Both the position numbers and the translations under genes were made by a program. The notes under the pieces were generated by a model. The model made no database searches and was not told the origin of the DNA. It worked only from the letters and a program-made list of their open reading frames with translations. Of a stretch of DNA of 64,000 nt, positions 1 to 64,000 are shown piece by piece. The stretch spans positions 4,340,001 through 4,404,000 of the forward strand of contig CM082590.2 of the NCBI GenBank assembly GCA_040954595.2. The letters run 5' to 3'. The stretch is from Balanoglossus misakiensis. Lineage: Eukaryota; Animalia; Hemichordata. The number at the start of each line of letters is the position of its first letter. The stretch's first letter is position 1.

Positions 1-221
1 GCGCGTGGTGTTGATACCAAATTCAAGTCTGGTTTATTGTAACTTTACGCAAGCTATATATACATGTTTGTGAACCTTGACTTTTGTTCACACCTGATAC
101 CGGGAGATTCACACTTGACAGTGGGCTCAAGTTTGGTGACTGACTTATTCCCTGCTTGCTGTGTGTATATGTGTGCAAGTGGAAGAGGGGGTGGGGGTGC
201 CTGCATGCATGCTGTACTTAC

Positions 222-3200
222 CCAATTCTTCAATTTCAATGTGTGTCAATTTTCTGCTGTGGGAATACTTGTTGTGGCAGTTTGCAAACTCCGTGAACAG
301 TGTTTGGTGTTTGTGTACTATTTCCCGGGCTTTTGGGAGCAACTCTGGGCATACTTGCTCAGTCACATTAACAACACTGTTGCATAGTAGATTCACATTT
401 TGTGGCTGAAAAATAGGCAGTCCAATCATTAATCTTTTCATTCACAGGGCAAGTATAATGTTTGTTTTTTTCACTATGAATTATGCCTGTATTTCAAGAC
501 TGTAACTGATTAACTATATCAAATACTAAACACTTACATTTAACTAAAATCAAAGAATGTTATAAATGTTCTGTGAATTAAAATTTCATTTGATTAATGT
601 ATTTATTAATTCAACCTTCGGTCACTCACCAACTAGAAAAATATTGTTAAACATCATATCCAACCTAAAAATAAAAAAAAAACTAACAGAAAAATGAAAA
701 ATAAAGATAAAATGTCCAAGGGAACTTGGCTATATATCAACTTTCAGAACAATTTATTACACAATTAGGGCAAACAAACTTCAACAACTTCATGCATGGC
801 AATTAAGTAACCATAACAATTATTCTTACACAGACCTTGCAGCATCGGTTTACATGATTGCCTATGAATGACTGACTATGGTAGGCTTGCAAATAGACAT
901 TGATAGAAGCAAGTGCTACTTCAAGTCCCCTATGCAAGTATCCAGCTTGACGGGGAAGCTTTTTCTGCAACGTTACAATTTCTGCAGCCTAAAAGTTAAA
1001 CACACCCAATGATTACATTCAAATGAAAAATTAGTCATGTTATACCTGAAAAGAAGACAAATCACATTTTTTTATAAATCAGTACCAAATATGATAATGC
1101 ATTCACCTTTTTATCTGCAATATCAGAGAGTTTCTTTCTTTTACGTTCCATATGTTTTACTTGTCCAAGTGTTGGTGGCCAGTCCTCATCATCACTATCA
1201 TCATCACTAGTATCAGTGAAGGCAGCTTCAATGTGGGATGTCAGTAAATCATACTCAACATGTATTTCATTAATCTCTGAATTGAGGCGAGATATCTTCG
1301 AAATGTGACTGACATATTCATCAAAGTGGGCAGGTTTCATGACTGGCACATCTATTTCCTCCCCCGCCCCCACTAAACGAGTGAAGATTTCGGCATCAAG
1401 TAGATGACAAGAATTCTGCAGGAGACGAAAGAGCCTCTGAAATATGCCCAGGGAGATGTGCAAAACTGGAATCGAAACCTATGAGAGAAATTAAGCATAA
1501 CACATTAATTACGACTTCTTGTTTTTATCTGAAATGAAGATAGAGAAAAATGAAATTGATACATCTATGAAGAACATACCCTACACAGTGGAATTCTAAA
1601 CATTTGATCCCTGACGCAATTGTAATACTCTTTAGCTTGAGTAAGGACCTTCCCTGCACTGACAAAATTATTGTGTGCATCTCTGATTGACTCTAGTGTT
1701 CTTGGTGGAATATCCGGCCGCTCTTCTGGTGGTAGCTTTGCTTGCTCTTTTGTGGTCAGACACCACAGGCAATAGTATCGTCCTGTTGATGAAACAAGGA
1801 AAAAAGACTGCCGACACATTCTATTAAAAAAAATGACATGCAAATATTTAGAAACATGTTACAATCAAAAGAATCAGCATGCAGCACATACCACTTGGAC
1901 CAGACAATCCGTACATCTTCACCAGAAATTCATAGTCACCTGCAAGCCAAACAAGAACTTGTGCATCTCTGTGGACAAAAAAATAAATACATAAAAACAA
2001 ATGAGTATCAATGTTACCTTTCTACCTTATTTTCTATCTGTCTGTCCCCTCATTTTACGTCCCAGGCTTTTCTTTCTGCCCCCGTCTCTTTGTTTCACTT
2101 TGATCTGTTGTCAGTGTATCCAATTGTGTTCTATTTTAATTTCAGTCTCTTTGTGTCTGTCTTCCTTCAGTTCCATTTGTCTGTTGTGTCAGTCTCTCTC
2201 TTTTTGCTAACAGAGATACATGTACTATGATTAATGCTTACTTCCACCTTAGACCATTTAGTGAGTCAACTTGCCCACTGTTTAACTTCATGGCAGTGTT
2301 TAGGTTGGTCAATTTATCCGGAGCTTCAAAAACACTCCAACATACAGTGTTGTTGATGCTGTTGAGGTGATCCACATTCATTATCTCAAATGCCCATTTC
2401 ATGGAACCACCACCATGGTCACCTCCAATCTTTACCCAGACTTCAGAAGATGGAATAAGACCATCATGCCAGGTCAGTTTCTGTAGTCTAAAGAGAGAAA
2501 AACTGGCTCAACCCTTAAATCAAAACCATGCAGCTTTACCAAGGATGTACCTCCAGGCGATACATGTGACCTTACATATTACAATGAAAAAAAATTAAGG
2601 TGTGCTAATGCATGTTTTCCTATTCAACAAGAAAAATTTGTGAAAACTCACCACAGTGATAAGGAGATAGAAATACAAGTCTTAAAAGGCAAGCTGCTAT
2701 TGTACAAAGCCAGCCAGTTATGAAACACACAATCAACTATCTATAAAGTCAATAATCAGTAAAACCAAACAAATCTTACCTGTCTAGGGTATCAAGTCTA
2801 CCTATTACTGTTTCAACAAGATTAGATACAGCTACACATGGTGCCAGCCGTATTTCACTAAGTTTACCACTACCCGTACCATTTACTGTAAATGCGAAGG
2901 GTAGGTTCTTCATTTGGAGCTGAATCTCGAGTGACTTCATTCTCTCACGGTCTTTGTTTTCTCCTTCGAGTCGAATATTCCACATTCTTAGCCATCTGCA
3001 TTTGAAATGAAACTTCATATTTGATGAAACCTACAATCAGTGACCTAAGTGATTAATGTAGCACAGCTAGCTGACAGTTTAAGAAGTTTGAAATTTAACA
3101 ACATAAAACCTCATTCTTTTAAAGCATAGAGATTATAATAAAATGTGATAATTTTTAGTTAATCATGCAGAATATCTCAGACAGCTATTGTAATTGCTAA

Positions 3201-4938
3201 TAGGTATATATGATATTGTTGTTAAAACATCAATAAAACATGACCATTATTGCATAAAGAACAGATAGAAATGAAAGCTGCGAGCAGCATTGTCGGGCCC
3301 AAGCGCTGATCTCGAATTATATATGCACAGTATGAATGAGAAGAAACAGAATTTTCTATCGGGTGTATTATCTCATGACATAACAAGGACTTACCTTCTT
3401 ATTTTCCGCATGGTTGACCAGGTGACCCCAACATCACTCTTTAAGAGAAGTCCAGCACCAGGTGGAATATCTGGACTGAGGCCGAGAGAAGATAGCAGGG
3501 ATTCTTTTTCCTCCTTCTTCATCCTTTGAATTTCATTTCCTGTCTGAATGTGTGCTGATTTACCACCACCGCTTACTTGGTGCCTCACTTCAGATAAGCA
3601 TTTTGATCTTAAGACCAGAGTTTGCTTTGAACACTCAGAACTTTCTTTCCTTGGCTTCCGAATTTTGGACAGCATAATTGGCTGCAAGTACACAAAATAT
3701 CTTAAGTTTCTACAAGTATCGTCTACGCATCAATTTAAGTTATATTACACTGATGTAGCAGTACGGTTATAACTAACAAAATCAATAATTGTTCCCCCTA
3801 GTCAAATCAAAAGTAAATACTCAAGGGTGAATTATTTTTAAGACAAGAATAAAGGAAGAAGTATACTCACTTGACCACCTGTTTTGAATTTAATTAAACC
3901 ACTTGATTCAAATTCCAGCTTCTTCTTGACAATAGTTGTGGCGAGTTGTTCAAACATTGGCAGAGTGTGGATATCGGCTGATGTCTGCAGTAACGTTTTA
4001 GCGGCTTGAACAGGGGTTACTTCAGGTTTGCCAATCCCTTCATTTATTTGTGATTGTTGGGGACTGGGATTATCAATACTGACCTGTCCCTTGTTGACAC
4101 GCATGTTGAAGGGGCATGGTGAGGCATAATTATGTTCCTTGGCGATAGTTTTGAAGGCACATTGATTTGTGTGAGAGCAAAGGTCTTGTAGTGGCACAAC
4201 TTCTGAACAACCAGCATTTGCAAAGTCACACACAATATTTAGAGACGACAGCATATTTGACAATACTAATGGGACACTGACAATATCACCTGGCATAATA
4301 CGTAGGCGACAGATGGGGCATGTGGTTGATTCTTCAAACCACTTACATAAACAAGTAGAACAAAAAACATGGGGCCCACTACACAGAAGTTGAACTGGCT
4401 CGTCAACAACATCTCGGCAAACTGGACATTCAAAATCTTGACTCGCAGAGGAAAAGCGTGACCTTGACAAGTTTAATGCAGACCTTAGCTTCTTGCCAGC
4501 TTTCTGCTGTACAGCAAGGATAATGTTTTCTGATTGTATATGTCCTTGGTCTCCATCAAGTTTTTTGGTTTGTGTAATTGGAGGTCTTCCCCGGTTTTTT
4601 GCTGCTTTCCGCTTTCGTCCACTTTTGCAAAGAGTACACACACTGCATTCACCAATTCTCGGATGTTTTTTCCAACCAGTTAACTGTACCCCATGATTGT
4701 ACTGTTTACCTGTTTCTTTTGCCTTTGTAATAGATGTTATAAGCCGCTTGCAGTTACTACAGAAATGGGTTGGGTGAATGCCAGGGTCATCCGTTGAAAT
4801 ATCTATTCCAAAACATTCACCTAAAGCGTCTCCAAAATTTGCGCACAGAAATGGCTTCTCTGCAAATTTACGGCTGCAAATCCAACATCTATTCAGCAAA
4901 ATGTTATTGTGGAACTCGAGAGATTTCCGCCCGGTCAT
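222..4938 (-). CDS. RAG1L: RAG1-like / Transib-superfamily DDE transposase, multi-exon, 3' end outside the window
   Basis: Exons spliced by hand (GT-AG, phases compatible, no internal stops): 4938-3871, 3681-3395, 2995-2780, 2487-2242, 1968-1892, 1782-1580, 1478-1107, 988-836, 405-222; about 935 aa. Motifs: CWIC...GIDISTDDPGIHPTHFCSNC (RAG1 CND-like); C3HC4 RING CPVC..CSGPHVFCSTC..CPIC; ZnA CDFANAGC..H; KIGGDHGGGS (D600-like); LAGDYEFL..MYGLSGPSGRYYCLWC (D708 plus CxxC); PVLHISLG (RAG1 LHCDIG-like); FIGNH. Confidence 0.85.
3271..3390 (+). mobile_element. 5' fragment of a Helentron-associated (HINE/DINE-1-like) element in a RAG1L intron
   Basis: aaagctgcgagcagcattgtcgggcccaagc is nearly identical to the 5' end of the element at 34173 (aaagctgcaagcagcattgtccgggcccaagc); looser similarity continues about 100 bp. 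Confidence 0.7.
3871..4938 (-). CDS. RAG1L: First coding exon of the RAG1-like gene: N-terminal Cys/His domain, RING finger and ZnA
   Basis: Lies in ORF 3838..5010; first ATG at 4938 (MTGRKSLEFH); donor GTGAGT follows ...KTGGQ at 3870. Confidence 0.85.
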
Positions 4939-5559
4939 CGTACTGGCTGCAGCACCCGACAAATGTGCAGACGACAACGTAGTTCGATCAAATTTGGCGC
5001 CAGTGTACACGTAAACAATACAGTAACCATGGGCACGGTCAGCTTAAGGGGTCATCGAAGCATCGAACCACACAACACATGCCGTTCAAAAAAAAAACCC
5101 AAAGCAAGGAAAAAACACCCCGACAAAATCATCACACTCAAAACACAAAATATTCGACAACGAACACATAAAAATCGGTTTGATTAAAATATAATTCGAT
5201 TTTCGATGTTATCTTAGCTGTAAATTACAGTTCACAAAAACGGGATTCGATGCTGTTCACTCGCCATTGTTTACATGTCGATTGCAAACGTACCTGCGTC
5301 ATGATCCAAATGTCTTCCAAATCACGCGGCAAGATCCATATAAACTCCAAAATATTACAGTTTATGCGATAAAAAAGCATATTTCTCGAGTACGAACTCG
5401 CAAAAATATCGGAAACGGCTATATTCAGTGACGTTTTTCACTGATGGCCATGCATTCGCAGGGCGCGCACATGTTGATCTCGCAAAGTCTCGCCATATCA
5501 CGCAATGGAACGTGAAGAAAATGGCTGTTGTTTTGTTATTTATTTCCTCCAACTAAGTA

Positions 5560-5594
5560 GGGCCTGCCGCTATGGCTAAAACGCTTGTGAGGCA
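5560..5594 (-). other. Candidate transposon terminus (5'-CACAAGCG...) of the RAG1L element, with putative 5 bp TSD half-site AGGCA
   Basis: Unique sequence ends in ...acgcttGTG exactly at 5589, where the satellite starts mid-monomer (aggcatatgtgcataag). RAG/Transib ends begin with CAC. Confidence 0.4.
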
Positions 5595-8500
5595 TATGTG
5601 CATAAGAAAGTTTTCCACTATAGACTCTGTAGATCGAGAGATAGTTCTAAAATTTCCATGGTTGCTTCCAAACACAGCCTCATTTGTTTACAAAACTCTG
5701 TTGTGATGCGCAGAACACATATATAGGCCTATGCGCATAAGAACGTTTTCCACCAGACTCTGTAGATCGACGGATAGCTGTAAAATTTCCGTGTTTGCTT
5801 CCAAACAGCCTCGTTTATTTACGGAATTCTGTGTTGAGGCACAGAACACATAGATAGGCATTTGTACATAAGAAAGTTTTCCACTATAGACTCTGTAGAT
5901 CGAGAGATAGTTCTAAAATTTTCATGGTTGCTTCCAAACACAGCCTCGTTTGTTTACAAAATTCTGTTGTGATGCGCAGAACACATATATAGGCCTATGC
6001 GCATAAGAACGTTTTCCACTAGACTCTGTAGATCGACGGATAGTTGTAAAATTTCCATGGTTGCTTCCAAACAGCCTCGTTTCTTTACCGATTTCTGTTG
6101 TGAGGCGCAGAACACATGATAGGCCTATGCGCATTAGAAATTTTTCCACTGGACTCTGTAGATCGAGAGATAGTTATAAAATTTCCATGGTTGCTTCCAA
6201 ACACTGCCTCGTTTGTTTTCAACATTTTGTTGTGATGCGCAGAACACATAGATAGGCCTATGCGCATAAGAACGTTTTCCACTAGACTCTGTAGATCGAC
6301 GGATAGTTGTAAAATTCCCATGGTTGCTTCCAAACAGCCTCGTTTATTTACCGAATTTTGTTGTGAGGCGCAGAACACATGATAGGCCTATGCGCATAAG
6401 ACATTTTTCCACTAGACTCTGTAGATCGACGGATAGTTCTAAAATTTCCATGGTTGCTTCCAAACAGCCTCGTTTATTTACCGAATTCTGTTGTGAGGCG
6501 CAGAACACGTAATATTCCTATGCGCATAAGAAAGTTTTCCACCAGACTCTGTAGATCGACGGATAGTTCTAAAATTTCCATGGTTGCTTCAAAACACAGC
6601 CTCGTTTGTTTACAAAACTCTGTTGTGATGCGCAGAACACATATATAGGCCTATGCGCAAAAGAACGTTTTCCACTAGACTCTGTAGATCGACGGATAGC
6701 TGTAAAATTTCCATGTTTGCTTCCAAACAGCCTCGTTTATTTACGGAATTCTGTTGTGATGCGCATAACACATAGATAGGCCTATGCGCATAAGAAACTT
6801 TTCAACTTTAGATCAACGGATAGTTCTAAAATTTCCATGGTTGTTTCCAAACTGCCTCGTTTATTTACCGAATTCTGTTGTGAGGCGCAGAACACATAGA
6901 TAGGCCTATGCGCATATGAACGTTTTCCACTATACTCTGTAGATCGAGAGATAGTTCTAAAATTTCCATGTTTGCTTCCAAACAGCCTCGTTTATTTACG
7001 GAATTCTGTTTTGAGGCGCAGAACACATAGATAGGCATATGTGCATAAGAAAGTTTTCCACTATAGACTCTGTAGATCGAGAGATAGTTCTAAAATTTCC
7101 ATGGTTGCTTCCAAACACAGCCTCGTTTGTTTACAAAATTCTGTTGTGATGCGCAGAACACATATATAGGCCTATGCGCATAAGAACGTTTTCCACTAGA
7201 CTCTGTAGATCCACGGATAGCTGTAAAATTTCCATGGTTGCTTCCAAACTGCCTCGTTTATTTACCGATTTCGGTTGTGAGGCGCAGAACACATGATAGG
7301 CCTATGCGCATAACACATTTTTCCACTAGACTCTGTAGATCGACGGATAGTTCTAAAATTTCCATGGTTGCTTCCAAACAGCCTCGTTTATTTACCGAAT
7401 TCTGTTGTGAGGCGCAGAACACGTAATAGGCCTATGCGCATTAGAAAGTTTTCCACCAGACTCTGTAGATCGACGGATAGTTCTAAAATTTCCATGGTTG
7501 CTTCCAAACAGCCTCGTTTATTTACCGAATTCTGTTGTGAGGCGCAGAACACGTAATAGGCCTATGCGCATAAGAAACTTTTCAACTTTAGATCAACGGA
7601 TAGTTCTAAAATTTCCATGGTTGCTTACAAACAAAGCCTCGTTTGTTTACAAAATTCTGTTGTGATGCGCAGAACACATAGATAGGCCTATGCGCATATG
7701 AACGTTTTCCACTATACTCTGTTGATCGAGAGATAGTTCTAAAATTTCCATGTTTGCTTCCAAACAGCCTTGTTTATTTACGGAATTCTGTTTTGAGGCG
7801 CAAAACACATAGATAGGCATATGTGCATAAGAAAGTTTTCCACTATAGACTCTGTAGATCGAGAGATAGTTCTAAAATTTCCATGGTTGCTTCCAAACAC
7901 AGCCTCGTTTGTTTACCGATTTCTGTTGTGATGCGCATAACACATAGATAGACCTATGTGCATAAGAACGCTTTCCACTAGACTCTGTAGATCGAGAGAT
8001 AGTTCTAAAATTTCCATGGTTGCTTCCAAACAGCCTCGTTTGTTTACAAAATTCTGTTGTGATGCGCAGAACACATATATAGGCCTATGCGCATAAGAAC
8101 GTTTTCCACCAGACTCTGTAGATCGACGGATAGCTGTAAAATTTCCATGTTTGCTTCCAAACAGCCTCGTTTATTTACGGAATTCTGTGTTGAGGCACAG
8201 AACACATAGATAGGCATTTGTACATAAGAAAGTTTTCCACTAAAGACTCTGTAGATCGAGAGATAGTTCTAAAATTTCCATGGTTGCTTCCAAACACAGC
8301 CTCGTTTGTTTACAAAATTCTGTTGTGATGCGCAGAAAACATATATAGGCCTATGCGCATAAGAACGTTTTCCACTAGACTCTGTAGATCGACGGATAGT
8401 TGTAAAATTTCCATGGTTGCTTCCAAACAGCCTCGTTTCTTTACCGATTTCTGTTGTGAGGCGCAGAACACATGATAGGCCTATGCGCATTAGAAATTTT

Positions 8501-11500
8501 TCCTCTGGACTCTGTAGATCGAGAGATAGTTCTAAAATTTCCATGGTTGCTTCCAAACACTGCCTCGTTTGTTTTCAACATTTTGTTGTGATGCGCAGAA
8601 CACATAGATAGGCCTATGCGTATAAGAACGTTTTCCACTAGAATCTGTAGATCGACGGATAGCTGTAAAATTTCCATGGTTGCTTCCAAACAGCCTCGTT
8701 TATTTACGGAATTCTGTTTTGAGGCGCAGAACACATAGATAGGCATATTTGCATAAGAAAGTTTTCCACTATAGACTCTGTAGATCGAGAGATAGTTCTA
8801 AAATTTCCATGGTTTCTTCCAAACACAGCCTCGTTTGTTTACAAAATTCTGTTGTGATGCGCAGAACACATATATAGGCCTATGCGCGTAATAACGTTTT
8901 CCACTAGACTCTGTAGATCGACGGATAGTTGTAAAATTCCCATGGCTGCTTCCAAACAGCCTCGTTTATTTACCGAATTCTGTTGTGAGGCGCAGAACAC
9001 ATGATAGGCCTATGCGCATAAGACATTTTTCCACTAGACTCTGTAGATCGACGGATAGTTCTAAAATTTCCATGGTTGCTTCCAAACAGCCTCGTTTATT
9101 TACCGAATTCTGTTGTGAGGCGCAGAACACGTAATATTCCTATGCGCATAAGAAAGTTTTCCACCAGACTCTGTAGATCGACGGATAGTTGTAAAATTTC
9201 CATGGTTGCTTCAAAACACAGCCTCGTTTGTTTACCGAATTCTGTAGTGATGCGCAGAACACATATATAGGCCTATGCGCAAAAGAACGTTTTCCACTAG
9301 ACTCTGTAGATCGACGGATAGCTGTAAAATTTCCATGTTTGCTTCCAAACAGCCTCGTTTATTTACGGAATTCTGTTGTGATGCGCATAACACATAGATA
9401 GGCCTATGCGCATAAGAAACTTTTCAACTTTAGTTCAACGGATAGTTCTAAAATTTCCATGGTTGTTTCCAAACTGCCTCGTTTATTTACCGAATTCTGT
9501 TGTGAGGCGCAGAACACATAGATAGGCCTATGCGCATATGAACGTTTTCCACTATACTCTGTAGATCGAGAGATAGTTCTAAAATTTCCATGTTTGCTTC
9601 CAAACAGCCTCGTTTATTTACGGAATTCTGTTTTGAGGCGCAGAACACATAGATAGGCATATGTGCATAAGAAAGTTTTCCACTATAGACTCTGTAGATC
9701 GAGAGATAGTTCTAAAATTTCCATGGTTGCTTCCAAACACAGCCTCGTTTGTTTACAAAATTCTGTTGTGATGCGCAGAACACATATATAGGCCCATGCG
9801 CATAAGAACGTTTTCCACTAGACTCTGTAGATCCACGGATAGCTGTAAAATTTCCATGGTTGCTTCCAAACACTGCCTCGTTTGTTTTCAACATTTTGTT
9901 GTGATGCGCAGAACACATAGATAGGCCTATGCGTATAAGAACGTTTTCCACTAGAATCTGTAGATCGACGGATAGCTGTAAAATTTCCATGGTTGCTTCC
10001 AAACAGCCTCGTTTATTTACGGAATTCTGTTTTGAGGCGCAGAACACATAGATAGGCATATTTGCATAAGAAAGTTTTCCACTATAGACTCTGTAGATCG
10101 AGAGATAGTTCTAAAATTTCCATGGTTTCTTCCAAACACAGCCTCGTTTGTTTACAAAATTCTGTTGTGATGCGCAGAACACATATATAGGCCTATGCGC
10201 GTAATAACGTTTTCCACTAGACTCTGTAGATCGACGGATAGTTGTAAAATTCCCATGGCTGCTTCCAAACAGCCTCGTTTATTTACCGAATTCTGTTGTG
10301 AGGCGCAGAACACATGATAGGCCTATGCGCATAAGACATTTTTCCACTAGACTCTGTAGATCGACGGATAGTTCTAAAATTTCCATGGTTGCTTCCAAAC
10401 AGCCTCGTTTATTTACCGAATTCTGTTGTGAGGCGCAGAACACGTAATATTCCTATGCGCATAAGAAAGTTTTCCACCAGACTCTGTAGATCGACGGATA
10501 GTTGTAAAATTTCCATGGTTGCTTCAAAACACAGCCTCGTTTGTTTACCGAATTCTGTAGTGATGCGCAGAACACATATATAGGCCTATGCGCAAAAGAA
10601 CGTTTTCCACTAGACTCTGTAGATCGACGGATAGCTGTAAAATTTCCATGTTTGCTTCCAAACAGCCTCGTTTATTTACGGAATTCTGTTGTGATGCGCA
10701 TAACACATAGATAGGCCTATGCGCATAAGAAACTTTTCAACTTTAGTTCAACGGATAGTTCTAAAATTTCCATGGTTGTTTCCAAACTGCCTCGTTTATT
10801 TACCGAATTCTGTTGTGAGGCGCAGAACACATAGATAGGCCTATGCGCATATGAACGTTTTCCACTATACTCTGTAGATCGAGAGATAGTTCTAAAATTT
10901 CCATGTTTGCTTCCAAACAGCCTCGTTTATTTACGGAATTCTGTTTTGAGGCGCAGAACACATAGATAGGCATATGTGCATAAGAAAGTTTTCCACTATA
11001 GACTCTGTAGATCGAGAGATAGTTCTAAAATTTCCATGGTTGCTTCCAAACACAGCCTCGTTTGTTTACAAAATTCTGTTGTGATGCGCAGAACACATAT
11101 ATAGGCCTATGCGCATAAGAACGTTTTCCACTAGACTCTGTAGATCCACGGATAGCTGTAAAATTTCCATGGTTGCTTCCAAACTGCCTCGTTTATTTAC
11201 CGATTTCTGTTGTGAGGCGCAGAACACATGATAGGCCTATGCGCATAACACATTTTTCCACTAGACTCTGTAGATCGACGGATAGTTCTAAAATTTCCAT
11301 GGTTGCTTCCAAACAGCCTCGTTTATTTACCGAATTCTGTTGTGAGGCGCAGAACACGTAATAGGCCTATGCGCATTAGAAAGTTTTCCACCAGACTCTG
11401 TAGATCGACGGATAGTTCTAAAATTTCCATGGTTGCTTCCAAACAGCCTCGTTTATTTACCGAATTCTGTTGTGAGGCGCAGAACACGTAATAGGCCTAT

Positions 11501-12892
11501 GCGCATAAGAAACTTTTCAACTTTAGATCAACGGATAGTTCTAAAATTTCCATTGTTGTTTCCAAACAGCCTCGTTTATTTACCGAATTCTGTTGTGATG
11601 CGTAGAACACATACATATGCCTATGCGCATAAGAAAGTTTTCAACTAGACTCCGTAGATCGACGAATAGTTCTAAAATGTCCATGGTTGCTTCCAAACAA
11701 AGCCTCGTTTGTTTACAAAATTCTGTTGTGATGCGCAGAACACATAGATAGGCCTATGCGCATATGAACATTTTCCACTATACTCTGTTGATCGAGAGAT
11801 AGTTCTAAAATTTCCATGTTTGCTTCCAAACAGCCTTGTTTATTTACGGAATTCTGTTTTGAGGCGCAAAACACATAGATAGGCATATGTGCATAAGAAA
11901 GTTTTCCACTATAGACTCTGTAGATCGAGAGATAGTTCAAAAATTTCCATGGTTGCTTCCAAACACAGCCTCGTTTGTTTACCGATTTCTGTTGTGATGC
12001 GCATAACACATATATAGGCCTATGCGCATAAGAACGCTTTCCACTAGACTCTGTAGATCGAGAGATAGTTCTAAAATTTCCATGGTTGCTTCCAAACAGC
12101 CTCGTTTGTTTACAAAATTCTGTTGTGGTGCGCAGAACACATATATAGGCCTATGCGCATAAGAACGTTTTCCACTAGACTCTGTAGATCGACGGATAGC
12201 TGTAAAATTTCCATAGTTGCTTCCAAACAGCCTCATTTATTTACCGATTTCTGTTGTGAGGCGCAGAACACATGATAGGCCTATGCGCATAAGAACGTTT
12301 TCCACTAGACTCTGTAGATCGACGGATAGCTGTAAAATTTCCATGTTTGGTTCCAAACAGCCTCGTTTATTTACGGAATTCTGTTTTGAGGCGCAGAACA
12401 CATAGATAGGCATATGTGCATAAGAAAGTTTTCCACCAGACTCTGTAGATCGACGGATAGTTGTAAAATTTCCATGGTTGCTTCCAAACAGCCTCGTTTA
12501 TTTACCGATTTCTGTTGTGAGGCGCAGAACACATAGATAGGCCTATGCGCATAAGAAACTTTTCAACTTTAGATCAACGGATAGTTCTAAAATTTCCATG
12601 GTTGCTTCCAAACACAGCCTCGTTTGTTTACAAAATTCTGTTGTGATGCGCAGAACACATATATAGGCTTATGCGCATAAGAACGTTTTCCACTAGACTC
12701 TGTAGATCGACGGATAGTTGTAAGATGTCCATGGTTGCTTCCAAATACAGCCTCGTTTCTTTACCGATTTCTGTTGTGAGTCGCATAACACATGATAGGC
12801 CTATGCGCATAAGACATTTTTCCACTAGACTCTGTAGATCGACGGATAGTTCTAAAATTCCATGGCTGCTTCCAAACAGCCTCGTTTATTTA

Positions 12893-13440
12893 GAGGTTAT
12901 AAACGGCTAGCGAGGGTATTTGGTTGCGGATATAAGACCTCTCAGGTGAAAATTAGCATATTTGGCGGGAAATAATCACCGAGCGAAGCGAGGTGATTAT
13001 TTCACCCAAATATGCTAATTTTCACCTGAGAGGTCTTATATCCGTACCAAATACACGAGCGCACCGTTTATAACCTCATTATTATATGATTTTGCTTGAT
13101 AAAGATACAAATATGTAAACAATTTCCTTTTTTCAAATCCGTTGTTTGGTTGGGGATAAATCGTGCTAGTTCTAGGGCCTCGTCGCGCGCTGTTCCAGAA
13201 CGCGCAAGCTGAGCTCGTGCAAACGCGTTCTAGAATTTCTAAAGTCACGCGATTTTATGCTTCCGCCAATAGAATGTGGAAAGTGCGTTCTATTCAGGCG
13301 CGTTCTCTTCTACGTGTTCTATTTCGGATACTTTTTAAAAAACTATTCACTGTTCAGGGTCCAGGTACTAGGTCTTCTTGTCGAGAATATAAACCCCGGC
13401 TCCAGCCAATCAGCGAGCTAGATTCACACCAAGCATATTA
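12893..13440. mobile_element. 548 bp non-autonomous insertion with a terminal ~185 bp hairpin and 9 bp target duplication (Crypton-like, unclassified)
   Basis: gtttattta at both 12884-12892 and 13441-13449; inverted repeat 12893-13077 around the loop gagcgaagcg; no TIR pair. Confidence 0.75.
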
Positions 13441-16400
13441 GTTTATTTACCGAATTCTGTTGTGAGGCGCAGAACACGTAATAGGCCCATGCGCATTAGA
13501 AAGTTTTCCACCAGACTCTGTAGATCGACGGATAGTTGTAAAATGTCCATGGTTGCTTCCAAATACAGCCTTGTTTATTTACCGAATTCTGTTGTGAGGC
13601 GCAGAACACGTAATAGGCCTATGCGCATCAGAAAGTTTTCCACCAGACTCTGTAGATCGACGGATAGTTGTAAAATTTCCATGGTTGCTTCCAAACAGCC
13701 TCGTTTATTTACCGATTTCTGTTGTGAGGCGCAGAACACATAGATAGGCCTATGGGCATAAGAAACTTTTCAACTTTAGATCAACGGATAGTTCTAAAAT
13801 TTCCATGGTTGTTTCCAAACAGCCTCGTTTATTTACCGAATTCTGTTGTGATGCGTAGAACACATACATATGCCTATGCGCATAAGACAGTTTTCAACTA
13901 GACTCTGTAGATCGGCGGATAGTTGTAAAATTTCCATGGTTGCTTCCGAACAAAGCCTCGTTTGTTTACAAAATTCTGTTGTGACGCGCAGAACACATAG
14001 ATAGGCCTATGCGCATATGAACGTTTTCCACTATACCCTGTTGATCGAGAGATAGTTCTAAAATTTCCATGTTTGCTTCCAAACAGCCTCGTTTATATAC
14101 GGAATTCTGTTTTGAGGCGCAAAACACATAGATAGGCATATGTGCATAAGAAAGTTTTCCACTATAGACTCTGTAGATCGAGAGATAGTTCTAAAATTTC
14201 CATGGTTGCTTCCAAACACAGCCTCGTTTGTTTACCGATTTCTGTTGTGATGCGCATAACACATAGATAGGCCTATGCGCATAAGAACGCTTTCCACTAG
14301 ACTCTGTAGATCGACGGATAGCTGTAAAATTTCCATGGTTGCTTCCAAACAGCGTCGTTTATTTACCGATTTCTGTTGTGAGGCGCAGAACACATAGATA
14401 GGCCTATGCGCATAAGAAACTTTTCAACTTTAGATCAACGGATAGTTCTAAAATTTCCATGGTTGTTTCCAAACAGCCTCGTTTATTTACCGATTTCTGT
14501 TGTGAGGCGCAGAACACATAGATAGGCCTATGCGCATATGAACGTTTTCCACTATACTCTGTTGATCGAGAGATAGTTCTAAAATTTCCATGGTTGCTTC
14601 CAAACACAGCCTCGTTTGTTTACCGATTTCTGTTGTGATGCGCATAACACATAGATAGGCCTATGCGCATAAGAACGCTTTCCACTAGACTCTGTAGATC
14701 GAGAGATAGTTCTAAAATTTCCATGGTTGCTTCCAAACAGCCTCGTTTGTTTACAAAATTCTGTTGTGATGCGCAGAACACATATATAGGCCTATGCGCA
14801 TAAGAACGTTTTCCACTAGACTCTGTAGATCGACGGATAGCTGTAAAATTTCCATGGTTGTTTCTAAACAGCCTCGTTTATTTACCGAATTCTGCTGTGA
14901 GGCGCAGAACACGTAATAGGCCTATGCGCATTAGAAAGTTTTCCACCAGACTCTGTAGATCGACGGATAGTTGTAAAATGTCCATTGTTGCTTCCAAATA
15001 CAGCCTTGTTTATTTACCGATTTCTGTTGTGATGCGCATAACAAATGATAGGCCTATGCGCATAAGACATTTTTCCACTAGACTCTGTAATCGACGGATA
15101 GTTCTAAAATTTCCATGGTTGCTTCCAAACAGCCTCGTTTATTTACCGAATTCTATTGTGAGGCGCAGAACACGTAATAGGCCTATGCGCATTAGACAGT
15201 TTTCCACCAGACTCTGTAGATCGACGGATAGTTGTAAAATGTCCATGGTTGCTTCCAAATACAGCCTTGTTTATTTACCGAATTCTGTTGTGAGGCGCAG
15301 AACACGTAATAGGCCTATGCGCATAAGAAAGTTTTCCACCAGACTCTGTAGATCGACGGATAGTTGTAAAATTTCCATGGTTGCTTCCAAACAGCCTCGT
15401 TTATTTACCGATTTCTGTTGTGAGGCGCAGAACACATAGATAGGCCTATGCGCATAAGAAACTTTTCAACTTTAGATCAACGGATAGTTCTAAAATTTCC
15501 ATGGTTGTTTCCAAACAGCCTCGTTTATTTACCGAATTCTGTTGTGATGCGTAGAACACATACATATGCCTATGCGCATAAGAAAGTTTTCAACTAGACT
15601 CCGTAGATCGACGAATAGTTCTAAAATGTCCATGGTTGCTTCCAAACAAAGCCTCGTTTGTTTACAAAATTCTGTTGTGATGCGCAGAACACATAGATAG
15701 GCCTATGCGCATATGAACGTTTTCCACTATAACTCTGTTGATCGAGAGATAGTTCTAAAATTTCCATGTTTGCTTCCAAACAGCCTCGTTTATTTACGGA
15801 ATTCTGTTTTGAGGCGCAAAACACATAGATAGGCATATGTGCATAAGAAACTTTTCCACTATAGACTCTGTAGATCGACGGATAGCTGTAAAATTTCCAT
15901 GGTTGCTTCCAAACAGCCTCATTTATTTACCGATTTCTGTTGTGAGGCGCAGATAACATGATAGGCCTATGCGCATATGAACGTTTTCCACTAGACTCTG
16001 TAGATCGACGGATAGCTGTAAAATTTCCATGTTTGCTTCCAAACAGCCTCGTTTATTTACGGAATTCTGTTTTGAGGCGCAGAACACATAGATAGGCATA
16101 TGTGCATAAGAAAGTTTTTCACCAGACTCTGTAGATCGACGGATAGTTGTAAAATTTCCATGGTTGCTTCCAAACAGCCTCGTTTATTTACCGATTTCTG
16201 TTGTGAGGCGCAGAACACATAGATAGGCCTATGCGCATAAGAAACTTTTCAACTTTAGATCAACGGATAGTTCAAAAATTTCCATGGTTGCTTCCAAACA
16301 GCCTCGTTTATTTACCGAATTCTGTTGTGAGGCGCAGAACACGTAATAGGCCTATGCGCATTAGAAAGTTTTCCACCAGACTCTGTAGATCGACGGATAG

Positions 16401-19400
16401 TTGTAAAATGTCCATAGTTGCTTCCAAATACAGCCTTGTTTATTTACCGATTTCTGTTGTGATGCGCATAAAACATGATAGGCCTATGCGCATAAGACAT
16501 TTTTCCACTAGACTCTGTAGATCGACGGATAGTTCTAAAATTTCCATGGTTGCTTCCAAACAGCCTCGTTTATTTACCGAATTCTGTTGTGAGGCGCAGA
16601 ACACGTTATAGGCCTATGCGCATTAGAAAGTTTTCCACCAGACTCTGTAGATCGACGGATAGTTGTAAAATGTCCATGGTTGCTTCCAAATACAGCCTTG
16701 TTTATTTACCGATTTCTGTTGTGATGCGCATAACACATAGATAGGCCTATGCGCATAATAACGTTTTCCACTAGACTCTGTAGATCGACGGATAGTTCTA
16801 AAATTTCCATGGTTGCTTCCAAACAGCCTCGTTTATTTACCGAATTCTGTTGTGAGGCGCAGAACACGTAATAGGCCTATGCGCATAAGAAATTTTTCCA
16901 CCAGACTCTGTAGATCAACGGATAGTTCTAAAATTTCCATGGTTGTTTCCAAACAGCCTCGTTGATTTACCGAATTCTGTTGTGATGCGTAGAACACATA
17001 CATATGCCTATGCGCATAAGAAAGTTTTCAACTAGACTCCGTAGATCGACGAATAGTTCTAAAATGTCCATGGTTGCTTCCAAACAAAGCCTCGTTTGTT
17101 TACAAAATTCTGTTGTGATGCGCAGAACACATAGATAGGCCTTTGCGCATATGAACGTTTTCCACTATAACTCTGTTGATCGAGAGATAGTTCTAAAATT
17201 TCCATGTTTGCTTCCAAACAGCCTCGTTTATTTACGGAATTCTGTTTTGAGGCGCAAAACTCATAGATAGGCATATGTGCATAAGAAACTTTTCCACTAT
17301 AGACTCTGTAGATCGAGAGATAGTTCTAAAATTTCCACGGTTGCTTCCAAACACAGCCTCGTTTGTTTACCGATTTCTGTTGTGATGCGCATAACACATA
17401 GATAGGCCTATGCGCATAAGAACGTTTTCCACTAGACTCTGTAGATCGACGGATAGCTGTAAAATTTCCATGTTTGCTTCCAAACAGCCTCGTTTATTTA
17501 CGGAATTATGTTTTGAGGCGCAGAACACATAGATAGGCATATGTGCATAAGAAAGTTTTTCACCAGACTCTGTAGATCGACGGATAGTTGTAAAATTTCC
17601 ATGGTTGCTTCCAAACAGCCTCGTTTATTTACCGATTTCTGTTGTGAGGCGCAGAACACATAGATAGGCCTATGCGCATAAGAAACTTTTCAACTTTAGA
17701 TCACCGGATAGTTCTAAAATTTCCATGGTTGTTTCCAAACAGCCTCGTTTATTTACCGAATTCTGTTGTGAGGCGCAGAACACGTAATAGGCCTATGCGC
17801 ATTAGAAAGTTTTCCACCAGACTCTGTAGATCGACGGATAGTTGTAAAATGTCCATAGTTGCTTCCAAATACAGCCTTGTTTATTTACCGATTTCTGTTG
17901 TGATGCGCATAACACATGATAGGCCTATGCGCATAAGACATTTTTCCACCAGACTCTGTAGATCGACGGATAGTTGTAAAATTTCCATGGTTGCTTCCAA
18001 ACAGCCTCGTTTATTTACCGATTTCTGTTGTGAGGCGCAGAACACATAGATAGGCCTATGCGCATATGAACGTTTTCCACTATACTCTGTTGATCGAGAG
18101 ATAGTTCTAAAATTTCCATGGTTGCTTCCAAACACAGCCTCGTTTGTTTACCGATTTCTGTTGTGATGCGCATAACACATAGATAGGCCTATGCGCATAA
18201 GAACGCTTTCCACTAGACTCTGTAGATCGAGAGATAGTTCTAAAATTTCCATGGTTGCTTCCAAACAGCCTCGTTTGTTTACAAAATTCTGTTGTGATGC
18301 GCAGAACAGATATATAGGCCTATGCGCATAAGAACGTTTTCCACTAGACTCTGTAGATCGACGGATAGCTGTAAAATTTCCATGGTTGTTTCCAAACAGC
18401 CTCGTTTATTTACCGAATTCTGCTGTGAGGCGCAGAACACGTAATAGGCCTATGCGCATTAGAAAGTTTTCCACCAGACTCTGTAGATCGACGGATAGTT
18501 GTAAAATGTCCATTGTTGCTTCCAAATACAGCCTTGTTTATTTACCGATTTCTGTTGTGATGCGCATAACAAATGATAGGCCTATGCGCATAAGACATTT
18601 TCCCACTAGACTCTGTAATCGACGGATAGTTCTAAAATTTCCATGGTTGCTTCCAAACAGCCTCGTTTATTTACCGAATTCTGTTGTGAGGCGCAGAACA
18701 CGTAATAGGCCTATGCGCATAAGAAAGTTTTCCACCAGACTCTGTAGATCGACGGATAGTTGTAAAATTTCCATGGTTGCTTCCAAACAGCCTCGTTTAT
18801 TTACCGATTTCTGTTGTGAGGCGCAGAACACATAGATAGGCCTATGCGCATAAGAAACTTTTCAACTTTAGATCAACGGATAGTTCTAAAATTTCCATGG
18901 TTGTTTCCAAACAGCCTCGTTTATTTACCGATTTCTGTTGTGATGCGTAGAACACATACATATGCCTATGCGCATAAGAAAGTTTTCAACTAGACTCCGT
19001 AGATCGACGAATAGTTCTAAAATGTCCATGGTTGCTTCCAAACAAAGCCTCGTTTGTTTACAAAATTCTGTTGTGATGCGCAGAACACATAGATAGGCCT
19101 ATGCGCATATGAACGTTTTCCACTATAACTCTGTTGATCGAGAGATAGTTCTAAAATTTCCATGTTTGCTTCCAAACAGCCTCGTTTATTTACGGAATTC
19201 TGTTTTGAGGCGCAAAACACATAGATAGGCATATGTGCATAAGAAACTTTTCCACTATAGACTCTGTAGATCGAGAGATAGTTCTAAAATTTCCACGGTT
19301 GCTTCCAAACACAGCCTCGTTTGTTTACCGATTTCTGTTGTGATGCGCATAACACATAGATAGGCCTATGCGCATAAGAACGTTTTCCACTAGACTCTGT

Positions 19401-22400
19401 AGATCGACGGATAGCTGTAAAATTTCCATGTTTGCTTCCAAACAGCCTCGTTTATTTACGGAATTATGTTTTGAGGCGCAGAACACATAGATAGGCATAT
19501 GTGCATAAGAAAGTTTTTCACCAGAATCTGTAGATCGACGGATAGTTGTAAAATTTCCATGGTTGCTTCCAAACAGCCTCGTTTATTTACCGATTTCTGT
19601 TGTGAGGCGCAGAACACATAGATAGGCCTATGCGCATATGAAACTTTTCAACTTTAGATCGACGGATAGTTCTAAAATTTCCATGGTTGCTTCAAAACTG
19701 TCTCGTGTATTTACGGAATTCTGTTGGGAGGCACAGAACACATAGATAGGCATATGTGCATAATAAAGTTTTCCACTAGATTCTGTAGATCGACGCATAG
19801 TTCTAAAATTTCCATGGTTGCTTCCAAACAGCCTCGTTTATTTACCGAATTCTGTTGTTAGGCGCAGAACACGTAATAGGCCTATGCGCATAAGAAAGTT
19901 TTCCACCAGACTCTGTAGATCGACGGATAGTTGTAAAATTTACATGGTTGCTTCCAAATACAGCCTCGTTTATTTACCGATTTCTGTTGTGATGCGCATA
20001 ACACATAGATAGGCCTATGCGCATAAGAACGTTTTCCACTAGACTCTGTAGATCGACGGATTGTTCTAAAATTTCCATGGTTGCTTCGAAACAGCCTCGT
20101 TTATTTACCGAATTCTGATGTGAGGCGCAGAACACGTAATAGGCCTATGCGCATAAGAAACTTTTCAACTTTAGATCGACGGATAGTTCTAAAATTTTCA
20201 TGGTTGCTTCAAAACAGTCTCGTGTATTTACGGAATTCTGTTGGGAGGCACAGAACACATAGATAGGCCTATGTGCATAATAAAGTTTTCCACTAGACTC
20301 TGTAGATCGAGAGATAGTTCTAAAATTTCCATGGTTGTTTCCAAACACAGCCTCGTTCATTTTCAAAATTCTGTTGTGATGCGCTGAACACATACATAAG
20401 CCTATGCGCAAAAGGAAGTTTCGCACTAGACTCTGTAGATCGACGGATAGTTATAAAATTTCCATGATTGCTTCCAAACACATTCTCGATTGTTTACAAA
20501 ATTCTGTTGTGATGCGCAGAACACATATATAGGCCTATGCGCATATGAACGTTTTCCACTATACTCCGTAGATCTGACAGATAGTTCTAAAATGTCCATT
20601 GTTGCTTCCAAACAAAGCCTCGTTTGTTTACAAAATTCTGTTGTGATGTGCATAACACATGATAGGCCTATGCGCATATGAACGTTTTCCACTATACTCT
20701 GCAGATCGAGAGATAGTTCTAGAATTTCCATGTTTGCTTCCAAACAGCCTCGTTTATTTACGGATTTCTGTTGTGATGCGCATAACACATAGATAGGCCT
20801 ATGCGCATAAGAACGTTTTCCACTAGACTCTGTAGATCGACGGATAGTTCTAAAATTTCCATGGTTGCTTCGAAACAGCCTCGTTTATTTACCGAATTCT
20901 GATGTGAGGCGCAGAACACGTAATAGGCCTATGCGCATAAGAAACTTTTCAACTTTAGATCGACGGATAGTTCTAAAATTTGCATGGTTGCTTCAAAACA
21001 GTCTCGTGTATTTACGGAATTCTGTTGGGAAGCACAGAACACATAGATAGGCCTATGTGCATAATAAAGTTTTCCACTAGACTCTGTAGATGGAGAGATA
21101 GTTCTAAAATTTCCATGGTTGTTTCCAAACACAGCCTCGTTCATTTACAAAATTATGTTGTGATGCGCTGAACACATACATAAGCCTATGCCCATAAGGA
21201 AGTTTCGCACTAGACTCTGTAGATCGACGGATAGTTCTAAAATTTCCATGATTGCTTCCAAACACATTCTCGATTGTTTACAAAATTCTGTTGTGATGCG
21301 CAGAACACATATATAGGCCTATGCGCATATGGACGTTTTCCACTATACTCCGTAGATCGACAGATAGTTCTAAAATGTCCATTGTTGCTTCCAAACAAAG
21401 CCTCGTTTGTTTACAAAATTCTGTTGTGATGTGCATAACACATGATAGGCCTATGCGCATATGCACGTTTTCCACTATACTCTGTAGATCGAGAGATAGT
21501 TCTAAAATTTCCATGTTTGCTTCCAAACAGCCTCGTTTATTTACGGAATTCTGTTGTGAGGCGCAGAACACATGATAGGCCTATGCGCATAAGACATTTT
21601 TCCACTAGACTCTGTAGATCGACGGATAGTTCAAAAATTTCCATGGTTGCTTCCAAACAGCCTTGTTTATTTACCGAATTCTGTTGTGAGGCGCAGAACA
21701 CGTAATAGGCCTATGCGCATAAGAAATTTTTCCACCAGACTCTGTGGATCGACGGATAGTTGTAAAATTTCTATGGTTGTTTCCAAACAGCCTCGTTTAT
21801 TTACCGAATTCTGTTGTGATGCGTAGAACACATACATATGCCTATGCGCATAAGAAATTTTTCCACTAGACTCCGTAGATCGACGGATAGTTCTAAAATT
21901 TCCATGGTTGCTTCCAAACAAAGCATCGTTTGTTTACAAAATTCTGTTGTGATGCGCAGAACACATAGAGAGGCCTATGCGCATAAGAACGTTTTCCACT
22001 AGACACTGTATATCGACGGATAGTTCTAAAATTTCCATGGTTGCTTCCAAACACATCCTCGTTTGTTTACAAAATTCTGTTGTGATGCGCAGAACACATA
22101 GATAGGCCTATGCGCATTGGAAAGTTTTCCACTAGACTCCGTAGATCGACGGATAGTTCTGAAATTTCCATGGTTGCTTCCAAACACATCCTCGTTTGTT
22201 TACAAAATTCTGTTGTGATGCGCAGAACACATAGATAGGCCTATGCGCATATGAACGTTTTCCACTATACTCTGTAGATCGACGGATAGTTCTAAGATTT
22301 CCATGGTTGCTTCCAAACAGCCTCGTTTATTTACCGGATTCTGTTGTGAGGCACAGAACACATAGATAGTCCTATGTGCATAAGAAAGTTTTCCACAAGA

Positions 22401-24460
22401 CTCTGTAGATCGCGAGATAGTTCTAAAATTTCCATGATTGCTTCCAGACACAGCCTCGTTTGTTTACAAAATTCTGTTGGGAAGCGCAGAACACATAGAT
22501 AGGCCTATGCGCATGAGAACGTTTTCCACTAGACTCTGTAGATCGACGGATAGTTCTAAAATTTCCATGGTTGCTTCGAAACAAAGCCTTGTTTGTTTAC
22601 AAAATTATGTTGTGATGCGCAGAACACATGATAGGCCAATGCGCATAAGAAACTTTTCCACTGTAGATCGACGGATAGTTCTAAAATTTCCATGGTTGTT
22701 TCCAAACAGCCTCGTTTATTTACCGAATTCTGTTGTGAGGCGCAGAACACGTAATAGGCCTATGCGCATTAGAAAGTTTTCCACCAGACTCTGTAGATCG
22801 ACGGATAGTTGTAAAATGTCCATAGTTGCTTCCAAATACAGCCTTGTTTATTTACCGATTTCTGTTGTGATGCGCATAACACATGATAGGCCTATGCGCA
22901 TAAGACATTTTTCCACTAGACTCTGTAGATCGACGGATAGTTCTAAAATTTCCATGGTTGCTTCCAAACAGCCTCGTTTATTTACCGAATTCTGTTGTGA
23001 GGCGCAGAACACGTAATAGGCCTATGCGCATTAGAAAGTTTTCCACCAGACTCTGTAGATCGACGGATAGTTGTAAAATGTCCATGGTTGCTTCCAAATA
23101 CAGCCTTGTTTATTTACCGATTTCTGTTGTGATGCGCATAACACATAGATAGGCCTATGCGCATAATAACGTTTTCCACTAGACTCTGTAGATCGACGGA
23201 TAGTTCTAAAATTTCTATGGTTGCTTCCAAACAGCATCGTTTATTTACCGAATTCTGTTGTGAGGCGCAGAACACGTAATAGGCCTATGCGCATAAGAAC
23301 GTTTTCCACCAGACTCTGTAGATCGACGGATAGTTGTAAAATTTCCATGGTTGCTTCCAAACAGCCTCGTTTATTTACCGATTTCTGTTGTGAGGCGCAG
23401 AACACATAGATAGGCCTATGCGCATAAGAAACTTTTCAACTTTAGATCAACGGATAGTTCTAAAATTTCCATGGTTGTTTCCAAACAGCCTCGTTTATTT
23501 ACCGAATTCTGTTGTGATGCGTAGAACACATACATATGCCTATGCGCATAAGAAAGTTTTCAACTAGACTCCGTAGATCGACGAATAGTTCTAAAATGTC
23601 CATGGTTGCTTCCAAACAAAGCCTCGTTTGTTTACAAAATTCTGTTGTGATGCGCAGAACACATAGATAGGCCTATGCGCATATGAACGTTTTCCACTAT
23701 ACTCTGTTGATCGAGAGAGAGTTCTAAAATTTCCATGTTTGCTTCCAAACAGCCTCGTTTGTTTACAAAATTCTGTTGTGATGCGCAGAACACATATATA
23801 GGCCTATGCGCATAAGAACGTTTTCCACTAGACTCTGTAGATCGACGGATAGCTGTAAAATTTCCATGTTTGCTTCCAAACAGCCGCGTTTATTTACGGA
23901 ATTCTGTTTTGAGGCGCAGAACACATAGATAGGCATATGTGCATAAGAAAGTTTTCCACTATAGACTCTGTAGATCGAGAGATAGTTCTAAAATGTCCAT
24001 GGTTGCTTCCAAACAGCCTCGTTTGTTTACAAAATTCTGTTGTGATGCGCAGAACACATATATAGGCCTATGCGCATAAGAACGTTTTCCACTAGACTCA
24101 GTAGATCGACGGATAGCTGTAAAATTTCCATGATTGCTTCCAAACAGCCTCATTTATTTACCGATTTCTGTTGTGAGGCGCAGAACACATGATAGGCCTA
24201 TGCGCATAAGAACGTTTTCCACTAGACTCTGTAGATCGACGGATAGCTGTAAAATTTCCATGTTTGCTTCCAAACAGCCTCGTTTATTTACGGAATTCTG
24301 TTTTGAGGCGCAGAACACATAGATAGGCATATGTGCATAAGAAAGTTTTCCACTATAGACTCTGTAGATCGAGAGATAGTTCTAAAATGTCCATGGTTGC
24401 TTCCAAACACAACCTCGTTTGTTTACAAAATTCTGTTGTGATGCGCAGAACATATATATA

Positions 24461-25453
24461 CAGTCAGGACGTAAGTGGGGTAATTAAACAGCAGGGGATC
24501 ATGCAATGCAAACACTTGAACTGGCCAGTAACGTTTGAATTGCTCATTTGCATACAGTTTTTCCACTTTTTTCACAACGAAAGTTAAGCAACTTGCAACC
24601 CATTTCTGACAATTATTTCACCCCAGGCACATTACTGGTACTATGAGTGTACTACATGTGATTTTTCATGAAGTTTTATCGAGAAGAATTTCTTTACTTC
24701 CACTGACAAAATTGTGATCACGAAATTCAAAGTGACCTTGAAGTTAAAAAATCAAAAAAAAAAATATCAGCCATACCCACACAAAAATTAACCCCCTCAG
24801 GTTTTAGAAACATTATTAAACTCCTCTATTCATAATTTTGACATGAATATATCCATGCCGAGAGTCAAGGACCACAATTTACAGTGCCATAGGTCAGTCC
24901 TGAGAAGTCAGTCAGCGTGAATAGTGTATAGACTCCGTATGTAATATGCTAATGAGAGTTAACGACGCGTTGAAAAGGAAGCCATTACGTCATGGGTTAA
25001 CATGCGTTGACCTACTTCAATGCATACACATATGGCAAAAACGGCTGTACTCGTCGATGGCGAAGGCAATTTTTACACCGTCATTACTCCACAACGGAGC
25101 GGCTCACAACGTTATAATTTCACGGTAACTTAGTTCAATATCTTCCTAACCTACCCAATTTTTTTCAAGACAAGAAATCTTTGCCGAGAGTCAAGGACCA
25201 CAATTTAAACCAACATACCGAAACTGTCTATCTCGGGAACGTGTCGTTAAAACTTCACGAAAAATCATCCTATCATTGACTATGGTGTTTCATACACGTC
25301 TTAGAAAAATGGATGCACTACGATCACTTGTAGTACCGAAAATCTCCGTTTGAAAATTTTTCGAACTGGCCGTAACTGCCACTCAGCGACGTTCACATTC
25401 AAATAGATCTCTTTGATCTCACCGCCGTAATTACCCCACTTACGTCCTGACTG
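24461..25453. mobile_element. Tc1/mariner (pogo/Tigger-like) MITE, 993 bp, copy 1
   Basis: Perfect 26 bp TIR CAGTCAGGACGTAAGTGGGGTAATTA, TA on both sides, no transposase ORF. Confidence 0.85.
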
Positions 25454-27680
25454 TATATGCCTATGCGCATAAGAACGTTTTCCACTAGACTCTGTTGATC
25501 GACGGATAGCTGTAAAATTTCCATGGTTGCTTCCAAACAGCCTCGTTTATTTACCGAATTCTGATGTGAGGCGCAGAACACGTAATAGGCCTATGCACAT
25601 AAGAAACTTTTCAACTTTAGATCGACGGATAGTTCTAAAATTTCCATGGTTGCTTCAAAACAGTCTCGTGTATTTACGGAATTCTGTTGGGAGGCACAGA
25701 ACACATAGATAGGCCTATGTGCATAATAAAGTTTTCCACTAGACTCTGTAGATCGAGAGATAGTTCTAAAATTTCCATGGTGGTTTCCAAACACAGCCTC
25801 GTTCATTTACAAAATTCTGTTGTGATGCGCTGAACACAAACATAAGCCTATGCGCATAAGGAAGTTTCGCACTAGACTCTGTAGATCGACGGATAGTTCT
25901 AAAATTTCCATTATTGCTTCCAAACACATTCTCGATTGTTTACAAAATTCTGTTGTGATGCGCAGAACACATATATAGGCCTATGCGCATATGAACGTTT
26001 TCCACTATACTCCGTAGATCGACAGATAGTTCTAAAATGTCCATTGTTGCTGCCAAACAAAGCCTCGTTTGTTTACAAAATTCTGTTGTGATGTGCATAA
26101 CACATGATAGGCCTATGCGCATATGAACGTTTTCCACTATACTCTGTAGATCGAGAGATCGTTCTAGAATTTCCATGTTTGCTTCCAAACAGCCTCGTTT
26201 ATTTACGGATTTCTGTTGTGATGCGCATAACACATAGATAGGCCTATGCGCATAAGAACGTTTTCCACTAGACTCTGTAGATCGACGGATAGTTCTAAAA
26301 TTTCCATGGTTGCTTCGAAACAGCCTCGTTTATTTACCGAATTCTGATGTGAGGCGCAGAGCACGTAATAGGCCTATGCGCATAAGAAACTTTTCAACTT
26401 TAGATCGACGGATAGTTCTAAAATTTCCATGGTTGCTTCAAAACAGTCTCGTGTATTTACGGAATTCTGTTGGGAGGCACAGAACACATAGATAGGCCTA
26501 TGTGCATAATAAAGTTTTCCACTAGACTCTGTAGATCGAGAGATAGTTCTAAAATTTCCATGGTTGTTTCCAAACACAGCCTCGTTCATTTACAAAATTA
26601 TGTTGTGATGCGCTGAACACATACATAAGCCTATGCGCATAAGGAAGTTTCGCACTAGACTCTGTAGATCGACGGATAGTTCTAAAATTTCCATGATTGC
26701 TTCCAAACAGCCTCATTTATTTACCGATTTCTGTTGTGAGGCGCAGAACACATATATAGGCCTATGCGCATATGAACGTTTTCCACTATACTCCGTAGAT
26801 CGACAGATAGTTCTAAAATGTCCATTGTTGCTTCCAAACAAAGCCTCGTTTGTTTACAAAATTCTGTTGTGATGTGCATAACACATGATAGGCCTATGCG
26901 CATATGCACGTTTTCCACTATACTCTGTAGATCGAGAGATAGTTCTAGAATTTCCATGTTTGCTTCCAAACAGCCTCGTTTATTTACCGAATTCTGTTGT
27001 GAGGCGCAGAACACATAATAGGCCTATGCGCATAAGAAACTTTTCCACCAGACTCTGTGGATCGACGGATAGTTGTAAAATTTCTATGGTTGTTTCCAAA
27101 CAGCCTCGTTTATTTACCGAATTCTGTTGTGATGCGTAGAACACATACATATGCCTATGCGCATAAGAAATTTTTCCACTAGATTCCGTAGATCGACGGA
27201 TAGTTCTAAAATTTCCATGGTTGCTTCCAAACAAAGCATCGTTTGTTTACAAAATTCTGTTGTGATGCGCAGAACACATAGAGAGGCCTATGCGCATAAG
27301 AACGTTTTCCACTAGACTCTGTAGATCGACGGATAGCTGTAAAATTTCCATGATTGCTTCAAAACAGCCTCATTTATTTACCGATTTCTGTTGTGAGGCG
27401 CAGAACATATGATAGGCCTATGCGCATAAGAACGTTTTCCACTAGACTCTGTAGATCGACGGATAGCTGTAAAATTTCCATGTTTGCTTCCAAACAGCCT
27501 CGTTTATTTACGGAATTCTGTTTTGAGGCGCAGAACACATAGATAGGCATATGTGCATAAGAAAGTTTTCCACTATAGACTCTGTAGATCGAGAGATAGT
27601 TCTAAAATGTCCATGGTTGCTTCCAAACACAACCTCGTTTGTTTACATAATTCTGTTGTGATGCGCAGAACATATATATA

Positions 27681-28673
27681 CAGTCAGGACGTAAGTCGGG
27701 TAATTAAACAGCAGGGGATCATGCAATGCAAACACTTGAACTGGCCAGTAACGTTTGAATTGCTCATTTGCATACAGTTTTTCCACTTTTTTCACAACGA
27801 AAGTTAAGCAACTTGCAACCCATTTCTCACAATTATTTCACCCCAGGCACATTACTGGTACTATGAGTGTACTACATGTGATTTTTCATGAAGTTTTATC
27901 GAGAAGAATTTCTTTACTTCCACTGACAAAATTGTGATCACGAAATTCAAAGTGACCTTGAAGTTAAAAAATCAAAAAAAAAAATATCAGCCATACCCAC
28001 ACAAAAATTAACCCCCTCAGGCTTTAGAAACATTATTAAACTCCTCTATTCATAATTTTGACATGAATATATCCATGCCGAGAGTCAAGGACCACAATTT
28101 ACAGTGCCATAGGTCAGTCCTGAGAAGTCAGTCAGCGTGAATAGTGTATAGACTCCGTATGTAATATGCTAATGAGAGTTAACGACGCGTTGAAAAGGAA
28201 GCCATTACGTCATGGGTTAACATGCGTTGACCTACTTCAATGCATACACATATGGCAAAAACGGCTGTACTCGTCGATGGCGAAGGCAATTTTTACACCG
28301 TCATTACTCCACAACGGAGCGGCTCACAACGTTATAATTTCACGGTAACTTAGTTCAATATCTTCCTAACCTACCCAATTTTTTTCAAGACAAGAAATCT
28401 TTGCCGAGAGTCAAGGACCACAATTTAAACCAACATACCGAAACTGTCTATCTCGGGAACGTGTCGTTAAAACTTCACGAAAAATCATCCTATCATTGAC
28501 TATGGTGTTTCATACACGTCTTAGAAAAATGGATGCACTACGATCACTTGTAGTACCGAAAATCTCCGTTTGAAAATTTTTCGAACTGGCCGTAACTGCC
28601 ACTCAGCGACGTTCACATTCAAATAGATCTCTTTGATCTCACCGCCGTAATTACCCCACTTACGTCCTGACTG
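27681..28673. mobile_element. Tc1/mariner-type MITE, copy 2
   Basis: Near-identical to 24461-25453 with the same satellite flanks, offset 3220 bp; one substitution in the left TIR. Confidence 0.85.
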
Positions 28674-31600
28674 TATATGCCTATGCGCATAAGAACGTTT
28701 TCCACTAGACTCTGTTGATCGACGGATAGCTGTAAAATTTCCATGGTTGCTTCCAAACAGCCTCGTTTATTTACCGAATTCTGATGTGAGGCGCAGAACA
28801 CGTAATAGGCCTATGCACATAAGAAACTTTTCAACTTTAGATCGACGGATAGTTCTAAAATTTCCATGGTTGCTTCAAAACAGTCTCGTGTATTTACGGA
28901 ATTCTGTTGGGAGGCACAGAACACATAGATAGGCCTATGTGCATAATAAAGTTTTCCACTAGACTCTGTAGATCGAGAGATAGTTCTAAAATTTCCATGG
29001 TTGTTTCCAAACACAGCCTCGTTCATTTACAAAATTCTGTTGTGATGCGCTGAACACATACATAAGCCTATGCGCATAAGGAAGTTTCGCACTAGACTCT
29101 GTAGATCGACGGATAGTTCTAAAATTTCCATTATTGCTTCCAAACACATTCTCGATTGTTTACAAAATTCTGTTGTGATGCGCAGAACACATATATAGGC
29201 CTATGCGCATATGAACGTTTTCCACTATACTCCGTAGATCGACAGATAGTTCTAAAATGTCCATTGTTGCTTCCAAACAAAGCCTCGTTTGTTTACAAAA
29301 TTCTGTTGTGATGTGCATAACACATGATAGGCCTATGCGCATATGAACGTTTTCCACTATACTCTGTAGATCGAGAGATCGTTCTAGAATTTCCATGTTT
29401 GCTTCCAAACAGCCTCGTTTATTTACGGATTTCTGTTGTGATGCGCATAACACATAGATAGGCCTATGCGCATAAGAACGTTTTCCACTAGACTCTGTAG
29501 ATCGACGGATAGTTCTAAAATTTCCATGGTTGCTTCGAAACAGCCTCGTTTATTTACCGAATTCTGATGTGAGGCGCAGAGCACGTAATAGGCCTATGCG
29601 CATAAGAAACTTTTCAACTTTAGATCGACGGATAGTTCTAAAATTTCCATGGTTGCTTCCAAACAGCCTCGTGTATTTACGGAATTCTGTTGGGAGGCAC
29701 AGAACACATAGATAGGCCTATGTGCATAATAAAGTTTTCCACTAGACTCTGTAGATCGAGAGATAGTTCTAAAATTTCCATGGTTGTTTCCAAACACAGC
29801 CTCGTTCATTTACAAAATTATGTTGTGATGCGCTGAACACATACATAAGCCTATGCGCATAAGGAAGTTTCGCACTAGACTCTGTAGATCGACGGATAGT
29901 TCTAAAATTTCCATGATTGCTTCCAAACAGCCTCATTTATTTACCGATTTCTGTTGTGAGGCGCAGAACACATATATAGGCCTATGCGCATATGAACGTT
30001 TTCCACTATACTCCGTAGATCGACAGATAGTTCTAAAATGTCCATTGTTGCTTCCAAACAAAGCCTCGTTTGTTTACAAAATTCTGTTGTGATGTGCATA
30101 ACACATGATAGGCCTATGCGCATATGCACGTTTTCCACTATACTCTGTAGATCGAGAGATAGTTCTAGAATTTCCATGTTTGCTTCCAAACAGCCTCGTT
30201 TATTTACGGAATTCTGTTGTGAGGCGCAGAACACATGATAGGCCTATGCGCATAAGACATTTTTCCACTAGACTCTGTAGATCGACGGATAGTTCAAAAA
30301 TTTCCATGGTTGCTTCCAAACAGCCTCGTTTATTTACCGAATTCTGTTGTGAGGCGCAGAACACATAATAGGCCTATGCGCATAAGAAACTTTTCCACCA
30401 GACTCTGTGGATCGACGGATATTTGTAAAATTTCTATGGTTGTTTCCAAACAGCCTCGTTTATTTACCGAATTCTGTTGTGATGCGTAGAACACATACAT
30501 ATGCCTATGCGCATAAGAAATTTTTCCACTAGACTCCGTAGATCGACGGATAGTTCTAAAATTTCCATGGTTGCTTCCAAACAAAGCATCGTTTGTTTAC
30601 AAAATTCTGTTGTGATGCGCAGAACACATAGAGAGGCCTATGCGCATAAGAACGTTTTCCACTAGACTCTGTATATCGACGGATAGTTCTAAAATTTCCA
30701 TGGTTGCTTCCAAACACATCCTCGTTTGTTTACAAAATTCTGTTGTGATGCGCAGAACACATAGATAGGCCTATGCGCATTGGAAAGTTTTCCACTAGAC
30801 TCCGTAGATCGACGGATAGTTCTGAAATTTCCATGGTTGCTTCCAAACACATCCTCGTTTGTTTACAAAATTCTGTTGTGATGAGCAGAACACATAGATA
30901 GGCCTATGCGCATATGAACGTTTTCCACTATACTCTGTAGATCGACGGATAGTTCTAAAATTTCCATGGTTGCTTCCAAACAGCCTCGTTTATTTACCGG
31001 ATTCTGTTGTGAGGCACAGAACACATAGATAGTCCTATGTGCATAAGAAAGTTTTCCACAAGACTCTGTAGATCGCGAGATAGTTCTAAAATTTCCATGA
31101 TTGCCTCCAGACACAGCCTCGTTTGTTTACAAAATTCTGTTGGGAAGCGCAGAACACATAGATAGGCATATGCGCATAAGAACGTTTTCCACTAGACTCT
31201 GTAGATCGACGGATAGTTCTAAAATTTCCATGGTTGCTTCGAAACAAAGCCTTGTTTGTTTACAAAATTATGTTGTGATGCGCAGAACACATGATAGGCC
31301 AATGCGCATAAGAAACTTTTCCACTGTAGATCGACGGATAGTTCTAAAATTCCCATGGTTGCTTCCAAACACTGCCTCGTTTGTTTACCGAATTCTGTTG
31401 TGATGCGCACAACACATAGATAGGCCTATGTACATAAGAAAGTTTTCCACTAGCCTCTGTAGATCGACGGATAGTTCTAAAATTTCCGTGGTTGCTTCCA
31501 GTCTAATTAATTCAGATAAAAAGAATTGACACATTATGATGTAAATATTTATAAAAGTAGTAATAATGTAAGAGATAACCATAATTCAAAATTCATTAAA

Positions 31601-34172
31601 TTCTAATGTAATTTTAAAGTTTTGTTTTAAATTTTTCATGAAAAAAATAATCATATCAAGTGACATGTTTAATAGTGAAAAAAACCTGAATGTCACAAAA
31701 TCAACAATCATCTAAAGAGAATAAACACTGATTCCTCTTTTCCATCACACTGTATCAAAAACTCCTACCAAAAGTACAGTATTATTTAAACCACAAATAA
31801 GAAAAATCTCCTTATTATGACTTGTCAGATTATTAGGTGACAAACAGGAATTGGCAGATGCTGGAGGCCGGGAGAAAATCATCCTATCTTATCTGCTCCA
31901 GATCGCTTTGAATATTCTCCTAATCCTGATGTACATGTATCAGATCAATCTTGTATGTTACTAATTGAACAATTTGTTCTTCGGTATAACAGAACCAGTT
32001 GAATACTCAAAGTCATGCAAAGGGTAAGACAATATCTCTTCTCCAGAAAGTCAAGGGTTCTTGAGAATATTCCTTCTACACAGGCAGCTCTAAAAGAACA
32101 TGTGCTATGAGAAACCTAGCAAAGCTATATCAAACCAACAGAATCCCATTGGAAATCAAGTTGGAAAAAGCCCAAGAAAAGAGTCAACCTCAGGAAATCA
32201 GTTGTAAAAAGTAATGCACATGTTCCTGTAGGTGCTTTAGGTCTAGTCTGACAGCAGTGATCTTTGTTACTGTAAAGGAGAATGTCATCAAGATTGCTCT
32301 GATACATGTACATGTGGATTAGGATAATATACAGAGGAATGTATGGAAGCAAGTATGTTTTACAACCCATATTCCTGTTTCTGAGTGTTACAATTGACCA
32401 AAAAGTGCCAATAATGGGAGAAAAGTGTGAATGTCAGTTTCTGGCCGCTATTTTGGGATCCATATTGGAAAATGTCCGCCATGGGTCAATGAATAATTGT
32501 ACCAAATTTCATGCTTTTAACCCAAAGTGCACGATTTTAAAGTTTGAATATCTGTTTCTGGTCACTAGAGGGCTGTGTCATTTTAGATCCATATCAGAAA
32601 ATGGCCGCCATGGGTCAATGCATAAGTGTACCAAGTTTCATGCTTTTAACCCAAATTTCACGATTTTTGGGTTAACTGCCCCACTACAAGGAGAAGTGCA
32701 GACTGAAATGCAGTGATTGTCAATGTTGTAAATGTATGTGTTGTTGTTTCTGTAAAATGTCATGTTTTTGTAGAATTGATGTTTAACAACTTAGCTACTT
32801 TGCATGTCAAGCAAGGAGTACACTCAGTCATGTGTAGTATGGTAGTTTAAGCTTAGCTTCATTGAGATGTCATGTCTGGAGAACATTCACTGAGTTTGAA
32901 TATTTGCTTGTAGTTTTTAGTCATCCAAGAACTTAGTCTGAGGTTGCCAACCTGTCTATCAGATGTGAAGTTAATACCTTAAATAATTACAATGACATTG
33001 TTCATTTCCCCTGTATGTGTAAAAATCACATGTAATTTATTCAAAAGCTGACTACAAATCACATAGTACAATGCTCATTCAAAACAAGATATAATTTTTA
33101 AGTTTTAAGTTATAAGGTTTATTTAGTAGAGCATGTTTTGGACATTACATTATATTTCCAGTTTTGATTGGAAAAACTGCATGAAAATACGTGTTCACCG
33201 AGTTGCAATGACAGTATTACAGTACATCCATATCATTCCTAATTTTATGTGAGAAAACACTGTTGTTGGTATAAGTCAGAAACTGACATGAAACTGAATA
33301 CATATAACTCTTCTTTACACCAGTAATTTCTCACAATATTTTAATGTGACTATACCATTGTTATTTGTATTTGATGTACATGTTCCCAATTGTGAAACAA
33401 TAACACTTAGTATACAGTAAATATGAACAGGTTGTTTGGTTTATAGAGGTGATAAGTTTTAATGTACAGGTTTAACTCTTTTACAGTGTGTCTAAAGGCA
33501 AAGGATTCCGAAAACTGTTTTGTATAGACAGTGTTCTAAGGTTTTGACAGGGTTTGATTTAGACACAGGTTCTTCTGTTCATGACAGGCCCATAAAACTA
33601 TATTCAGTACTAAATTACGGCCTGCCAATGGCATATATGATTCTAGAACATTTTTCTGTATCTTTACTGATCTTTACTGTAGCAACAGTAATCTTTTTTC
33701 AGCATCCAATTGTTTGGAGTACTTAACAAACCTTGCTTTTAGGTTTTCAGACTTTTTCACAGATATTTCATGTGTAAACTTTGGGAATACCTTGTGCTCC
33801 CTGTTAGGCTTTATTGTAAATAAATCCTTTAATTTATACATATTAACACACTTCCTCACATCTTTAGTTGTGTTGCCAGTGGTGGTATGTGGTGTGTATT
33901 GGTACTTGTCTGCTACTTGATCAAAATACAATTTCTCCATTGACTTTTCAAGCGAACCAACAAGTCTTGAGAATCTTGCCATTTGTGTATCATTGTATTG
34001 ATCACGACAGCGCTTCAGATTTTCTGAGACAAAAAATTGAACCAAAATTTACTAAATAAATACTCTAGGTATCATAATTGGCATAATGTAATAAATATGT
34101 TACAACATTCTCACACATTTTTGAGAAAGCAAATAAATCAAATTTCACCAAAGTCATTAATTACAGGAAAAA

Positions 34173-35890
34173 TTAAAGCTGCAAGCAGCATTGTCCGGGC
34201 CCAAGCTCTATTATCTGATCTGGTTATTAGATATGCACATAATTAATGAGTAGAAACATAATGCTGTGTTTTATCCCATGAAATATCAAGGTTATTTCTA
34301 TGTTTGGTGTTGATATAGTGTTAAGTAGGTCAAAGGTCACCCAGAGGTCACCCACAATTTGGGCAGAAAATTTTGACCCATAGTGGTCCATGTCCAACAA
34401 AAACCAGACCTCTAGCCCTTTTGGTTAGCCCGGAATTATGTATGCACATAAATAATGAGTTAAGCAGGTGTCACAGGTGACCCAAAACTTTGGCTTTCAT
34501 TATGGCCCCATACCTCCAAACGCCAAGGCTGTACCTGCTTTGGATGCCGAGATAGGCAAAAGTAGGTCAAAGGTCATCTGAGGTCACCCAAAATTTGGGC
34601 AAGAAAATTTTGACCCATAGTGGTCCATGTCCAACAAAAACCAGACCTCTAGCTCTATTGGTTCGCCTGTAATTAGCTATGCACATAATAAATGAGGTCA
34701 GCAGAGGTCACAGGTGACCCAAAACTTTGGCTTTTCAATATGGCCCCATATCTCCAAATGCCAAGGCTGTACCTGCTTTGGATGCCGAGATATGCAAAAG
34801 TAGGTCAAAGGTCACCCGAGGTCACCCAACATTTGGGCAAAATATTTTGACCCCATACTGGTCCATGTATAACAAAAACAAAACCTCTAGGTCTATTGGT
34901 TCATCTGTAATTAGGTATGCGCATATTTAATGAGGTCACCAGAGGTCAAAGGGGTCATGAAAAGTAGCAAAATTTTTTGATCACATATAAATCCACATAC
35001 ATCAAAAACCAAACTTATAGCCCTATTGGTTAGCCTGGAATTAGATATGCAGAAAAATGATGCGTCAAAAGTAGGTCAAAGGTCATTGCCAAAATTACCA
35101 AAATATTTATAGGTTATTCTTGTCATATGATGATTCATATCCATAAAAAGAATTTCTGTGATATCAATTTTTAGGCTAGAAAAGGAATTTTTACTTTTTA
35201 ATCGTTTTTCACAAAATCCAATATGGCCACCATAATCTTCGACCAATCACATTCCCCTTCGCAAACTTGATAGACATCTGTTTAATGACCACACACACCA
35301 AATCTTGTGACTCGGTTATCGCCCGTTCTGGAGAAGAAGATTTTTGAAGTTTTACTATGGTTTTTCGAAAATCCAATATGGCCGCCATAATCTTCGACCA
35401 ATCACAATGATCTTCGCAAACTTGATAGACATCAGTTAGGTGACCACATACCCCAAACGTCGTGACTCGGTTATCGCCGGTTCTGGAGAAGAAGATTTTT
35501 GAAATTTTGACCAGATTTCAGAAAAACAACTGTAGCAAAAAAACTGCAACATTGACAGCAAAATATCCAATTACAAAAATGATGGGCAGAGGGTATACTA
35601 CCAGCACGCCAAATCTTAACTCGATCTGACTTGTAGTTTCTGAGATCTGAGATTTGCATTTTTTCAGAAAATCCAATATGGCCGCCATGTCATGTGACTA
35701 ATTAAGTATTCACAAGTCACTGCACATCTACTCATTGACCTTGACCACTGTAGCAAGTTTGAGAACTGTACCTGCAGCGGTGTCTGAGATCTAGAGCGCG
35801 AAAGAAGTGAACCAAGAATAAAGAAAGAAAGAAAGAAAAACCCCAACGAAACCAATACGGGCCCAAGCCTGGCTTGGCTTGGGCCCGTAA
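34173..35890 (+). mobile_element. Helentron-associated non-autonomous element (HINE/DINE-1-like) with internal tandem repeats
   Basis: 5' sub-terminal motif cgggcccaagc; ~240 bp units (agtaggtcaaaggtca at ~34324, 34561, 34800, 35070); aaaatccaatatggcc units; (aaga)n tract; 3' hairpin gggcccaagcctggcttggcttgggccc. Confidence 0.75.
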
Positions 35891-36412
35891 CAAAAGAGCT
35901 TGACATGTCCAAAAACAAGAACTTTTGTCCTACTTTCTTGTCCTATTTGGAGGTTAACCAAATATAGTTTTCTTTACCGTAAACTTTATACATGTATTTA
36001 TACCATGTACTGAGGGGAATACGATACTGTTTATTGAGCTCAAAATCCCTGATGAAGCTTAGACTGTGGGTTGAAATCAAAATTTCAATTTCATTGAGAA
36101 AATTTACACCAAAATATCCACTGCAGCCCCTACAGACCAGTGTAAAATTTGCTGGTTCCATCAGACATGAAGGAATATTTTTAATACCTACGTTTGAATT
36201 CGTTATTCAAGAATTCAATGGCCAGATCCAAAGCCACATTATTGCAAATGCCTCCACGGATATTTACTGTTCGGTTCCACTTGATTTCTTCTGAGAGTCT
36301 CTTTGGCAACCACTAATTTACTCCTGGGAAAGGAAATGTTTTAATTTATTTACCTCATCGGTTTTATCTTACTTGTAAAACCTGTACATGTTATGTCTTA
36401 ATTAATTCTTAA

Positions 36413-36852
36413 ACCCTGGTGCGGAAAGTCCTGGGGTTCGGATTAACGTGTGTTTGTATAGTTGTTTATTTGGGAGTGGTCGTCGTGCATAATGACTGTG
36501 TAATTGCTCTCATGTAAACAGAAAATAATTGAACACTTCACACTTCCACGCGATTGACAACTGTTTGAATGGCGTGGTTATTGTTTCCCAAGGACGCTTC
36601 TGAAAAGCACTGAAACCAGATTTCTCCCAAAATCATCGTTGTTTCATAAGCTCGTGTACTTTTTCGTCAATAACTTTATGTTGTGTGTGTTTATAAAGCC
36701 AACTACTGACGTTGTGTGGTGTAATTCTTTACGCTTGGACCTGTTTGGGCCTATTTTCATAGAGCCAAGATCGTTGGTGTTGTCTGTTGTCAGTCAAACG
36801 GCATTAAGATTCGCTACTGATTTGGGGGGCCTTTTATACCCCGCACCGGGGT
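36413..36852. mobile_element. TTAA-flanked MITE (piggyBac/Kolobok-like), 440 bp
   Basis: ttaa|accctggtgcgg ... ccgcaccggggt|ttaa: 12 bp TIR with one mismatch. Confidence 0.55.
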
Positions 36853-38019
36853 TTAATGTTGTCAATAAACTCTCTTTTCCATGTTTGTATTAATTCTTCC
36901 TATAATTATTATCAATGGATTGAAGTCTGTCTATTATGAACATCCTCAGGAAGCAACAAAAAAATCTGTAAGAAAGAGGTGCCTCAATATACAGGTAAAA
37001 TTCTATTCACATTGTCACTTTTGACTTGAAGTGGAAAATCTGCCATCAATGCAGAGGGGTCCTGATTAGATAGTTATCTTACCAGCTAATAACCTGTGAC
37101 CTTGAATCAAATATTTGTAATGGTTATTACACCAAAACTGTAACATATCCAGTCTCCAGTTTGAGATAATCCCCTCGCCATCAGCATGTCTCTCAGCATC
37201 TTTGTGAGCAAGTTGGTATAACCCACGCCATGTCAAGCATCTTGTGTATTCAGCCACATGGTCAATGTTTGCTGTACAGGCACGCTGCACACTTTTGCAT
37301 TCATTGCTGCAAAACCAGTCACCCTCTAAAATTGAAGTAAAACCCAAGATTTAATAACAATTAGAAAGAGTCGGCTGTATCATATGATATCATTTCATAC
37401 CAGTATGTTTATCCTCATATTGGTGGTAAAACAAATCTGCTCATGTAGTATATGATGTTGACTTCTCACAGACTATTACATGTAAAGTTACAAATACATA
37501 AAAATGCATAAGAAAAAGGCCACCATTGAATATTTTCAGAATTGTACTATCACAAACAGGGTTGCTAATGTTTGTATGTAAAAGTAGACATTTATACAAG
37601 GTATAATTGTTAATCCCTTGCACTCTAAGTATATTGAGTATTGCTCACAATTTCCAGAACACCACCAATCTCCTTCAGGTATGTCCCCTTGATCTATGTC
37701 CATGCACTGGCAATGGTACCAACGACCCTTGTGACAGTTACCCATTGCTGAACATTCGATCCATGGCGAATCTGGCAAATCTGAAATAAAAACAAGATAG
37801 AGAAGAGCAGATTTTATTCGCTGACTATATTGACTGCATGACATTAAAAAAAGTTACATAGCTACTACTCTCAAGGTTGAGTGATAAAATCCATAGGACA
37901 CTTCAAAGTAATTGATTATAAAATCATCCAAAATGTGTATGGACAGTCATAACAGTGTCACAAACTGCTCTGTGTTATATTTGCGGGTTTGGTTGTAACT
38001 GACCAAATATTATATATTG

Positions 38020-38112
38020 GAGATACCGCTGGACACAGATGGCGAGACAGACAGACAGACAGACACACACAGACACACAGACATTATAAGCTCCTCATTG
38101 TTGGCTAAAAAT
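38020..38112 (+). repeat. (GACA/CA)n microsatellite, probably the 3' end of a HINE-type repeat
   Basis: gacagacagacagacagacacacacagacacacagac followed by a short terminal motif and an A-run. Confidence 0.45.
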
Positions 38113-40326
38113 TCACATATAACATACTCCCCAGTGAATGCAGTTCATGTGATTCCCCCCCCCCCCCCAAAAAAAAATAGGTAGCATAGTACATTGTTTT
38201 CAGTGTGAGTTACATGTCATTGCAACAATATATGGTCCAAGTAATGGCATATTAATACATAAATGATAGAGACTAACCCTCGGTACTGCCACATATACAG
38301 TATTCTCTATCATCCTCATCACCACCATCATTAGCTGTGAACACTTCTTTTATGGACCTGTAGTCTATGATTGGCCAAACCATCAACACAGCATTTGAAG
38401 CTAAAGCCTTCAGGTGATCCACTTTGTCTCCAGGTGCGTTTTCGGGTATTTCGTCAATGTCATCTACCTGTAGAACTTTCATTGCAGCCAAAACTACCAT
38501 AGCTTCAGTTGTGAAATTCAACAAATTATCCACATGATTGATGCAGTCCGTGATCTTTTTCTTCACATTTCGATGGTTAAACACAGTTTTAGATGGAAAA
38601 GTGTACCCTCTTGATCTGCACTTTTTCCAGTGAACAGAAGATCCTGAAATAAAATACATAACAATTCCTCAAATAATTTAGCGAAAACATAAACAGAAAA
38701 ACATTTCAATCCAATGAAACACAGTTTGAATGACATCTAATGGGCTATTCATTGTCCTATCATAGAACATTGAAAGGGTATATGAATAAGGCTTTCCAAC
38801 AAAAGGTACTACATAATTAGATTTATAAATTATTTTTCACTTAAAATGAATATAGTGCAAACAAATCCTGAAAACATTGTGTCAATTTTATTCAAACAAA
38901 ATTGCCAATATTGGAATGAATTCTTCAAATACATGTCATCCATTATTGAAATATCAACCTGTCTTCTTTATTAGTATATGTAGAAATCTTAAAACACTAT
39001 CATTCTTATTAATATGCCCAGAAGATTGGGGTTTTAAGAATCACAGAAATTTATTTTTGAGCTGAGTACTTGATCTACAAGGTTTGATCGTGTTTGAACA
39101 TTTTGAGGTGGTTCATCCAAGCAATAAAACAACCAAACATGTTTTGAAATATAGCAATTTATAATACGTTCTTTTGGTGGTTTGTTTTCTACTTTATGAA
39201 AACTAAACTTCTCCTTGAATCCTTTGCCATAACAAATGATAAGAAAACATTAATATAATCTTTACACACACTAATATTTTAAATGTAGCTATAAAATTAA
39301 AATGTACCACCTGATTTTTTGGCTCAATTTCTCATATTGTCAACACTAACAGCAATATTGTCATTTGTGATAGTTGCATTTTCCTTAACGATATATAGTC
39401 CCATTCGTTTGTACAACTACCAGTGTCGCTAGTACTTAAAAAAACTACATTTCAACACACATCAATCTGTTCTGGCTAATGAAACAAAAACAATATTTAC
39501 GGCCAAAAACGAATATCACTTACAATTTGTCTAATGTTTAAATAAATGCCATTACTACTAAAAGCGAAAACATCACATACGGTGATTCTAATCCTTGAAT
39601 ACATATGTCATTACAAATAAACATGAAAACATCACCTAAAATGAACATTTGCAAAAATGAGGGAATTTCCCTCTGACGACTGAAAACAAACAAATGCCAG
39701 TCGTATGGCAGATTTTGATGATCAAGACTAAAAATAATGATGTACAGCTCTTTGTTGTAAACAATAATTTGGATGACAAAAAATTATTACATTTTGTTTT
39801 AACAAAACAGAAAAACTAACCAAATGATCTATAATGAGCACTGATGTATATTAATTAGTATTTGTTGTGACTTGTAAACTTCACATGCCACTTTCTTTGT
39901 ATTTAACCAATACACTCACTTCATTTGGCCAATCTTGTGATGTTGACATGGCACCATTTTCGTCAGTCCTTTCTTTGCAATTATCCAGTAAACCTACTTT
40001 CATTGGATGCAGCTTAAATGTGTTTCTTTGATCTTGTCGCCTTCAGTTGTGTCATCTCTATCAGCATTTTCTCTGATTTGGCTTTTGGAATATTTTCTTT
40101 GTCAATAATGTTTCTGTGGCTTTATCCGTCAACTTCAAATTCTCTAATTCAACCGTCGTAACATTTTCTGAATGACTTTGTTTGTTTAAGATTTATATCC
40201 TTGGTCTCGTATTGTGTTATCTTCAGTTGTGTCACCTCTACCGATATTTTCTCCAATTCAGCTGTTGAAACATTTTCTGTGTCAATGTTGTTTGTATGGC
40301 ATTATTATTCTTCCACTCCATCATCC

Positions 40327-41520
40327 TTATCTTGACACACCCAGCCTTTTGAACATTTCGTGGATTACACTCTGGGCATCTGGTCTGCTTCTTTCTTCCT
40401 GGTTCAATGCTGACAACAAAGAGGAGAAATTACTCCGATAGAATTTCTCTCCTTCTGTTGACACTGCACTACGGAGTGTACCATCCGCGCTCCTTTTAGA
40501 CCACTCGGATATGACGAACAGTGTCATTGACATCGGTTTGTCTTCCCAACCTTCAACTTCCTTGTACCAGATCCCCAAGATGTCTGCCAAAGCTTTGTAG
40601 TCAAAACCAATGGGTCGTCTGACATCCATTAATATGGCAAACTCTTTGAGGGCATCCTTCAGCACCCACTTGACATCACTTTCATATCCATATTTACGGA
40701 GGAATGTGGTGTCATATCCAGCACAGAGCAAGTCAGTGACAGCTTCTTCTTGACCTATTTGCTCATCATACACTCCACTTCCATTCTGCTCAGCTTCTGT
40801 GATTTTCTGCATTGGGTAGAATCTTACATTCTCTGGGTTGCTGTGAATTCGCAGCGAGTGGGCGCTGAGAATATGGGTGTCGACCTCGATACCCGGACAG
40901 CAGATCTCTATGACGTCATAGATATCATTGGTCACCATTTCCAGTAACTGGTAACATGCCCCTATGTCTTCTCCCTTTTCTGCTCTGACACAGGTGTGGA
41001 TTGCCGTCCATCCATCTGTCATGTACACCAATCCTTCTACGATGCGGCAGACTTTGATACCATTCTTCCATATTCCACTGGGAGGGTAACCCATTTCCTC
41101 AAAATGACGGTAGAGCCTGGTCTGTAGGCGTGGGAACAAACCTGGTGTGAAGCTGTCTGTTTCATCATGGCATTCGATTCTTCTACCAAAATAGTGATGC
41201 TTAGTGGGATCCGATTCCCATTGATTTGCTGGCATTTTATCTTCCAAGAGTCCAGGGATGATGTAAGATTTTGGATTGGACTCATCTTCATGGAGAAGCT
41301 CAAAATGCTTGAGAAGAACCATGACTAAGTTGGTATCACCGTAACCACTGAATACTCGAGCAATTTCTGTCTCGTGATAGAACTTCTGATTTTTCGGCAG
41401 TTTGTCGCTGTATTGAACGAAGATATCAGTTGCCATCAGTCGACCTAAGATTTCTGAACACAACCATTGACCATCAAGAACAATGATATCATCACCAAGT
41501 GGATTCTTGACAAAGATACT
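40327..41520 (-). CDS. Last exon of the Roco gene: COR and death-like domain
   Basis: Real part of ORF 40327..41706 below the acceptor AG at 41521-41522; DAPK-type COR motifs. Confidence 0.88.
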   Translation of the reverse strand, partial: SIFVKNPLGDDIIVLDGQWLCSEILGRLMATDIFVQYSDKLPKNQKFYHETEIARVFSGYGDTNLVMVLLKHFELLHEDESNPKSYIIPGLLEDKMPANQWESDPTKHHYFGRRIECHDETDSFTPGLFPRLQTRLYRHFEEMGYPPSGIWKNGIKVCRIVEGLVYMTDGWTAIHTCVRAEKGEDIGACYQLLEMVTNDIYDVIEICCPGIEVDTHILSAHSLRIHSNPENVRFYPMQKITEAEQNGSGVYDEQIGQEEAVTDLLCAGYDTTFLRKYGYESDVKWVLKDALKEFAILMDVRRPIGFDYKALADILGIWYKEVEGWEDKPMSMTLFVISEWSKRSADGTLRSAVSTEGEKFYRSNFSSLLSALNQEERSRPDAQSVIHEMFKRLGVSR

Positions 41521-41864
41521 CTGCAACAAACACGAAGAATGAAATAAACTTAAGATGGTAACAAAAGTTGATTTAAAGAAAATAGTATATTGATGGATGA
41601 GATGTAAATGGTGGATGAACGAATAAATCAATGAATCAATGAATAATGATGGTTGAAAGGACAGGTAGATGGATGGATGGGTGGATGGATGTATGTATAT
41701 ATGCATTCATGCATTCTCGCATGTATGTATGTATGTACGTACGTATGTATGTATGTATGTATGTATGTATGTATGTATGTATGTATGTATGTACTGTATG
41801 CGTGTATATATGTATGTATGTACTGTATGTGTGTATGTATGTATGTATGAATGTAGTATGTATG

Positions 41865-41898
<34 letters not shown>

Positions 41899-44334
41899 TG
41901 TATGTATGTATGTATGTACGTACGTACGTATGTATGTACTGTATGTGTGTATGTATGTATGTATGTATGTATGTATGTATGTATGTATGTATGTATGTAT
42001 GTATGTATGTACTGTATGTGTGTATGTATGTATGAATGTAGTATGTATGTATGTATGTATGTATGTATGTATGTATGTATGTATGTATGTGATGGTGGGT
42101 GGTGGATGGATTGTTGGATGGGATGGGTCAAAGAGATGGAAGGATTGAGTGATTCATTGATATGTGACTGACTGACTGGATATATGCAATAAATATGTGA
42201 GGTTTAATGACATACAATGATTGGGTGGCCGGATTGGTGGATGAACTATTTGGTGTATATCTTCATTTACCTCGCCAATGCTATCCAGGTAAGATGTAGC
42301 TGTTCTCAGGAAGGGCTCTTTAACCAATGGATCAATTTCCTTTACTTTTTCCACATATGTCTTCCAGTACAGGACAGGGAATTTAAGAAGCTGGTTACGC
42401 CATATTCGCTTCTTGTCGACAATTTTTGCACATAACCTTGGTATTTTTTCTTTCTTCTGTAATGTAATGAAGGAATGGAGAATTTTGATGAGTAGCTATA
42501 TTTTCAAATCATCGATTCAATAAACTCAGCCATGGAAAATGGGACCAAAGACCATTCCTAACATGTCACATGCAATATAAAAGATATATTGCCGTCAACA
42601 TGCCATTACATAATGCTTTTTAATCACTTCTGAACATCTGGAAACTTTCAGTAATCATACCTGTGTTGGTAAGTGTGTATACAACCATCACCAACACCAA
42701 GAAAATGCCCTTAGTATTTCGTGCATTTATATATTATGTTACTACATAACTTGGTTCACTGAGTGAACCTGTGGTAAACAGAAAGGGGATGAAAGTATGA
42801 AGAAATATTTACAGGAAAAACTGCATACAGATGAAGATTTGATTGGAGTGATTAATCTAACCTGGCCAATTGTTGTGAGAAATGTTGGATTGATCACTCC
42901 CATTGAAATAATTGTTTCTGCTGTAGTGTTTTTATCATTTTTGATTTGACAGATATTAAAATCAATATGATATAAAATAGTTATGCATTTATGTTAAACT
43001 CACCTTGAACCCACGTAAGATCACACGTAGTCTGCCCATTGCTTCACTTTGAGAATCATGACAATTTACCAAAACTGTCTCATCCACGATATTCAAATAA
43101 TCGCCAAATTTCTTCTTCAACTCTTTGCGTACCTTTTCTACAACCCATTTGGCTATAATAGAAAACATAAAATAAAAATGGGTTATGGTAATTACGGATG
43201 TACATGCAAAACGTAAACTCGTAGACTGTGTGAACTTATGGGCATGTCACTATTCCTATAACATAGAAAAAAATGGGTATCGGTATTTACCTAGTATTCA
43301 AAGTAGGCATCTTCTGACTAAAAGATTGTAAGTAATTATGTCAGATCTTTTTGAAAAAATACTTATCGTGCATCACCTTATAATGAACTGCTTCTAAAAT
43401 ACCCCACCCATCAAAATGTGTTTGGATGCAGAAACAGATTTGTCTAAATCAATGTTGGTTTTACCATTACAAACTGGATTGTGTGTGAGTTTGTGTGTAC
43501 AAGTGTATTGTTCCAGCATTTGTATGTTGTAACTGCAATCAAACAAATTGACTCACCACTCTCTTGTTGAGATTCATCCAACATATCAGCTCTACTTGCG
43601 ATCAATATCACAGTTGGTTTGGTGTCTTCACTCCGAGACGAAGCATCATCACTCTTTGGGATGCTGCTTATCATGCCTTTGAAGAACTGGGCCCATATGT
43701 TGGTCTGAAAATTATCACAATGATTTAATTACAACCAATCAATCAATCAATTTAATTACAACCAATCAATCAATGTAATTAATTGATTTAAGTGTTGTGG
43801 CACGTTTTATATGTGTTGAGGGTTTTCACCCAAAATATTTTAATTGATTTCACAAATAATATCTACAGAATCATCGCTCCAGGTATGGATTGGTTTCTAT
43901 AGACCAGTCATTTAAGAAAATGCCTAAGTGCGTCGCTACATACTTTGTCATTCACATGTGACCTTTGTTTCCAGTACATTAAGATTGTCTTGGGGATGCA
44001 ATTGGTAGAATATTTCATAATAGTGGCACTGTAATGCCACACATAAACCATACTAAGTTCAGAGCATACAAAAACATGCAAGAAATTATGACAGTCTGTA
44101 TTTGTTAGGCATTGCATCTGGGGACTACTCACCAACCCCCCTCCCCAACCTGTCCTCAAATGACTAGTTCTATATTTGGACATAGTAGGTTAAAAACTAG
44201 ATTTCATTCCGGTGTGTGTGTGTGTTGGTGTTTGTTTGTTTGTGTGTGGCCGTTCTCAAATGACTAGTTCCATATGTGGACAAATATGTAGTAGGTTAAA
44301 TTGGACATACTTTACAGTTTCTATTTCGTTCCGG

Positions 44335-44388
<54 letters not shown>

Positions 44389-47300
44389 GGGTCATGTCTC
44401 ACCTCTTTCAGTGCTTGTTCCAACATCTCTATAGGCTTCTTCAAATGTTTAGGGTCATCTTTCACCATTTCTGTTATTTTAAACAGAAGCATAAACACAG
44501 CATCTTCTGCTCTCAGGAACATGTTGTGTGTCACGTAGTACTCACACTGTCCAGCAAAATCCATGACAATGTATTCTCCAACCTTTGGTATGTCGACAGT
44601 TTTGACATCAATACCAGGTGTCGGTGTGTATCCAGTCTTGTCCGGTGGAGGGGCTTTTTCTGCAGCTCGTCGAGTGACATTCGCTTTCCAGAAGCCCTGT
44701 ATGAAATTGCAGTAAGTGTTTGTGTTGACAGTGACACTGTCACTGATTGGCAAGTAACACTATCATTTAAAGGGACAAAGTCTCTCTCTAGCTGCCCCTT
44801 TTTCCATTAATTATATTTGATACAAGACACTGTTTGTTATTCTACATGTGGATATATAATGAATGAACGTTCAACCACACACAATTTTCATCCCTCTTAT
44901 AGACAGGAGAGTGAAAAAACTCGCCAAAATGAATAATCGTTCTTTACCATTTATTCATTTTGGGCAAGTTTTTACTCTCATATCATACAAACAGGATGGA
45001 AGTTGTGTGTTGTTGATCATTGATTCACTATATATCCACATGTACATTAACATAAACAGTGTCTTGTATCAAACATAATTAATGGAAAAAAGGGCAGCGA
45101 GAGAGAGACTTTGTCCCTTTAAGCAAACTATTTCACCTGGACATCATGATAATGTTTAATAGATTGTAATAAGAATTCCTAGTTTGGTGAAATGTATATG
45201 TACGCTGTATATTACAATATGCAAAATAGGTGAATAAATGAAAAATTTCATAGTATCATTGCAATAGATAAACAACGAACTTGAAACATTGATGAAACCT
45301 TGGAAGTTAAAAACAGTGTGACCATACAATGTTTGACAAAGATACAGGTATACATATGAAAATCATTGTTACCCGTTGCAAAGATTTCACAATGGTTGTC
45401 TTTCCAACACCACCAAATCCACAGACATGAACTCTGCTACTATTTCGCGTGATGCCAGGTTCTCTCATCAAAACATTGAATGCCCTCTTCCTCGGTTCGG
45501 CCTGATGTGAACAAAAAGAACAACAGTAACAGCAAGCGACAGCATTCTCAGAAGACTGGCCAAATATTGACAAATCGACTGTGATATCAAACGAACACTA
45601 CGCTACATTAATGACAAAATATGGCTACGACAGCCTCGTATTTAGTGCACTTAAATGGACAAAATCTCTCTCACTGCCCCTTTCCCATTAATTGTGTTTG
45701 ATACAAGACACTGTTTAGGTTAATGTACATGTGGATATATAGTGAATCAATATTCGACCACACACAACTTCCACCCCGCTTGTAGACACGAGAGTGACAA
45801 ACTCGCCAACATTAATAATTGGTCTCTACAGTTTATTCATTTTGGGGGAGTTTTTACTCTCATATCCTACAAACAGGACGGAAGTTGTGTGTAGTCGAAC
45901 GTTGATTTAAAATATATCCACTTGTAGAATAACATAAACGGTGTCTTGTATCAAACATAATTAATAGAAAATGGCAGTGAGAGAGAAAGACTTTGTCCCT
46001 TTAATTCAAAGAAGCAAGTAGAGTGATAAGTCTGGTGTGTAATGCATATGTCAAAATGCAGCGATTATGAATTGTGGATGAAACACTGAATAAGAACGAT
46101 GATACATGTTAGTATCATTTATTGGTAACAGAAAGTTGAAAGAGTTGAAAGTAACAATAGTATTGTAAGTATTGTCAACAAGTGCACAAGTTCCTATTTA
46201 AATCAAAGTAAGGAGTACAATATTTTAGACCTACCAATTAATGTAAATTAAACGAAATCACATTTAGCAACGGCAACGGTTTCACTTTGAAATTTAAATT
46301 AGAGTGTACAAAGAGGTTAAAACTAATCTCCACTCTCCAAAGTGTTTCTTTCGGTTTCTGTTCTGGAAATGAATAACTTACAAGTAACAGTGTTCCTTTT
46401 GAATATGACAGTTACTTTGTATTTATGGGAAATATTACCTTCAGCAGGGATTTGACTCTTCTGTCGTCTGCAACATCCAGAGGTGTCTTTCCTTCCTGTA
46501 ACGTGGAGAAAAGATTTTAAGCCCATTGCTATGATTTGGTTGAAACTGCTTCATGACGTTTTATATGGACTCTTCACAAATCTAATATTTGCAAAACATG
46601 CCTCTGGTTGGAATTTATTTGAGTATCGGAATGTGACAGTCGGGACAATTTTCATGGTTTTCTAGTGTTAAACTTAAAAGGGGAGTTCTCGTGGCGTTGA
46701 GATTGCGCGCGAGGGTGTCTCCCTTGATTAACACATTTCCCAGAATGCCTCACTATTCTCTGCACATAAAAATGGCTGCTATGGATAATAATTAAGCGAG
46801 TTTCACTGACAGTACAGTTTCAACTACTAGTATAATGGTGACAGTACATGTTTTGTGCGAGAGAGGGTGGTGTCAGAAGGACTGACATGAGACGACATTA
46901 CGAAAGTGATAGTTCGACTTGGAGAGCAAACATGATAATAAAAGCATCATAGCATCAGTAGGAAAGCCACATTCGAGCCGTTTCGATCCCTGATCCAAGT
47001 CGCACCCACAATGCACTGCTGTTGAAGTGGGGCGGCATAACAAAAAAATTCATATCGATTGTGCATTTTGTGATAAAAGCTCAGATGGGTGTTAATGTGT
47101 AATTAACTCCATCGGCCATGTAACGCCGGGAACACACAGACGTGTACGCAGGGCTAGGAACACACATTCCCATACGCACAGACACATACGACACAACGAC
47201 ACAACCCAACACAGAACTCAAGCAATTGCTCCATCGAGACCATGACCGTACTTACATGCAGACTCATTTGAATGTCAATTTCGCCTTGGTTTTATGGCCG

Positions 47301-50300
47301 CCAAGCTGAAAGTTTTTGTTTCAGGGTTTTGACAAATAACATCGGAGTAGGCAAGTGACAGGCAAACATCAGGAAACAGATAATGTTTCATGACACACGG
47401 GGACAGTGGGATTTTCGACATTACCTACACAGTCATAAATTTCGACAACATGTGGTGGGAAAGTATTTGAAATAAAATGTACGCATGACCACAGCAACAC
47501 GTGGCAAAGGCAAGCCAAGTTCTGACATGAACATTGCGATCGTACTGGTGAATTTTACGGCTTCCCAGCAGCCAGCAATCTAGACTTATCAACTGAAGAC
47601 CCATCTCCGAAAAAGTTATTATTTTCAGAAATTTGCACTAAGTTTAATTCCACTTTCCTCATGCAACGGAAGATGTGGAATGTTTTAAAAAATCTATGCT
47701 TTTCACTAGCTTCCGCCCATTTGTATAATACACCCTTTACGGTAACAACAAACTGTACCCGGAAACACCTACACTAGATGATTTCATGTCTTCTTAGAAA
47801 CACAGAGAAAGAAACTGCCCGGTTTAATCCCCCTGAAATTTTACCCATCCTAAATGCAAAATACATAATAATTTATCAAGCCATAGGCCGACCTCATGGC
47901 AAGTTTCTACGGTTATTTAAGCCTTCAATTTGGATTGAGCATTGTTTGAATCGTGAACTGGTAGCCTAGGTCACACTATATAGGGATTACGCGATATACT
48001 CATGTCATCAATGGCAAATTGAGATCTAGCCAATCACAGATTTTCAGTGGGTGGCACACGCGAAAGAAAGAGCGCCACCATAAGTTCTTTAGAACGCCCA
48101 AATACGTCATGTCAGCCATATATGGGCGTATGCAAGTTGGAGGTGACTGTATACCTTTAAGCATGCACTGCTACACACATTCTGAAACATTCATTTGTGA
48201 GATGGCACAACATGTTTTGCCGAAAGTTTTTTTTTTTTTTTTTTTTTTTTGGGGGGGGGGGGGGGGTTAATTAATAGTAGGATACATCCCTGTCCCCCAC
48301 GTAATGGACATGAGAATGCATGATGTGGTGATAGGGCTCTGTCCTTTGAGGGTACATTAACATCACAGGTATTCGTTTACTTGAGATTTATGATACACGC
48401 GTGTGTTGTTTTCATTTGAAGATGCCCTCTGTACAATACCTCAAACTGACAATGATTTAAATATAATAAAAACGTGTCAACTGATGTGTGAGTATAGAAT
48501 AGAATTTGTGTGATTACATTAACTTACATTATCCTGCACATCGATGCTGGCATTGGATTGCAGTAGAAGTTTCACCACGCCATCACGGCCATATAGTGCT
48601 GCATGGTGTAACGGTGACCAACCAATCTGTGGGAATACAACAAAAAGGTGTCACTGAAAATTCCTGACTATAAGCGTTAAATGGAACATGCAATGTTTCA
48701 ATAAGCATGCACTGTGAGACACATTCTGAACATTCATTTGTGAGATGGCACAACATGTTTTGCCGACACTTTTTTTTTCTTTTTTTTTTGGGGGGGGGAT
48801 AAATTAATAGTAGGATACATCCCAGTCCCCCACGTAATGGACATGAATTCATGATGTGGTGATAGGGCTCTGTCCTTTGAGGGTACATTAACATCACAGG
48901 TATTCTTTTATTTAAGATTTATGATACGTGCGTGTGTTGTTTTCATTTGAAGATGCCCTCTATACAATACCCTCAAACTGACAATGATCTAAATATTATA
49001 AAAGCCTAGACAGCAGTTTCATTACCCCTTAAAAGTGCATTGGAATTAGCCAATCAAAGAATGGCAATCATGAATGAAAGGTAAGAAATATGCGGAACCA
49101 CTATTGACATTCAAATGATTATGTTGGACTTCAGCCAGAAAACTTTATTTTAGTCTCGCCAGCCAGACCTCTCTCTCTGTCATTCAACGGCATAGCCACA
49201 CAAAGTGACCGTCAAAGACGGCCTCGCCGCTTGTGGCGCCATTTATGTACCTGTGTGCAGCGTCGACGGATAGCGAGGTCTGGCCAAATGTTTCTTTAGA
49301 GTCAGTTTCATAACGGTAACAGCATGATGACGGTTTATGAACGAATCCCACTTTGTAGATTTTCGGTTGAAAAGTCATCCCAAGTTTGGAGACTTTTCCG
49401 TTGAAAATGACCCTTCTGGGGTGTACATACCCGTACACATTCCTATGGGAGTACCCCCCCCCCCCCCCGCCTGTTGTGCAGGATACTTGGCGCCCCTTTA
49501 ATTGCATGTAGCAATAGTTCATGGTTAGGTCCCTAACTTTCCGGTCAAAAAGTAAACTATTGGTAGATTATTTGTCGAAAAACCTTATTATGAATTTCGA
49601 TATGAACACCCTGATCCCAACCTCTCGAATTACTCGACGTTTTAATAAAATATTGCTTTATAGTGGTATGATATTCAAAAGTGAATTAGTTGGTCTCAAA
49701 AGAGATAAGAATTTAACTTGGCCGCAGGTATAGCCACGGTCCAAAAACTCTCCCTCAAACTCTTTCATACTCTTCATAATCCTATTATGCGTGTCGGTTT
49801 ATTGCACTAGTTTCGTGATTGACATCCCGAAGGTCGTCAACACTACAAAATATAAGTACAGTGTCACCTTTTTGGCCATTCGGGCTATTGGTGAGTGAGC
49901 ATGTAAAGCCACTTACATCATTCTTAGCATTGACGTCAGCTCCATGGTCGATCAACACTTGTGCCACTTCTAGTTTATTTTCCCAGGCTGCAGTATGCAA
50001 TGCTGTGGATTCATCCTGAAATTGACAAATTCATTTGAATTAAAATGAACACAAGCTTTGTTCCAATGTTGGACTTGTAAGGTGACATGGCTATAATTTC
50101 AATGGAATTGATTTTTAACTGTAAGTGTTCACTGTGTTGAGTTAAATGTGTGTAGCATCTATAGTTGTTTCAGACCAAAACACTTTATTGTTTCAGAGAA
50201 CATTTATAACGTGTCCTATAGATTTTTCTAACAAGTGTAACACTGTACAATTCTAATGTAGCGCACTATACATGTTTATGCACACTCATCGGCCCCACAG

Positions 50301-53300
50301 GTCTTAATATCATTTCATAAATTACATTGATATGTTGAAATTTCCAATCAGACTAAGTACTCTAACATATAAACATGACGGATGTGATACACCCGACACA
50401 AACAATCCCCTGTTTCTCTGTTGATGTTGGTACGTACGGTACATCAATGTTATAATTATTGAATGTTGCTAGGAAACATCAGAAAAAGAATTGTCTAAAC
50501 CAATCTGGACATTTCTCTCAAATTTGTATTTTTTTTAAAAGCGTTTTAGTATACATTGAATGGAACTGAAATCACATATGTCTGGTTCACTGAATTTAAC
50601 AAAAAACATAAAAGGAAAATTGTGGTCGCGCAAATAAGTGTGAAAGTGGAGTTCACTAAACAAATTTAATTAAACCTTCTACCGGTAATTAACACAAGAA
50701 AGTTGCTTGTTGAATTTATGTGACCAATCTGATTAAAATCAGATGTAGAGTTAGGCGTTGTCTTTACCTATGGTGAGGCAGTGCAAATACTTACCCAGCT
50801 ACCGTATACACCCTTTGCATTGACATCGTACCCATCAGTTATCAACAATTGAATCCTTGCAACATCACCATTCTCAGCGGCTTTAATGAGATCCTATAAC
50901 ATTCAATGAAACATACAATTGTTATTTTTTAAATATTCCGTTAAATATAAAATTCCTTTGTATTTGAACAGACCGTTGATTATGAATAAACAACATCACA
51001 AACACCAGGAAAGTGATAGCTAAACTGTTACATCGCATTGTATGAACTTTGTGCATCGATGATATGGTAAAGTATTCTAATTACACATAAACGTACACGG
51101 CTTACACCAAAATATAGATACTGGAAAATGCCCGGATGAGCCCTTAGACTCATGATAAGGCAACAGTCTCAAGAAAATGGTGAACAAATGTAATGAAAGT
51201 ATCACCATATGAATGTTTGTCCAAACTATGTGAGCAAGTTATTGTGTGGCTGTAGCAGTGTGTGGGTCGTGCGACAGCTTTGTATACCTGGTCGCTGATG
51301 TGCTTCCTAAGAAGCATTTTGACTGTTTGATAGGACTTGCATGATTTCCATACTAGAAATGTGAACAAGGTTATGGTCAATACACTGTCCAGACGCTCTA
51401 TTGTTATAGTCTACAGATTTGGGATGTCGTCCTGTTGGTCAGAACATGGAATCCACAACCGACGGTCAGCAATGAACGTCACACCACGGCTGTCACTACA
51501 CGGCCAACGGATAACACTTGTTTCTGTTGTGATCAGCCACAAAGTCACAGTTGACGTAGACAAGCTGCTTTCTATCGGTTAGAATGTCTCATTTTTATAG
51601 TAGTTAACCGTATGCGCTTAGGGACTGGTCAGTTTCTCCGGCCGGGGGTGGATTCTTTTTTGTGGATATCAAAAAGTGACTGACCGCACCCCTCCTTCAT
51701 TGACCATGCAAAAGTGGGTGACCCCCCATCACCCAATTTAGTCCATGGGCCAGGACCCGATTTTTCATGAATTGGTATCAGAAAGATGGACAAAGCCTCA
51801 TGTGGTTTTTTGGAAAGGCCTATATCTCTAGATTGTAAATTGGGGTGATAGCCCTGCCTATCGAGTAGCTTTCTGCATTTTTTCCCTCAAAAACTAATGT
51901 AAGAACATAAAACTTTCCGACCCAAATTTTGGGGGTAGGGGAACTTTAAATTGCTGTATCTCCAGCAAAACTAAAGCCAGAACTGTCATTTACCACTCAA
52001 ATTGTGTGTTTTTTAGAACTCTACCAATATAATATATTTTGGTGGTAATTCGTTTTGAATTGAGGTCAGTAGAGGTCAAAAGGTCATGAAATTTGGGTCA
52101 TTCTGAAAATTTGTAGTATGACTATTTCTTGAACGATAGTTTTGAACTTAAGTCTTTAAATGTCATTTAGAAGATAAAATACTCTCCCAGAATGTATTTC
52201 AAACCAATAGAAAATCTTATTATTCATTTATGACCAGAAAAACACAAATAAGGAGAAACGACAGAAAGACATCCAATTTTCCACTCAGATTTAAGGGTAG
52301 GGGAAACTTAAGTTCTTGTAACTCCGGCAAAAATAAACCCAGAACAGTCATCTACCACTCAAATTGTGTGTTTTTAGAACTCTACCAATATAATATATTT
52401 TGGTGGTAATTCGTTTTGAATTAAGGCCAATAGAGGTCAAAAGGTCATGAAATTTGGGTCATTCTGAACATTTGTAGTATGACTATTTCTTGAACGATTT
52501 TTTTGAACTTAAGTCTTTAAATGTCATTTAGAAGATAAAATACTCTCCCAGAATCTATTTCAAACCAATAAAAAAAACTATTATTCAATTACGATCAGAA
52601 AAACACAAATACAGAGATACGGAAGAATGGCACAAGACTTCAGACCCTGATATTGGGGTAGGGGAAACTTAAGTAGTTGTAACTCCGGCAAAAATAAAGC
52701 CAGAACAGTCATCTACCTCTCAAATTGTGTGTTTTTTTAGCACTCTAGCGATTGTATATGTATTTGGTGCAATTTTGTTCTGAATTTAGGTCAAAGAGGT
52801 CAAAAGATCACAAGATTTGGGCAATTTCGAAATATTATGGTACGAACATTTCCCGCATTAATTGTTTAAACCCAAGTCTTCAAATGTCATTTATGAGATA
52901 AAATACTCTATACCATTTTTTCCGGACCAATTGAAGACCTTATTATTCAATTAAAATCAGAAAAAAAATAGTAGAGAAACTGGATAATAACAAACAATTC
53001 CCACGGATTTTGGGGTAGGTTTGGCCATCTAACAGGTAAGTATACACCCAACTGATCATGCACATATGGTGTTTAGGAGAACGGATGTGCAGATTTGTGA
53101 ACCTTTGCATGCTGCTCATGTGCACTGTACTTGTATGATGATTCCTAACAATACTACGAGAAGGGGCCATTATAGCATTGTAGCTCTGATTGTGTATTAT
53201 TGTTGGATACCATCCTACAGTGTACAGGCACAGCAGATGACAAGCCAAGCAAAGGTTCAAAAATCTGCTTATTTTTTTTCCTCAACACAATATGAGCATG

Positions 53301-56300
53301 ATCTATTTATATTCAGGTCCAGTATAATAAATAAAAAATGGCAAGCCCATCTTCTATTCCACACAAGAGGGCTCGACGGGATTGTTTTCTCGACTGTCAT
53401 GAATCCGACCATAAAGCAAGCCTCGTTACTCTACAAGATCACGCCTCCTGGATAACTTTGCTGAATACAGCTAACATACAAAAATACAAACCAATTCAGG
53501 ACCTCGCCATTGGTTTGGGCGAAGGTGAAATTCCTCAGGTGCAGTACCATCGGAAATGCCGAAGTCTCTTTACGATGAAAAAGGCTCTTGAATCTATCCT
53601 TTCTAAAGAGCAGTCGTCATCAACTGAGGGAACAAATACACTGGAACGTGAAAAGAGGTCGAGCATACAAGGGTCTCGGGTGTACGATCATATTTGCCTA
53701 TTTTGCTCCACCACCAAGTACATGAAGGGAAGTAGGACAAGAGCTCCTTTAGTTCGTTGTCAGCAATTGCGTACGGACAACACATTAAGGGAGGCAGCAA
53801 CAAGAAAAAATGACAGTAAAATTCGTGCACTTCTCAGTCGTGAGTTGGTTGCTGCTGAGGGTCACTATCTTAGAAAGTGTTATAGGGACTATACAAGGCC
53901 TGATATTCAAGCAGCGTAAGCAGGATTAGAGCAGATGTGGTGATGATACTTTCATGTGATTGTTTTTCTGCTGCAAGAAGTTCTTTTCTTACAGCATTGT
54001 ACTTCAGGTCAACAGTACCTTTATCTAGTGATGACGGATATACAAGCACCCTACCATTTACATCATCCAAAAAAATCAATGTCCCTTTGAATTCCGTATT
54101 TAGCGTATGCTGCAAGTTTTGTTGGTGGAATTGTTAACCTGTTTAACACCAAGTTGGAGCATTTTGGTAACTAACTTGTTTGATAGATCAGTCAGGGGAA
54201 CTACCTCAGGGTTTGTGAACAAATCATTTCTGATAAAAGAAAATAACTCTTCTTGAGCAATTTGCAGGACATCCTCATAACTAGTATCTTGATCATGTTG
54301 ACTTTCATCAACCTCCGTATGACTTGAACCTGCTCTATGATAGTGACCCTCAGCAGCAACCAACTCACGACTGAGAAGTGCACGAATTTTACTGTCATTT
54401 TTTCTTATTGCTGCCTCTCTTAATGTGTTGTCCGCACGCAATTGCTGACAACGAACTAAAGGAGCTCTTGTCCTACTTCCCTTCATGTACTTGGTGGTGG
54501 AGCAAAATATGCAAATATGATCGTACACCCGAGACCCTTGTATGCTCGACCTCTTTTCACGTTCCAGTGTATTTGTTCCCTCAGTTGATGACGACTGCTC
54601 TTTAGAAAGGATAGATTCAAGAGCCTTTTTCATCGTAAAGAGACTTCGGCATTTCCGATGGCACTGCACCTGAGGAATTTCACCTTCGCCCAAACCAATG
54701 GCGAGGTCCTGAATTGGTTTGTATTTTTGTATGTTAGCTGTATTCAGCAAAGTTATCCAGAAGGCGTGATCTTGTAGAGTGACGAGGAAGAAGTTCTTTT
54801 CTTACAGCATTGTACTTCAGGTCAACAGTACCTTTATCTAGTGATGACGGATATACAAGCACCCTACCATTTACATCATCCAAAAAAATCAATGTCCCTT
54901 TGAATTCCGTATTTAGCGTATGCTGCAAGTTTTGTTGGTGGAATTGTTAACCTGTTTAACACCAAGTTGGAGCATTTTGGTAACTAACTTGTTTGATAGA
55001 TCAGTCAGGGGAACTACCTCAGGGTTTGTGAACAAATCATTTCTGATAAAAGAAAATAACTCTTCTTGAGCAATTTGCAGGACATCCTCATAACTAGTAT
55101 CTTGATCATGTTGACTTTCATCAACCTCCATATGACTTGAACCTGCTCTATGATAGTGACCCTCAGCAGCAACCAACTCACGACTGAGAAGTGCATGAAT
55201 TTTACTGTCATTTTTTCTTATTGCTGCCTCTCTTAATGTGTTGTCCGCACGCAATTGCTGACAACGAACTAAAGGAGCTCTTGTCCTACTTCCCTTCATG
55301 TACTTGGTGGTGGAGCAAAATATGCAAATATGATCGTACACCCGAGACCCTTGTATGCTCGACCTCTTTTCACGTTCCAGTGTATTTGTTCCCTCAGTTG
55401 ATGACGACTGCTCTTTAGAAAGGATAGATTCAAGAGCCTTTTTCATCGTAAAGAGACTTCGGCATTTCCGATGGCACTGCACCTGAGGAATTTCACCTTC
55501 GCCCAAACCAATGGCGAGGTCCTGAATTGGTTTGTATTTTTGTATGTTAGCTGTATTCAGCAAAGTTATCCAGAAGGCGTGATCTTGTAGAGTGACGAGG
55601 CTTGCTTTATGGTCGGATTCATGACAGTCGAGAAAACAATCCCGTCGAGCCCTCTTGTGTGGAATAGAAGATGGGTTTGCCATTTTTTATTTATTATAGT
55701 GGACCTGAATATAAATAGATCATGCTCATATTGTGTTGAGGAAAAAAATAAGCAGATTTTTGAACCTTTGCTTGGCTTGTCATCTGCTGTGCCTGTACAC
55801 TGTAGGATGGTATCCAACAATAATACACAATCAGAGCTACAATGCTATAATGGCCCCTTCTCGTAGTATTGTTAGGAATCATCATACAAGTACAGTGCAC
55901 ATGAGCAGCATGCAAAGGTTCACAAATCTGCACATCCGTTCTCCTAAACACCATATGTGCATGATCAGTTGGGTGTATACTTACCTGTTAGATGGCCAAA
56001 CCTACCCCAAAATCCATGGGAATTGTTTGTTATTATCCAGTTTCTCTACTAATTTTTTTTCTGATTTTAATTGAATAATAAGGTCTTCAATTGGTCTGAA
56101 AAAAATCGTGTAGAGTATTTTATCTCATAAATGACATTTGAAGACTTGGGTTTAAAAAATTAATGCGGGAAATGTTCGTACCATAATTTTTCGAAATTAC
56201 CCAAATCTTGTGATCTTTTGACCTCTTTGACCCAAATTCCAAATAAAATTGCAACAAATACATATTACAATCGGTAGAGTGCTAAAAAACACACAATTTG

Positions 56301-59300
56301 AGAGGTAGATGACTGTTCTGGCTTTATTTTGACCGGAGTTACAACTACTTAAGTTTCCCCTACCCCAATATCAGGGTCTGAAGTCTTGTGCCATTCTTCC
56401 GTATCTCTGTATTTGTGTTTTTCTGATCGTAATTGAATAATAGTTTTTTTTATTGGTTTGAAATAGATTCTGGGAGAGTATTTTATCTTCTAAATGACAT
56501 TTAAAGACTTAAGTTCAAAAAAATCGTTCAAGAAATAGTCATACTACAAATGTTCAGAATGACCCAAATTTCATGACCTTTTGACCTCTATTGACCTCAA
56601 TTCAAAACGAATTACCACCAAAATATATTATATTGGCATAGTTCTAAAAAACACACAATTTGAGTGGTAGATGACTGTTCTGGGTTTATTTTTGCCGGAG
56701 TTACAAGAACTTAAGTTTCCCCTACCCTTAAATCTGAGTGGAAAATTGGATGTCTTTCTGTCGTTTCTCTTTATTTGTGTTTTTCTGGTCATAAATGAAT
56801 AATAAGGTTTTCTATTGGTTTGAAATAGATTCTGGGAGAGTATTTTATCTTGTAAATGACATTTGAAGACTTAAGTTTAAAAAAATCGTTCAAGAAATAG
56901 TCATACTACAAATTTTCAGAATGACCCAAATTTCATGACCTTTTGACCTCTACTGACCTCAATTCAAAACGAATTACCACCAAAATATATTATATTGGTA
57001 GAGTTCTAAAAAACACACAATTTGAGTGGTAAATGACTGTTCTGGCTTTAGTTTTGCTGGAGTTACAGCAATTTAAAGTTCCCCTACCCCCAAAATTTGG
57101 GTCGGAAATTTTTATGTTCTTATATTAGTTTTTGAGGGAAAAAATGCAGAAAGCTACTCGATAGGCAGGGCTATCACCCCAATTCATAATCTAGAGATAT
57201 AGGCCTTTCCAAAAAACCATATGAGGCTTTGTCCATCTTTCTGATACCAAATTCCTGTCTGGCCCATGGACTAATTCCAAAACAGGGTGACCTCCCCCAG
57301 GTCGAAGAAACTGACCATTCCCCTATTTCTTGATTTTTATGCCATTATTCTTTGGAGGTGTGGATAATTCATGCACGTGCAAAATATCTCTTCATGGGGA
57401 AAATGTGATTTTTTGTGAGTTTTGATCGCGAATAATAAAACATGGTGCAGACATTGCTGACAGGAAACCATTCCATCGGTGAAATTCTGATCACAAAACA
57501 CTGGAATTCCAACAAAATGAAAACAATGAACGATACGACAGTCCAGGATAACGACAACGGGCCCATAATGCACTACTGAGCACAAGATGTCTGACTTGTA
57601 ATTTTGTACAGAGGAAGAACTCGCTGGTGTTTAACCCCTCCCCCCCCCTCCCGTCTTGTACAGGAAGGCAGACGACAATAAACCATACGCTGAAAAGTGC
57701 TAGTAACCCAATAATTTTGCTTGACAAGTACAGGTAACTGTTCATTAGGGACCGTTCAGTTTTTACGGCAGGGGGGGGGGGCGGCAAGTTTGTGTCATCA
57801 GTTTTCAAAATCAGGCCGACCCCCCCTTCTTCGAGGACCAAAAAATGATGACCCCCCCCCTTTGACAGACCCAAAAATATGATGACCCCCCCCAAAAAAA
57901 AAACATTCGCCGTCCCGATCCTATGTAGACTGTATGCAATAAAGGGAATGAGGCTCCTCACATCTCAATTATAAATTTCTTAAAGTAATTGAAGTATATA
58001 ATAGTATATCGTTGCAATAAAGAAATCTATGAACAAATTAAAACGACAAGTCAATACAATAGTGCCGGGGCTGGGCGTGGGAGGGGGTGTCCCCCTCCCA
58101 CATAAGAAAATTTTGTAAAATACGGTGCTCAAAGTTGCATTTTAATGAACTCCAAAGCAAACTAACTCAATGTTAGGGAGGACAAATTTGAATTTTGCCA
58201 CTCCACTCAAAGTAGGCATCGGGGTGGGGTGGCAAGAAGTCTGCCCTGGTACACTAGACAAACCAGCGAATAAATGCATGGAGGGGGTGGGTAGAAAATT
58301 TTGCAAAATAAAGGGCGCGAAACTGCAATTTAGTGGACTCAAAAGCACAAGTTCGGTGGCAAAAGTATGTGACCCCCCCTAAACGTTTAAAAAAACCAGA
58401 TGACCCCCCCCCCCCTTTAGGACTTCAAAATTTAAGTGACCCCCCCCCTGGATTTTGCCGCCCCCCCCCCCCCGGCCGTAAAAACTGAACGGTCCCTTAG
58501 TACTAAAAAAACTGATGCATGGTGTACCTTAATCTGACGTTGAATTGGGATTAAAGCGTTCATTAGCAACGTCTTCACTATGGTATATTTGTGTCATGAG
58601 TTTTGGAACAAACATTCTGTGATGAAATTATTGTTTATAAGTCAGTAAATATCACAACTTTATGTTTACACACGCACCGATTTAATTGCATTTATTTTGG
58701 GGTTACAACAAATATGTCTTCTTGGAGAGAGAGTCGATGTATAAACGTCGATGGGATAAATATTCATTGCTTTTTGTTCTTCCAAACTTAAGCGAGGGGT
58801 TTGGGTTAAATGAAAATAGTTGCATTTGACATGCCTCACGTCATGCATTATTTTCGTGATTTTACTATCAAAATTCGGTTGGTTCATTTTTAAAAGTTTA
58901 CTCGTGAGTATGCACACATGTATCATCAACCTGTCGTGTCGTCTGTCGGCAAAGGATACGGAGAAGATTGAGTCAGCTCATGGGGAATTAATAATTATCC
59001 ACGACCCCTTATGACCAACGCTATGCATGCGTCACCTTGAATGAACTCATTTCGGGTCAAAGGTTATAATTTGATTTGGCGTCAATCTGACTGCCCCATA
59101 TAGAGACACATTGCTAGATATGGTTACAAAGGCCTAACACAGACATGGATTTCAATGGGTGTTTTATCTAAAGCTAGAACTCGCTCATAAAATTGTGTTT
59201 ACTTGGGACTTGCTCAACCGGTAAAATTATTTTTGAAAAATATCGTTCAATGGAGACTTGGACTTGTGAATGGAAAACATTGTGATTAGGCCAGAGAGAA

Positions 59301-60078
59301 AAAAAAATCTTGTTTTTTGGACCAATTTCCAGGAGCGGCGAGCGAATATTTTTTTTTTTAGGCTGAAGGTAAATGCGGTTCTCTGGCATATTTGCACAGA
59401 TGCAGACAGGGCGAGATAATTGTTTCCCTTTTTACCAGAAATATCTCAGACAAAAACACTGATACATGTACTTGTAACTGAATTCAATATTATATTTCCC
59501 AACAATAACATAGGCAATTAACTTTACAGTTGGTGTTTGCACAACATATTCTGGCCACCAGCGGCAGTGACTAAGAATTTTGTAACACGGAAGTAGAATA
59601 TTTGCCGAGATCCAAAAAAAAAAAATTTCCAAATTAGCCAAAAGTAGAAGCGGCGATTCCGATGAACAATTTATTTTTTCTTCCTGGCCTTAGTGTGACT
59701 TTTTTGTCAACTGGGTAATTGTTTATTTATGAATGCACTATCTAGCAATACACACAAACACTAGAAGTTTCTACATTTTCCGTGTGTCGATCGGGCAAGC
59801 TGACCCGTTGAAAAATAAAAGAAACCTATTAGGCACCGACTAGCCACAAGTCTAAACGTAACCGTCACGTGTTTTGTGACCAAAATGTCTGGTTAAATTT
59901 ACGTGCATGGGGTTGAGGGGAGAAATTTTGAACAACAGTCCTCAGTCCACAAAACAAACAAAATGTAAACCACTCATAAAAACAGCCGTCGTACGCGTCA
60001 CTGCCAGAAATGTGAAATGTCAGTTGCTACAGTTAAGAGTTCACTTACCCGTGGATTCTTAGCGTCTCCAGAAGCCAT
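40327..60078 (-). CDS. Roco-family protein (ankyrin repeats, Roc GTPase, COR, death-like domain); DAPK1-like without a kinase domain, about 827 aa
   Basis: Exons: 60078-60049 (MASGDAKNPR); 50893-50795, 50015-49917, 48626-48528 (three 99 bp ankyrin exons); 46495-46439 (GKTPLDVA); 45501-45373 (P-loop GFGGVGKT); 44696-44403 (TPGID, DFAGQCEYYVTH); 43704-43557 (LIASRAD); 43152-43004; 42456-42271 (YLDSIGE); 41520-40327 (VLDGQWLC, GLFPRLQ, IWKNG; death-like DYKALADILG..RPDA). All splice phases are compatible. Confidence 0.88.
41660..42130. repeat. (TATG)n / (GGAT)n microsatellite in a Roco intron
   Basis: About 400 bp of tatg repeats with ggat flanks. Confidence 0.95.
44340..44386. repeat. (TG)n microsatellite
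   Basis: Pure tg run directly beyond the donor site of the Roc exon. Confidence 0.95.
44771..45118. mobile_element. Kolobok-type palindromic MITE
   Basis: ttaa|agggacaaagtctctctc ... gagagagactttgtccct|ttaa; long imperfect inverted arms. Confidence 0.8.
45655..46000. mobile_element. Kolobok-type palindromic MITE (same family as 44771)
   Basis: ttaa|atggacaaaatctctc ... agactttgtccct|ttaa; internal sequence homologous to 44771-45118. Confidence 0.75.
48158..49003. repeat. ~310 bp direct repeat pair (48158-48471 and 48702-49003) flanking an ankyrin exon
   Basis: taagcatgcactg...cattcatttgtgagatggcacaacatgttttgccga...ctcaaactgacaatgat present twice, about 545 bp apart. Confidence 0.85.
53338..53919 (+). 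pseudogene. Truncated Academ transposase N-terminus (left arm)
   Basis: SWITLLNTA..YHRKCRSLFTMKK..CLFC..KY..ALLSRELVAAEGHYLRKCYRDYTR, then an abrupt strand switch at about 53914. Confidence 0.7.
53915..55683 (-). pseudogene. Academ transposase N-terminal fragments (right arm) with an 813 bp tandem duplication
   Basis: ORFs 54913..55683 and 54100..54750 are near-identical and 813 bp apart; a frameshifted continuation lies in 53870..54115. Confidence 0.7.
57748..58496. mobile_element. PIF/Harbinger-like MITE
   Basis: tta|gggaccgttcagtttttacggc ... gccgtaaaaactgaacggtccc|tta: 22 bp perfect TIR, TTA TSD. Confidence 0.8.
59289..59689. mobile_element. PIF/Harbinger-like MITE
   Basis: tta|ggccagagagaaaaaaa ... 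ttttttcttcctggcc|tta. Confidence 0.6.
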
Positions 60079-60340
60079 GGTTACGTCATTGACATTGTGT
60101 TGGAATACTTTAAGAATCTGGATCTGTACCACCGCTTTAGAGTTGAACAAGTCAGCTTCACAAATGTTCTATAATGGCGGCGTCGCCTCCCTGGTCAGGT
60201 GATGTTGACAACAAGTTGGGGAAAACCCCGATAAATAAGGAAGTACACTACAAAGTAAAATAATGACAAGAGTTGGTTCAAAGTTCATGACGCCATAAAG
60301 TGTGGCATATACACTTCAATACTGTGGTGACGTCACAGCA
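60079..60340 (-). promoter_or_regulatory. Putative Roco promoter with NF-kB, ETS and CRE motifs
   Basis: GGGGTTTTCCCC (60218-60229, minus strand, fits GGGRNNYYCC); AGGAAGT (60238-60244); TGACGTCA (60328-60335); TTACGTCA (60081-60088). All lie within about 260 bp of the ATG. Confidence 0.45.
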
Positions 60341-62101
60341 GAATTCCTAGATTTCTGTTTAAATCACTAAACTAGTTGGCACCAACAATTTGAATATTTA
60401 TGTTTCATGACAGTACGAGCAGTGGAATGGAGTGGCCTATTCCCACTTCACAAGCTTAAGTACAGGACATAGTCTTGCTTTGCAGACACTTCTCGCTTCA
60501 CTAGTTCGCCACTGGCGGTGTGAGAAGCCAAAAATGTCTGGGAAGAACACAGTTGCATGAGGATTGTGTTGAGTTTATACGACAATCGCGTATGACACTT
60601 TTCTGTGTCATAGGCGATCGACGTGTTATACAATTCAACCCCCATGCGACTGTGGGGGAGAATCACTGCATTCCATTGTGATGACGTACTCACAAGACAG
60701 GCAATGAATTCATGCAATTACAAAGGACCCTTGACCTAGTTGGCTTTCAGTCAATGCGTGATGTGCCAGACAGTATGTGACTGACCGACAGGCCCCATCG
60801 AAGTTGACAGCCCAGTGCAGTATAAGATATCATATACATGTACTGTGCTGTCAACTACAGCAGTGTCTGTAATCATGTGATTGTGAGTGAATATCATTGC
60901 ATATCTACGACTTCATTTACAATTGAGGATTTTGTTTCGTTTGTCAGTTGTGGGTGATTTCCTGTTAGTGTTGAGAAATTTAGTATTTCCCGTCTTCGCA
61001 AATTGGCATATTTTTCCAATATGTAGCATTATAGCCAAATACGGCATTCTTGCCGACTGTGTCTTTAAATTTGGAATTGTTGCATGAGAGATTGAAAATC
61101 AGAGTATATTATATAAAAATGAACCCACTCTCATACACTCAATTTTAAGTGGGCAATGACCTTTAATGTACTGTGCATTAAAATAAAAGATAGAATTCAT
61201 AAGATATACAATTGGTAAAGCTTTTCTCAAATATATTTCAAGTGACCATCCAAATTAAATCTATAAACTCAAAAATCTCAGGTAGAATGAAGCTGAAGCA
61301 AGTGCTGACAATTAATGATTTATCTCAAACTTATATTTTTAATCATTTCATCACCATGGTTTAGCTTCAATTAATTGTCTTCTAGAGTAAAATTGGACCT
61401 CTATAGAAGGAAATTGGGTTGAAAGAATTAAGGTAGTCTTGTACCTTGAAAATAAAGTCTTAAATTTAGACCCAAAAAATTGTGTTATGGTGCAAATTTT
61501 AAATGAGAGAACAAGACTAAGTCAAGTTTGAAATTCATAGTGGCCACCAATGTCAGTGTAAGCTCAATAGAGAATAGTTGAAGAAGTGATTTTTATGAAA
61601 ACGTACCTGATTTCTTGATAGAGCTGTTTAGAGAATTACTGCTCTAACAATTTTTAATTTGAGACAATTTTATCATGCAACTTTTACGGTGAATAATTAA
61701 CTTTTTTTTAAATTTTGAGTATTCAGGTAAATATGAACTCAATTTTCAGACTGAATTTGAAGGTGCATGTTAAAACCAAACATGAGAAGCAAGTGGGAAT
61801 AGTTCATGTCTTGTATTGCAATAATTTGGCGGCCCATGTTCCACTCGGGAGAAAAAATGCCAACAAAGGAGACACACATATACACAAAAGGTTGCAAAAG
61901 TAAACGATTTATTTTAAAAACATAAAGGATTAAAAGACACAAAAATCCTTCTGGCAGTGAAGAAGCAGTAAAAGATTCAATTCTCAAGTCTTCATTAAAA
62001 GAGATCTAAAATCTGCAGTTGATGAAACTGCATTGCAAAGGATTGGTAAAATTTGTAATATTCATATCCAAGACAAGGTCATACATCGAAAACACATTTA
62101 A

Positions 62102-62175
62102 CCCTTTCACCCCTTCAAAGGTTCAACCCCACATAGAAAACAACAGGTTTGGACTGAACCATTGTGGTGAAAGGG
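62102..62175. mobile_element. Tiny piggyBac-like MITE
   Basis: ttaa|ccctttcacc ... ggtgaaaggg; the right TSD is degenerate. Confidence 0.4.
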
Positions 62176-63014
62176 TACAAAGCACCCCAGTTTCCACAAA
62201 ACATCCATTGTAATCTATGAAAATCAACAAGATTTCATTGGCAGGCTCCTGTAAGCTTTGCAGACTGTTACTTTAAAATTCTCGTTTATAAAAATGGACT
62301 TGCAGGGCAATCACACGCTGACCATCAAATTCAGTGTAACTTTCATTAAGGATGTACAACTGATAAAAGTGAAAGTATTGTCATTTTTATGGTGGATTTT
62401 AAGTTGCCCAGGCTTTTCTAAGTGTACCAAAAATCTGTAACAAAATATAGGGGTCACCGTGCTTGTTTTTGAAATACAAAGCTGTGAATTTAGTCAAACT
62501 TAAAAACAGCTGAGTAATTTTTTTTACCAATGGGTGTCTATGGGCCGAAAAAAGTTATTTCAAAATTGAGTGTGTGCATGGTGACCACAATATTTTGTTT
62601 GAGTTCTGATTTTAATTTCCATGAAATGACGATAGTAAAAGCGCGTTATCTGGTAATTCTCAATGAAATCCTCTGGGAGAGACATACATGTATTCCTTTT
62701 GCTCCAAGTGTGCGTATGTCCTTAACTGACTATCAGCACCAATGCTACAATAGAACAGAAGTTTATGGTTAGAAATTGAGCATTTCAGACCCTAATTGCT
62801 CTAGCCCTGGACTGGTCATTAATTCAAAAGGTATTGAAAACTATAAGTATATTGTCTATAAACACCGAGAAATTGACAACTAACAATGTTTCAGAGACCA
62901 AAAATAGATTTAAGGGGACCACTTCCTTGCAAGGCTGGTTCATTTAAAGTCCCAAATTGCTGCTATTTCGTGCAATATTTTCGATTTACTTCAAACTGTG
63001 AACAGGCCATTTAA

Positions 63015-63967
63015 AGGGTCAATGTCTCTCCCTCACTGCCATTTTTCCATCAATTATGTTTGATATAAGACGCCGTTTATATTAAAGTAAATGTGTATAT
63101 GTAGTGAATGAATGTTCGACCACACACACCTTCCATCCCACTTGCATGATATGAGAGTAAAATTTGGCCCAAAATGAATAAATGGTAGAGAACGATTACT
63201 CATTTTGGTCAATTTTTTCACTCCTGTGTCTACAAGCGGGATGGAAGGTGTATGTCCTGTTTGTAGGATGAGAGTAAAAATGTCACCAAAATGAATAAAT
63301 GGTAAACACCGATTATTCATTTTATCGAGTGTTTCACTCTGCTCGTGTGAGTTGTGTGTGGAAGTTCTTTCGATTTTGTTGATCAACTGAAATGAATTTC
63401 ATTTGGCCACGCTATGTATGCCATCCCCACAAGTCTCGAGGATGTACTGTTACTCAGGGGTCATGAAAGTGGCCTATTCAATTTACTGACACTGTAATGC
63501 AATGCAAGTGAATGGGCGTATTCATCTGTACGTTTCAGTTCAAAACTTCTACAACCAGATACACAGGGACTTACCTCCATACGGACCACCGCTCTGACGA
63601 CCACCGCCACCGTAACCACCAGAACTACCACCGCTGCCCCTCATTGGTCCATAATTTGACTGTCCACTGGCATAATTGCTTCCAAAGTCATTGTAGTTTC
63701 CACCACTGTTGCTATACCCTTTCATTTAGGAAAAAAACAATAGAAATGCATTATCATAACAATACCTTGAATTGTTTTACCTGTTGAAAAAACTCGAGAA
63801 AATGAATATCAGTCTCTAAAATTTATGCATTTTGGACCAGATTTTACTCTCATATCATACAAGTGGGATGGAAGTTGTGTGTGGTTGAACGTTCATTCAT
63901 TACATATACACATGTACATTAACATAAACAGTGTATTGTATCAAAAAAGGGCAGAGACTTTGTCCCT
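63015..63967. mobile_element. Kolobok-type MITE (44771 family) with ~445 bp of unrelated sequence between its arms
   Basis: ttaa|agggtcaatgtctctc ... gagactttgtccct|ttaa; arms ~63015-63340 and ~63785-63967 match the 44771 family. Confidence 0.65.
63575..63718 (-). CDS. Single hnRNP A/B-family Gly-rich exon with an M9 PY-NLS (orphan or captured exon)
   Basis: 144 bp phase-1/phase-1 exon (AG acceptor, GTAAGT donor) encoding GYSNSGGNYNDFGSNYASGQSNYGPMRGSGGSSGGYGGGGRQSGGPYG; compare hnRNP A1 [26 protein letters not shown]. Confidence 0.7.
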
Positions 63968-64000
63968 TTAATGTTCAGTCAATCTAGACAAGAGGGACCC

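Follow-up and report, generated by a model that had tools for sequence, protein, structure and literature searches.

The window, a stretch of 64,000 nucleotides from Balanoglossus misakiensis, carries a minus-strand gene that joins a RAG1-type N-terminus to a divergent transposase core. The question was whether this gene represents a separate, undescribed RAG1-like lineage, as the sequence-only reading had proposed, or a transposon of a described kind. We consider it highly probable (about 0.9) that the DNA from position 5589 to the left edge of the window is the 5' portion of a cut-and-paste DNA transposon, namely a Chapaev with a RING and a single, intron-containing gene.

Nine minus-strand exons were predicted from the sequence (Table 1), each with an AG acceptor and a GT donor, and their in-frame splicing reproduced the earlier model of about 935 aa, giving 935 aa with no stops. 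In this product, HPxxFCxxC was found at aa 55, the C3HC4 RING at 171-210 and the ZnA-like CxC/HxxxC at 237-260. The core motifs listed earlier were all present (GGDHG at 545, GDYEF at 616, LHISLG at 705 and GNH at 866), together with CLWC at 636. For exon 8, the alternative 988-830 also kept the frame and 988-832 did not, while the boundary at 836 gave an alignment to the Ptychodera flava protein P0151 without gaps. The full-length product was 34% identical to P0151 over 968 columns and 36% identical to P0157 over 965 columns, both being RefSeq proteins of P. flava. Since the product can be aligned end to end with these two proteins, the splice is not due to chance. The gene had been called intact, which holds for the visible part, free of stops, and not for the whole gene, as exon 9 ends at the GT donor at 221 and the window's left edge cuts the gene. 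Approximately 100 residues of the C-terminus fall outside, among them H-x4-H and the catalytic Glu; P0151 runs 104 residues beyond the last column aligned to the window protein, and full-length homologues carry KxHxxxxH and G-x3-EQG downstream of the exon 9 equivalent. No H-x4-H reading was found in 221-1, the remaining window left of exon 9. Likewise, the span 222..4938 is right for the exons but not for the element, which reaches its terminus at 5589.

Table 1. Coordinates of the gene, the transposon end and the adjoining satellite in the window
Feature	Position	Strand	Remarks
Exon 1	3871..4938	-	aa 1-356; Chapa/NZD zinc finger, C3HC4 RING and ZnA/C2H2-like finger
Exon 2	3395..3681	-	aa 357-452; basic and helical, located where RAG1 has its NBD
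Exon 3	2780..2995	-	aa 452-524; pre-RNase H region; in-frame GT-AG, alignable to P0151
Exon 4	2242..2487	-	aa 524-606; DUF1280 core; first catalytic Asp candidate D547 (2420-2418)
Exon 5	1892..1968	-	aa 606-632; second catalytic Asp candidate D617 (1937-1935)
Exon 6	1580..1782	-	aa 632-699; C(2)C motif C636/C639
Exon 7	1107..1478	-	aa 700-823; LHISLG (H706), onset of the long helical insert
Exon 8	836..988	-	aa 824-874; F-x-G-N-H motif; donor 835 or 829
Exon 9	222..405	-	aa 875-935; donor GTAAGT at 221; gene goes on past the window
5' terminus, CAC-N4-GTTT (CACAAGCGTTT)	5579..5589	-	directly follows the last base of the satellite
Internal box of the end (TACTTAGT), long type	5552..5559	-	positions 31-38 from the tip; matches the relatives' box; putative role
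Presumed left TSD copy, GCCT (4 bp)	5590..5593	-	last satellite bases; presumed from the TSDs of relatives L019 and L030
Host 133-bp satellite, ~197 copies	5590..31500	.	TRF and junction analysis; likely insertion target, outside the element

The RAG1 N-terminal modules were confirmed in exon 1 in RAG1 order by two Pfam matches that exceed the cut-off, RAG1_imp_bd with 38.7 bits and zf-RING_2 with 32.7 bits, and by a match to mouse RAG1 141-374 in one stretch (E 1.7e-14). The NZD structure 21WB was also matched (E 2.8e-5). Within this exon, the RING lies at approximately 4428-4309 and the ZnA/C2H2-like finger at approximately 4230-4159, both on the minus strand. The ligands of the Chapa/NZD finger, assigned by eye as H10 and H92, C98 and C101, resemble the type I NZD pattern defined in bioRxiv 10.64898/2026.01.24.700457. 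The Chapa motif layout, also judged by eye, fits the published alignment, except that W19 replaces a conserved R; RAG1, RAG1L and the RING-bearing Chapaevs all read C-R-x-C there. None of the 162 proteins compared exactly matched any of five published Chapa motifs, and in a word-indexed search of exon 1 against longer proteins, a weak negative, 0 of 1995 candidates passed. The Chapa-RING-ZnA region is likely to be regulatory, and its RING may have E3 activity by analogy with RAG1. The AF2 model of exon 2 consisted of helices (pLDDT 85.9). The RAG1 NBD structure 3GNB aligned with it in register (9-67 to 391-456), with a Z of only 3.2 at rank 17, which is within noise, and Foldseek with exon 2 gave no match at E<=0.001. 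The GRPR/K motif of RAG1 and PflRAG1L-A was absent from the window protein, including the start of the NBD-like region.

The core gave a different family assignment. In exon 4, Pfam DUF1280 (PF06918) was matched with 41.7 bits against a cut-off of 25, and this family has been assigned to the Chapaev transposase (Majorek et al. 2014, PMC3985635); the core is therefore of the Chapaev type. Among the long homologues scanned, DUF1280 was above cut-off in 17 of 17 plus a further 4 of 4, and a RAG1 core family was listed for none of them. Exon 4 alone retrieved 752 cluster representatives at E<=0.001. The equivalent of D547, D245 of homologue P0024, was invariant in 34 homologues and lies within strand 237-247 of the P0024 model; the GD of D617 was nearly invariant and comes after strand 306-314. 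In the homologue alignment A3, C636/C639 and L-H-x-x-L-G were invariant, and the homologue model showed long helices after the exon 7 motif. The C(2)C of the family profile aligned to RAG1 714-741, below threshold only. Thus, two Asp of the DDE triad and C(2)C were seen in the window protein, and H-x4-H and Glu are known from full-length homologues.

The fold was assessed on P0024, which is 37% identical to the window protein and is missing the CxxC stretch from its gene model. Its predicted core superposed on RAG1 (Z 18.5-24.0, best rmsd 4.1 over 451), BbRAG1L (Z 20.7, rmsd 4.2 over 457) and HzTransib (Z 15.6-20.8, rmsd 3.5 over 401), with a structural-alignment identity of 11-15% to all three alike. 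The model thus points to a RAG1/Transib fold. Taken with the RAG1 match of exon 1, this bears out the reading as a DDE transposase whose N-terminus is of the RAG1 type and whose core has the RAG1/Transib fold, and the DUF1280 match and the 13-15% structural identity to RAG1 and BbRAG1L agree with the earlier remark that the core is unlike canonical RAG1L.

A Chapa, RING and C2H2 array in RAG1 order has been described in seven Chapaev families, Chapaev-1/2_BF, -1/2_NV and -4/6/7_HM (Kapitonov & Koonin 2015, PMC4411706). The B. floridae protein P0158, with a core 32% identical to that of the window, shares 33 of 67 ungapped Chapa residues with the published Chapaev-2_BF (by eye). The Chapaev link runs through Pfam DUF1280, the published N-terminal alignment and P0158, not through Repbase Chapaev cores. 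Hundreds of relatives were found, the nearest from hemichordates, and the core tree placed the window protein with P. flava and Glandiceps proteins (support 100/99). With a best identity to database proteins of 34-39%, the element is a new family of the described Chapaev kind in a hemichordate host. The search of viral contigs for relatives yielded 41 pattern matches, 0 of them confirmed. Within the window, neither the gene nor its 5' region was found a second time, and CACAAGCG at 49228-49235, which is followed by other letters, is a chance match.

The 5' terminus was located at the edge of the satellite. Among 97 satellite monomers with the preceding motif, the eight commonest continuations (93 monomers) never start with CAC, and CAC-N4-GTTT has a single match in 4939-5700, that of the terminus. 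The same 11-mer forms the 5' end of L019 and the 3' end of L014. In relatives, CAC-N4-GTTT was found in 13 of 24 5' flanks (approximately 1.2 expected) and 9 of 22 3' flanks (approximately 1.4 expected); without the five loci from which the pattern had been derived, it was found in 9/20 and 4/17, respectively. The strict pattern was missing from 11/24 5' and 13/22 3' flanks. Termini of the CAC...GTG kind are thus present at the 5' end of the window copy and at both ends of relatives. Complete relatives span 4.4-4.5 kb. A 4-bp TSD was found in two of the four distinct complete relatives (L019 and L030) and no TSD in the other two, possibly collapsed multi-copy contigs; a 5-bp TSD was found in 0/4. 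L024 and L025 agreed at 99.8% identity as far as the 3' tip, beyond which they diverged.

The contigs of sample S1 were compared with the window copy. In exon 6, they lack one base at 1773, probably a frameshift; this deletion comes from a single alignment with 13 further indel rows beyond those listed, so a compensating insertion may exist; they also carry C244F, which removes a zinc ligand, and a second copy approximately 89% identical at 989-1292. Among the best 40 of 121 rows, 23 coding differences were counted, 10 synonymous and 13 non-synonymous (p=0.018). This synonymous excess argues against pure neutral decay, and the S1 deletion, C244F and the W19 of the window argue against current activity. 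Rather than a domesticated gene, the window copy is probably an insertion of recent date with little decay.

Three other explanations were weighed. That the gene is a host-domesticated Chapaev derivative, serving as a RING E3 ligase or a nuclease, would suit its eight introns with clean splice sites, its 935 codons without a stop and the mild synonymous excess within those best 40 of 121 rows. The intact terminus at a sharp junction inside the satellite nevertheless disfavours domestication, which the sequence-only reading had left as an option. Relatives with both ends also align piecewise, consistent with introns, and S1 shows the probable frameshift, the lost ligand and the divergent second copy, which makes domestication very improbable.

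Still less probable is a new divergent RAG1L family of the ProtoRAG kind that would have a RING N-terminus of its own and, past the window, a RAG2L partner. The continuous RAG1 match of exon 1, the predicted RAG1-like core fold, the CAC-starting end and the asymmetric ends of the family, as in RAGL-A, fit such a family, as does the PDB search with the core profile, in which BbRAG1L was the sole transposase match (E 0.25). However, the core is no nearer to RAG1 and BbRAG1L than to HzTransib, and matches DUF1280, not the RAG1 core family. In complete relatives, the gene-to-end spacing is 437-572 nt and the longest stop-free stretches outside the gene reach 53-106 codons (three distinct complete elements), which leaves no room for a RAG2L gene, and the TSD is 4 bp against 5 bp in RAGL and Transib. 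The least credible is a mis-spliced chimera of a stand-alone RAG1-N-terminal-like gene and an unrelated neighbouring core. Such N-terminal domains were first described as separate genes (Kapitonov & Jurka 2005), but P0151, P0157, P0047, P0101, P0148 and others unite Chapa, RING and DUF1280 within a single predicted protein that aligns across the junction, so the chimera is largely refuted. Since the core is DUF1280/Chapaev, Chapaevs with Chapa, RING and C2H2 were published in 2015, and the relatives' ends, TSD and single gene are Chapaev-like, the separate RAG1-like lineage was given up in favour of the Chapaev transposon.

For this Chapaev transposon, the following mechanism is proposed. The 133-bp satellite was the likely insertion target, probably in a hemichordate host. 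The RNase H core, its catalytic residues being D547, D617 and a Glu past the window edge and its zinc site C2C/H-x4-H, would cut at the CAC tips. The basic helical region of exon 2 is likely to bind the internal box, and synapsis would likely pair one short end (box at 21) with one long end (box at 31-32). Insertion would generate the 4-bp TSD, with a RAG2-like partner dispensable. The unseen 3' end should read, from the tip inward, CACAAGCGTT with a short-type box at 21-22, and on the outer side of the tip GCCT and the satellite again should follow.

The internal box of the relatives is ACTTAGT-like and lies either approximately 21-22 (short) or approximately 31-33 (long) from the tip, never both on one end. 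A short and a long end were paired in three of the four complete relatives, the difference being about one helical turn. As judged from sequence, this asymmetry resembles the 12/23 signals, and the asymmetric Chapaev ends may be an early form of the RAG 12/23 rule. No description of one-turn asymmetric bipartite ends for Chapaev was found in the literature searched, which did not cover the Repbase Reports of 2007/2008. We tentatively speculate, at odds well short of even, that the bipartite ends of the group (CAC tip and box) are read by the NBD-like domain and that cleavage requires a short and a long end, without RAG2. If this is true, the 12/23-type architecture would be older than the Chapaev-Transib-RAG split, and enzymes with the NZD-RING-ZnA-NBD-core order would provide a RAG2-free outgroup for the origin of the 12/23 rule and of the RAG1 N-terminus. 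With the one-turn asymmetry seen in the relatives, it can be tested concretely whether 12/23-like synapsis predates Transib and RAG. According to bioRxiv 10.64898/2026.01.24.700457, enzymes like a type-I Chapa/RING Chapaev have so far been without experimental test; going by its sequence, the hemichordate one in the window is apparently near-intact.

Compared with the known systems, the element shares with the RING-bearing Chapaevs (CMC/CMCT group) the Chapa, RING and C2H2 N-terminus, the DUF1280 core, the C(2)C motif and the CAC terminus, and its relatives share H-x4-H, the Glu motif and the 4-bp TSDs; it differs from them as a new hemichordate family, as its best identity indicates. In the alignment of 2015 (PMC4411706), the Chapaevs from Aplysia have no RING. 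With RAG1, RAG1L and ProtoRAG (RAGL-A and RAGL-B), it shares the N-terminal module order, the core fold and the CAC tips, and RAGL-A has a 10-bp end asymmetry of its own, comparable with that of the relatives. It differs in the missing GRPR/K, in the ACTTAGT-like box in place of an A-rich nonamer, and in the relatives' lack of RAG2L room and 4-bp rather than 5-bp TSD. Published RAG1L cores are >30% identical to RAG1, the threshold used for RAG1L membership along with the RAG1 core family, whereas the value was 13-15% in P0024. Transib (HzTransib) resembles it in core fold (Z up to 20.8), in having a single gene and in its CAC tips, and some Transib families have RSS12/RSS23-like ends; Transib differs in its 5-bp TSD, its 11-13% identity and its core without Chapa/NZD or RING, both of which the window protein has. 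By its description, the element can also be likened to N-RAG-TP, a transposon with a RAG1-like N-terminal region that has been proposed as the donor of this region (Panchin & Moroz 2008, as described in PMC8374863). Since the element adds one more member to a family already described, it leaves the story of RAG origin unchanged, and its value is that of an outgroup.

The nine minus-strand exons proposed by the sequence-only reading were found to splice at canonical sites into 935 residues with no stops, and the motifs it had named were all located at the positions claimed. Since the product can be aligned over its full length to RefSeq proteins of Ptychodera flava (34-36% identity) and with a Glandiceps protein (37% over 775 columns), the gene model is not a chance splice. 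In the homologues, approximately 100 further residues carry H-x4-H and the catalytic Glu, and these would lie beyond the window's left edge. Within intron 2 (~3297-3389), at a short high-copy repeat, the sample contigs break and the depth jumps ~100-fold.

Coordinates of features in the window
Feature	Position	Strand	Remarks
Exon 1	4938-3871	minus	canonical splice sites
Exon 2	3681-3395	minus	canonical splice sites
Exon 3	2995-2780	minus	canonical splice sites
Exon 4	2487-2242	minus	canonical splice sites
Exon 5	1968-1892	minus	canonical splice sites
Exon 6	1782-1580	minus	canonical splice sites
Exon 7	1478-1107	minus	canonical splice sites
Exon 8	988-836	minus	canonical splice sites
Exon 9	405-222	minus	terminates on donor at 221
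133-bp satellite	5590-31500		26 kb, ~197 copies, 79% matches
Roco protein exons	40327-41655, 44256-44759	minus	COR-B above cut-off; COR-A and Roc matches weak
Three near-identical open frames	53335-55686	minus	194-257 aa; Cys/His motifs
Short frame	38273-38668	minus	weak DUF6589 match, E 0.037
Short frame	33674-34048	minus
Short tandem arrays	34323-35508, 51932-52909, 56056-57096		155-362 bp units

Exon 1 scored above the Pfam cut-offs for the RAG1_imp_bd and RING families and, in one continuous block, matched residues 141-374 of mouse RAG1 (E 1.7e-14); a 34-sequence family profile reached RAG1 101-383 (E 6.7e-25). Exon 2 fell in register with the RAG1 NBD fold, but the Z of 3.2 is weak. Such an N-terminus is known from Chapaev: Kapitonov & Koonin (2015, PMC4411706) describe two subgroups with Chapa followed by RING, and their supplementary file 5 aligns seven RING-bearing families with RAG1 through RING and C2H2. 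A 2026 preprint (10.64898/2026.01.24.700457) regards Chapa as homologous to the NZD and describes Chapaev systems as lacking experimental validation. In P0158, a Branchiostoma floridae homologue, a tandem Pro/Val/Cys-rich repeat occupies residues ~190-400 in place of the RING region.

The sequence-only reading had suggested that the gene may be a separate RAG1-like lineage, and the core does not bear this out. Exon 4 matched DUF1280 with 41.7 bits (cut-off 25), a family assigned to Chapaev transposases sharing a clade with RAG1 by Majorek et al. (2014, PMC3985635). As a query, exon 4 alone retrieved 752 representatives at E<=0.001, 150 of them listed. The homologues with a source name belong to P. 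flava, Glandiceps, Antedon, B. floridae and Sycon. DUF1280 was present in 17/17 long homologues scanned and in 4 further ones, many also with RAG1_imp_bd and RING, and the RAG1 core family was listed in none of these 17 + 4. Against RAG1, the family-profile core gave sub-threshold stretches only, in which the C(2)C and H-x4-H motifs and the Glu helix align to RAG1 714-741 and 872-1006; C(2)C and H(3-4)H are reported as shared motifs (PMC12730594). The sole transposase match of a core-only profile was BbRAG1L, at E 0.25. For the fold, we used an AlphaFold model (pLDDT 85.7) of P0024, a homologue 37% identical to the window protein. RAG1 and HzTransib were its only matches at E<=0.001, and the best VIA-align Z values were 24.0 for RAG1, 20.7 for BbRAG1L and 20.8 for HzTransib, at 11-15% identity, followed by the P-element transposase (10.5). 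The homologue's predicted core has a RAG1/Transib-like fold; by identity it is no closer to RAG1 than to Transib, and it is about equally far from all three. A tree was built from 25 core segments (matches of 430 residues or more, with four near-duplicates left out and RAG1/Transib rows absent); in it the window protein clustered with hemichordate proteins (support 100/99), pointing to a probable hemichordate host. P0158, whose core wording is identical in kind to that of the window protein, shares 33/67 ungapped residues with the Chapa of Chapaev-2_BF by a by-eye count. We consider it very probable (roughly 0.9) that the element belongs, as a new member, among the Chapaevs that carry a RING and does not represent a new RAG1 lineage. 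Another homologue, P0030, has a sialyltransferase domain joined to the DUF1280 core, which may be a gene-model fusion.

The satellite, which shows extreme depth in the sample contigs, ends at 5590 (minus strand), and CACAAGCGTTT starts at 5589. CAC/GTG termini and 3-4 bp TSDs are given as hallmarks of Chapaev (Zhang et al. 2014, PMC4079192) and of Chapaev3 (PMC3014272). Among 73 related metagenome loci, flanks of at least 300 nt adjoining the gene end contained CAC-N4-GTTT in 13/24 cases at 5' and 9/22 at 3', against ~1.2 and ~1.4 expected from the window background and 2 and 1 wrong-orientation matches; once the five loci that had prompted the pattern were removed, the counts were 9/20 and 4/17. 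Four distinct complete elements (L019, L023, L024/L025 and L030) measure 4.4-4.5 kb; 4-bp TSDs were found in L019 and L030 and were absent in L023 and L024/L025. L024 and L025 share 99.8% identity as far as the 3' tip, beyond which they diverge; at L024 219 and L025 240 the element adjoins CCCTAA-type repeats, with a common left flank and different right flanks. Space for a RAG2L gene was found in none of three complete relatives checked. At L072 4518-4628, three tandem CAC-N4-GTTT end-like units occur with 55-bp spacing.

Contigs of one other sample covered the gene at 95-99%, and among them was a second piece ~89% identical. Among 40 of 121 substitutions listed, 23 were coding (10 synonymous, 13 not, no stops), a split differing from the site ratio at p=0.018; they included C244F and W19R, the latter agreeing with a conserved C-R-x-C that the window copy is without. 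Among 12 indels listed, the 10 below 5590 were checked and one, at 1773, was exonic. On sequence comparison, these differences fit transposon copies drifting after insertion.

Elsewhere in the window, the frames at 53335-55686, of which the one scanned had no Pfam match, look like tandemly repeated pieces of another transposase-like gene, and the two short frames are possibly decayed mobile-element remnants.

The ends were compared in 22 cases (the window's, 12 5' and 9 3'), with L025 left out as a duplicate, relaxed candidates in L012, L021 and L072 left out, and, in L019 and L024, the 5' match pairing with the 3' end taken over a second match. A[CT]TT started at position 22 from the CAC tip (short type) in 9/22 ends and at 32/33 (long type) in 6/22, never both in one end; shuffles gave 0.3 and 0.6, and the best window of two positions had P=0.0014, the motif having been picked from the same ends. 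The remaining 7/22 fit neither position, L006 by one base, and several of the elements counted form one clade (exon 4 identity 64-86%). An unsupervised tally over all loci placed TTAGT at offsets 24 (7) and 34 (3) among 20 matches. In L019, L024 and L023, a 5' end of 22 was paired with a 3' end of 32/33; L030 had the box at the 3' end only. In a FastTree built on short segments, L001 and L006 cluster with the window (support 0.97). Because the window 5' end is of the long type while their 3' ends are short (positions 22 and 21), the sequences suggest that the end orientation is flipped in this subgroup.

A single-gene cut-and-paste transposase is most likely. Its chemistry would, judging from the modelled fold, be of the RAG/Transib type, with predicted cleavage at the CAC tips and insertion producing a 4-bp TSD; it would need no RAG2 partner, and exon 2 is a candidate binder of the internal box. 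Sources cited include 10.1101/100735, PMC1131882, PMC10629977, 10.64898/2026.08.26.747230 and PMC8374863. Among the papers searched, no account of 12/23-like asymmetric ends was found for Chapaev. Comparable end asymmetry has been published for Transib (PMC1131882) and for RAGL-A (PMC10629977).
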